A DNA stretch of 56,229 bases from Cyanophora paradoxa CCMP329 (lineage: Eukaryota; Plantae; Glaucophyta). Below are positions 1 to 56,229 of the stretch, in pieces. Numbering within the stretch: the stretch's first letter is position 1; each line of letters starts with the position of its first letter. The notes below the pieces were generated by a model. That model was not told the origin of the DNA and searched no databases. It was given only the letters and a program-made list of their open reading frames with translations. A program made the position numbers and the translations under genes. The stretch covers positions 1 through 56,229 of the forward strand of contig QPMI01000330.1 in NCBI GenBank assembly GCA_004431415.1. The letters run 5' to 3'.

Positions 1-149
1 CCTCGCGCAGGTGGACCCAAAGCCAGGGCCTTTCTCACACCCCCAGCGCGCGCGCGTGCCCCAGCGCCCCTCCGCTGGGCAGGCAGGGTAGCTATAGCAC
101 GTAGCTGTAGGCGTGTAGAGAAAACGGAGTGGCTAGACTTGCAAGACCA

Positions 150-1125
150 CTACTGCTCCTTCGCGTCGGCGCTGCCCGCCGCGCCTTCTGCGGGAGGGGC
201 GCTGGGCGCCGCCTGCTGGCCTCGCAGGGCAGTCTGCAGGGCGAGGAGGAAGAGGCCGATCGCGGCGGCTCCGAAGACGCCCATGCCCATCGCCATGAGC
301 CCTGCCGCTGACTCAGCGGCGCGAACGCAGGGAGGGCGCGCCGGCGCGGCGCCGATCGCAAGCCGCACCCACGACGAACGAGCGCAGGGTGCCCGCCATG
401 CGAATGACAACGTAGTTGTCGCTGAGGACCGGCCTGCGCGCGAGCAAGCACACGAAGCGACGCGGGTCAGATCGGGCGTTGGGGGCTTTTGGCATTGGGA
501 GCGAGGCGCACTTGGTGGCAAAGGCCGTCGCGACGGCAGACAGCGCGTAGTAGAATCCAACGGAGATGCCTCCCGCCATAGCGGACCCGGCGAGGGTCTG
601 CGAAGCCGGCGGGGCCGGGCCGGTGGGCTGCGCAGTCCGCCGGCGCGCGCGCTTCGGGCGCGGCGTGTACGGCTTCATCTCGTCCCGAATCTTCTGATCC
701 TCCGGTGACAGCTGCAGACGCACCCGCCCCGCCGACTCCTTCTCATCCTCTTCCTTTTTCGACGCTTTCTCCAGCAGAGCGCTCAGCGACTCGACATCGA
801 GCTCCTCGACGGCGCGCTGGCGCGCGGTCTTGGGCGCTGGCGGCTCCGGGGCGGGCGCTTGCGGCTCCTCCGCCTCGCACGAGATTCGATGTACATGCGC
901 GCTGGGCCGGGCGCGGGGGTGCGCGAGGCGGTGCTGCAGCTCATGCCCGAACCATGTGCTTGTTGCTTTGAATGCGGAGAGCGTGGCGGAGGCCGGGCGC
1001 GCACTCGCGCGCGACCGGACCACCGGAGCCTGGGAGCGCGTCGAAGAGGCTGCAGAGATCGCACTCTGTGCCTGGAGGCTCGACTGCGCCGGGAGGGCGG
1101 CCGCTGCGAATCCGACGGTCGCCAT
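150..1125 (-). CDS. Plastid-targeted DUF3082-family membrane protein (3 exons)
   Basis: ATG at 1125 gives MATVGFAAAALPAQSS..., a Ser/Ala-rich transit peptide with an early Phe. Removing two GT-AG introns joins ...GSAMAGGISVGFYYALSAVATAFATKPVLSDNYVVIRMAGTLRSFVVGLMAMGMGVFGAAAIGLFLLALQ, which matches the cyanobacterial/plastid DUF3082 pattern as recalled. TAG at 150-152. Confidence 0.8.
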
Positions 1126-1230
1126 TCGATCGGCAAGATATGGGTTCAGCTCCTCGGGGACCCGGTTTCGAGCGGGAGCGTCGCCGGCTCGAGCCCGTGG
1201 CCAGCTGAGCAGGCTCCCCGCGAGCGCGGG
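1126..1230. promoter_or_regulatory. Very short bidirectional promoter/5'UTR interval
   Basis: Only 105 bp separate the divergent ATGs at 1125 (-) and 1231 (+). Confidence 0.6.
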
Positions 1231-2447
1231 ATGTCGCGACCGAACTACAAAGTCGGAGCGGAGACGCCGTCGACAAAAGACGGTATTTCGCACGACGAGG
1301 AGCGCCGCCTGCGGGTCAGCGGGGCCGACTTCATCCAGGAGACCGGCGTGAAGCTGCGCATGTGCGTCTTTCAGCCCGTGCCGCCCGCCCTGCCGCGCTC
1401 GCGTCCTCATCCGAGCCGCGACCCGCCGCAGGCCCCAGTTCGTCATCGCGACGGCGATCTACTTCTTCCATCAGTTCTTTCAGCACAACTCCTTCGCGTG
1501 CACTGAGAGGGAGGCGCGCATACAGCGCGAGCTCGAGCGCCCCGCGGCCGATCTGACGCGCCGCAGACTGTCCCGCTCGCGTGCCTTTACCTGGCATCCA
1601 AGTCCGAGGAGCACTGCAGGAAGCTCAGGACATCATCAATGTCGCGTACCGCGTGCGCAACCCGGACAAAGCGCCGCTGCGCGTGGGCAAGGTGCAGCGA
1701 ACCCCGTGACCCGCGGGCGCCTGTCGTGACGCGGCCGTAGGAGTACTGGGACATGAAGGAGCTCTTGATCGTCACGGAGCAGGCGAGCTGCGCAGTCGCG
1801 CGCCCGCGCCGCGCCTCACGTGGGCCGCAGATGCTCCTGCGCGCTCTCGCGTTCGACATGAGCGTCGACCTGCCCTACAAGTACCTCCTCAACTACCTGA
1901 AGTCCCTCCGCGGTGCGTTGATCGTTCCGCGCCCCGCGCGCCGGCGCCGGCGGGCCGCCTTCTGACGAGCGGGCGTCGGCCGCGCAGTCCCGAAGAGCTT
2001 CTCGCAGCTCTGCTGGGCCCTCGTAAACGACAGGTGCAGGCGGCGGCGCGCGCGCTCGTGTGCGGGCGGTGCTGAGGCGAGGGTAGTCTGGGGTCGACGC
2101 TGGCGCTGCAGTACCGGCCGCACGTGCTGGCGGCGGGGGCCATCCACCTCGCCTCCCGCCTCGCCGCGCAGCCGCTCCCCGAGGCCCGCCCGGGCGCCTC
2201 CCTCGCCTGGTACGACGCCTTCGACTGCAAGCTCCACTGGCTCGAAGGTCCCCGCTCCCGCCCCCTCCGCGAAAACCCGAGCGGCCGACGAGGCGCGCGC
2301 GCGGGGGGCCCGCGCGCAGACGTCGGGATGCAAATTCTGGACGTGTACGCTCTGCGGGACCTGCCGTCGGGGCCGGGCGCGCCGGCGCCGGCCGCCGAGC
2401 CGGCAGAGGGGAGCGGCGGCCCAGGAGATGCCATCGACGTGGGATAG
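1231..2447 (+). CDS. Transcriptional cyclin, cyclin-Q/FAM58 (cyclin K/T/L superfamily)-like, multi-exon
   Basis: Spliced product contains FIQETGVKLRM, IATAIYFFHQFF, ACLYLASKSEEHCRKLRDIINVAYRV, EYWDMKELLIVTEQMLLRALAFDMSVDLPYKYLLNYL, i.e. two cyclin boxes. One GC-AG intron at 1783-1830. Confidence 0.85.
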
Positions 2448-2661
2448 CGCTGGAAGCGGCCGCCGGCAGGCTCGACGTTAGATAGGGATCATTTACAGGA
2501 TCACTACATGAAATTGGCAGGTGGAGGGGGACGCGGGGCAGGGACGTTGCAGTGTAGGGGATCCGGAGGCGCGAGGGGCGTGGGGCGGGGTCAGAGGGAG
2601 GGAGGGCGGCGAGCGGGGGACAGAGGGAAATTTGAAGGGTTCGGGAAGGGAAAGGGTCGGG

Positions 2662-3889
2662 TCAGCCGGCGGCGACGCCGTCGACGAGGGAGGCGATGAT
2701 GCCGTTGGGGCCGACGGCGGAGGCGCCCGGCGGGTCGATCTCGATGCAGCTCAGGTGCGAGATCTTCTTGTAGTTGACGCAGAGGAGCGGGTTGTCGGGC
2801 TCCAGGCGCCGCGCCCGCTCGAAGTCCTCGGCCGCCTCCTCGTACTTGCCGAGCGACTTGAGCGCGAAGGCGCGGCGGAAGAGGGCGACGGCGCTCTTGG
2901 GCTCGGCCTCGATGACGGCGGTGAGGTCGCGTATGGCGGCCTCCTGCGAGCCGATGGCCTGGAGCGACTTGGCGCGCTCGTGGATGTAGGGCAGGTGCCC
3001 CGCCCGCCGCTGCACCGCCTGCGAGAAGGCGGGATCGCCAGCTCGTGGAGGCCCAGGATCGCGTAGGAGAGGCCCATGTGGAAGAACCTGCGCGCCGGCG
3101 CCGCTCAGAGGAGGGCGCGGGGCGGGGGCGGGGGGGCGCAGGGAGCGCGCAGGTCGGCGAGGAGGGAGGGGTGGAGCCCGCGGGCGTCGGCTGCCTTGAA
3201 GTCGTCGATGGCCTTCCGGTGCTTCCCCCGCCGGAAGCGCGCCACGCCCCGGTAGTAGTACAGCCTGCGCCCCGCCCCACGCTCGGGGCCCCGGCGCCGA
3301 GCCGGGCGCTCGAGGCGCGTCGCACTTGGGGTCGTTGGGGCGGGCGGCGAGGGCGGCGGTGAGGTCCTTGCACGCCGGCTTGTACTGCGAGGGGGGTGGC
3401 TCGCGTCAGGGAGAAGGGGGCAAGGCGGGGCGGGGCGGGGGCGGGGCGGCGGGCGCCTGCTGGACGTCGAAGAAGCACTGGGCGCGGGCGAAGAGCAGCT
3501 CGACGTTGCCCGCCTCGTACCGCAGCGCCATCGTCTGCCCCGCCCCGCCCCCGTGAGCGCCGCGCGGCCGGCGGAGGGCGTGCGCCGCGGGCGGCCCCGC
3601 GCACCAGGTCCTCGATGGCCTCCGCGAACTGCGGCGGGGGGCCTGAGGGGCGGGGCGAGGGGGCGGGGCGGGGCGGGACGGGCGGACGTGGCCGAGGGAG
3701 CGGCGGGCGAGGGCGCGGACGTTGTAGATCTGCACGCTCTCCCCTGCGGGCAAAGGCTCGCGCCGGTGGCGGAGAGGGCGGAGGGGGCGAGCGGGGGCAC
3801 CGGAGGCGCCCCGAGCTCGATGACCTTGTCGAAGTCAGACTGCGCCTCTTTGAACTTGCCCGTCTGCGCCCCCGTCCGTCAGGGCCCAG

Positions 3890-3921
<32 letters not shown>

Positions 3922-6070
3922 CGGTGCGCGGCGCGCCTTGACGAAGGAGTGGCCGCGCTTGTAGTAGAGGGCGGCGATGTCGGAGCAGAGGTCGATGGCC
4001 GCCGTGAAGTCCCCGATCGCCTTCTCGTGCTCCCGCAGCTGCGCGCAGCCGAGGCTCCCAGCACGCTCGAGACCGAACAAGAAGGAGTCGAGGGCTTCTT
4101 TTTGGGGCGGCGGGGGCGGGGGGCGGGGGCGGGGGCGGGGGCGGGCCTCCTGGTAGACGGTGCCGCGGGCCTCGTAGACGCGCCGGTCGCTGCGGTCCCG
4201 CGCCAGCAGGTCCGTGAAGCACTTCACCGCCTGCTGCCACTCCCCTGCCCCCGCCTCGCCTCGGCCCCTTCTCCCGCTCGCGGCGGGGCGGGGCGGAGCG
4301 GGGGCGGGCCCTGCTGGTGGCGGACGAGGCCGAGGTGGTAGAGCGACTGCGTGTGGTTCCCGTCCAGCTCTGAGGGGCCGTCAGCGGCGCGTGGCGGAGC
4401 TGAGGCGGCGGAGCGAGCTCGGCGCACCGAGGGCCCGCTTGAACTCCTCGACCGCCTCCCCGAGCCCTGCGCCGCGGGTCCGCCAGCTGAGGCGGGGCGG
4501 GGCGGGGCGGGGCGGGGCGGGGCGGGGCGGGCACGATTCATGGCGTGGAAGGTGAGGCCCTTGGAGTGGTGGAAGGAGGCCATGGCGCCCCCCAGGCGGA
4601 ACGCCCGGTCGAAGTCGTCCTGCGCCTCCTCGAAGTTGCGCGCCGCCAGGCACGCGTTGCCCCGGTTGAAGAGCACGTTCGCGTCGCTCGGGTCCAGCTT
4701 GATCGCCCGCGTGAAGTCCCCCTGAGCGCCCCGCGCTGTGAGGGGGGCGGGGGGGCGGGGCCGGGCGGGGCGGGCACGATGGCGTGGGTGAGCTCGTCGG
4801 CGCCGCCGAGGCGGTAGTAGGCGAGGCCGCGGTTGTTGTAGTAGAGGGGGGACCCCTCCTCGACCTCGATGGCCGCCGTGAACTGCGGGATCGCGTCCGC
4901 GTACCGCCCTACCCCCCCCTCGGTCGGCCTCGCCGCCGACGGGGTAGGATCCCGCGGCGGCGCACCCATGTCGAAGAGGGACAGGCCGAGGTTGTTGCGC
5001 GCCGCCGGGTTCCTGGCCCGGGGGTGAGGAGAGGGGGGGGGGGGAAGGGGGGTAGGGGCACTTGGGTGCGATGTTCGAGGCGTTCGTCAGGTCCTCGATC
5101 GACTCCCGCAGGCGCCCCAGCTGCCGCCCGCCGGCGCCGTCGTCGGTCGCCCCAGGCGGGCGGGCGGGGCGGGCGGGCGGGGCGGGGGACCTGGCGGAAG
5201 CAGATGCCGCGGTTGTAGTAGGGCTTGAACTTGTCGGTGGAGTGCTCGATGGCGGCGCCGTAGTCGGCGATGGCGCGCTCGACGTCGCCGAGGTCGAAGT
5301 GGGCGAGGGCGCGGTTGTAGTGGTAGGCCCCGTTCGTCCCCTCCAGCTCGATCGCCCGCGCGAAGTCCCGCAGCGCCTCGTGCAGGCTCCCCATCATCCG
5401 GCTGCAGTGGCCCCGGCAGTCTGCCCCGTCCCGCCCCGCCCCCTGAGAGCGCGCTCGGAGAGGCGGGCGGGGCCGGGGGCGGCACCGTAGTAGACGGCCA
5501 CGTCGGGCTCGTACTTGAGGGCCATCGTGTAGTCCACGAACGCCCGGTCGAACTCGCCCATCTTCCGGAAGCAGTGGCCCCGCGCCCCGTCTGCCCCACC
5601 CCCTCGCCCCCTCACCTCCCCGCCCCGCCCGGCGGCGCCGGCGGCTGCGGCAGCGGCGGGGGGCGCGGCGCACAGTACTTTGCGTGGTCGGGGCGGAGGG
5701 CGATCGCCTGCGTGTAGAGCTCCGCCGCCTTCGTGAACTCCTCCTGCGCCGCCGCGTCAGCGCCGCGGCCGCCGCCGCCGCCGCGGCGCGGGGGCCCGCC
5801 TTCTCGTAGGCGTCCTTGCCCCCGATGAAGGCGGCCTTGGCCTTGCCGTACCGGATGCGCTCCGCCTTCTTTCGCTCGTACTCCTGCGTCCCGGCGCCCC
5901 TTCTCGCCGGCACCGCAACCGCAGCGCGCGGCGGCGCTACGGTTGATCGAGCCGGGGGCGCTCACCCGCGGGCTGAACGGCACGAAGGCGCTCGTGGAGG
6001 CCTTGCGAGTCATCATCTTGTCCTCCACTTCAACAGCCAGCGAGCGCGGCGCGGATGCAGACTTCTGCAT
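2662..6070 (-). CDS. Long multi-TPR protein, many exons
   Basis: Repeated TPR helices across exons (AAELYTQAIALRPD, YHYNRALAHFDLGDVERAIADYGAAIE, YYNNRGLAYYRLG, LFNRGNACLAARNFEEAQDDFDRA, ALFRRAFALKSLGKYEEAAEDFERA). ATG at 6070 (MQKSASAP), TGA at 2662. Confidence 0.85.
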
Positions 6071-6649
6071 CTTGCCCCACACTCGAGCAACCGGTTGTGA
6101 GAGTCTCGTAGCTAGGGCTGCGGGTCGGGGCAAGTCAGGAGCAGCTGTGCGGCAGCTTTAGATGCAGGCGCGCGGCGCATCAGCAGACCGGCTAAGTTGA
6201 TTTGAGCTAATGTGCTGGGTGTGCGCCGTGAGCGGCAGGCGCAGAGAGCTCCTGCTAATCCACGCGCTGCTTTGTGTGGTCCGGCAGCGCGCGGCGACAC
6301 TGCACGAAACTTGAGGGGCCTAGAGCACCCTATACGAAGGTCGCCAGCCCCAGTTCCCGCACGGTCAACTCGTTTTGTGGTGTGCTCGTATACCCCCCTA
6401 GACGCCAAGAACCGAGATTGCATCACAGCGCTAGCCGCAATCCGTGGCCTCGTTTTGGAGACAGACAGAAAAGGCGAGCTAGGTCGTTCCCCGCGCGCAC
6501 GACCCGAACCCCTCAACGCGCCTAGATTTAGCGCCGCCGGCCTCGTAGCTAGCGCCCGCTCTGGAGTGCAAGGGTAAGCTACAGCGCCAGAAGCACTCGC
6601 TGAAAGTAGCAGAGAGCCCCATGCGCTCCAGTAGAAGGTAGCCCTCGCA

Positions 6650-9600
6650 ATGAGGAAGTCAACCAGCAGCTCGGTGGTCTCGGCCTCCGAGCTGCGCGCC
6701 TCGACTTCGGCAATGGGGCGGGAGCCGCTGGGGCGCCCCGCCACCAGCGCCACGGCGAGCACGCCAGCGTTGAGCCGGCCCGGCCTCGGGACGCCGGGCT
6801 CGTCGCAGCAGCCGCTGCCGCCGCTGTCGCGCAGCCGGACGGACCCGCAGCCCTTTATGGCGCCCCGCGCATCCACGGCGAACCTCAGCGCGATGCGGGA
6901 GAGCCACAGCGCCGTCAACTCCTTCAACCCGCCATCGCTGCCGATGTATCCAGTGGGCGCGCTGCTGGACTCGACGGAGAAGCTCTCGGCGCTCCTCCCA
7001 ACCGCGCGGCAAGGGTGCGCCTGCGCCGCTCCCCAGCCGGTGCACCCCACTCACACCGGCCGGGGCGGGGCAGGACGGCGGCGGCGGGACTGCTGGGGGC
7101 GCACAGCTGGGGCCAGGTCTTCAGCTCGAGCGCGGAGCTGCTGGACGTGGAGGGGCAGCTGCAGGGCTACGCGAACAGCCTGAACGCGATCCTGCGGCAG
7201 TGCAACGACGGGCAGGCCTTCGCGCGCCTCTGGACGGAGTACGTGCGGCTGCTCCACCAGCAGCAGGCCCTCCAGCTGCACGTCCTCGAGCAGTTCTTCC
7301 GCGCCGACCAGGAGCGCGCCCTCGAGGGCACCCTCCGCCGCATGCACGCCCAGATCGTCGCCGAGAAGGAGGCCGTCGCCGCCGAGGTCACCCGCGTCAA
7401 GCAGGAGGAGATCGACGCGCTGCAGGCCCAGTTCGAGGCCGAGATGCAGGCCCTCAAGCGCCGCCACGGGGCGGACCGCAAGGCCTCGGCGGCGGAGGCG
7501 GAGCGGCTGGCGCGGGAGAAGGCGGCGGCGGAGGAGGCGCGGGGCCGCGTCGAGCGCACGATCGACCAGTACCGGCGGGAGCTCGAGGCGGAGGCGGCGC
7601 AGCACCGCATCACGGGCGCCAAGCTCGCCGAGGCCGTCGACCGCGGCGACGAGATGCAGCGGTGCCGCCCCTCTCCGCCGCCCCCGCGCCCCGCCTCACC
7701 GCGCCGGCGCGCATCCGCAGCCTGGCGGAGACGTGGGAGAAGAAGCACGCCGTCAAGGGTGCGCGGCCCGGCGCGACTTGGCTGGGCGGGGCTGACTCGG
7801 GGCGGGGCGCAGAGGAGACGAACGCGCTGCTGCAGCGGGACCTGCTGGCGCTGCGGCAGAAGCTAAAGCAGAAGTCGGAGGCCGCCGACGAGTTCGAGCG
7901 CGACGCCAAGCGGGCGCGCCCCGCCCCGCCCCGCCCCGCCCCCGCGTTCGTCCGGGGCGGGGCTGAGGGCGGGGCGCGGGGCAGTACCGGGGGCAGGCGG
8001 AGGAGTTCGGGGCGCGGGTTCAGGAGCTGGAGGCGCGCTTCCAGGTGCAGCTGCGGGCCGTCGCCGAGCTCCAGGCCCGCCTCCGCTCCTACGAGAAGAT
8101 CATCGCCGACAAGGACGCCCGCGCGTGCGCCCCCGCCCCCGCCCCCCCCTCCTCCCCCGCTGCCGTGCTCAGGGGAGGGGGCGGCGGCAGGACGGAGATG
8201 CAGCGGGCGATCGACGAGGGGCAGACGGCGCTGGACGCGGAGCAGGCACGGGCGTCGACGCTGCGGCGGGACCTCGCCCTCAGCGAGGACGCCCTCGCCG
8301 CCGTCCGCTCCGAGTTCACCGCCCACCGCGCCCACGCCTCCGTCCGCCCCGCCCCGCCCCGCCCGCGCCGCCCCCGCCCGACGCCCAGAGCCCTGAGGCA
8401 CCCCCCCGCAGGAGACGGAGGCGGCGCTGCGGGCGCAGGAGCAGAAGCTCAAGGCCGAGCTCGCCGAGGCCGAGCGCCGTGCGCCCGCCCGCCCGCCCCC
8501 CCGGTGCCGCGCGGCGCCGCTGAGGGGCGGGGGCAGTGCTGGCGGAGCTGAAGGCGCGGCTGCGGGTAGCGGAGGCGGCGGTGTCGGAGAAGGGGGCGGA
8601 GCTGCAGCGGGCGCTGGGGGACGAGCGGCGGCGGCAGGAGGAGGAGCGCGCCGGCTTCGAGCTCGAGATCCGCGAGCTCCGCACCCGCGTCGCCGCCGCC
8701 GAGGCCCGCCGCCCCCGCCTCGTCTCCCCCGCCCGCCGCCACCGGCCCGCTGAGGCGGCCCGCGGCGCGGCGCTCCGCAGAGCAAGATCTCGGAGATGCA
8801 GATCGAGGCGCGCATGAACGGGGCGCAGATGAAGGCCCTCCAGTCCGCCCTCGCCGACGCCAACGTCCGCCCCGCCCCCGCCGCCCGCCGCCCCCCTTCC
8901 TCGCCGCCCCGCCCCGCCGAGGCGGCGGCCGCGCGCAGAAAAACCTGGAGCGGCTGCAGGAGGCGAAGGCGGCGGCGGACGCGGAGGCGCGGCGGCGGAT
9001 CGAGCGGCTGCAGGCCGAGCTGGAGGAGGCGCAGCGGGAGCTGCGGGAGCGGCGCGCCCGCGAGGCCGAGCTCCAGGCCCGCCTCGACGAGCTCACCTCC
9101 GGCACCACCGTCCGCCCGCCCGCCCCGCCCCGCCCCGCCCCGCCCGAGAGGCTGCGCGACGGAGCGGGGGCGTGTGCGGGGCGCAGGGGCTGGCGGCGCA
9201 GCTGGAGGATGCGAAGCGGGCGCTGGGGGAGGAGCGGGCGGAGGCGGGGCGGCTGCGGGGCGAAGAGGCGCGCCTCCGCGACGAGCTCGCTGCCGCCCTC
9301 GCCGAGGTCGAGCGCATCAAGTGCGCCGGCCCCTCCGCACCGCCGCCCGCCTCGGGCGCTCACGGGGCGCGGCGCAGGATGTCGCTCGCGGTGTACCTGG
9401 AGGAGTACAACGCCGTCAAGCGGGCGCGGGACGACCTCGAGGCGGAGAAGCGGCTGCTGGAGGAGCGCGCGGCGCTGCTCAAGGCCGACGGCGAGCGGCG
9501 TGTGCAGGAGGTGACGCGCGAGTGGCGCACGCGGGCCGAGGCGCTGGACGAGGAGTGGCGCGGCAAGTACACGAGCGAGCGGCGCGAGGCGGCCGAGGCG

Positions 9601-12600
9601 CGGGAGAAGTGCGCGAGGGCGGAGAAGGAGCGCGACGCCGCCGCTGCGGAGGCGCGCGAGGCCAACGCCGCCCGCGACGCCTTCGCCGTGCAGCTCTCCG
9701 TGCGGCCGAGCCCGCCCGCCCGCCGCCGCTCTCGGGTGGAGCGGGGGCGGCGGCTGAGGGGGCGGGCGCGTGCGGCAGGCGACGGAGCAGCGGGTGCGGG
9801 CGCTGGAGGCGGAGAACGCGGAGCTGCGGCAGCAGCTGGAGCAGGCGCTGCTGCGGGCGGCGCAGCTCGAGGGCGTCATGGCCGAGCTGCGCCCACTGCA
9901 GCTCGCCCTCGAGGAGCGCGACGAGGAGCTCCGCGCCCTCCGCTCCCGCCTCTCCGACGCCGACCTCCTCGCCGAGCTCCAGGCCCGCCCCCGCCCCCGC
10001 CCCCCTGCCGGCCCCCCCTGCTCGAGGCGAGGCGGGGCGGGGGCGCAGAAAGCGCTGGCGGCGGAGCGGGAGGTCGTGGAGGAGCTGCAGCGCGAGCTCG
10101 CCGCGGCGCGCGCCGCCCTCGCCGCCGTCCCCGGCGACTCCGTCAGCGGCGCCGAGGCGGAGGCCCTCCAGCGGTACTCCCCTCCCGCGTCTGCCCCCCG
10201 CGTGCGGCGGGCCTGAGGGGGCGGCAGGCGGCTGCAGGAGCTGGAGGGCGAGGTGGGGCGCCTGCGGCCCGAGGCGGAGGGCCTGCGGGCGGAGGTGGAG
10301 GCGCTGCGGGGGGAGGCGGAGCGCGGGGCCGAGGCGGCGCGGGCGCTGGCGGAGGCGCTGGCGGAGGTGGAGAAGCTGCGCCTCGCGCTGGCGCTGGCGC
10401 TGCAGAAGAGCGCGGAGATGGAGGGGACGATCGACGAGGCCCGCGACGCCGTCGAGGCCAAGCGGCGCGCCGAGGAGGAGGCGCGCCGCCTCTCCGAGCA
10501 GGCGGCCGCGCTCAACGCGGAGCTCGCCGCCGCCCTGGCCCGCGCCGCCGCGCTGCGGGCCCTCGCCGAGCGCGAGGCGCCGGTGCCGCGCTCCCTCTTC
10601 CACCAGCTCGCCGACCAGCACCTCAAGAAGAGCGGGGTGACCCTCTCCAAGAAGGCCGTCCTCAAGCTCATCGCGCAGACGTACGTCGACAAGATGAAGG
10701 CGGACGCGGTGGACGACCGGTGCGGCGGGGCGCGGGCGGGGTTCGACGCGGTGCTGGAGCGCTGAGGTGGCTGGGGCGGGCGGGGGCGCAGGGAGGTGCA
10801 CCGGCGGCAGGACCTGCACGAGTTCGTGATGGACGCCTTCCTCTTCCGCTACGGCGTCAAGGAGAAGGCCGAGGAGAAGCTCGTCCGCCCCCGCCCGCCC
10901 CGCGGCCCTTCCCGTCCGCCCGCTGAAGATGCGGCGGCCGGCGCAGGCGGAGCTGCTGTGCGCGGCGCGGGAGTACGCGGCCGAGTGCCCGCGCATCCGC
11001 GCCTTCGCCTCCTTCCTCGGCCTCACCGACACCAAGGCCCGCCCCGCCCCGCCCCTCCCCGCCCCGCCCCCGCCCCCTCGCGCGCCCGTCCGAGCCGGGG
11101 CGGCCGCAGCGCTCGCCGGACGCGCTGGACGCGTACCTCCTCGCCGTCGGCTGTCTGCAGGCTCGCTCGCCCCTTCGCGCGCCCTCTGCGCTCTCCTGCC
11201 CTCTGAGAGGGGCGGGGCGGGGGCGCTGCAGGGCCTGATCGGGGGCGGGGCGCCGCTCTTCTCGGAGGGGAACTGGGAGGCGGGGGACGCCAACGGCGCC
11301 GTCCTCGTCCCCGCCCAGGCGCGCCGGCCCGCCCCGGGCCCCGCCCCAGGCGCCCCCGCTGAGAGCGCCTCGGGCAGATGGCGGTGGAGGGCCTGCCGGG
11401 GGCCCTCTTCCCCGGGATGGTCCCCGAGCACCGCGCCGAGCTCGCCGCCCGCATCCGCGACGCAGCGGCGCGCCCCGCCGCCGCCTCCTTTCGGGGCGCC
11501 CCTCTGAACTGCGGGGCAGGTGGAGTCGGGGAAGGCGCCGAAGAAGCGGACGACCGTCGACCTCGACGAGCTCCTCGAGATCGCCCTCCAGGCGCGCGCG
11601 GCCCCGCCCGCCCCCCGCCCCCTCCTTTCGACCCGTCTCGCAGGCGTGGCAGCTGGAGAGCGGGCGGGCGCAGGCGCGCCTCTACGCCCTCTTCACGAGC
11701 GCCGACCGCTCCCAGCGGGGCGTGATCACCCTCCAGGAGGCCCGCCCCGCCCGGCGCCCCGCCCCCAACCCCCGGCGCGAGGGGCCGGGGCTGAGGGGGC
11801 GGGGGCGCAGTTCGCGGGGGTCGTGAAGGCGGCGAACGGCGAGCTCTCCGACGGGGCGGTCCGCGCCGGCCCCGCCCCCCGCCCCCGCCGGGGGTGCAGC
11901 GTGCCCACGGGCGGGGGCGGGGGCGCGCAGGTCTCGTACATGTTCCGCGAGGCCCTGCTGCACCCGACCTGCACCCGCACCCGCGCCGAGCTCGTGCGCC
12001 CCGTGCCCCGCTCCCCTTCCCTCCACCCCATCTGGCTTGACGGCGGGCGGGGCGGGCGGGGCCTCGGGCAGGGCGTGACGGCGGACGCGTTCGCGTACGT
12101 GCTGGGGCGGCACCGCGCGCTCGCCGCCGGGGAGAAGCCGGCCCCGCCCGAGACCGTCGCCGCCTTCGTGCGCCCCCGCCCACGCCCCGCCCCCGCCCCC
12201 GCCGCGCCTCCTCCGAGGCGGCGCGCGTCAGACGGAGGCGAACTGGGCGCTGCTGGAGCGCTTCTACGGGGCGCAGCGGGGGGCGCTCTGGGAGCAGCTG
12301 CAGGCCGTCGTCGCCGCCGTCGCCCGCCTCGCCGACTCCCCGGCCGACGGCTCCGAGGCCGTCCGCCGCCTGCTGCGCCGCGTCGACGCGCTGCCCGACA
12401 CGCTCGCCGGGCGGCGCGGGACCTTCGAGGCGGCCGCCGAGGCCCACCGCCAGCTCCTCGCCGACCTCAACGCCTGCCTCTTCCGCCTCCTCGCCGCCGG
12501 CGGCCCCGCCCCGCCCCTCGAGCGCGGCGCCGCCGGCGGCCTGGGGCCCCTCGCGCCGCCCACCGCCGCCCTCGAGTCCTTCGTCCCCGCGGAGGCTCGG

Positions 12601-12951
12601 CCGCCGACCCCCCGCCCCTCGCCTCGCCCTACATCTCCGTCGGCTCCGCCTCCCGCGGTCTCTCCCCGACGCAGAGCGCGGCGGGGCGCCCAGCCCGCCC
12701 CCTCCATCCCCTCCCTCGTCGTCCCCACGGGCTCGGGTCCCGCCGGCCCCGGCAGCGCCCGCGCCCCCTCCTCCCGGGGCCTCGAGGGCGCGGCGCCCCT
12801 CAGCGCCCGCCGCCAGAGCCTCGCCCCCGCCAGCGGCCCCCTCCCCTCCAGCTCCGGCCGTCGCCCGAGCCTCTCGGGCCCCCCCACGCCGGCCGGGGCC
12901 CCCCCCGCACTGAACTCGGCGCGCCGCCCCAGCCTGGGAGGGACCGGCTGA
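6650..12951 (+). CDS. Giant coiled-coil protein with C-terminal helical/EF-hand-like region (probable flagellar/cytoskeletal)
   Basis: More than 20 short exons of E/R/A/L heptad sequence, followed by KAVLKLIAQTYVDKMKADAVDDR-EVHRRQDLHEFVMDAFLFRYGVKEKAEEKL...PRIRAFASFLGL and LFTSADRSQRGVITLQE (EF-hand-like). The last exon reads to TGA at 12949-12951. The start is tentative. Confidence 0.7.
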
Positions 12952-13070
12952 CCCCACTCACCTCCTCATATCTCTGTACCCTCCTCCTTTGTTTTCTGCT
13001 GAACATATGCATCGATCGATACCGGCATCGGGGTGCGTGCCGGGGCCGGCGGGTCGGAGGGGCGGGGGTG

Positions 13071-15174
13071 CTACTCGGGTGCGGGCGGGGCGCCGGAGTG
13101 GGAGGAGGCCCCCGGCGTCGGGGTCGGGGTCGGGGCCGGTGTGGTGCCGGCGCCCGAGGGGGCCGGGGAGGGGGCCGGCGTGGCGGGGGCCCCCTGCGAG
13201 GGAGTCGGCGTGGAGGCGGTGGCGGAGGGGGCGCGCCCGTGCAGCCGGTTCAGCGCCGCCTCCGCGCTCCAGTCGACCCAGTACCTGCCCCCTCCCAGCT
13301 CGCCCCGAGGAGCGCGCAGCGGGGCGGGGCGGGGCGGGGCGGGGCGGGGGGGGACCGGTGGCCGAGGCGGGCCTCGCGCGTCGTGTACTCCTCGACGACG
13401 TCCTGGTAGGCCCGCGAGGCGGCGTAGGCGGCCACGGGGGCCGTCAGCGGGGCCAGCATCTCCTGGGGCACCCAGGGGACGCTGTCCCGCGTCACGGGGT
13501 CCACCACGAGGCCCGCCGCCACCGCGTACGAGACCGCCGCCAGGCCCCGCTCCGCAACGTCCCCGCTGCCCCCGCCCCGCCCTCAGCGGGGTCGGGCGGG
13601 GCGGGAGGGCGGGGTTCAGGGGCGGACGCGAGGTCCTTGGTGAGGGTGAGGAAGAAGCCCTGGTAGTCGGGGTTCAGGAAGAAGGAGCCCGTCGAGTGCC
13701 ACATCAGCTGCACCCCGGCCCCCCAGCCCCGTCAGCACCCATACCCCGTGCACTCGTAGCCCTGGGTTGCTTTGCTTAGACGCCGGCGCTGCATCGGTGC
13801 CCTATCCATGGATCTTGAAGCTTCGAGGGCGCGCGGCTGGCGCTCCGAGCGGCGCGCACGACTCCCCCCCCCCCCCCCCCCCCCTATCCCCCTCTCCTCC
13901 GGGGGGAGGAGCGCAAGGCGCGCACCGCGTTGTGGTAGTGCTCGGGCACGTTGAGGAGGGCGTCCCGCTGCGGGGCACGGGGGGCCGACTTCGGGGTACG
14001 CGGAACGCGAGGGGGTACGGGGGACGCACGCCGTGCTCGGCGGCGACCTCGCCGAGGAGGCGGCAGAACTCCTTCACGACGCCCAGCCCGGGGTGCTTCT
14101 GCCCTGCCCCCGCCCCGCCTCAGGGGTGCGGAGGGCGGCGAGCGGGGGGTGCGGGGCGGGCCTGGGAGGCGGGGTTTCTGCTCGCAGAACTGCGCGCGCG
14201 GGTTCTGCAGGCAGAGCCACTCGATCGCCGTCACCTGCCGCCCCGCCCAACTCGCGCGCGGCGAGAGCGAGAGCCCACGGCCGCGCCGGCGGCACAAAGT
14301 TCCGGGCACCTTGATCGGGGTCGGCAGCGTCTCCATGACGACGTGCGCGACCTGCTTCTGCCGCGCGTCCTCGTGCGGCCCTGCCCCGCCCCCTCCCGGT
14401 GGGCGCCTGCCGGCTCCCCGGGGCGGAGCCGGCCGGGCGCGGTCGCACCCTGGCCGTCCTGGTTGTATGCCTTGAAGTCCGGCAGGCTGCAGATCACTGT
14501 GCATCCGCGCCGCCGCCGGCTCGTCAGCTGCTGGAGCGGGGCGAGACGCCGGGCGGCGGGGCGAGGCGCACTCCGCCTCGCGATGAGGTCGATGAGGACG
14601 TTCTCCTCCTTCGCCTCCTTGTCGTAGACCTGCGCGGCGCTCGGCACGGAAAAGACTCTTCCGCCGCGGCGCGGCCCGCGCCTTCAGTCTATGTACGAAG
14701 AAATCGCTGTCGTCTACGGCGCAGGAGAGGTCGTGGAATCCCATCTTGTGCAGTTTCTCGATAATCCCGTATTTCTGCTCGCAGAGGCGTGATTATTGGT
14801 CCTCGCACGAGCTTCCGCGGGGGGGGACCTTCAGGTACTGAATGGCGTCTGCGGGCGTGTACTGCGGAGCACGTCAGAGCCGCGACGGCGCCGGCCGGCT
14901 CGCCCAGCAGACCGTGTCGAGGAATTTGTGGGTGACGGAGCCGCCCCGCTCGCCGTTCGCGCTCGTCAGCCCGAAATCAGAGAGCAGGTCCGCGGCTGCG
15001 CTGCCTAAGCAAGGTGCTCGAGCGGCTGGGCCAAGCAAGCCTACCGTCCTCGTCGTCGAATGAGATAAGCGGCTTCGGGTCGTCGTGGTGGAACATCTCC
15101 TGCAGATACCGCAACTTCTTGCGGAACACGCCGCTGTCATCATCCTTGCCCTGAGCCTGCGCGCTTTGCGCCAT
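13071..15174 (-). CDS. Protein with bacterial-type domain (IEWLxLQNPR...RLPGQxHPGLG family)
   Basis: Spliced product contains KYGIIEKLHKMGFHDLSCAVDDSDFFVHRLK, AIEWLCLQNPRAQFCEQKPRLPGQKHPGLGVVKEF, LLNVPEHYHNA and FFLNPDYQGFFLTLTKDL. ATG at 15174, TAG at 13071. Confidence 0.7.
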
Positions 15175-15506
15175 CGGCCGTCTTAACGGCGGTCCCCACG
15201 CCGCCCGGCGCCGCTGGACGCGGTTCTCGGGAACCTTAGCTAACTCCCCTGCGTCCTCTGGCCCCGAGCGGCGATGCGGGCGTGCGCTTCGCTGACCGGA
15301 AGCCAAACCTCAGACCGGGCGCAGCGGTCCGGTGCAGCCGAACTCTTCGTATGGACCGCGGCCCGCGGGCGATGGGCGATCGATTCGACAAGCCGCCAGC
15401 CGTCAAGCCCGCTGCCCGACGTGTGCCCGTAGGCCTGGGGGTACAGTCTGTTTTCGAAAGCGTTCGCAGCTGCATCCCCCGCATAAGAGAGCACAGTGCG
15501 GCGGCC

Positions 15507-16731
15507 ATGGCGAAGTCGCCGACCGAGATTATGAAGCTGCTGGTGCGCTCTTTACACCGCAGCCGGGCGCGCTTGCGTGTATCCATGCTCCTGCAGCTCA
15601 CTGCTGTACGCGCAGGCGGAGTACTTCTACGACGACGACTTCGCGCAGACGTTCGAGGTGCGCGTTGCGCCGTGTCGCTAGTTCATTGTTGGACGCCGCC
15701 ACTCCGCATACATCTTAGCTATGGCAGTAGAAGCCTCTTGAGGAGCGTGCGAATTCAACACCGCTCGTTTGGGCCGCGCATTTGCTGGCCAGGCGCTGAG
15801 TCCGCCGCTAACCATCGTTTGTCGCCGAGCCTAGAGAAGAGGACCTCCGGCATAAAGCATGCCGCGGCTGCTGACCGCTTGCCCCGGCCCTTCGACGACG
15901 CAGAACTTCGCAAAGGAGCATTGTCACATCTTCACAGGTCCGCATCGGACAGAAGAGACCGATTGCGTCCTCTGAGGTCCCGCTCGGCAGACGACGAGGA
16001 GAATAAGCTGGAGTACACCGATGTGTACAAGGTGCGCGCCTCGCTGTCGCCCACCTCTCCTCCGCGTCAACCCGACTCGGGGGGCCGGGAGCAGAAGTTC
16101 TGCGCTCTCTTCGAGAAGAAGTTGATGCAGTTCTGCGAGAGCCAGGGCATGTCTTCGGAAGAGTTCTACCGACTCTGCAATGAGGTGCGCCGCCGTGTGT
16201 GTGGGGTGTGTTTGGATGGCCTCGCTTCTTTTCCTTTCCTTCTCTCGTCCTCTGGAGAACCGTGATGCTAGCCGATCGGGGCAGGTCCAAAAGAACAAAG
16301 AGGGAACTGACGCGGCGGAATTCGCGTACACAATCCTCCGAATCCTCCTCGCCTCGTTTGAGTTCGAGGGTTTCATAACCCTGATGAGGGAGGCGAGGGA
16401 TATGGGCCCGAGCCTGCGGAGCGCTAAGGATAGCGAGGGCTTGTGACGGGCCCTAGGATGGTGCGACGGGCTCCTGGGCTCGCCCGCGCGCGAGGGCCAC
16501 GCCATCTGACCTCTCCGCGCGCGCAGGTCAGCTCCAAGAAGGTGGACGACGACGGCTGGTGGGGCCCCGCCCCGCCTTGCAGCGCTCCCTGCACGCCGCG
16601 CCTGCTCACCGGCGCGCGTCTCCTCCACCCTCGCCAGGTCCGAAAGCATGCTGCAGGTGCTCCTGGCGACCTCCGACTTCGACGTCTTCCTCGCCCTCAT
16701 GCGCGAGACCCGCGACGGCGCCACCCGATGA
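15507..16731 (+). CDS. BART (ARL2/ARL3-binding; ARL2BP/CFAP36-like) domain protein with two alternative 3' ends
   Basis: Exons 15507-15542, 15616-15657, 15904-15937, 15991-16031 and 16095-16184 give FAQTFENFAKEHCHIFTDDEENKLEYTDVYKKFCALFEKKLMQFCESQGMSSEEFYRLC. This continues into either 16285-16446 or 16527-16558 plus 16638-16731. Confidence 0.85.
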
Positions 16732-16971
16732 TCCACCCCTCCCCCCCGGGCCCTACCCCGAGCCCGCGCCTCTTCTCCCCTCTCCGCCAGCTTCGCCCCG
16801 TGCCCCGTCCTCTTTCGCGGCCCTTCTTCCACTCAAGGCGCCTCCCCCAGCCCTCTGGAGCTCCCCGATGCCACCCCTCGCCCCCCCTGCCCTCCCCGCC
16901 CCTCATCCGCAGGGATGAATGTGTTCCCTCTCTAAGCCTGAGCCAGAGTTATTTACCTAAGCCTCTCTGAG

Positions 16972-19255
16972 CTAGAGGAGCGGGGCGTTGCCGAGGAGCT
17001 GCTGGAGAGCCCCCACGAGGATCGCCTTCTCGCCCTCCACGACCACCCCCGCCATCCGCCCCCGCACGCCGGCCTCGGGGCCCTCGCCCGGGGCCCCCTC
17101 CAGCGTGTACTGCTTCAGGCGCGCTGCCAGCCCGCCCGCCCGCGTCGGGCCGCGGCAGGGCGCCGGGGGCCGGCGCGGACCGGCGAGGACGATGGAGAGG
17201 GCCTGCCGCACGCGCGCCTCGCTCGCGGCGTCCAGCGCGCCGCCCTGCGCCGGCCTGAGGCCTAGGCCGGCGCAGGGCGGGATGGGCTGCCGGGCACCTT
17301 GAGGCGCTTCTCGAGGGCGGCGACGGCGTCGGCGGACTGGGCGGTCGCGAGCGCTGCGAAGCGGGCGAGGTTCGCCGGCAGGGGCCCCGCCCGCAGCTCG
17401 AACAGGCCCGTCAGCTGCCGCGCATCGAACTCTGAGCGGCCGCCGGGCCCCGCGGCGCAAGAGGGAGCGCGCGCCTGCTTGGCGTCCGCGTCGCGCAGGC
17501 ACGCCTTCGCCGCCTTGAGCTTGGCGTCGCGGAGCGGGTCCGCCTGCGCCCCAGCGCGCCGCGTCGTGCGCATTCCCTCGAAGAAGAAGCTGTACCCCCG
17601 GAACGGGGGGAGAGGGCGCACGGCGCGGATGCCGAGCTTAACCTCCACCAAGTCGTGCGAGTTCCCCTCGATCGCGAAGCCGCACTCTGCGCGCCCGTCC
17701 CCGTGAGGCGTGCCACGGTGCGGGAGCCGGGGCCGGCCGGCCCGGCCGCACCGACGAGAAGGTGGGCGTTCGGGTGGGCCCCGTAGAAAGCCATCGCCTG
17801 CGGGGCGCGGCGGGGCGCTCAGAGGTCTGGGCGGGCGCCGGGCCGACCGGGCGGCCGCTCGCCTGCTGCGCCGGCGTGAGGTCCCTCGCCGCGCGGACGA
17901 CCAGGTCGCCCGAGCCTTCCTGCGCGCCCGCCCGCCGCCGCCTCAGCCGCGCCGTGAAGCCGAAGAGCGGGGGCGGGGGGCAGCTGCGGGCGGGCCTCGA
18001 ATCCCCAGGAGACGTTGGGGCCGGGGGCCCGCGCCTCGTGGTTCAGCAGGTCGCCCCCGGGCACCATCACCTGCGCGGAGGTTCGAGGCGGGGCCGGGGG
18101 CGCGCGCCAAATCATCATCACCCACCATTTCGGGGAGGCCCGACCTGCCGCGGCGGCCGCGTGCGTGAGGGCGCGCGCGAGGCGCGAGCGCCTGCCGGGA
18201 GCGCTACCGCGACTCCCGCCCGAAGCAGCGGGACGAAACGGCGTTCAGGGCCCACGCGAGCCGCGCCGGCGTGAACCAGTCCCTCGGGAACGGCCCCGCT
18301 CCCTTGCGCAGCGCCTGCGGCGCCCGGCGGCCACCGTCAGCTGCGGGCCGATCCGCTGGGGCGCTGGCGGGCGGCGCGGGCGCCTGCGATATGTGCTTGT
18401 GCAGCGTCCCGTACAACGCCTTTGCGTCTTGAGCTCGCTGGAGTGCACGGGAGCCCTGCAGCGCTAGCGCCTCAGCAGGGGCGAGCTTCGAGAGTTGGCA
18501 GGGAACGGGCCGGAGGCGCACCCGCAGCATCTCCAGCTCCGCGTCGCTCCAGTGGCACGGAAAATCGTCGAACGCGTCGTACGGGATGCCGCTGCGGACG
18601 CAAGCCGGCGCCGTGAGTGCTCGAGGGGGCACAGGGCCGCGCGCGGCGCACACGAGGTAGGGCCCCCAGAGGGTGGCGGCATAGGAGCCGGCGCTCTCGG
18701 CGCGCAGGCGGTGGAGTAGTATGAAGAGCGCCGTGCTGACGTGCTCGACAAAGTGGTCATAGGGTAGCTCCTCGAAGAGGCCCTGAAGCGAGAGAGACTC
18801 GATGAACGCCCACAGCTCCCGGTCCGCACTCACTTTTTCCATGTCGATCAGGTACGCTTCCGGTACCCGCGCCTGCCCGCGCGTCCGATCACGATCAGCG
18901 GAGCTGGACGAGTAGACCGGGGCGCGCGCGTCGGTTTTACACGTACCACTTCAGCGCCGCGCTTGAGCACTCGCCGAGGCTTCATTCCTCGCAGGCCTTC
19001 GAACTCCGCGAGCTCGATTTCCCACCGCCGCGCGGCGCTGAGCTCCCGGAGCAGATGCAGCGCAGCTTGCTGCGGGTCCAGCGCGGTCGGAGCGGCAGAG
19101 GCGGCGACCTCGAACCGAGGTCTGGGGCGCTGACTGGAGCGCTCGCCGTGGGGGATCAGCGGCCGCAGGCCGTGGCGGCTGAGATCCGGTGCTTGCCGAG
19201 CGCCGAGGAATGCGCCCGGTCGGACCGGCGATCCGGGGCAGCAGAAAGCTTGCAT
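16972..19255 (-). CDS. Plastid-targeted SET-domain protein lysine methyltransferase (Rubisco LSMT/SETD3-like)
   Basis: MQAF... transit peptide. SET motifs GLRGM, LWGPYL, FPCHWSDAELEML, AWALNAVSSRCF, MVPGGDLLNHE, FYGAHPNAHLL..CGF, followed by an LSMT substrate-binding-like C-terminus. Confidence 0.85.
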
Positions 19256-19342
19256 CCCTCACGATCCAACCCTCGCCGTGGCCTCACGATCCTCACAAAA
19301 GCCACCGATCTCCGAGCTCGAGCTGTGTACCCCTAGCAGGCG
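19256..19342. promoter_or_regulatory. Very short bidirectional promoter/5'UTR interval
   Basis: 87 bp separate the divergent ATGs at 19255 (-) and 19343 (+). Confidence 0.6.
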
Positions 19343-22124
19343 ATGGCCGACGTCGAGGATGTGGCCGCCCTACAGCGGCGCATCCTCAGCAGCGAGGATC
19401 TTTACGACATCCTCGGCGTCCCGCAGCGCGCCGCTCAGCCGGACATAGCAAAGCGCTACAAGCGCCTCTGCCTTCTATTCCACCCCGTGCGCTGACTTGC
19501 TCAGTGCAGTAACGCGCCGCCCAACCAACCCGCGCCGCGCAGGACAAGAACAGGGCCGAGCACGCCGAGGAAGCGTTCAAAAAGATTGGCAAGGGTGCGC
19601 GACGCGCGGTTTGCCCACGCAGCAACTGGATTGAAGATTGATCGTGCCCGCGCGTAGCTTACGAGACCCTGCGAGATCCCGCGTCGAGAAGCCTGTACGA
19701 TGCAACCCACGCGAACGGGCTCTTCCGGCACCCCACCTCCTACACCAGCTATCCCTCGTACCAGCCGTCGTGGGCAGCTCCGCAGCGGCCTCCACAGCCT
19801 GCCCAGACTCAGTGGCAGAAAGCGCGGCAGCCGCCGCCGGCGCCCCCGCGAAGCCAGCCGACACGACCTGGGCCCGCGCCGCAGCCGCCGCGATCTGCAC
19901 CGCAGCCCACTCGGCCGCAGCCAACGAAAGCCAAGCCGACAGGGCCGCCTCCGGTGCCCCCGCCGCCAACAGCCCTGCGAAGCGAGTTCACGGCCAACTA
20001 CGTCCTGCCGCCCGTCGTGCGATGCCCTTCAGCGCAGTGCGCGAAGGAGTTTCCTCCGTCGGACTACTACACGCACTGCCCGAACTGCCGGATATACGTC
20101 TTCGCCGGCATCTGGAAGGGCTCGGTCGCCGCCCAGGCGGCGCAGGGGACCTCTTCCACCACCTCCTCCTCCAGCTCCTCCAATCCGCACACGCGGACCA
20201 CCCCCAACTCTTCTTTTCCTTCCACTTCCGCCTCGGGCCCCCGCTCCGGCGCCTCGTCCTCCACCTCCTCCTCGAGCGCGCCCCAGACGCGGCCCGCAGG
20301 CCCCGCGAACGGCGCCGCGCCAAAGCCAGGCGGGGCTTCCTCGTCGGGTCCCGCCTCGCAGCCGGACTACCCGGTGACGGCGGACGGGGCGCCTGACTTC
20401 GAGGCGATGAAGGCGTCGCAGCTGAAGGCCTGGCTGGCGGAGCGCGGCGTCAGCGTAACCGACTGCATCGAGCGCTCGGACTTCGTCACCAAAGCCACCC
20501 GCGTCTGGCACACCCTCTCCTCCTCCGCCGCCGGCGACAAGCCCGCCGGTGGCTCGGCGCCTGACACGCCCCCGCCCGCCCCCTCTGGCCCCTCATTCGT
20601 CCCCCCCTCTAGCTCCTCCGGCGCTTCGTCATCCACCCAGCCCCCCAGCGAGCCGTCAGGGGCGGCACCGCCGGCAGACGCCGCGGAGACGCGCGGCGAG
20701 CCCTCAGGGCCGCCATCCTCCTCATCCGAGCCGGCCGCTGCGTCGAAGTCGGCCCCCTCGGAGACGGGGGCGCCCGACGCGGACGGGAGCGGGGCGCGGA
20801 AGCGGGGGCGGCGGGAGGCCGGGGCGGAGGCCCCTGAGGAGGCCACGATCGTGCCTGAGGATCTCGACGGGATAGACCCCGCGAACGTCGTCACGAGGGT
20901 GCGCCCCCCCGGGGGCTTGTCTGCCCTCCGCGCCGCCCCGCTTGAATTGACGTCCCTGCAGAGGCTGCGATCGCGGGACAGGCCGAGGGAGGTGGGGACG
21001 GTGGCCCCAAGGGAGCCGAGAGCGGCCCCCCGGGAGCCGGGGCCGGTGGGGAAGAAGCGGCAGAGCCGGTACATAGAAGTGACCTCCCTGGAGCCGGACA
21101 CGGACGACGAGGTCATCGAGGAGAAACCCCAGAAGAAGCGCTCCAGGCCCGCCGCCGCCGCCCCGCCTCCGAGGCGCGCCCCGCTCCTCTCACGCCCCCA
21201 TCTCCCCCCGCTCCCGCAGGCTCCCCTCCGGAGCGGCCTCGTCCTCGAGCACCCGGCGGAGGTGCGGCCCATCTTCCCCGCGATCCGTCGCGGTGGCGCC
21301 GGGGGCGAGCGTGGGGCGGGGCGCAGGCGGGCGGCGGAGAACGGGCGGCAGAAGCGGCGCAAGCGAGGCGGCGAGGCGGACGAGGTTGTCGTCGAGAGCG
21401 AGGAGGAGGAGGACGACGACGAGGTGCCCCGCGCCGCGCCGCGCGGGGCGGTGGGGCGGCGCCGGCGGCGCGCGCTGACTGCCCGCCCGCCCGCCCGCCC
21501 GCCGGCAGACCTACAACGTGGAGGCGATCATGGGCTGGAAGAAGGAGGGCGGAGCGACCTACATGCGTGTGCGCTGGGAGGGAGAAAAGTGGCGCCCGCG
21601 GGAGGAGTGGACGTGGGAGGAGCGCGCCTCCTTCATGCGGACCGCCGGCTCTGAGGTCCGCAAGCTGGTCAAGGAGGTGCGAGCGCGTGCGGCCGGGGCG
21701 GCCGGGGCGGGGCGGGGCGGGGCGGCCCCCTCCGACGCGCCCCGCAGTTCGAGGCGAAGTTCGTGACCCCCGAGCTGGCCCGCATCGAGCTCGACGAGAA
21801 CGGCGCCGTCGAACAGCGCGAGCTCGCAACCGGCACCTCCGCCGCCCCCGCCTCCCAGCGGCCCCGCGCCGCCGCCCAGACCACCCGCAACAGCCCCCGC
21901 GTCGCTCACAACCCCTTTTCCGCCGGCGGGGCGGCCGCGCGCGGTGCGGCGGGGGCGGCTCCGGCGGGAGAGGCGCAGGCGCGCTGGGCGCAGGCGAACC
22001 AGGCGGCGCGGATGAACGCGGGGCCGCGGGCGAGCGCCGCCAGCAGCAGCGGCTCCTCGACCGCCTCCCGGCGCCACATCGACGCCGTCTCCCCATCATA
22101 GAGATCGACGACGACGACGTCTAG
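19343..22124 (+). CDS. J-domain protein with Zn ribbon, SAP/HeH-like motif and chromo-like domain
   Basis: J-domain DLYDILGV...YKRLCLLFHP|DKNRAEHAEEAFKKIGKAYETLRDPASRSLYD (HPD split by an intron). Also CPSAQC...CPNC, MKASQLKAWLAERGVSVTDCIERSDFV, YNVEAIMGWKKEGGATYMRVRWEG...WTWE and a C-terminal IIEIDDDDV. Confidence 0.8.
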
Positions 22125-22464
22125 CTCCCCCCCCGCCCCCGCCCCCGCCCCTCACCCGAACACCCCTTGCCCGCCCTCCCGCCTTGCCCCCGAGTGCATC
22201 CCCCCCTCCCCCCCCCCCCCCCCCTTGCCCTCCCTCTCCACATCTTCTCCTTTTCCCCCGCCGCGGCGCCCTCCGACTTCTCAGTCATGCCTTGTCACGC
22301 TCACCAGGTCCCTCAATTTCGAGAATGCCCTGCGGCCCGCTGCGGCTCGAAGGCCCGCCGCGAGCAGGGTCGAGAATGCACGCTAGATGGAGAGAAACGT
22401 AATCAGACATGTACAAGCAAGCAGCGCACAAGAGTGGCAGGGGCTCGGCGGCGACCGCGCGGGG

Positions 22465-23365
22465 TCACGCGTCGCTGCAGTACTTCTCGAGCTTGTCGAA
22501 CTGCTCGGTCTGCTCGAGCCAGAGCAGGTATTCGTCGCTTGGCACTGTGCGCCGGCGCCGGCCCGCTCAGCTGCGGCCGGGCGCGCCAGGAGAAGCGCGT
22601 CGCAGTGGCGCACCGTACTGGTCCTCAGGGAACTGCTTGCCATTGTGTCCGTACCAGTACATCGCCAGGAAGAAGATGACATCCGTGAGGTACACCGCCA
22701 GGAAGGACTTGTACACGAACGGCACGACGACGTTGATCAGCGGGATCAACGCGAAGCTCCAGTTGATCGCCCAGCGCGCCTGGTGCGTCGGCCTCCGCGC
22801 CTGCGCGCGCAGACGTGAGGGGCGGCGGGCGTGGCTGTACGCGCGGGGCGGGGCGGGGCACCTGGACGGAGGGGATCACGAACATCCACATGGACCAGCC
22901 GCCCATGATGCCCCAGAAGGGGTCGCCCTTGAACTGCGGCACGAGCTCCGCCGCCAGGACGAACCCGAGCGCCGCCGTGATGATGGCCTGCACCCAGAAG
23001 ACCTTGTTCATCAGGTTGTCCTCCGCCGGGGGATAGAGCTTCCTCAGCGGCTTCGGCGGGTCGAGCTCCTGCTGCCCCGCCTGCTCGGCGGGCTGCTCTG
23101 GCGCCTGCTGCTCGGACTGCTTCTCGACGGCGAAAACCCGGAACGCGGCGGCCCGCGGGAACGCCTGGGCGAACGGAGAGAGTGCGACGGACTCGCCGAA
23201 GAACTGCCGGCGGCGTGGCGACGCGACGGCACCCGCGCGGGTGTCAGCGCGTGCGCACGAGGCCGTGGGTCGCGCGCTGCATCGGGCTGCTGTAGAAATT
23301 GGCTGGAGCGACGCCAGCACGCGGCCGGTCGGCACGGCGGGGCTCGCGAAGCTGGTTTGCCGCAT
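22465..23365 (-). CDS. RPH1: RESISTANCE TO PHYTOPHTHORA 1-like plastid membrane protein
   Basis: Transit peptide MRQTSFASP.... Spliced WMFVIPSVQARRPTHQARWAINWSFALIPLINVVVPFVYKSFLAVYLTDVIFFLAMYWY matches the recalled plant RPH1 core (IPxLRAR...ALNYLFLLVPLLNxxIPFFWKSFAxVWSADxxAFFAMY). Confidence 0.7.
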
Positions 23366-23584
23366 TTCGATCGCTCTATTGAAGTGCCACGGCAAGGAGC
23401 CGAACCCCGGGGTTTGTGATGGGGGATGGGGAAGCCAGGGACGGGGGGTAGAAGGGAGCGGAAGCCTCGCATTCGTATATACGCAGGGGCGGCAGGGCCG
23501 CTATCTATCTGTCCGTGTCGAATCCGTTTGGACGCTCTCCAGACGCTCTTGGACTCGTTGTGACGCTTTGAACGGGCCGGGGCC

Positions 23585-24235
23585 ATGGCGGACGTCGCGC
23601 GGGGCGAGAAAATCTTCAAGCAGCGCTGCCTTCAGTGTCACACCGTGGAAAAAGTGCGAACGCCGCGGGTCGCCTGCGCCGCGCGTCACGACGACGCGCG
23701 CCGAATCCGGTCGCAGGGGGCGCACAAGATGGGACCGAGCCTGCACGGCATCTTCGGGAAGAAGGCGGGCACGGCGGCCGGCTTTCCCTTTTCCGAGGCG
23801 AACAAGAATGCAGGTGCGTCAATTTGAATATTTAATTCTTGCAGTATGCGCAGCCGCGTGTGCGGCCAGGGGCGCACGCCTTAGCGCGCGTGCTAGCGCT
23901 CGCTCTAGATCTCTCCTTGCGTCCGCTCACAGTGCACGTACGCGTGTAGGCGTGACCTGGACGGAGGAGACGCTCTCGTCATACATAGAAAACTGGAAGA
24001 AGCACATGGTGCGAGATCCCCTGTGGCGTCCCGTCGCAATATTAATGCCTTACGGTTGCGGGCACGCACCCCGCGGCTGGCGTCAGCCCGGGAGTAAAAT
24101 GGTGTTCGCTGGCCTGAAGAAAGAGGTCCGCTGGGCCCGCCTCTCGGGGCCGCACACGTGCCGCCGCAGACGACTGGCGCGCAGGACGAGCGAGCGGACC
24201 TCATCGCGTACCTGAAGAAGGCCCGCGCTGAATGA
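23585..24235 (+). CDS. CYC: Mitochondrial-type cytochrome c (divergent), 5 exons
   Basis: [23 protein letters not shown]|[32 protein letters not shown]|[20 protein letters not shown]|[13 protein letters not shown]|[16 protein letters not shown]. The CxxCH motif and axial Met are present. Confidence 0.95.
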
Positions 24236-24856
24236 CCTCGACGCTCTTTGCGGCGAGACCGCCGGTCGGGCTGGTGCCGACGCCGCATCTGGGTGCCCCC
24301 AGCCGCCGAACGGCGGTCTGGAGAGGCGAACAATGGCATGCACGACGCGAGGCGCCCGCGGACACCACAACCGAGCCCGGATCCGGAACTCAAGGCGGGG
24401 CGCGGATCGCGGAGTTGCCGGCGGATCTCAGTGTTGCTTGCTCATCATCAGCGATCATGGGCGTGGACATGATCAACAGCTGCGATATCGATGTTCGAAA
24501 TCCGCTGATCGATCATATGATTAGCCCGGCCAACGTACTCCAGCTGGCATGGTATCGATCGAGCAGACTGAGCCAGTACAAGTAAAGTAGACCGTCGAGT
24601 CGACAGCGCTAGCTTCAGAATGCATACCGCGTAGTACCCTTGTGATTTTTTAAAAATTTAACTCGCACATACACAAAGGATGGTCCCGTTCGCGCACTGC
24701 GGCGCGGAATGTATAGGGAGGGGCCTTTAAACATCAGGAAAAAGGGCAGCTGCAAGGAGCCAGTTCGAAAAGGCATCGGCTTGGAAAAAGCTGGTCGTGC
24801 GGGTGGGATCCGGAGGCGGCGGGGCCGCCGGCTGCGGGACGCGCGGCGAGCGGCGT

Positions 24857-25971
24857 TCACTCTGCGTCCTGCGAGCCGGAAGACTTGGATCCGAAGGTCC
24901 CGGAGGCCCCCGGCTGGAGAGAGGGCTTGCCGGCGCCCGCCTCGTACTGCATCTTGCATTCCTGCGCGCGGCGCCCGACGGTGAGGAGCCGGCCCCGGCG
25001 CCGGCGTCGGGCATGCAGTTGCAGGTACCTTGGCGATCTCGGGGAAGGGACGCCCGAACTGCTGGAAGGTCCCGTGCAGGTGGCCCGTGTAACCCTGCAC
25101 CGCCCGCCCGCCCGCTCAGCCCTGGGCGGAGGAAAGCTGCTGTCCAGGTCAAGGCCGCGCACGGATGGGAGGTAGCTCTTGGGGTCCTGCACCGGGGGCG
25201 CCTGGTGGGCCACCGCGTGCGGGGGCACCGGGCAATGCCTCTTGTCAAATTTAAAAGCGACCGGTTGGGACTTACTCGGGGACTTGCTCCCCTCCTCCGC
25301 GGCGCGGAAGGCCTCCCGGACGCTGTTGCCGAACGTGCCGCCGAACGCCTCGACGTGCTGCGGGATGTGCCCGCTGTACCCCGGGATCGGGGAGCGCTTG
25401 TCGACTTGCGGGTACGTGAACGCCTGGGGCGACTTGGGGCTCTTCGGAGACGAGGCAGCAGCGGCGGCCGACGGGGAGGCTGGCGATGCGAGCGCGTCGC
25501 CGGCGTCGGCACCCGACTTGGGGGACTTGCCGGGGGAGGCCGCCTTGGCGGCCCGAATCTTCGCGGTGAAGGGGAGGCTCTCGAAATCGCGCCCGCCGGG
25601 AATATAGCCGGAGTACCCGGGCGTAATGTAGTCGGCTGCGCGGTTGCTGTGTGAGCGGCACTGAGCGCGGGCCGGGATTAACCCCCAAACGGCGCGGGCT
25701 CCGACGCGTAATGCGGATGCGGGAGGCTATCGGCACAGATGTAGTAATGCAGAGCTTGCGCGGTCGTGACCCGCCAACCCGTCTAGCTTGCAAAAACGAA
25801 CTGAAATCGGGCGGGCTTGACTTCTCGTACACCCGCGGCTGTGATGCAGTCAGACACATCTGGACCGGCGGAGCGACAAGCGTAGCGTCGGCGAGTTGCC
25901 TGCGGGGGCAAGCGCACTTTCGGCTGGAAAGGAACATAAGGAAGCGACGCGCTGTCCCGCGTTGCCGACAT
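24857..25971 (-). CDS. FAM166/CIMIP2-like ciliary microtubule inner protein (PGY repeats)
   Basis: Three repeats: ITPGYSGYIPG, PIPGYSGHIPQHVEAFGGTFG and VQGYTGHLHGTFQQFGRPF. Stop at 24857. The start at 25971 is tentative. Confidence 0.65.
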
Positions 25972-26121
25972 GGTAGTTGCTGACGACGCCTTGAACGCTG
26001 TCTGACGCCTTCGTAGTTGCGCGGACGCGTGCTGCTTTTGCGAGCCGACTCCACGTACCCCGAGGTGGCCTGGCTTTCGCCTCGATTATCGTCCGCGGAG
26101 CCACGCTTGGCGTCCTTCGCG

Positions 26122-28445
26122 ATGGAGTCCATCGTGGCGCAGATCCAGGCGCTGTCGGGCGCTGCGGACATCCAGCAGCTCGCGGACACTCTGAAGAAGG
26201 CGGAGGACACAATCAGCGGCAATGCCGGGCTCATCGATTCGGCAATCATGTCGCTCGACAGCAGGCAGCACGCGCTTGGCGTTCTCTACCTGCTGTACGC
26301 TTGCCATTCCGCGCCACGGTCGTCCGAGCGGCGCCCCCGTGCTCATCGGACGCTGCGCAGACATGCCAAAGCGAAGGAACTCGGCGCGGATGCGAACTCC
26401 GTCCTCTCATTCTGCATACAGTGCCAGACCTTCCTCCAGAGCTGTCAGAGGGAGCAAATCGTCCTCGCGCCCGAAAAGTGTACGCGCCCGCCCTCCGCTG
26501 CCTGCATAGCTTGTGTCTCTGCGGCGAACACCGCATGCGGCCCCCCCTAAGCGGTTGGGTGCAGTCGCCGCAGTCTGCAGGAGATTCGCGCAGGCGTGCA
26601 TTGCCCACAATATGCCGAAGCGTGCAGTTAGATCGCTCCACATGGCTGTAGAAGCGGTGCGCGCCCGATCGTTTCGGCGCGCATGGCCGGCGCCGACCCT
26701 GCCACCCTGCGCTGCAGTTCCGCCCGACGCCGGAGCACCTGACCCCCGTGCACGCCGACCTGATGCAAGTCTGCTTGCTCTCAAAGGTGCCGCGCCGGGC
26801 CGCGCCGCACGCCGCGCGCCAGGGCCGACCGGGAGCGGCCGCGTGCAGTGCTACAGCGCCGCGGAGCCCGTCATCAACCAGGACGTGTTCGACATCGACC
26901 CGCAAAAGACCGCGCTCGTGCGCCCTCCACTCCGCCGCGCCGCGCCTCTGCGCTCCGCCCTGACGCGGCGCCGCGCGCTCCGCAGACGCCGCGGGACCTG
27001 CTGCTCTACTACTACTACGGGGGCATGGTCCTGGTCGGCCTGAAGCGCTACCAGGACGCGATGGACTTCTTCCAGATGGCGGTCACGTGCCCCGCCTCCG
27101 TCCTCTCCTCGATCGCCCTGGAGGCGTACAAGAAGTTCGTCCTCGTCTCGCTCCTCGCCGTGGGGCAGATGGTGCCCCCGCCCAAGTACACGTCGGCCGC
27201 CGTCTCTCGGCACCTCAAGGCGGCGGCGGCGCCCTACCACGAGCTGGCGGCGGCGTACGCGAACGGCTCGGGCGCCGAGGTCCAGCAGGTCGTCGTCACC
27301 CACCAGCAGACCTTCGCGCGCGTGCGCATGCGTCCCGCCGCCCCGCTTCGCCCCGCTCCGCGCCCCCTCCGAGGGTTCCGACGGGGCGGCAGGACAACAA
27401 CGTGGGCCTAGTGAAGCAATGCGTGGCGAGCGTGGTGCGGCGGGGCGTGCAGAAGCTGACGCAGACATACCTCACTCTGAGCCTCGACGACATCGCGGCG
27501 CTCGTCAAGGCCCGCCCCAGCCCCCCCCCCCCCCCCCCCCCCCTCCCCCCGCCCACGCGCCCGCCCGCCCGCCCCCGCTGACGCGGGGCCGGCGCAGCTC
27601 CCGGGGAAGGCGGAGGCGGAGCGGCAGGTCCTCCGCATGGTGCGCGGGGGCGCCGGCGCCGCATCGCCCCTCAGAGGAAGAGAAGTCTGATGGGGGGGCA
27701 GATCGAGGCGGGGGAGGTGCAGGCGACGATTGACCAGCAGCACGGCATGGTCTCCTTCCAGGTCCCCCTTGCACTGCCGGATCCTTGCGATGCTTCGGGC
27801 TTTTGACGAATGGACGCGCGCAGGAGAGCTCGGCGGGCGGGGCGGGCGAGGCGGGGGCGCCCTCGCCGGCTGCCATGGAGCGCCGCATCGAGGAGGCCGC
27901 CCAACTCGCCCGCCGCCTCCAGGTCCGACCCCTCCAGCTCGCCACTCCTCCCACGTAGCTTGGACGCGCTTCTTCTTGCTCTCCTAGTGAAACTAGCCTT
28001 ATCCTCATTGTCTTAACTAGTGGGACGCGTCCGTGAAGAGCCGTCTGCTCTCGCGTTCGTTCGCTTGACTCGGCGTTCGTTCGCCTCTCAGCGCGTCTAC
28101 GAGACGATCATCTCCGACCCCTCCTACATCGCCAAGGTCCGTTTCTTCTCTCCGCCCACCCCGCCCACCCCGCCCCTGTGGTTCGAGCGGGGCGGCAGGT
28201 CTCGTCGCGGGAGCGCGGGGCCCGCAGCGGCGCGCCGTACGACGCCGACGAGACAGGCTTCGACTCGGTGCTTTCGAGCGCCTGTACCGCGACCGTTCCC
28301 CGGCTGCAGCTCGCTCACCAACCTGCCGGCTGCATGCGCAGGTCTTCGACCGGCCGTTCATATCGGACCCGCAGGGCGGCCCCGGCGGCCGCCCGGACGC
28401 GATTCTCGACTCGCTGCGCAGCGCCATGAGCTCCGGCTCCCGCTA
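26122..28445 (+). CDS. CSN3: COP9 signalosome subunit 3
   Basis: HLTPVHADLMQVCLLSKCY, DLLLYYYYGGMV..GLKRY, SSIALEAYKKFVLVSLL, PKYTS and the PCI domain DNNVGLVKQC...VQKLTQTYLTLSLDDIA...VLRMIEAGEVQATIDQQHGMVSF. Confidence 0.93.
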
Positions 28446-28689
28446 GGCGGAGAGGCCTCCGTCCCGTACCCCCCGCCCTGCCGCGCCGGTGCGCGGCTCC
28501 CCGCGCGGGCCCCGGCCCAGCCCCTCGCCTCCTGTAGATCGCTCTGTACAATCGCACGCCGTAATTTATAATATTAAGCGAGGGTCCCATGCGGCTAACG
28601 AGAAGTGGCGTGCGCGAATAAATTACTGTACATGTAATATCTTAGAGTTAAGGTGCACCGGAAGCGCGCGCGTGCGCATTGCACGCACG

Positions 28690-30395
28690 CTATCTGAGGG
28701 GTCCCGGGTCCAGATCTAGAACGTCTCCGGATCCGGGGGCGCTCTGGGCAGGGCTAGCTACAGCGCCGGCGCCCCCCGCGGGGGCGGCCTGCGGGTAGGG
28801 TCCGGGCGAGGCGCCCTCGTCGTACCAGACCGTGTACACGAGGCCCTCCCTCTCCGGCTGCCCCGCGCGCGCTTCAGCTCGGCTCCCCATCTCGCGATCA
28901 GTCTGGGCGGCGGCGCACGGCGTAGGGGTACGCCGCGTCGACGGTCTGCTCGAAGACCGCCTTGTGCCGGTCGTACTGGTGCAGCACCGCGTACGGCCGC
29001 CCCGCCCCGTTCACCAGCCTGCCGGGGCCGGCAGGGATCAAGAGGGGGTCAAGAGAGACCGGCGCGGGCGGGGGTACACGCGCGCCTGCCGAAGCGGTCG
29101 AAGACGAAGTCGCGCGTGTAGTGCAGCGTCGCGACGTACCCCTCCCCGTTCCCGAACACCGCCGCCCCCTCGGGCTCCCCCCGCCCCGCCGCCTCGCCCG
29201 CGCCGAAGTCTTTGGGCCAGAGGCGCGGCCGGCCGAAGCGGCCCGTCCAGAGAAAGAAGTTGTGTATGCCCTGCACGCACGGGAGGCAAGTCAGAGCTCG
29301 GCTGCGGCAGCCTGCGCTCTGCTCTGCTCGCGAGCGCGCTGGCTCGCCTGGTCGAGGCCGAAGTCCTCGCAGGGGGCCTCGTGGATGGCCCGCTCCATCT
29401 CGCGCAGGTAGGACAGCATCCCCGCCTCCGTCCCCACCGTCTGCCCCGCCCTCGTTCAAGAGAGGGGGGGGGGGGGGGGGGGGGGGGGGAAGGAGGAGGA
29501 GGAGGAGGAACGCACCGTCCCCGCGCACGAGATCGGCATCCGCTCGATCTGCGGGGCGTCCCTCGGCCGAGATCGGCGGCCGCAGCGAGGGGGGAGGGGC
29601 GTCACCTGGGCAAGGGCCTCGTCGCCGAAGCAGTTCCGCACCCAGGCGCTGTTCCAGCGGCACTGCCCGATAATCCGCCCGTCCAGGAAGAAGTGAAGCG
29701 CCCCGCGCATCGGCTCCGCGAAGGGATTGCCCTGCGCACACCGCCCCGTCGGCGTCGGCCCCCGCTCGCGGGGCCAAGGGCCAAGTCTCACCTGAAAGAT
29801 GACGTCCCTCGTGTCGCCTGCGCGCGCGCGTTGGCGGGCGCGTTTCACTAACGAGCTCGAGACCGAAGTTCGCTGCGCAAGCGCGCTGTCGCACATAGAA
29901 ACATGCGGTCGTACTCGCCCCTGTGCTGCTCGATCCACTCGCGATACGCGGCGTAGCGGTACAGGTGGCTCATCTTGTTGAGCGGCGACCGCGACTGCAG
30001 CAGGGTCTCGTTGTACCTTCCTGGGCGTTGGAGGCGCATGCGGGGGCGGGGGCGCGCGCGGCGGTCAGCAAAGCGCTTGCGTACCAAACCGGCTTCGCGT
30101 GGAATTCGTCCATGATGTGCTGCGTGAAGGAGTTCCTGGCAAAGGCGAGGCTCGGCGCGCGTACACAGCCGAGCGCTAGCGGAGGAACGCACCAGGCCGG
30201 GAGGAAGACGACGATTTCCGCGTCAGCTGGGTGCACGTAATGCCGGACGCTACGCAGCCAGCGCGCGAAAAGTTTGTTGTCGACCCGCGCGTTCGCGCCG
30301 AATATGAGGTCACGGCCCGCCGCCTCTCCCACGAGCATCGATATCCACACCAGGACGAGCGTGATCCGCCAGCCCCGTGCGCGTGGGTGCGTCAT
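28690..30395 (-). CDS. Secreted/Golgi putative GT-A glycosyltransferase (DxRDVxFQ / DQGxHN / HQYDR family)
   Basis: Hydrophobic N-terminus (ITLVLVWISMLVGEAAG). Spliced motifs YRYAAYREWI, MFLCDTRDVIFQGNPF, WNSAWVRNCFG, ISCAGTTVG, DQGIHNFFL and AVLHQYDRH. The 3' end is 28690 if the last intron is used, otherwise 28898. Confidence 0.7.
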
Positions 30396-30686
30396 CGCAA
30401 AACCCCGAGCTCGAGCGTGTCCGAAGCGCCTACACCAGCGCTGGCGGGCGTTAATAGACCTCGCTAGCGGGTGTTAATATACCAGCGCTGGCGGGCGTAG
30501 ATAAACCTCGCTCATCCCAGTCAACCCACCAGACTATGCAGTATCCCCCCCTTCGGCCCAACTTCGGCCCAACTTAAGCGGCCGCCGCCCAAGCCACCCA
30601 ACTTCTTTGCCTGTATCCCCTCCATGCTCTTCACGCTGTCACTCTCACGACACATTCGAGAAGGAACACGCGCTTGGCAGACAGGT

Positions 30687-32891
30687 TCAGCAGAGCGCGT
30701 ACTGTCCCTTCCGTAGGATGCGCAGTCGTCCGAGCTGCTCGCGGGAAAGACGGGGCGCGGTCAGGAGGCTTGGCCATGGGCCCGGGGGCGTTGCGAAGGG
30801 GAGCTCACCGTCTTGAGGAGGGTGAGGAGTCCGCGCAGGCGGGGTCCTAGGAGCGCGCGTGGCGGGTGAGGAGCTGGCGCGCAGAAGCGACGAACAGAAG
30901 GGGGGCAGGCGGACCGTCGTCCACTCCGGCGCCCTCGGCGAGCTGCTCCTGCGTCACGGCGGCCTCCCCGTCGTCCCCCAGGGCCGCCCGCAGCCGTCCC
31001 GAGGCCAGGCCCTGTCCCGCCCCGCGTCAGCCGCCGGCGCCACGGCTGCGAAGGAGGAGGAGGAGAGGCACCGCGTTGATGCGGTCGACGGACTCGACGA
31101 CGAACTGCCGCGGCGAGAGAGAGAGAGGCCGCCGGTGAGAACAAGAGGCGGGGCGGGGGGGGGGGGGGGGAAGGGGGGGAAGGGGGGGGAGGGGGGGGCG
31201 AACGGCGTAGGGGAGCGTGCTGCGGATGTGGCCCGGCGCCGCAGCGTACTCCTCCGGCCCACAGGCCGCAGCCGAGCCCCCGCCGGGGCCCCCGCCGGCG
31301 TCGCCGGCTCGCCCGAGAAGGACTCGTCGCAGGCGGTGACGAAGGTGCGGTCGAGCGCGTCGGGCCCTGACCGGAGCAGCAGCTGAGCGGAGCGGAGCGG
31401 GCAGCTGGGGTTGGTTGGCGGCCGCACCGGGGCCGGCGTGGCTGGAGAGGAGGCTGCGGTCCGGGGCGCTCGCGTGCAGCGCGGGGGTGCGGTCGGCAGC
31501 CGCCGAGGAGGAGGCCGGCGAGCTGGCGCGGCCGGCTGGAGGGCGCAGCGCGGGGCGGGCGGGGCGGGAAGAGGGCGCGCGCACGCGTTCAGCGGGTCGA
31601 GCACGGGCGTCCCGGGCGTCTTGGGCGTCCCCTCGGGCGCCACCAGGCGGCCCTTGGGCGGGGCGTGGAGCGCGCGTTGAGGAAGCGCGCCCGCGCCGCG
31701 GGGGAGGCGGCCCCGCCGACGCCAAGAGTGATGCGGGGCGTGCAGAGCACGGGCATCGGTGGCGTGCGCGTGACGCCGGCCGGCTTCCGGCCCCCCTTGG
31801 CGGCCGTCCCGGGCTTCCCGCGCGAGGCCGAGGGCGCGGCGGCCTCCTGAGGGCGGGGTCAGCCGCGAGCGCGCAGCAGCTCCCCGCAGGGGCGGGGCCC
31901 GAGGGGCGCGCACGATGGCGGGGGCCGGGGGGGTGATCGACGCGTACTCCGAGAGGCCGTAGTCGTCCAGGCTGCGGCGCGGCCACTGAGCGCTCTCCCG
32001 CGCGGCCGGCCGCGGCGGGCCGCGCGCCGGGCGCACTTGGGAGTCTTCGGCTCGGAGGCGACGCGAGCGTGGTCCGGCGTGCGGACGGGAGCCTGGCCGG
32101 CGGGGTCGGCCAGCTGCTCGGCCGGCTGCGCCGCCTGCGCCCGCGAGCGGAAGAAGCTGCGCTGCGCGGAGGGCGTGGCGAGGAGCGACGCCTCGTGCCC
32201 CTCATCTTCCTCCTCCCGCTGCTTCTCGGCGCTTGCGGCCGACAGCGCGCTCGACTTGGTCCCTGTTCGCAAGATTAATGTCTTCCTGCGCCCACTCTGG
32301 AGTGCCGAGAAGCGGGCGCACGGGGCACGTAGCCGGAGAGATCAGCGCCTCGCTGCTGCAGGGCGCCCTCGACGTCCTTCGCCATTGCCTGCGGCTCAGT
32401 GAGCGTTTGGCCAGAGCATCCGCGCGCTGCACGCGTGCCTGGTTCTGACGCATCAGGCCGATAGCGGCATCGAAGAGCGCCTGGAAGCTGGGGCCCACGC
32501 AGCTCGCCGCCTCCAGCGCCTTGCACTGCGGCTTCGCGCGTCAGCGGGGCATCGAGCGGACGGGGCGTCTCACACGCGCCTCCCGCTCGATCTTGGCCAC
32601 CCTGTTGGTGATGTTGCGCAGCACTTCGCTAGCTGCATCGTCTGCCGGTTTCCCAGCGAGACGTTGAGCCTCCGAACGTCGAGGCGCGAGCAGGGAGGCC
32701 TCGGCGGCGCACCGTCCGCTGCGGTATCTACAGGAGATGAGAGCACGGCGTGAACGCTCCGGATGTCCTCCTCGGCCTTGCGCGCTGCGACCGATGCGGT
32801 CAGGGTTGCAGCACGGCCCGGCGGCAGAGGCAGGCTGCAAGTTGTCGCGTTTACCGAGCGTTCTGAACTCCGTGAACAGCCGCGCGTACAT
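30687..32891 (-). CDS. SKA3: Spindle and kinetochore-associated (Ska complex) subunit 3-like
   Basis: N-terminal coil SFQALFDAAIGLMRQNQ-AMAKDVEGALQQRG..GY resembles plant SKA3. It also has a PKTPK-SLDDYGLSEY motif, many TP sites, and a Ska-type C-terminal domain (EEYAAAPGHIRSTL...VDRINA...GLLTLLKTLGRLRILRKGQY). Confidence 0.65.
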
Positions 32892-33061
32892 CGCTGGGCT
32901 GCGGGCTCGCTGATTTGAATGCGGGCCCGCTGGCAGCTGTCGTGTATAGCTAGGGTAGCTGGAGGCTACTGAAGACGTCGTTGGCAAAACTAGGCGTCGT
33001 AGTAGGCGTACAATGGGTTCAAGCCTCAAGCCGGCGCCTCAAGCCTCAAGGCGTTCCGGGG

Positions 33062-33272
33062 GTCAATCCCCGTGGCTAATTTGCAACAGGGGGAGTATGA
33101 GAAATCAAGCAAGTGCTATTCTGCACTGCGACAAAAGACTGGGTGCCAAAGAGGGGACAACTCGAGTCTGCGCTGAGGCTAGGCCTAGGCTATCACACAT
33201 AGTAGGAGGCCGAAGCCGAAAGACAGGTGCCTAAGGCGCTAGAGCAGACGAGAGAGGACCCGAAATGCCGCC
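33062..33272. repeat. Repeat B2 (211 bp), direct copy of 33401-33611
   Basis: GTCAATCCCCGTGG...GAAATGCCGCC occurs twice with a 339-bp offset. Confidence 0.95.
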
Positions 33273-33400
33273 GCGGTGGGCGGGTGGGAGAAAACAACCG
33301 CACGCCGACCGAGCCTAACGCGTCGGGCCGGGCGGGTACACGACTGACTGTCTAGTTTGCACCACGGGATTAACCTAAGAGAACTACACTTCTCTACCCA

Positions 33401-33611
33401 GTCAATCCCCGTGGCTAATTTGCAACAGGGGGAGTATGAGAAATCAAGCAAGTGCTATTCTGCACTGCGACAAAAGACTGGGTGCCAAAGAGGGGACAAC
33501 TCGAGTCTGCGCTGAGGCTAGGCCTAGGCTATCACACATAGTAGGAGGCCGAAGCCGAAAGACAGGTGCCTAAGGCGCTAGAGCAGACGAGAGAGGACCC
33601 GAAATGCCGCC
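33401..33611. repeat. Repeat B1 (211 bp)
   Basis: Same sequence as 33062-33272. Confidence 0.95.
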
Positions 33612-33949
33612 AAGGCGCGGCCGAAGGGCGCGCTGGCACCCAGGAGAGAAGGGAGCAGGGAAAGAAGAGAGGCCCGGAGGGCCGAAACAGAAGCGGGGAG
33701 CCCGACGGCGACCCGGTGGGAGCCGGGGTGCTGGCCTGCCGGCGCGAGGCCGGGGGCCAGCATGCCGCAGGGCGCGGACGGGGGGCCGGCGACCGCCTCC
33801 TAGCGCGGCAACCGACCCCCGCCGCCCCGTGAAGATCCGAATCGCAGGGAGCAGGGGCGCAGGGCCCGGAGGGCAAGCGCCGGCGGCGACGGGGGCGAGG
33901 CCCGGGCCCGGCCCCGGAGGCAGAGGGTCCAGGGCCGCTGTACATGTGA

Positions 33950-35686
33950 TCAGGTCGTGGAGGCTGGTGGAGATTGCGGCCGTGGCGACGGGGGGGGCGT
34001 GGAGGCCGAGGTGGGCGCGCCGGGGTCCAGCGTCGGCCACGTTGGCACGGTGGCCTCCGGAGCCGCCGCCACGTGGAGAGCACGGAACTCCGCGATCTGC
34101 CCGCGGGAGAGTGCATCAGCGAGGCGGTTCCGCACGCCGTCGATATGCTCCACGGTAAATTCGAAGGAGTGAAGCACGGAGAGGGCATAGAGGGTGCGGA
34201 TCAGGGCGGAGATGGCTGGCTGCGGCGAGCGGCCTTTCTTAAGGGCGTTAACCATAGGCTCGCAGTCTAGGCGGAAGAGGATGCGGTGGCGGGCCCACAG
34301 GGGGCCCCAGGTGGCGGCGGCGATGATGAGCGCCATTAGCTCTTTCCACGGCATGCTATCGGGGGGTACACCGGGGGGGACAAGGTGCGCGTAGTCCGCC
34401 CACGAGCCGTAGAGCCAGCGAGGGCCGAACACCGCGCCAAAGCCCGTCGTGCAGGCGTCGGTCTCGAGCTGCAGGTCGAGGGCGGGAGTGAAAACGTTGG
34501 AGCGTGGCAGGAGGCGCACGCCGTGGCGGGAAGCCAGAAGAAACTGCCACCAGGCGACCTCGGCGGCGAAGGGCCGGCCAAGACGCGCCCGGTGGTGCTT
34601 CGCGCGCAGCCCCTTGGCCTGCGCAATCAATCGCTGAAGGAAGTGCTGGCCGGGGGGCACCACCGCGGCAGCAAAGGAGAGCTTTCCGATGAGGGACTCA
34701 AGCTCGTGGCGCGTGGCGGAGCGGCGCCGCGCCCAGCGTGCGAGCTCGGCCTGAATCTCGGCCAGACGCTCGGGGGGCAGGCGGGCCTCCATGGCCAGCG
34801 TGTCGAGGAGGATGCCGAGGAAGACGAGGCAGGTCGTGGGACCTGTGCGCTTCTCGGGCGAGAGCGGGACGCCGAGGTCCGCGCAGGTGGCGGCCAGGTG
34901 AGCCATGGCCGCCGCGCACTCGCCCGTCCCGCTCCGGCCCGTGCTGAGGATGTCATCGACGAAGCGGATGGGCTGGAAGCCTTCCTGCCGCATCGCCCAG
35001 TCGATGACCTGCGCGAGATCTTCGAAGATACGTGGCGACGAGCGGCCGCCGAAGGGGAGGACGATATCAAAGTAGTACTCGTACTGGTCCGGTCGGGCGG
35101 GGTCGGGGAGCTTGTACCCCAGCAGCCCCCAGTCGGCGGGGCGCACGGGGCAGAGCTTGAAGGCATCGACGATGTCGTCCTTCCCAAGCTCCGCCCCGGG
35201 GCCGAGCGCGACGATACGCCGGATGGCGTGCTCGACGGTCGGCAGCCGGTAGTGCAGCTCCTCGACAGAGATGCCGTCGTTGACCGCCTGACCCCGGAAC
35301 TTAGGGTACGAGAGGTCATGGATGCGGCGGTACTTAACGGGATTAGAGTGCTTCTTGGGGACCGCGCCCAGCGGGGAAGAGACGAAGGGCTCCATGGGGG
35401 GGGAGGGGAAGGGGCCGAGGGTACGGCCGAGGGCGACGCTCCTGGCGACGTCGGCCCGCACCGCCTCCAGGTGATCGAGCGAGGAGGGGTGGGGCCGGTA
35501 GTCGGCCGAGAAGGCGGGGCCACGGTAGAGGAGGGGAAACCCGTCGCGGAAGCCGGAAGCCAGACGTTCGGCGAGGGAGGGGTCCGGGTGGCCAGCGAGG
35601 GCCGCCGCGACGCGGTCGGGGCGGACCGGCGTCTGCGCTAGCGCCAGAGAGAAGGGCAAGACCTGCGAGTACGCATACGTAGGCAC
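33950..35686 (-). CDS. DIRS-type reverse transcriptase plus RNase H
   Basis: SPLGAVPKK, YRRIHDLS, KDDIVDAF, LPFGGRSSPRIF, catalytic FVDD, FLGILLDT, and RNase H LETDACTTGFGA...KELMAL...RLDC...NRLADALSR. The frame is intronless and stays open up to the element end. Confidence 0.93.
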   Translation of the reverse strand: MPTYAYSQVLPFSLALAQTPVRPDRVAAALAGHPDPSLAERLASGFRDGFPLLYRGPAFSADYRPHPSSLDHLEAVRADVARSVALGRTLGPFPSPPMEPFVSSPLGAVPKKHSNPVKYRRIHDLSYPKFRGQAVNDGISVEELHYRLPTVEHAIRRIVALGPGAELGKDDIVDAFKLCPVRPADWGLLGYKLPDPARPDQYEYYFDIVLPFGGRSSPRIFEDLAQVIDWAMRQEGFQPIRFVDDILSTGRSGTGECAAAMAHLAATCADLGVPLSPEKRTGPTTCLVFLGILLDTLAMEARLPPERLAEIQAELARWARRRSATRHELESLIGKLSFAAAVVPPGQHFLQRLIAQAKGLRAKHHRARLGRPFAAEVAWWQFLLASRHGVRLLPRSNVFTPALDLQLETDACTTGFGAVFGPRWLYGSWADYAHLVPPGVPPDSMPWKELMALIIAAATWGPLWARHRILFRLDCEPMVNALKKGRSPQPAISALIRTLYALSVLHSFEFTVEHIDGVRNRLADALSRGQIAEFRALHVAAAPEATVPTWPTLDPGAPTSASTPPPSPRPQSPPASTT

Positions 35687-35909
35687 TGCGGTGGAGAAGG
35701 CGGGAGGGAGGGGCAGGCCCGGCCGCGGCCGAGGGCGGGCGCCGCACGGGGAGGAGGCCTGGGCCGGCGCCGGCAGTGTCGTGCCTGCTGTGCGCCCGCT
35801 GGCCTCTGCGCTCGAAGGTGAGGGCGCAGGAGAGGGCGCAGGCGGGGCGGGGGGCGGGAGCGTAGCCGGGCGGGGTGTAGATGGAGGAGGAGGGGTCGCC
35901 CCCCGCAGC

Positions 35910-35934
35910 AGAGAACTACACTTCTCTACCCAGT
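35910..35934. repeat. Truncated repeat A1 (25 bp), identical to 33378-33402
   Basis: AGAGAACTACACTTCTCTACCCAGT occurs at both positions. Confidence 0.9.
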
Positions 35935-35980
35935 ACCGTGCCTCCAGTCTGGCGCGCCCCCGGCTTAATCAGCTACCGGT

Positions 35981-37064
35981 ATGGCGCGGATCACTGTCGA
36001 GGTCTCGCCGCCTAGTTTCTTTGACGTCTTGTTCGTGTTCGCCCAGCCGACGTACCAGCTAGCGGTGCGTTTCACACAAATCGCGCCGCCTAATCGCCTC
36101 CTGTCGGGCCGAGTTCTGTCGCAACTGCCGGCGGATGGCGCTAGCTCTAGATCTCCAGCTTCCGTCGCGCGTCGACGTCTAGCGTCCCATAGCCACGCAC
36201 GGAGCGGGTCCATGGGGCGGTGAGAAGTCAGGCCGCTTAGCAGAAGTTTGACTCGGCGCCATCCTTCCGCGCAGTTCGGAATATGGTCGCTCGTCAGGCC
36301 CTACCAGCTCACGCAGTTTCGATTCAACACTGCGGAAGGCTCGCAGCTGCAGCTTCGGCACCCTGTGCAGGGCACTCTGATACTAGAGAGCGGCGTCCTC
36401 TTCATTTCGACGGCGATCTACCAGGTCTGCGCTCGGTCTTCTCGCTCGGATTTACTTCGGCAAGCGAGCGTACGCGCGGCAGTTCTTCGCTCTACGGACG
36501 GCCGACCAGCGCGTTGTGAAGCGGACGCTTCTAGCAAACGTGTACGCTGCGGTATCGCTCTCGCTCCTCGGGCTCGCCTCACGCGGCCCGGCCCCTCGCA
36601 GCCTCTTCCTGGGGTCCTATCTTACAGGTATTGCGCTTCCGCGGCCTCGGCCCTGCTCGTCCCCGTCTTCCCCGCCGAACCCCTCTCCTCGGGACGTCGC
36701 GCAGTGTACGCCCTGTACCTGCAGGGCTCGCCCGAGCGCATCCCCCAGTGGCCCGTCATAATGCTGGCGATCGTCGTGCCCGCATTCTTCTGCTGCATTG
36801 CGCTAATCTATCTCGCCTGCTGGTGCGCCGCGGCCGGAGGGCTCTGGATCCGCCCGGCGGCTTCGCGCAGTTCGATCTTACGCGGGGCGCGCGTGCAGGG
36901 CGTGCGGGTGCAGCCCGTCGCGGGACGACTACAACCAGTCCGAGCTGCTCATCCCCGCCGGCCACCCGAGCTCGTCCGAGCGCTCGCCCAAGCGGGCGAG
37001 CCGGCGGACGAGCTCGTCCGCCCGCGACCCGGCGCCCCCCATGGCCACGTACAAGCTCGGGTGA
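35981..37064 (+). CDS. Hypothetical single-pass membrane protein, multi-exon
   Basis: ATG at 35981 (MARITVEVSPPSFFDVLFVF), GT-AG introns, and a TM segment WPVIMLAIVVPAFFCCIALIYLACW followed by a Cys cluster and a Ser-rich tail. Confidence 0.55.
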
Positions 37065-37565
37065 GACGCGAATTCGAAGATGCTGGCGCATGAATTCGAA
37101 TTCGCCCCTATCATCACTTGTCCCTTAACTGTCCCTGCCCGCGCAGGTACTCCCACTTGACATAGCTGGGCTCGAGGACAGATTTGACTTATACTGTAAT
37201 TTAATTCAAAACGCATCGAGCGCATGGGAAGCACCGAAAGGGAAACTGGTTCAACACACTACAATCACGCCGATACATAGGAAGGTATGCAGAATGCATA
37301 TGAAAGAACTAGTTCAGATTACAAAGCCACGGATCGAGTGGCAGGTCCGAGGTGTGACGGAGGGCGTGAGGGGGCCCCTGGGGGCCGGGACGTGTCCGAA
37401 ACGAGCAATGGCGCGGGGCGAGGGGCCCGATGGGCCCGAAGAGGGGAGGGGGGTCGCGTGCCCTCTCCCCTGGTGCGCTAACTCGGAAAGGGGGCTGCCT
37501 AGTAGTCAGGCGGCCCCGTGTGAGAGCGGCGAGCGCCGCTGTCGGAGTGAGATAAGGGGGCGGCG

Positions 37566-40346
37566 CTAGTTGGCCGCCGCGAGGGCGGCGGCGTGCTGGG
37601 CGAGCGAGCACGCCCTGCAGCAGAGGGAGCGGGGACCGGCCTCGGTGGGGGCGGTGCACATGGCGCACTTGCCGCCCTCGGGCGGGGCCTCGTCGGAGGA
37701 GGCCGGGGAGGCGGTGCCGGAGGGCCCCGAGGAGGGCTCCGTGCAAAGGGACCTGGCCGAGGACATTGAGGCCGAGCGCTCCGTCACCACCCGCGGGGCC
37801 GGCTCCGGCGTGTCCAGCAGCTCCTGCCGCCCAGAGTCGGTCAGCGGGGGGGAGGCTGGGCGCCGGCGGGCGGGGCGCACCGGCGAGGCGTCGAAGCAGG
37901 CCTGGAGCAGGGCGTTCTCCTCCATCTGCTCCTGCTCCGTGGCGCCGGCGGCCTTGCTGGCCTGCTGGCGGTGGCGCGCCTGCTGCGGCGTGCCCGGCGC
38001 CGGCCAGAGGCCGACGGGCCCGGAGGCGTCGCAGTAGTGCGAGGGCGGCGGCGGCTGCTTCTCGACGGTGGGCGGGTGCTGGTGGCCGAACGAGCCGTTG
38101 CGGCGGCGGGCGTGGAGCTTCTGGTCGGGCGTGGCCATCGGGTCATGGTCCGGGGAGCACGGCGGCGAGACGGGGGCGCCGGGGTACACGAAGCCGGCCC
38201 GGGCGGGGTGGAAGCCGTACTGGAGCTGCTGGGGGCCCTGGGGCTGGAAGGGCGACGAGGAGACGTGCGCGTGCGCGGCGCGCATGGTGGGGGGCGAGAG
38301 CGGGTGGGCGTGCTGGTGCGCCGGCGACTGCTGCCACCCGCCCATCGGCGCCGCGTGGCACGAGGCGGGCGCCCAGTGCTCGCTGCCGTGCGGCGAGGGC
38401 GCCACGCTCGCCGGCGCCGAGTTGGCAGCGTGGCCGTTGCCCGTGTAGACGAAGAGGGGGACCTTAGGGGCCATGGGCGTGCGCGGCAGCGAGGCCGGCT
38501 TGGGCGGGGAGAAGAGCGAGAACCCGGCGTCCCTCTGCGCGTCCGGGAAGCTGAGGCCGGCCGCCTGCATTGCCGCCGCCGCCGCAGCCGCAGCGATCGT
38601 GTAGTGGTCCAGCTGCTCCTGCTGGAACCGATCCGACGGGAACCGCTCCGGCCGGCTCGGCGTCGACGGGACGGTGCCCCCGCAGGATCCATACGCCGGC
38701 GAGGCCGCCACGACCGGGCGCGCGGGGCTCTGGTTGAGAGAAAGGCTGCGCGCAGGGTCAGCGGGGGAGGGCTCCAAAGCGGCTGCGGGGCGGGGCGGGG
38801 CGGGGCGCACTTGTTGAGGGCGGCGCGGAGGAAGGGGGGCACGCCGAAGGGGTTGCGGGCGGGGGAGAAGGCGCCCTGGCCGTCCTCCCAGTTCTCCTTG
38901 CCGTCCTCGGGGTTCTCGTCCAGGAGCCCCTCCGCCTCGCTCGTGCGGGACCACGTCTGCGGGGCCGGCGTGAGATCGGGCCGCGCCAGTCGCGCCAGGC
39001 GTGCAACGCCGGAAGTCAATGTCTCACCTTCTCGGAGCTGTTCAGGCTGGCGGCCTTGCGGAAGGCGCTGGCCGCCTCGGACTTGCGGCCGATGGCGAGG
39101 AGGCAGTCGCCGAGCTTGTAGTAGAGCGACGCCCGCTGCTCCGTGATCGCGTCGTTCTCCCGGCAGAGCCACTTCTCGAGGTCCGCGTCCGTCGGGTACT
39201 GGCACGAGAGCTGCCGCCTGCGCCGCGAGTCAGCGGGCGTTCGGGAGGCTGCATCCGAGCCGCGCACATACCCGTGAATGCGGAAGGCGCCGTTGTTTCC
39301 GTCTTTGACGACCAGGCGCGCCGCTTCTTCAGAGTCGAACTGCATGATTCCGATGGCGCTGGGGGGCTTCGAGGGCGTTCCCTTCTGCGAACCGCGGAAA
39401 AAAGAGCGTCAAAAAGGAGAAAAGGAAAATTAGGTCGAGATCAAGTTCTCGCACCAGGCGGCAAAGGATCTGGGCAGTGACACAGGTGTAATCCTTGAAC
39501 ATCTTGCGCAGACCATGGCCCGTCCTGTCGCCCCGACACGTGTCACGGCATGCGGAGTGGTCGGGCTGGCGGGGAGGCGCTCACATCTTGACGGGCAGGT
39601 TGCGAACGATGACTCGTAAGCGGCGGGCAGACTGATCAGAGCCGCCGTTCATCTCGAGCTCGGCGATGCGGTCCTGGAGCAGATATGCGGCCTGCGCAAG
39701 GGCGTAAGCCAACGCGGCCTGACGACGCCGCGTAAGCGCTCACCTTGTCGTAGCATCCGACCTTGGGATAGAGATCGATCAGCACGTTCCGAGCACCTGC
39801 GTGTAGCGCGGTCAGCCGTCGCAGATCTGGGTGTGGGAGCGCCAGCGGTGATACGGGTCACGCGAGGCCGCACGCACCATTCTTGTCCTCAAGAATGTGC
39901 TCGTGTGTCTCGATCAGGTTGACCGCATGATCGAACGCGCCCTTGCGGGCGAGCAGGCTAGCGAGGTCCTGCAGAGTGCGTGCGCGTCAGCGCTGCGAAC
40001 TGGAATCGCGTGTATATGCTCTAATGACGCATTGAACCCGGAAGAGCCGATTTCCGAACGCTGCAGCCGCCGCAGATTCAAAAGAGGGGGAGCACCTTGA
40101 CGGCGCTGTCCGGGTGGTCATTGCGCTGGATCGCTAGCCTGTACAACGCGGCGGCCGTCTCAAGATCTTTCGCTGCCTCGGCCTGCGGGGCGCCCCGCGT
40201 GAGCCCCACGCCGAGGAGCGAGATGGCGCACGTCTCCGTATCCGACAGCGGTTAGACGAGTCGGGATGTGGTCGCACCTTCTTCGCCGCCCAATATGGGG
40301 TCGGCATCCCGCCCGGCACGCCCGGGGCGCCGGCGTAGGCTTCCAT
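37566..40346 (-). CDS. MS5/POLLENLESS3/TDM1-SDI1-family TPR protein with RRM-like insert and C-terminal Cys motif
   Basis: Spliced TPYWAAKK|AEAAKDLETAAALYRLAIQRNDHPDSAVK|DLASLLARKGAFDHAVNLIE...NVLIDLYPKVG matches the recalled MS5-family N-terminus. Then come RVIVRNLP...GIMQFDSEEAA (RRM-like), another TPR (YYKLGDCLLAIGRKSEAASAFRKA), a disordered tail and CAMC...CRAC. Confidence 0.7.
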
Positions 40347-40865
40347 GTCCCGAATCCCGATCGGCCCTTAACTTTCAAATGTCTGGGGTACAGCTTTCAA
40401 ACAAAAGTCAGCGATCAAATTGCGATTGATGCCAGCACATGCATATGTACACGTGCACTCGCGATCGGCCCCGCGCGCGCGCTACAGCTAGCTAGCACAC
40501 TCGGCCCCGCGCGGTTGCAACTCCGTATACCGATCGCGATATCTGCAGCTGCGTTCTTGCGACCATTTGGCAAAGCTGGCTCGCAATAAATTAATAGATA
40601 GAACCTTGCGCAATTGCCGCACTATGGCGCACGCCCGCGGCCGCGTTCAGAAAGCGCCGCAGAGCTGGTACGTATACCGGTATGTATCGCGGCATCGGGC
40701 TCGGGCGGCGATGCGAGCGGGCGGCTATGCGAGCCAGCGGCAACGATCAAATTGCGATGACGTCAACAGCTGTACATGGGGCCGTGCGCTAGCGCTACCT
40801 GCATGGCTCAGCTAGCGGCTCAGGGCTGCAACTACCGGCCGCGCCTTGCAATTGCAACTAGCTCG

Positions 40866-42914
40866 CTAGAGATCGAGCCGCACGCCCGCCGCGGCCTGCG
40901 GCCCAAGCTCAGAGAGAGATGGCAACTTGCCAAGCCATAATGTGGAATATGTGTAGCCAAGCACCTGAGCGGCGTGTAGGCGTCCGAGGGCGGCGCGGAC
41001 CTCTTCCGAGTGGTTCGGCGCATCCGGGCCCGGCGCGCGGTCCGAGAGGAAGACGCCGAGGCGGTGCAGGAGACGCGTGGGGGCGGAGGAGGCGAGGGCC
41101 TCCAGGGCGACAGCCGCCGGCCCCGCGGGCCAGGCCGTGCGCACGCCAATCAGGAGGCGCGTCCCCTCCCGCAGGCGCCCCGCCGCCTCGAACAGATCCG
41201 CTGCGCCCTCGATCCTCGGCCCGGGCGGGGCCGCGGGCGGGGCAAGGCGAGCGGGGGGGCGGGGGGCGGACCCGGGGCGACCCCCTCGAGCTCGCAGTCC
41301 AGTTGTACGGTCTCGAGCGTCGGGGCCCGGGCTGGCCCGGCGCGCGCGTCGCTGAGCTCGAGCGGGCCCGCGGAGGCGCACGGCGCTCGCTGGGCGGCGC
41401 ACCGAGGAGCCAGCCCAGCGTCGATGCAGTGACGCCGCAGTTCCGCATCTCCAGCCTGCCGCCTCGCGTCGGCGCGCGGGCGCCGCGGCGAGCGCCGCGG
41501 CGGGGCGCGCTCACTCCTGTACCCCGGCAAAGGCGTCGCGGGGCAGCGGGTCCGGGAGGAGGACGCGGTCGAGGAGGAGGGCGGCGGGGCCGTCGCGGGG
41601 GGGTACGCCGAGGGGCCGGAAGAGGCCGGCGAGAGCGGCGAAGGCCTCGGGGTGGCGGGCGTCGACGCCGGAGCCGCGGGGGTACACGGCGTCCTTGAAG
41701 ATAACCTCGAGGCGGCGGCAGGCGATGCCAGCGGCGGCGAGCGCGGCGGCGTCCTCGAGGATGGAGGAGGAGCCGAAGGGCCCGCCGAGGAGCCGCAGGC
41801 TGTAGACCCCGCGCAGGCTCGGGAGCCGCGGCAGCACCAGCCGCGGCTGCTTCGGGTTGCCCAGGTTCGCCCCCACGTACTCCAGCGACCCCGGCAGGTG
41901 CATCTGCATCGGAGGGAAGGAAGGACGCTCAAACGGGAGCTCGGGCCTGCGGGGGCGGGCGCGGGGCGGCGCGGCGCGCCAGAAGCTGTGAGGAGAAGTG
42001 GAGGACAGGGCCGAAGGGCCCCACGAAGGAGATGGACCGGAGGCGCGGGAGGGCGGCCGCCGTCGCCGCCTTCGCGACGAGCACACAGCACGCCGGCAGC
42101 GAGTCCGGGAGCTGCCCGTCGGGCGCTGCGGCGGCGCGTGAGAAGCGAGGGAGGCCGGAGGGAAAGGAGGAGGAGGAGGGGCTCGCGAGCCTGGGAAGCG
42201 GGCGTCGAGGTGGGCGAGGGACGGGGCGCAGGCGGCCAGCAGCGCGCGCATGGAGACGAGCAGGGGCGGCGGCTCCAGGTCTTCCTCCTCCGCGTACGAG
42301 CAGAAGACCGTCAGGCCGAGCTCCGCGAGGCCCGCGCATGCGCCCAGGGACAGGACCCGCGCAGCCTCCCTCCAGCGCAGCGCCCTCGGCGCCCGCGGCC
42401 GCGCCTCGGGCGTGTACGCGCGTCGGAACCTTTGAGGAATTAGCGTTTACACTCGAAGCTTAGGTACCCGGCCAAAGCTCCGCTCAGCGGCTCACCGCTC
42501 TTCCATCGAAACGACCGCCTCCAGCGGCGTGTCGTCAGCGATCACGCTGCGCGCGCGCGTGGCGAAAGCGAAGTGAAACGAAGCACGTGTGCGATCCGGG
42601 CGGCTCGCGCACTCGAGATCCAGGCGGAGGCTGAATGGCGGGCTCTTCGAGGCCGTGAGCCAGGCGCGACAAACAGCGCCGGCGCGCACTCGCTCTGCGA
42701 GGTTGCATGAGACCGCGCACGACCAAAGAGAAGCCCGGGGATGAGGGGGCTCTATAGCTAGGACACCTCGGACATCGAGGTGCGAGAAGCAAGAAGCGAT
42801 GAGCTCGATCGGCAAGCTGGTTGCGTGCGCATCCAGTAGGACTTCGCTGTCCCTCCTCTGCATCCGTAGCTCGTGATCCGCGTCCGGCAGGTCCTCAATG
42901 TCCCTCCTGTGCAT
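40866..42914 (-). CDS. F-box protein with divergent LRR-like C-terminus
   Basis: SLPIELIASCFSHLDV...ERVRAGAVCRAW is an F-box split by an intron. Downstream exons contain LRR-like segments (LPRLRSISF, LPGSLEYV, LPRLPSLRGVYSLRL). Confidence 0.7.
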
Positions 42915-43291
42915 GACAACTTTGCAGGTCAGGGGGGGCAGGGTAAATCTGGGGGTACCATTGGGAAGGAAAGCTTTTCTCGTCCCGAAGACGTCTCAGC
43001 AGGGCAGCAGCCGGGGAGTGCGAAACTAGGCAGAAACAGGTTCTGGGAGCCAAGAGCGGTCGCCGCTACCGCGGCTGCTCCGAAAACCCAGACAGGTCAG
43101 TCGAGGCGCGCCTGGTGCTAGCGATGGGTCCCGCATGCTCCCCAATAGCGTTGAATGCGAGCCTAGCTCCCGCCTGGCATCCGTCGCCCTCTCGACTCCT
43201 CGTGCCTCTAGCCAAAAGCGTCGCACTAGAGCGAGCGCAGCGGGAGCGCGCCAGCGCTCTGCTGCGACCTTGCTGATGGAAATGCAAAGGT

Positions 43292-46200
43292 ATGGCGGAC
43301 TACACCGGCGATTACGACCGGTCGCCGCACAGTGATGAATATGGCGGCGGGGACTCATCCCGCTTCTTCACGGTGCTGGAGTCCGCGCGGATGAGGAGAG
43401 CGAACGCGGAGGCGCCCTCGAGTGCGCGAACGTGCCCGCGAGCTGCAAGTGCCGGCAGCTAACGGGCGCCGGTCGCGCCGGCGCAGGTCCCTACGGGTCG
43501 GCATCCGGGAACATGCCGAGGCCGCCGTCGCGGCCGGGATCGGCCCAGCCGCGGCCGCCGTCGCGAGGACGCTCGCGGCCGGTGTCCGCACAGGTCCGCG
43601 GGCTCCCCGTGCGGGCGAGGCCGCCCTCGGCGGGCCCGGCGCGGCGCCCGCCCTCGGCGGGGCCGTCGCGGCGCCCGCACCACAACGACCCCGAGTCGCT
43701 GCTGGAGTCGATGGAGCGGCTCGAGCGGCAGCTCAAGTCCGTCGAGCGCGAGCACCTGCTGCTCAAAGCGGAGTGCATGCAGGCCGAGTACGAGAACCAG
43801 CGCAAGGAGCGGCAGATCGACGACCTTCTGGACACGCAGGCGCGCATGTTCGCCAGCAAGCAGGCCACGCAAGTCCGCGCCGACACGAATGTGCGCGGGA
43901 ACGCCCGCCCGCCCTCCTCCCTCCCTCGCAAGTTGGGCGGGCGAGCTCTGACTCTTCGCTGCGCAGGCGCTGCGGGAGACGAAGGCGGAGGTGAAGCACC
44001 TGGAGGCGATCCTGGCGGAGAAGGAGGACACGCTGCAGGGGATGCGGGAGGACATGAAGCCGACGCGCGTGGCCGTGCTCGAGCTCGAGGTCCAGGGTCT
44101 CTTCGACGACTCCCGCCGCCTCGCCAAGCTCGTGCGCCCCGCCGCCCTGCCCGGCCCCGAGCCCTCCCGCCCCGAGCGCCCGTCAAAGAAGAAGATAAAT
44201 GCAAGGCCAACAGCCAGCTAGCTAGCGAGGGCGCGGCGGCCGGCGATAGCGAGCTGAGGGGGCGGGGGCAGGTGGAGATGAACGCGAAGCTGGCGCCGGA
44301 GGTGGCGCAGACGGCGGAGGCGCGCATCCGCGACATGGAGTCCTTCTCCTACCTCCGCCTCAAGCTCGACAACCGCGCCCTCAGGTGCGCGAAGCGGAGT
44401 GGGCCCTGCCGGGTGGGGCGGGGCGGCGCGCCTGTGCGTGGCTGAGCGGGGCGGGGGCGCAGGCAGGAGAACCGGACGATCGCGGCGGAGATCCAGGGCC
44501 TCTCCGCCGAGATCACCCGCGTGCGCCGCCCCGCCTTGCCGCTCCACTTTGAGGCCGGGGCCGACGCGGGGGCGGCGCCGGCGCAGGCCAAGGAGGACCT
44601 GGCGCGCACGCTGGAGGGGATCTCGGGCGAGCAGCGCCGGGCGGACGCGCAGGCGCGCGCCGAGGCCGAGGCGCAGGAGCGCGCCCGCCGCGAGGCCGTC
44701 CGCGCGGAGCTCCGCCGCAAGGCCGCCGCCACCCGGTCCGCTGCGCTGCCCGGTCGCTTCGGCTCGCGCCGGGGGCGCTGAGGTCCGCGTGGCAGCATCG
44801 GGGCGGCCTTCCGGATGTGGTCGGTGCGGACGCGGTACCTGAGGCAGCGGGACGAGCGGCGGAGGGCGGAGGAGGCGCGCCGCAAGGCGGCCGAGGATGC
44901 GCGCCGCAAGGCCGAAGAGGACAAGCGCAAGGCGGAGGAGGCGGCGCGCCGCAAGGCCGAGGAGGAGGCCGCCCGCAAGGGCGCCGAGGAGGAGGCGAAG
45001 CGGAGGGCAGACGAGGAGGCCGCCAAGAAGCGCGCCGAGGAGGAGGCCAAGCGCAAGGCCGAGGAGGAGGAGGCGAAGCGCAAGGCGGCCGAGGAGGAGG
45101 CGAAGCGCAAGGCTGAGGAGGAAGCCAAGAAGAAGGCGGAGGAGGAGGCGGCCAAGAAGCGCGCGGAGGAGGAGGCGGCGAAGCAGAAGGCGGAGGCGGA
45201 GGCGGAGGCGAAGCGCAAGGCGGAGGAGGAGGCGGCGGCGGCGAAGAAGAAGGCGGAGGAGGAGGCGGCCAAGAAGGCGGACAAGGAGGAGGAGAAGTAC
45301 GAGGACGACTTCGAGGCCCCCGCCCCCGCGCCCGCCGCCGTGCGCCCCGACCCGCGCCGCCCCGCTGCACCCCCGCCGCCCCCGCCGCCGCCGACGGAGC
45401 CGCGCGCGCGTGCAGGAGGCGCCGAGGCCAAAGCTGCCGGCCGGCACGCCGCCGATGAAGGCGGGAGAGGCAGTAACCGTCGCGGTCGTGGCGGGCCGGT
45501 CGCTGGTGGCGAAGCAGTCGGACGGCAAGTCGCACCCGTACGTGATGGTCTACGCCGGCCGCAACATGGCGCCCATCGGCGAGAAGCCGATCCGGGAGAA
45601 CGAGGGGGCGGTGGCGCTGGGCGAGTCGAAGCCGAAGTACACGACGCTGGACCCGGAGTGGGGCTACGAGGAGGCGGAGGCGTACGTGGCGCAGGCGCCG
45701 GCGGAGGAGGTGCTGGTCGTGGAGGTCTGGTGCTGGGCCCGCTTCCTCGCCCCCAAGTACATGGGCGAGGTCCGCGTCCGCCTCGACGAGCTCGGCTCGG
45801 GGGCCGCGCTCGAGGGCTGGTTCCCCATGGAGACCTCCCGCCCCCTCGCCACCAAGCCCGAGGACCTGGCGAAGAGCGCACTGCACCTGAGGCTCACGGC
45901 GGGCCCGCCGCCGCCCAAGAAGGAGGAGCCGGCGCCCGCGCCCGAGCCCGAGCCGCCCAAGGAGCCGCCCAAGGAGGAGCCGCCGCAGCCGGCGGCGCCA
46001 GCGCCGGCGGTGGACCCCGACGAGGAGCTGCGGAAGATGGAGGAGGAGCTGCGGCGGCAGGAGGAGGAGCTTGCCGCGCAGGAGGCGGAGCTGCAGGAGC
46101 AGGAGGAGGCGATGCGGCAGGAGGAGCTCGAGCTGAAGCTGCGCGAGGAGCAGACGCGCTCGATCAAGGAGCAGCAGGAGCGCGAGGAGTCGATCCTGCG

Positions 46201-47622
46201 GCTGCGCGAGGAGCGCGTCAAGAAGTTCGACCGCATCGTGATGGCCTGCGTGCGGGCGCAGGCCTTCGTGCGCGGCTGGCGCACGCGGCGAAAGCTGCGC
46301 GCCGAGGGCAAGAGCGTCAAGGTGCCCAAGGCCGCGGAGGGGGAGCCGGCCAAGCCGTCGGAGCCGGCCCCCGCGGCGGCGGCGGCGGACGAGTCGTTCA
46401 AGCGGCGCGAGGAGGAGATCCGCAAGCAGGAGGAGGAGATGCGGCAGCAGGAGGAGGAGATGAAGCGGATGGAGGAGGAGCTGCGGCGGCAGGAGGAGGA
46501 GCTCGCCGCGCAGGAGGCGGAGCTGCAGGCGCAGGAGGAGCAGCAGCGGCAGGAGGAGCTCGAGCTGAAGCTGCGCGAGGAGAAGGAGCGGGCGGCGCGG
46601 GAGGAGGCGCAGCGGCAGGAGGACATCCTGCGGCTGCGCCGCGAGCGCATCGTCCGCTTCGAGCGCTTCGTCATGGCCTGCGTCCGTTCCCAGGTCCGAC
46701 CGGCCGGCCCAAGCCGAGCGGGCGCCGCTTTGCGTTCGGCTCACCGGGGCGGACGGGGGGCGCACAGGCGTACTTCCGGGGCTTCAAGGCGCGGCGGAAG
46801 CTGCGGCTGGAGGAGGCGTCGCGGCGGCGGATGGAGGCGCTGAGCAACGCCCCCGACGAGGCGGAGCTGAAGCGGGCGCTGGAGGAGCGCCAGCGCGCCC
46901 TCGACGCCGCCGCCGAGGCCGAGAGGGAGGCCGCCAGGCCCGAGGCGGCGAAGCCCGAGGCCGAGAAGCCGGCACCGGCGCCCGCGCCCGCGGCGGGCGG
47001 CCCGACCCCCGAGGAGCTCGAGGAGATGCGCCGGCAGGAGGAGGAGGTGCGCGCGCCCGCCCGCCCCGCCGGCGGCCGGGGCGTGTGGGGAGCCGATGTG
47101 AGCGGGGCGGGGCGGGGCGGGGCAGGTGCGGAGGATGGAGGAGGAGATGCGCAGGATGGAGGAGGAGCTCGCCGCGCAGGAGGCCGAGCTCCAGGCCCAG
47201 CAGGAGGCCGTGCGCGCCGACGAGGCCGCCCTCAAGCTCCACGAGGAGGAGGCCCGCGTCCGCCGCGAGGAGACGGAGCGCCAGGCCGAGATCCTGCGCC
47301 TCCGCGAGGAGCGCGTCAAGAAGTTCGACCGCTTCATGATGGCCTGCATCCGCATCCAGGTGCCGCCACCCCACCGCAATCTCTTGCGAGGCGCGGCGGG
47401 CTGAGCTGGCGCCCGCCCGCCCGCCCGCAGGCGCTGTACCGGGGGTACACGACGCGGAAGCGGCTGGCGGGCAAGGCGGCGGCGACGCGGCGGGCGGAGG
47501 CGCTGACGAACGCGCCGGACGCCGGCTCGCTGGCGAAGCTGCAGGAGGAGGCGCGCCTCGCGCAGGAGAAGTACGACGCCGTGCTCAAGGAGGAGATGGA
47601 GGCCGAGGCCAAGGGGGCGTAG
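43292..47622 (+). CDS. Large coiled-coil/ER-K helix protein with C2 domain and three IQ motifs
   Basis: ATG at 43292 (MADYTGDY) splices into a coiled coil, then a (KAEEEA)n tract. The C2 domain is VTVAVVAGRSLVAKQSDGKSHPYV...TTLDPEW...LVVEVW...YMGEVRV. IQ motifs are AQAFVRGWRTRRKL, SQ|AYFRGFKARRKL and IQ|ALYRGYTTRKRL. TAG at 47620-47622. Confidence 0.8.
44860..45300 (+). repeat. Coding tandem repeat (R/K)KAEEEA(A/K)
   Basis: Repeated aaggc(c/g)gaggaggaggc units. Confidence 0.85.
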
Positions 47623-48080
47623 CCGCCGCCCCCGCTGCCGCTGCCGGCGGCGGCATGTGGGTAGATGTCGAGGCTAGCTGGCTAGGTCAGGCGGTCAGCC
47701 CCATCCGTGCGCCTTCTTTCAAGTTGACAGCAGCGACTGGCCGCCGCACACGCGCGGGCACCGAGGCTGCCCTGGGGTTCTCGAGCTTGCAATTGCGAGT
47801 AGCATGCATGCAGCCTAATCTAGCCTGGACACGGCCCGGCGGCCCGACGAGCAGATCTAGATCGTTCAGATGCGCCCGCGCGCAATCTCGAATCTCGATC
47901 GCCCGGGCCGCGCAGCGGCAGACCGTCGGACTCGGAAGCCTCGAGGAACATTCGTCTGCGCGCGTACGGGTACCCGGCCATCAGGATCCCTTCCGAGTTC
48001 GAGTTCGTCACATGATCGAGATTCGAGATCCTGGCCTGTCGACGTCATCCCGTCAGGCGCCGGCCCGCGGCGTCCAGATC

Positions 48081-48360
48081 TCATCGTGATATCGATCGCT
48101 TCTCGAGCTCATCGCGCCAGCAGATCTCAGCTGCAGCGACCTTTATATAGCTAGAACTCGCTCCCACCGCATTGCGCGCGAGAATTCGCGGCGTCGATCG
48201 ACGTGGACAACGCTAACTAGCCGCTGAGCGCACGGTGCGTGAATCTCACATGCATGCTCATCGCGATCGCCTCTCATCGCCAGCAGATCGATATCTCAGC
48301 TGCAGCGAGTCCGCCGCATTGCTCCGACGTCGACCTAGAGCCGCTGAGCGCGGTGCGTGA
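48081..48360. repeat. Decayed tandem duplication (48081-48242 vs 48258-48360)
   Basis: Shared blocks TCATCG.GAT, CAGCAGATC, TCAGCTGCAGCGA, CCGCATTGC and AGCCGCTGAGCG..CGGTGCGTGA, separated by short palindromic indels. Confidence 0.75.
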
Positions 48361-48869
48361 TAGCCTAGCGAGTTGACGTCCGACTGTCGGCCTTACGCGT
48401 TAAACCGTTAACGTTGAACGTTGCGATCGCGCTCTCAGATCTCTAGAGTCTAGGCTCCTTGCCCAAACAGCTGCAGGTGCTCCGATATTGATCCCGTGAT
48501 CATGATCATGATCCGGCGCGCTAGCGCTTCTAATCGGATTCGCATGACAGAAATCGAACGATCGCGGCCGTATACAATCTATCTGGTACGCGAGACCGAT
48601 GTCTGCAACTGATTATAATGTCGTACGATCGATCGCGATACTATGGTACCGATCCGGGATCCGATGATCAGCAGCATGGCTGGTCAGAAGCGGTTTAGGT
48701 CTGGCCATGGGAGCTCGAGTACTGATCATGGTCGACGTCATGACGCCGACATCGATTTTGCGGATCGCCCGGATGCGGACGCTCCGGTGCGCGCGCGCAT
48801 GCGCGAGGGGTGCCTAAGACCGTGCCTTGTCCCCGATTCCGCGTCATGATCATGATCATGATCATGAAC

Positions 48870-50034
48870 ATGAACAGCGCCTGGGCCCCAACCTGCAGGC
48901 GCCGGTGCCGCGGACGCACTCAGAGGAGGAGAGGCAGCTCATCACGGCCATAAACCAGAGCGGGGTGCGAGAGTCCCCATGGCGCCGGCGAGGCCCGGCC
49001 CGGCGCGGCGGGGCGGGCCGGGGCTGCGCACCGCTCAACTTAACTCGAGGTCCGCGGATCCCTGCAGGTCGATCCCTGCACGCGCGTGGGCACCACCCTG
49101 CGGGCCCCGGCGGCGCGAACCGTCTCTGAGGAGGCCAGGCACATCGAGAAGGCCAAGCTCGAGAGCGAGGAGCCGGAGCCGAAATCAGAGCCGGAGCCGG
49201 TACACGAGGTACACCTCGAGCTCGGCCACGGCCCCCTATATATATTATAATATATAATTATAATACTTATATCATAGTATATCATTAATACTTGTTGGCC
49301 CCGTCGTCATGCTTAAGCTCCCCCCCGGCCCGCATGCATGGCCATCGCCCACCACTCCCTTACCCCCCCCCCCCCCATTGCATCCACCCCCTCCCCCTCC
49401 CCCCCCCTCCCCCCCGCTACCGGCTTCAACCGACCGGACCCCGATGCAGGACGTTCCCTCCACCGCGAGCTCGAGCGAGCCGCATGCGCAGGTCAACGTT
49501 AACACCGGACTCGAGCCGGCGCCGGTGCTGGAGCCGGCTCCAACGGTCGTGCAAGAGGTCCGTCTTGGCCCAGCCTTCCTACGTGAAAACCCCATGCATG
49601 TGCTCATGCAAGACCGAACCCCCCTCGTCGTCCAGCTCGTGATCTCGTTGACCCCGCCGATGAATGCGGAGCGGCAGGCAGCGCCTGCGCCTGATCGTGA
49701 AGACCGTCGACGTCGCCCCGGCTCCATGCGCGTGCAGGACGTCGGCCCTGAGGACGACGGCGATGGCGAGCGCGAGGCCAAGCGGATCAAGAACGAGATC
49801 GAGTACATCAAAGGATTTGAGGAGGCGGGGCGCTTCCCCCCTGCACGGCCCGGCAGCGAGGAGGAGCGCATGGACCGCGCCCGCGAACAGAGCCTCCGCG
49901 ACGTGCGCATGCCGCCCAGCTGGCCTAGCCTTCTTCCCCTGATTTCTAGATCTGACGACGTGTACATGTTCCCTGCAGCTGCAGCTGCAAGCCGCCAGCT
50001 CGAGCTCCCGTGCCGCCTAGGCTTAATTATATAA
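48870..50034 (+). pseudogene. Degraded gene remnant with three UIM-like motifs
   Basis: SEEERQLITAINQSG, SEEARHIEKAKLESE and SEEERMDRAREQSLR resemble ubiquitin-interacting motifs. One host-style intron remains (about 48965-49067). An AT-rich palindromic block at about 49237-49290 interrupts the frame. Confidence 0.4.
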
Positions 50035-50475
50035 GCTCATGCATCTGATCAAGCTTTTAAGACTGTCCGGGCCTATAGCTAGGCGCCCGGCTCAACGGCT
50101 TTTCAATATACGTATATATAGATATATTTCGATAGGATCGGAGTGTATATATACGCGTAAGTTTACGTTTTCGAATTCGAATTCCACGTATTCTGAGTTC
50201 TTTCTCATTGATGTATCCGGTAAAATGTATGCGCATAAATACCGTAGTACGTAGGCCGAGAATATGTGTCTCTTCATGATCATGATCGGGCCCCATGGCC
50301 AGATTTAATCTAGATCGACTTTCTCAAGGCTTGGCAGGGTATAGGAGCTCGATTACCGCTGCGTTTTTCAGAATTTGCCAAGTTGACGTTGACTTCGTTT
50401 TTTAACTTGTTGCTGTACATGTTGCCTTCGATCCGGGTCCATTCGGCCTAGATTAATATCGTATACATGCATTTA

Positions 50476-51731
50476 TTGGGGAAGGGTAAAACACTTCCCC
50501 TGTCCCTGTCCCTCGGGCCCAACCCCACCCCAAATCCCAATTCCCCGACCTCCTCAAAACCCGGGCCGCGCGGTATATCCTGAAAGCCCGTCCCCAGGGG
50601 ACCCCGAAACCGTGTCTCCCGGTCCCGTCCGACCAAATGGTGATCCAGGAACGGGCACCAACACCCGGGACAAAAATGGGTCCAGCGACGCACAGGGAGC
50701 AGATATATGGGCCAGACCAATTCGAGGTCGTTGCGCGCATTACGCCCGACATTCCCTACTGCGAGAGCGAGGCCGGGCGCGATCGCGGTCGCGTAAGAGG
50801 ACGTCGCGCGCGCTAGCCAATCACATTGGAGAGTCCGTTAACTTACCCTGCGGAAAGTCTTTTTACGGACCCCCCGTGCCACTTCCTCCCCCGCCACCGG
50901 CCCCGCCCGGCCGCTTTCTCCCCGGGCGCCGCAGCTCGGCTCGGATCAACAATGGCTACGCCTCTCGCGCGCGCGGCAGTTTGCTGTGGCTCAGCGGCTG
51001 GGTTGCGGCCGGCCGCAAGCCGGCCGCACTTGGCCGGCGCCGGGCGCCCGGCTATGCCACGTGGACTTGCAACAAGCCGACGCCCGTGCGGCGCGCGCGC
51101 CGCGCGACGCGGAGCCCCCGCGCGCGCGAGATATCGATGCGCATGCCTGCTGCAGCCGCTGATCATGAGCTGGCCCGCTGCGCAAGCGCCCTTACGGACC
51201 CTAGGCCTCCGGCCGCGGCCGCTTTCTGATCATGAGCGGAGCGGGAGCTTGAGCAGCGTCCCCGCGCTCGCGCGCGCGCGCCCAGATCGCGCGGAGGCCC
51301 AGCTGCCAGGCCAGGCCTAGGCCAGCCCCGGCGCCGGCCCTAGGCCTAGGTACCTAGGCCAGCCGGCGCCGCGCGCCTCCGCGCCACGCCGTGACGCACC
51401 CGCAGCACATGTGCACTCGTGCAGGTCGCGGGGGATGCGCAGGAGCTCCAGCACGTCCACATGTACACAATTGCAAGGTTCAATTTGCGCTAGGCCCTGA
51501 GGCCTAGGCCTACCTCTAGAGGACAGCTCGCCTCGATCGCGAGGACAGCTCGCCTGGCATGGCCAGCCTAGCTCGGAGCCGGCCCGGCGGGTCGCCCGGC
51601 CACCGCGCGCCTTCTTAAGCTTATAATTAAGCTTAAGTCCCTGCTCTCTGCATCTAGATCTTCGGATTCGCCAAAGTTAAATGCCCTTCCCCGGACCCAA
51701 CTGACGCGCGCGGCAAGTCAGTGGCCCTTTT
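50476..51731 (+). mobile_element. Non-autonomous Helentron/Helitron2-like element 1
   Basis: 5' end: TT-GGGGAAGGG (50478-50486) with local hairpin partner CTTCCCC (50494-50500). 3' end: subterminal CCCTTCCCC (51684-51692), hairpin ACTGAC-N11-GTCAGT (51700-51722), GGCCC, TTTT. The first ~350 bp are homologous to element 2. Confidence 0.75.
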
Positions 51732-52089
51732 ATATGTATAATTAACGTACGTATACGTAGACATATGTTGGATTCGGCTTGGGCTTCAATTAATTCATGA
51801 TCATGCTGAATGATTAACGCCAACGTCACCGCGCGCGTGCCAATTGCAATGCGTACGATTGTCGCCAACGACACCGCGTGCATGCTGGATTTGTTTCTCT
51901 CCGCATTTCTCAGTCTCGAAGTTTGCAACTGCCTGGGTGTGTATACGTACCGGTACCGTATACGTAGTACATGTAAGCCTTGAAGTAACATTGAACAGGA
52001 CAGGTACATGCAATTAATATTCGGCCGCCCCGGGCTAGGCTCCTCAGGACAGCGCTAGCGCTAGCAGAGCTCGAATTAACGTTGCTTAA

Positions 52090-54147
52090 TTGGGGAAGGG
52101 AAAATCACTTCCCCTGTCCCTCTCCTTAGGGCCCAACCCTACCCCAAATCCCATTTCCCCGACCTCCGCAAAACCCGGGCCGCGCGGTACATCCTGAAAG
52201 CGCATCCCAAGGGGATCCCGAAACCATGTCTCCCGGTCCCGTCCGACCAAAGGGTGATCCAGGAACGGGCACCAACTCCCGGGACAAAAACGGGTCCAGC
52301 GACGCACAGGGAGCAGATATACGGGCCAGACCAGTTCAAGGTCAATGCTTGCATTATGCCCGACATTCCGTACTCTGGGAGCAAGGCCGGGCGAGAGCGC
52401 TGTAGCCCAGGAGGACGCCGCGCGCGCTAGCCAATCACGTTGCAGAGTCAGAAACGCTCTGCAGAAACCTCTTCGAGTACCCCAGCAAGTCGCGCGGGAA
52501 ATGCTGTCGAGCAGCGCGCTAGCGCGCTGGGAGGACGCCCGCGAGGCAGCGGGGGTGCACAGCCGCCTCCGAGCATCGCCATCGGAGTCGACATCGAGCC
52601 TGCCAGCCAAACTTGCGGCAAGCCTGGGTGCGGCGGCTCCAGGCGCCAGTACGGCGGCAAGTGTCTGCATTGCGGGCGCCACTTGTGCACGCGGGAGGCA
52701 CTGTACGAGCACGTGCCTCCATGTATAGCCGCCCGAGCTGCCGGCGCAGGGCTAGCAGGCGCACACACGTTCGGGGAGCGACCGGACTGCGGCGCGTGCC
52801 AGCAGAAGAGCAAGGCAGCTCGCAGCACGGACGTCTGGGGTTGCGATCTCTGTGCGGCGCACTACGTCAGCTTTGCTCCTTCGAAGGTGCGAAGGCACCA
52901 AGGAGGCGCATCGTGCAAGCAGAATCGCGTTCTCGGTGCGCGTCACTCAGCGTTCTAAGTTTGCGCCCAGCCTTAAGCACCGGCCTCGCGATCCGTGACA
53001 GATGTACGGGATCAGGAGAACAGCGCCGCGCGCAGCGAAGCCGCGCCTCAGGCTACCCGTACGCGTGGGACCGGTGCGCATGCGCCAGGCGTACGTGCCC
53101 ATGCGACGCCAGCTCAGAACGCTGGATCGCAGAGCACGCGCAGCCGGCTATTGCTGGGCCGCCTCCGCCTGCTGGCAGTCACAACCTCGCCTCGCGGCGC
53201 GGCTGCAATCGCTGCACGGACAAGCAGCTGCAAGCGGCGGTCGGTGCGAACGTTTGGGGCTGCGACTTCTTCCCACCCCTCTCCCGCTTCCGCTTGCTTT
53301 CGTGCGCTCACTGCCGTCCGCGCAGGAACGGCACGGCCACCCTGGAGTCCGGCCGCGAGTCCTGCCTGCTGATGCCGGCCCCGCCTGCCCCGGTTGCGGC
53401 CCCGCCTGCGCCGCAGCTGCCCGAGAACGACGACGAGTGCGTCCCTCCTTATTGCTCCCGGATGCTCCATCGCTCCTCAATCCCAGCCCGCAGGGAGACG
53501 CCGAAGCGTCGCTCTGGTGGCCGCCAGGCCGTCGTGGTCTCCTCGGACGAGTCCGACAACGCCTCCGCCTCCGGGTCCGCCCCTCCGTCTCCTTCCCCGC
53601 CCCACCTTCCCCCCCCTCCCCCCCCTCCCCCCCCTCCCCCACCCCCCCCTTTCCCCCACCCCTCCTCCCTTTCCTTACCCGCTCTGCCCTCAGGGACGAC
53701 CCCATCGAGGTATCCTCAGACGAGGAGGGGGCAGCGCCCGAGCTCGACGCCGCCGAGGCGCCGGCCGTGAAGCCGGCCTCCGCCCCAAAGAAGGCCACCG
53801 GCATGAAGGGCCTCATGGCCCTCGCTGCGCCCCGCCTCCTCGGCACCAAGGCCGCGCGCCTCCTGGGCGCCGGCGTCTCCAAGGGCAAGAGCAAGGGCGC
53901 CAAGTCCATCAGGAAGCCCAAGGGCGGGAAGAGCACCAAGGGCGGGAAGAAGACCAAGGCCGTGTAGTGACTAGGCAGTGCCGCCCGGGGCTGCAGCCCC
54001 GCCGCCCCTTCTGTGCGAGTCTTGTGCGCACTGCCAATGCCAAGAGCTCTTGGTGCTTCCTCCCACGTGCCGCAGAACCGCACGTGAACATGATCAATTT
54101 CCCTTCCCCGGACCCAACTGACGCGCGCGGCAAGTCAGTGGCTCTTT
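52090..54147 (+). mobile_element. Non-autonomous Helentron/Helitron2-like element 2 carrying a Zn-finger gene
   Basis: 5' end: TT-GGGGAAGGGAAA (52092-52103). 3' end: TTTCCCTTCCCC (54098-54109), the same ACTGAC..GTCAGT hairpin, GGCTC, TTT. No Rep/helicase motifs inside. Confidence 0.75.
52440..53967 (+). pseudogene. Spliced Cys/His-rich cargo gene (internally deleted) with SIM-like motifs and Lys-rich tail
   Basis: CGKPGC...CLHC..HLC....EH...C, then two copies of H-x6-CxxC-x~11-VWGCD. Introns 52936-53001 and 53074-53132 keep the frame. An orphan acceptor near 53325 implies a deletion. VVVSSDESD, PIEVSSDEE and KKTKAV* end at 53967. No in-frame ATG was found. Confidence 0.55.
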
Positions 54148-54547
54148 ATATAACTTCGTGTCTTAAGCTTTTTCTTCGTACCTCTTTGCTGCATGCAGTA
54201 CGAATACGCGCCGACCGCCTTCCGAAGTTCGCGATTTCGAGTGACTCGCGTCGCGATATCGATCGATATCGTGTTGTTGCGTCCGGATCCGGAGTACTAG
54301 TACCAGTAAGGCCGGGAGCCCCGATTGCACATATATAAATATATAACATCTACATTAGAATCTATAATTATAACACATGCACGTTTCAGCTGGCTGCAGC
54401 TGGGCCGACACGATCGTGAGCATGCGCAGTAGACCAAAAGGCGGGTAGGTGCGGCGGGCGCGCGGCGTGCCCGGGGCCGGGGCCGGGGGTGGCAGGCCCC
54501 CCGCTACCCCCCCCCCCCCCCCCCCCCCCCCCGCCCTTCGGACCCCG

Positions 54548-55234
54548 CTAGTAGTCTGCGACGGAGAGACCAGAGTGGCGGGCCCAGGCGGCGAGGGCGC
54601 GCCCGTGGAGGCACTCGTCCACCCGCTCCACCACCTGCCCAGAGGCGCGCCTCAGAGACGCGGCGAGGGGCACATCCCCCCCGTCTAGACCCGAACCCCT
54701 CCCTTGTAAATCGATGCTCGACCGGAGCTCTAAAGCGCAAGAAGCCGCCGGGGCGGGCCCTCTGGAACTCGGGGAAGGAGACGCGGCCGTCGCGGTCGGT
54801 GTCGGCGTGGCGCAGCAGCGAGGCCACCTCCCGCTCCAGCGCCCGCTCGTAGTTCTCCTGCGAGACGTTGCATCGACGTTGGGCCGAGGAGGCGGCCGCG
54901 AGTGCAGGCTCGGGTCTTCGATTCGTCCCAAGAGAGACGGGCTCTGATTTGATCTGGGGGGCGGGGGCGGACCTGGGAGACGTGCCAGGGCCCCCAGGGC
55001 GAGGCCTGCATGTGGCGCGGCGCCATATGCCGCAGCGCCGCCAGGATCTCGTCCCGCGTCAGGTGCCCGCTCCTGACGGGAGCGCCAGCGGGTCAGAGAT
55101 GTTGCAGGCTATATCGAGAGACAGAGCCAATGAATTCGATCGCACTTGTTGCGGTCCAGCAGCTCGAACGCCGCGCGCTGCTCCTTCCTGCGGACGGGCG
55201 TCGGGGATGGGGGCGGTGTGGGGAGCGGGGAGGT

Positions 55235-55270
<36 letters not shown>

Positions 55271-56229
55271 GGGTAGGGGCAGGGGGGGGTACCGGGTAAC
55301 GAGGTCAGCGAGGCGGTGGGCGACGGAGGCGCCCTCCTCGCGCGAGAGGGACCCGTCCCTGTCCCTGTCCGCCTCCCGCATCATCCCCGCCACCTGCCCC
55401 GCCCCCGCTCACCAGGGCGAGGCGGAGGGGGGGGAGGCAGGGGGGTACCGCCTCGTCGAGGAAGGCGGCGTACTCGTCCTCGTCCATGCGGCGGCCGTCC
55501 CCGCCCAGCGGGCCCTGCGCGCGCGCCGCCTCAGCCTCGGCGAGCTAGAGGCCGGGCCCGCCGAGCTGCGGAAGGCGGCGGGGCGCGGGGGCGGGGGCGG
55601 GGGGGCACCAGGGGGTGTGCCGCCATGAAGGCGTCCCGCAGCTCCGACGGCACCAGCCGCCCGTCCCGGTCTGCCCGCCCCGCCCTCAGCTCCCAGGCGC
55701 GCGCGCGCGCGGCGGCGCTGAAGGGGCGCCGCGCACTGGCATCGATGGCGTCGAAGGCTGCGCGGGCGAGGCGCCGCGCCCGCCGCTCGGGCTCCCCCGC
55801 CCGGTACGCCCGCCGGAACCTGCCCCCGCGCCCCGTTCAGCGCTCGACATCTCAGAATCGAATCTGAGCGCTTTTATTGCCGGAAGGCAGGATGCTGAAG
55901 GGGCGCGCTTCTCCATGTAGAAGTAGGTGATCATGCGGTCGGGCCTGCGCTCCAAGGCCGGAGGCGCCGAGCTCAGGAGCGCAAAGGCGGGAATTCGGGG
56001 GCGGGGCGGGCGGGCGGGGCGGGCAGGGGCGGACGCGGCGACGCAGACGGAGGTGAGGACGCCGGCCCAGAGGGCCCCCGGTCCCCCCTCCCGCAGCAGC
56101 TTCCCCAGCTGCCCGAATAAGGGTGACCGTGAGGCGAGGGCGAGGGAGGGGGGGGGAGGGGGGGGGCGGAAGGGCGGTGGGGGCGGGCGGGTGGGCACCT
56201 CCTGCAGGAAAGCCGCCGGAACTCGAATC
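54548..56229 (-). CDS. Multi-EF-hand calcium-binding protein, 5'-partial (upstream part possibly mitochondrial-carrier-like)
   Basis: EF loops DRDGRLVPSEL, DRDRDGSLSREE, DRNK.GHLTRDE and DTDRDGRVSFPEF. Upstream LGKLLREGGPGALWAG resembles a carrier repeat. TAG at 54548. The gene continues beyond the window. Confidence 0.65.

Follow-up and report, generated by a model that had tools for sequence, protein, structure and literature searches.

In the stretch of DNA analysed here, introns tend to begin C-rich and end G-rich, and the silent codon endings of exons run in the mirror-image order. This pattern is tied to splice sites, as is evident from its scaling with exon length, from a peptide repeat and from a model that uses splice sites only. 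The stretch (the window, 56,229 nucleotides) is Cyanophora paradoxa nuclear DNA. We tentatively favour the reading that the G/C blocks may well be a selected compositional mark of splice sites in GC-rich pre-mRNA that lacks polypyrimidine tracts.

Gene models and block composition

The counts are drawn from 56 kb and 13 curated genes, with gene models G13, G16 and G18 and the uncertain G0 and G10 left out before counting. The gene finder relied on composition, and false introns arose in low-complexity coding sequence (three in the first exon of gene B, several in G7, G15 and G17); these were discarded by RNA or by eye. The contigs of three sequencing runs skip GT-AG intervals, and these runs were therefore treated as RNA. 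Gene A matches Pfam TPR in both exons scanned, is spanned at 2623-3086 by an RNA-like contig that continues further, and carries single-base assembly errors near 3030 and 3808. For gene B, whose protein appears coiled-coil-like by eye and yielded no Pfam match in the two exons scanned, predicted intron lengths equal the lengths skipped by RNA-like contigs in all three intervals tested (663, 199 and 728 nt). The true stop of this gene lies past 12600, beyond assembly indels. One exon of CSN3 is 100% identical to a EukProt Cyanophora paradoxa protein.

Table 1. Features discussed in the text, with positions in the window.
Feature	Coordinates	Strand	Description
Gene A	2662..6070	-	TPR-repeat protein, 19 short introns, joints predicted by model
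Gene B	6650..12600 (modelled)	+	Long Glu/Ala/Arg-rich protein, 25 introns
COP9 signalosome subunit 3 gene (CSN3)	26122..28446	+	12 introns; exact spliced mapping
Type-example intron	7914..7984	+	71 nt, GC-AG; opens with (GCCCC)n, carries a CTGAG branch-like motif, closes G-rich; polypyrimidine tract absent
Exception intron	10720..10791	+	G-rich throughout; upstream exon end G-ending, block continuing across donor
Type-example exon	8191..8341	+	16 G-ending then 16 C-ending four-fold codons, zero exceptions
Long exon	7074..7661	+	Blocks G 0-180, C 195-390, G 396-525, C 534-573; continuous in RNA-like contigs of two runs
1278-nt exon	45416..46693	+	Pfam C2 and repeats, internal G/C blocks; RNA-like contigs show its flanking joints and inner pieces
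Threefold peptide repeat	46108..47484	+	Two copies intron-split at same site (46694-46767, 47360-47430), both introns seen as RNA joints

The 135 introns have U2-type features, namely GT-AG (107) or GC-AG (28) ends, a branch motif, and joints in RNA-like contigs. Their donors are weak, with the consensus GTGCGC and GC in 28 of 135. Introns were scored with CTRAY, which we take to be the branch motif pattern, and a CTRAY-like motif lies about 17 nt upstream of the intron end in 49 of 83 late introns. GC content in the window is 0.78 for introns and 0.71 for exons; according to PMC6142364, C. paradoxa stands alone in that study's data set in having introns richer in GC than exons.

Over positions 2900-12300, the second half is the G-richer one in 42 of 44 introns. 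The initial annotation described (GCCCC)n or poly-C starts and G-rich ends, and this holds in genes A and B, where 36 of 44 introns have GCCCC within their first 30 nt (reversed placement, 3/44) and 25 of 44 have GGGGC within their last 30 nt (reversed placement, 8/44). The G end is the less constant of the two: among late introns, 88% have a C-skewed start and 61% a G-skewed end. Polypyrimidine tracts, initially described as absent, are scarce, with a tract of at least eight pyrimidines in ten found in only 6 of the 44 introns of genes A and B, and U making up 10% of positions -20 to -4 across all 135 introns. The intron put forward as an example (7914-7984) is as described, and in silico folding renders it as one long hairpin; the intron at 10720 departs from the pattern (Table 1).

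The C-to-G direction, said to hold for genes on both strands, is found in 102 of 135 introns window-wide (54/71 on the plus strand and 48/64 on the minus strand) and in 32 of the 43 introns checked against RNA by joints or skipped-length sums. On the sense strand of gene A, donors are surrounded by C and acceptors by G, and the intron skew of gene B is the strongest in the window. The pattern is weak in introns of G6, G7, G12 and G15, and weak or absent over the first 300-600 nt of genes; in CSN3, skew is weak in early introns and stronger in late ones.

Exons mirror the introns, as initially proposed. In exons more than 800 nt from the ATG, 309 of 392 four-fold codons are G-ending within the first 36 nt and 57 of 406 within the last 36 nt, and the G-to-C shift has the same direction in all eight codon families; both observations favour a splice-site mark. 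Every one of the 39 exons of genes A and B with at least eight informative codons has its G-ending excess in the first half, and the pattern is seen in 82 of 96 exons window-wide. The exon cited as an example contains no deviating codon (Table 1). Internal switching of long exons was likewise found, at coordinates that had to be corrected to 7074-7661 and 45416-46693.

Evidence for a possible splice-site mark

Additional observations argue that the blocks mark splice sites. The position of the switch tracks exon length, with slope 0.44 and r 0.66 in 49 of 71 late exons (42-234 nt long) picked for a clean single switch, and 3 of 102 G-to-C switches fall inside introns. Within the threefold peptide repeat, the C-then-G codon flip occurs in the two intron-bearing copies and is absent from the intron-less copy, which lies inside exon 45416..46693. 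Codons past the intron site are G-ending at 10/12 and 13/14 in the copies with an intron versus 5/12 in the copy without (Fisher p 0.005). Skew covaries across the acceptor (rho 0.37-0.46, within-gene p 0.0005) and across the donor (rho 0.28-0.33, within-gene p 0.06). When trained on other genes, a model that knows splice sites only places the spectral peak to within 10 nt for five of eight genes. However, the model misses the peak in three of eight, power in excess of it is left in genes A and CSN3 (p 0.01 each) and G15 (p 0.04), and a called C-to-G switch lies inside only 55 of 96 late introns, all of which count against the mark.

Each donor is embedded in a block rich in C and most acceptors in one rich in G, and these blocks extend about 50-100 nt into the exon via silent positions. 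Under our favoured reading, they would help the spliceosome to locate weak splice sites in very GC-rich pre-mRNA, substituting for the missing U-rich and AT-rich intron signals. Separating G from C is predicted to reduce folding by about 3 kcal/mol in the 40 nt around the donor and, as a tendency, to place the branch point in a loop. The blocks may be read by putative proteins that bind C at donors and G at acceptors, and this would fix the polarity of the blocks; the intron hairpin would probably be a by-product or a minor aid.

Folding predictions bear on this mechanism in both directions. Compared with free-site shuffles, 40-nt windows show weaker folding at 63 of 78 donors (-10.6 versus -13.9 kcal/mol) and 52 of 78 acceptors, in favour of the mark, although these gains follow from composition by construction. 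With a 120-nt pairing span, splice-site accessibility is not above that of shuffles in 34 introns (0.31 versus 0.32 at the 5' site, 0.41 versus 0.41 at the 3' site), and decoy donors are as common as in shuffles (13 versus 13.7); both results speak against the mark. The same span gives a branch point accessibility of 0.59 versus 0.51 in shuffles (p 0.045, 19 introns). Intronic YAG ahead of the acceptor numbered 12 versus 20 in the decoy-site test.

A bolder proposal, possible but doubtful, is that in Cyanophora the polypyrimidine tract and AT-rich intron mark have given way to a mirror-image code of G/C blocks. Past about 600 nt, gene bodies would organise themselves into domains of G and of C, each 100-200 nt long, with walls pinned at branch points and exon midpoints. 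The spliceosome would read these domains, so that splicing rather than translation would set most silent endings.

Periodicity and alternative explanations

The spectral power of the oscillation lies near 200-230 nt, with peaks for individual genes at 135-285 nt. A GC-skew peak at 160-200 bp had been predicted; power is indeed present nearby, but it varies by gene and is largely reproduced by the splice-site-only model, and in strongly skewed genes the peaks (~200-230 nt) are predicted from splice-site positions alone. Long intron-free exons, named beforehand as the place where periodicity could be refuted, give autocorrelations of -0.10 to -0.11 at 135-225 nt and +0.06 at 375 nt (nine long exons, 888 codons), which largely refutes it; these lags, like the 195-245 nt band, were picked after data inspection. 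Long exons also have G and C blocks with no splice site nearby, indicating that splice-site binding alone is insufficient. Blocks cluster in 10 of 11 long exons more than 600 nt from the ATG versus 0 of 4 within 400 nt, at similar GC; this too counts against the mark and points to gene position or chromatin.

The Dnmt5 linker code suggested initially, in which CG methylation of this type shapes the oscillation and short introns are centred on nucleosome linkers, fails. Methyltransferase counts for C. paradoxa in Supplementary Table 1 of PMC12344493 are 0 for DNMT5, 2 for DNMT1 and 1 for DNMT3, and that paper places 5mC mainly at repeats and silent genes, where it is repressive. Around splice sites (85 donors and acceptors), CpG runs at 0.12-0.18 per nt (o/e 0.83-1.37) without phasing, and it has no autocorrelation peak, its band power being at most about twice background over 2900-12300 and fourfold in gene A alone. 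Neighbouring introns are less than 147 bp apart in 51 of 122 cases, so the short introns cannot all sit centred on linkers, and intron positions lack periodicity and phase coherence (p 0.2-0.97).

Related to this, and unlikely in our view, is that gene bodies carry a C-then-G, strand-symmetric wave of ~200-230 bp, imposed by nucleosomes or by DNMT1/DNMT3 5mC past the 5' 6mA zone, with introns tending toward its C-to-G points. This is the earlier idea minus Dnmt5. Such a wave would fit a pattern that is its own reverse complement (the top 5-mers at one intron end are the exact reverse complements of those at the other), peaks of spectral power at 200-225 nt for four of eight genes, a median spacing of 206 nt between called C-to-G switches, and anticorrelated skew in introns 135-170 nt apart (rho -0.5, 21 pairs). 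The summed z is 3.85 at 205 nt relative to shuffled intron-exon units (global p 0.06), an excess overstated by unit shuffling, which breaks continuity across donors. Amplitude grows along genes (rho 0.42; 0.26 with GC controlled), like the 5mC of expressed C. paradoxa genes, for which PMC12344493 reports some build-up toward gene ends. In addition to the methyltransferase counts, 5mC distribution, flat CpG and intron spacings that weigh against the Dnmt5 code, chromatin must contend with the anticorrelation of long exons and their weak peak near 375 nt, with exons of 60 nt or less that flip too (0.71 to 0.28), with splice-site model residuals that are empty at 200 nt (z -0.8), and with A/T that is unmirrored (T > A at both intron ends).

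It is rather unlikely that the blocks are a mutational footprint carrying no signal, left by a transcription- or splicing-coupled gene-body process (R-loops, G-quadruplexes, slippage or repair) in which G begets G, C begets C and splice motifs merely seed the phase. Mutational pressure is one of two explanations given for fungal gene-end GC skews in PMC3315797. A process of this kind would suit the shift of all codon families and some amino-acid choices, blocks that occur in long exons and are lacking near gene starts and in a retroelement RT frame (z 1.6), and a four-run C motif (template-strand G4) in 37 of 85 late introns, where a sense G4 motif occurs in 8 of 85. However, 21 of the 39 exons of genes A and B fit one switch at 90% or more, nine of them perfectly, which would be hard to achieve via mutation bias alone, and we know of no process that inverts at exon midpoints.

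Distinctly improbable is that each intron's C-rich start pairs with its G-rich end into a stem that unites the splice sites and replaces U2AF65 binding, for which zebrafish (AC)m-(GT)n introns offer a precedent (PMC4691745). Intra-intron pairing exceeds that of shuffles (0.40 versus 0.28; 33 of 46 introns) while intron-exon pairing is lower, folding is slightly better than in dinucleotide shuffles (mean z -0.41, p 0.0025, 128 introns), and pyrimidine tracts are few. Yet the folding advantage disappears when shuffles preserve block composition (p 0.7, 128 introns), and own ends pair no better than foreign ones (-24.0 versus -24.1 kcal/mol, p 0.58). Skew does not covary across the intron, the C-richness of a start being no predictor of how G-rich the end is (rho 0.03, 85 late introns); co-occurrence of end repeats was the test that defined the zebrafish class in the same source. 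About four in ten late introns lack a G-rich end, and the exon pattern is left unexplained. The initial suggestion that intron halves pair is thus sustained as to possibility (40% versus 28% of bases) and not as to pairing beyond composition or covariation of ends. From the overall interpretation, what survives is an oscillation with ~200-230 nt power and intron-half pairing only as composition dictates, without the Dnmt5 linker code.

Significance and comparison with known systems

If the blocks are a splicing mark, they would explain how a eukaryote dense in introns defines its splice sites when donors are weak, pyrimidine tracts are few and introns exceed exons in GC, and would be an unusually clean example of splicing dictating synonymous codon choice (~79% versus 14% G-ending). 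The G/C code can be rewritten without protein change and is therefore directly testable, and it is relevant to predicting genes and designing transgenes in glaucophytes. Should chromatin or mutation be the cause instead, the blocks would be a strong gene-body signature, testable on published nanopore methylation data for C. paradoxa. We did not find the pattern described in Cyanophora in a literature search that excluded subscription papers, figures and most supplements. A metagenome scan with an intron-like pattern gave two matches, both prokaryote-like chance by eye, and no second species for comparison.

Huff and Zilberman reportedly described, in 2014, Dnmt5 internucleosomal CG methylation in prasinophytes and haptophytes that reshapes codon use. 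Their work is cited in PMC12344493 and PMC12695648. Like those algae, Cyanophora is GC-rich and has a gene-body pattern that starts past the 5' region, has a scale near 200 nt and alters codon use. Unlike them, it has no listed DNMT5, its CpG is unphased, and its period varies by gene, follows splice-site spacing and is absent from long exons.

A different parallel comes from Micromonas and Aureococcus, where introner elements have inserted in linkers (Huff et al. 2016, as summarised in PMC10228655); the introns of Cyanophora are similarly many and short, with complementary-looking ends. An introner origin was rejected, as there are no near-identical families, the longest pairwise matches listed are just 71-79% identical and consist of low-complexity runs, and boundary repeats, the expected target-site duplications, are not in overall excess (mean 2.18 versus 2.13 nt, p 0.13). 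Boundary repeats of at least 7 nt occur at five introns versus 1.3 expected.

Structure-bridged introns (AC/GT, GGG/CCC) resemble those of Cyanophora in having complementary simple repeats at opposite ends and a weak polypyrimidine tract, according to PMC4691745. The polarity in Cyanophora is opposite to that of the human G-then-C class, the ends do not covary, and the signal extends into exon codons and touches most introns of a gene. As in the fungi of Zafrir and Tuller (PMC4574748), folding in short splice-site windows is weaker than in randomised controls. However, weak local folding at donor, branch and acceptor accompanies low GC in those fungi, whereas in Cyanophora it accompanies G/C segregation at 80-87% GC. 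Unicellular fungi, as presented in PMC3315797, likewise have a GC skew that depends on position and extends to four-fold sites and the choice of amino acids, with mutation versus selection unsettled. Their skew completes one cycle per gene (5' C, 3' G), whereas that of Cyanophora completes one per exon-intron unit, and its last exons end C-rich.

Gene models and the alternation of C and G blocks

Spliced gene models were built by dynamic programming to give a curated set of 13 genes with 135 introns, and joints from spliced contigs (treated as RNA because they skip GT-AG intervals) were used to amend several predicted introns. For gene B, three intervals could be compared with spliced contigs, and in each the summed lengths of the predicted introns match the stretch that the contigs leave out (663, 199 and 728 nt). 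Joints are listed from spliced contigs for six introns in G5, nine in G15 and four in G17, which are other gene models in the window, and a COP9 subunit 3 exon is 100% identical to the EukProt Cyanophora paradoxa protein. The published assembly has 9.2 introns per gene, with a mean of 86 bp (PMC6704402). The assembly lacks single bases at 1627, 3030, 12607 and 12682 (agreed by contigs of three or four runs) and at 3775, 3792, 3808 and 12697 (contigs of one run), and several of these omissions break reading frames.

Genes and retroelement with their coordinates and basis
Feature	Coordinates	Strand	Introns	Basis or comment
Gene A	2662-6070	-	19	TPR protein by Pfam; predicted joints; head-to-head with gene B
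Gene B	6650-12600	+	25	Glu/Ala/Arg-rich protein; head-to-head with gene A
COP9 subunit 3 gene (CSN3)	26122-28446		12	Exact mapping of 464-aa EukProt protein
Retroelement	33062-35968	-		Reverse-transcriptase frame; Pfam RVT_1

The retroelement carries a 211-nt exact direct repeat (33062 and 33401) and a 25-nt repeat (33378 and 35910), split repeats that resemble those of DIRS/Ngaro elements, and it exhibits no G/C codon clustering. Two dispersed repeats, one of 300 nt (50472-50771 and 52086-52385; 90%) and one of 52 nt (51679-51730 and 54096-54147; 94%), lie in a gene-poor stretch of lower GC. The 342-nt intron at 16185-16526, spliced in RNA, contains an apparent alternative terminal exon that carries a stop codon (approximately 16285-16446, by eye).

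Introns have a median length of 66 nt and end in GT-AG (107) or GC-AG (28). The initial annotation described introns in 2900-12300 that are C-rich and then G-rich, with exons passing from G-ending to C-ending codons, and these descriptions hold. The second half is G-richer in 42 of the 44 introns of this region, in 102 of 135 window-wide on both strands, as had been claimed, and in 32 of 43 RNA-checked introns. The C-to-G turn lies approximately 22 nt upstream of the acceptor, close to a branch-like motif. Among four-fold codons of exons lying more than 800 nt downstream of the ATG, G is the third base in 309 of 392 within the first 36 nt of the exon and in 57 of 406 within its final 36 nt, a contrast common to all eight codon families. 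The direction is G-to-C in 82 of 96 exons window-wide and in all 39 counted exons of genes A and B. Because introns run C-to-G and exons G-to-C, donors each reside inside a C block and most acceptors inside a G block.

Splice sites, nucleosomes and the phase of the blocks

In the 49 of 71 exons far from the ATG that have a clean switch, longer exons switch from G to C further in (slope 0.44), and the switch is still present in exons no longer than 60 nt. Segmentation places 3 of 102 G-to-C switches and 55 of 100 C-to-G switches within introns. A peptide present three times in G17 has an intron at the same site in two copies, where codons after the site are G-ending in 10 of 12 and 13 of 14 cases, versus 5 of 12, with no flip, in the intron-less copy (p = 0.005 for the contrast). 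The skews on the two sides of an acceptor covary (within-gene p = 0.0005), those on the two sides of a donor weakly so (within-gene p = 0.06). Of 25 introns with a C-rich end, 10 are followed by an exon with a C-rich start, versus 4 of 52 introns with a G-rich end.

In the protein encoded at 43487-47622, a helical stretch rich in E, K and A is accompanied by a C2 domain and by three long repeats resembling IQ motifs. An intron position common to two of these repeats and missing from the third is a gain or loss after duplication.

A code in which Dnmt5-type linker methylation, with a period of ~160-200 bp, centres short introns on nucleosome linkers had also been proposed. Spectral power is indeed present near 200-230 nt (significant against shuffled intron-exon units in two of eight genes; summed global p = 0.06), but a logistic model that takes splice-site distance as input, and whose training excluded the gene being predicted, yields most of the peaks (230, 205, 210, 285 and 175 nt versus 230, 195, 200, 280 and 170 nt observed), missing those of G4, G12 and G15. 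Within nine long exons, autocorrelation drops below zero at 135-225 nt and has a weak positive value near 375 nt (random-block nulls, p = 0.003-0.015, at lags picked after seeing the data). Intron spacings fall below 147 bp in 51 of 122 cases, which argues against centring on linkers, and CpG around splice sites is flat, with no phasing. PMC12344493 lists no DNMT5 for C. paradoxa in its supplement and describes 5mC as mainly repressive, with some increase toward the ends of expressed genes. For these reasons the Dnmt5 linker code is unsupported. Power beyond the splice-site model is left in gene A and CSN3 (p = 0.01 each); the model residuals carry no signal at 200 nt. A looser chromatin effect may contribute but is a less likely cause than a splicing mark.

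Position within the gene

The skew difference between intron halves increases with distance from the ATG (rho 0.42; 0.26 after GC control): the 17 introns in the first 300 nt give 0.00, and the 21 introns lying past 2.5 kb give 0.54. G- and C-ending codons are clustered in 10 of 11 long exons more than 600 nt from the ATG and in none of four within 400 nt. ApT falls from approximately 30 per kb in the first 600 nt of 12 genes to 8-13 per kb further in, while GC climbs from 0.67 to 0.79. In AMT1-bearing species, ApT sites carry most 6mA downstream of the start site, according to a study that also sampled C. paradoxa (PMC12695648). We infer that the weak-skew 5' zone corresponds to the 6mA zone, and the ApT-rich first 600 nt may mark a 6mA domain.

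Last exons become C-rich, most remaining so beyond the stop codon (12600-13260, 16731-16972, 2447-2662, 22101-22465), and convergent gene pairs therefore show a C-then-G flip on the + strand. One contig spans the end of gene A to 2318, within the opposite cyclin-like gene, which suggests that the 3' ends of the two genes overlap. Predicted introns 21424-21508 and 21677-21747 of a DnaJ-like gene have reverse, G-then-C polarity, and the exon after the latter soon becomes C-rich.

The blocks as a candidate splicing mark

The donor consensus GTGCGC is weak. GC donors are nearly always preceded by AG (G at -1 in 26 of 28); GC-AG introns are very frequent, constituting 15 of the 44 in 2900-12300, and of the 28 overall, 23 sit at a distance of more than 800 nt from the ATG. 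Few introns (22 of 135) have a pyrimidine tract, and GC content is 0.78 in introns versus 0.71 in exons; among the species of PMC6142364, C. paradoxa alone has intron GC above exon GC. These introns thus lack the usual marks, a role that the blocks of C and G would likely fill, and the fixed polarity of the blocks suggests putative sequence-specific readers. We tentatively favor the possibility, at slightly under even chances, that the blocks are a splicing mark, although such a mark alone would explain neither the blocks that lie within long exons nor the weakness of the pattern at the 5' ends of genes.

It is improbable that the blocks are instead a mutational footprint. Least probable is the earlier proposal that pairing of intron halves explains the pattern: introns can be folded end to end in silico, and native order lifts intra-intron pairing from 0.28 to 0.40, but stability does not exceed that of block composition, skew at the two ends of the same intron does not covary, and ends do not prefer their own partner over foreign ends.

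None of the papers listed in a literature search describes this G/C pattern in Cyanophora. The zebrafish class of structure-bridged introns is defined by co-occurrence of the two end repeats (PMC4691745), unlike the non-covarying intron ends of Cyanophora. Returning to a splicing mark, 40-nt windows are predicted to fold less strongly than protein- and composition-preserving shuffles around most splice sites (63 of 78 donors, 52 of 78 acceptors), a predicted gain that vanishes at the splice sites with longer-range folding. These 40-nt windows are in line with the weak folding near splice sites described for fungal introns (PMC4574748), and we class the Cyanophora pattern among compositional splice-site signals.
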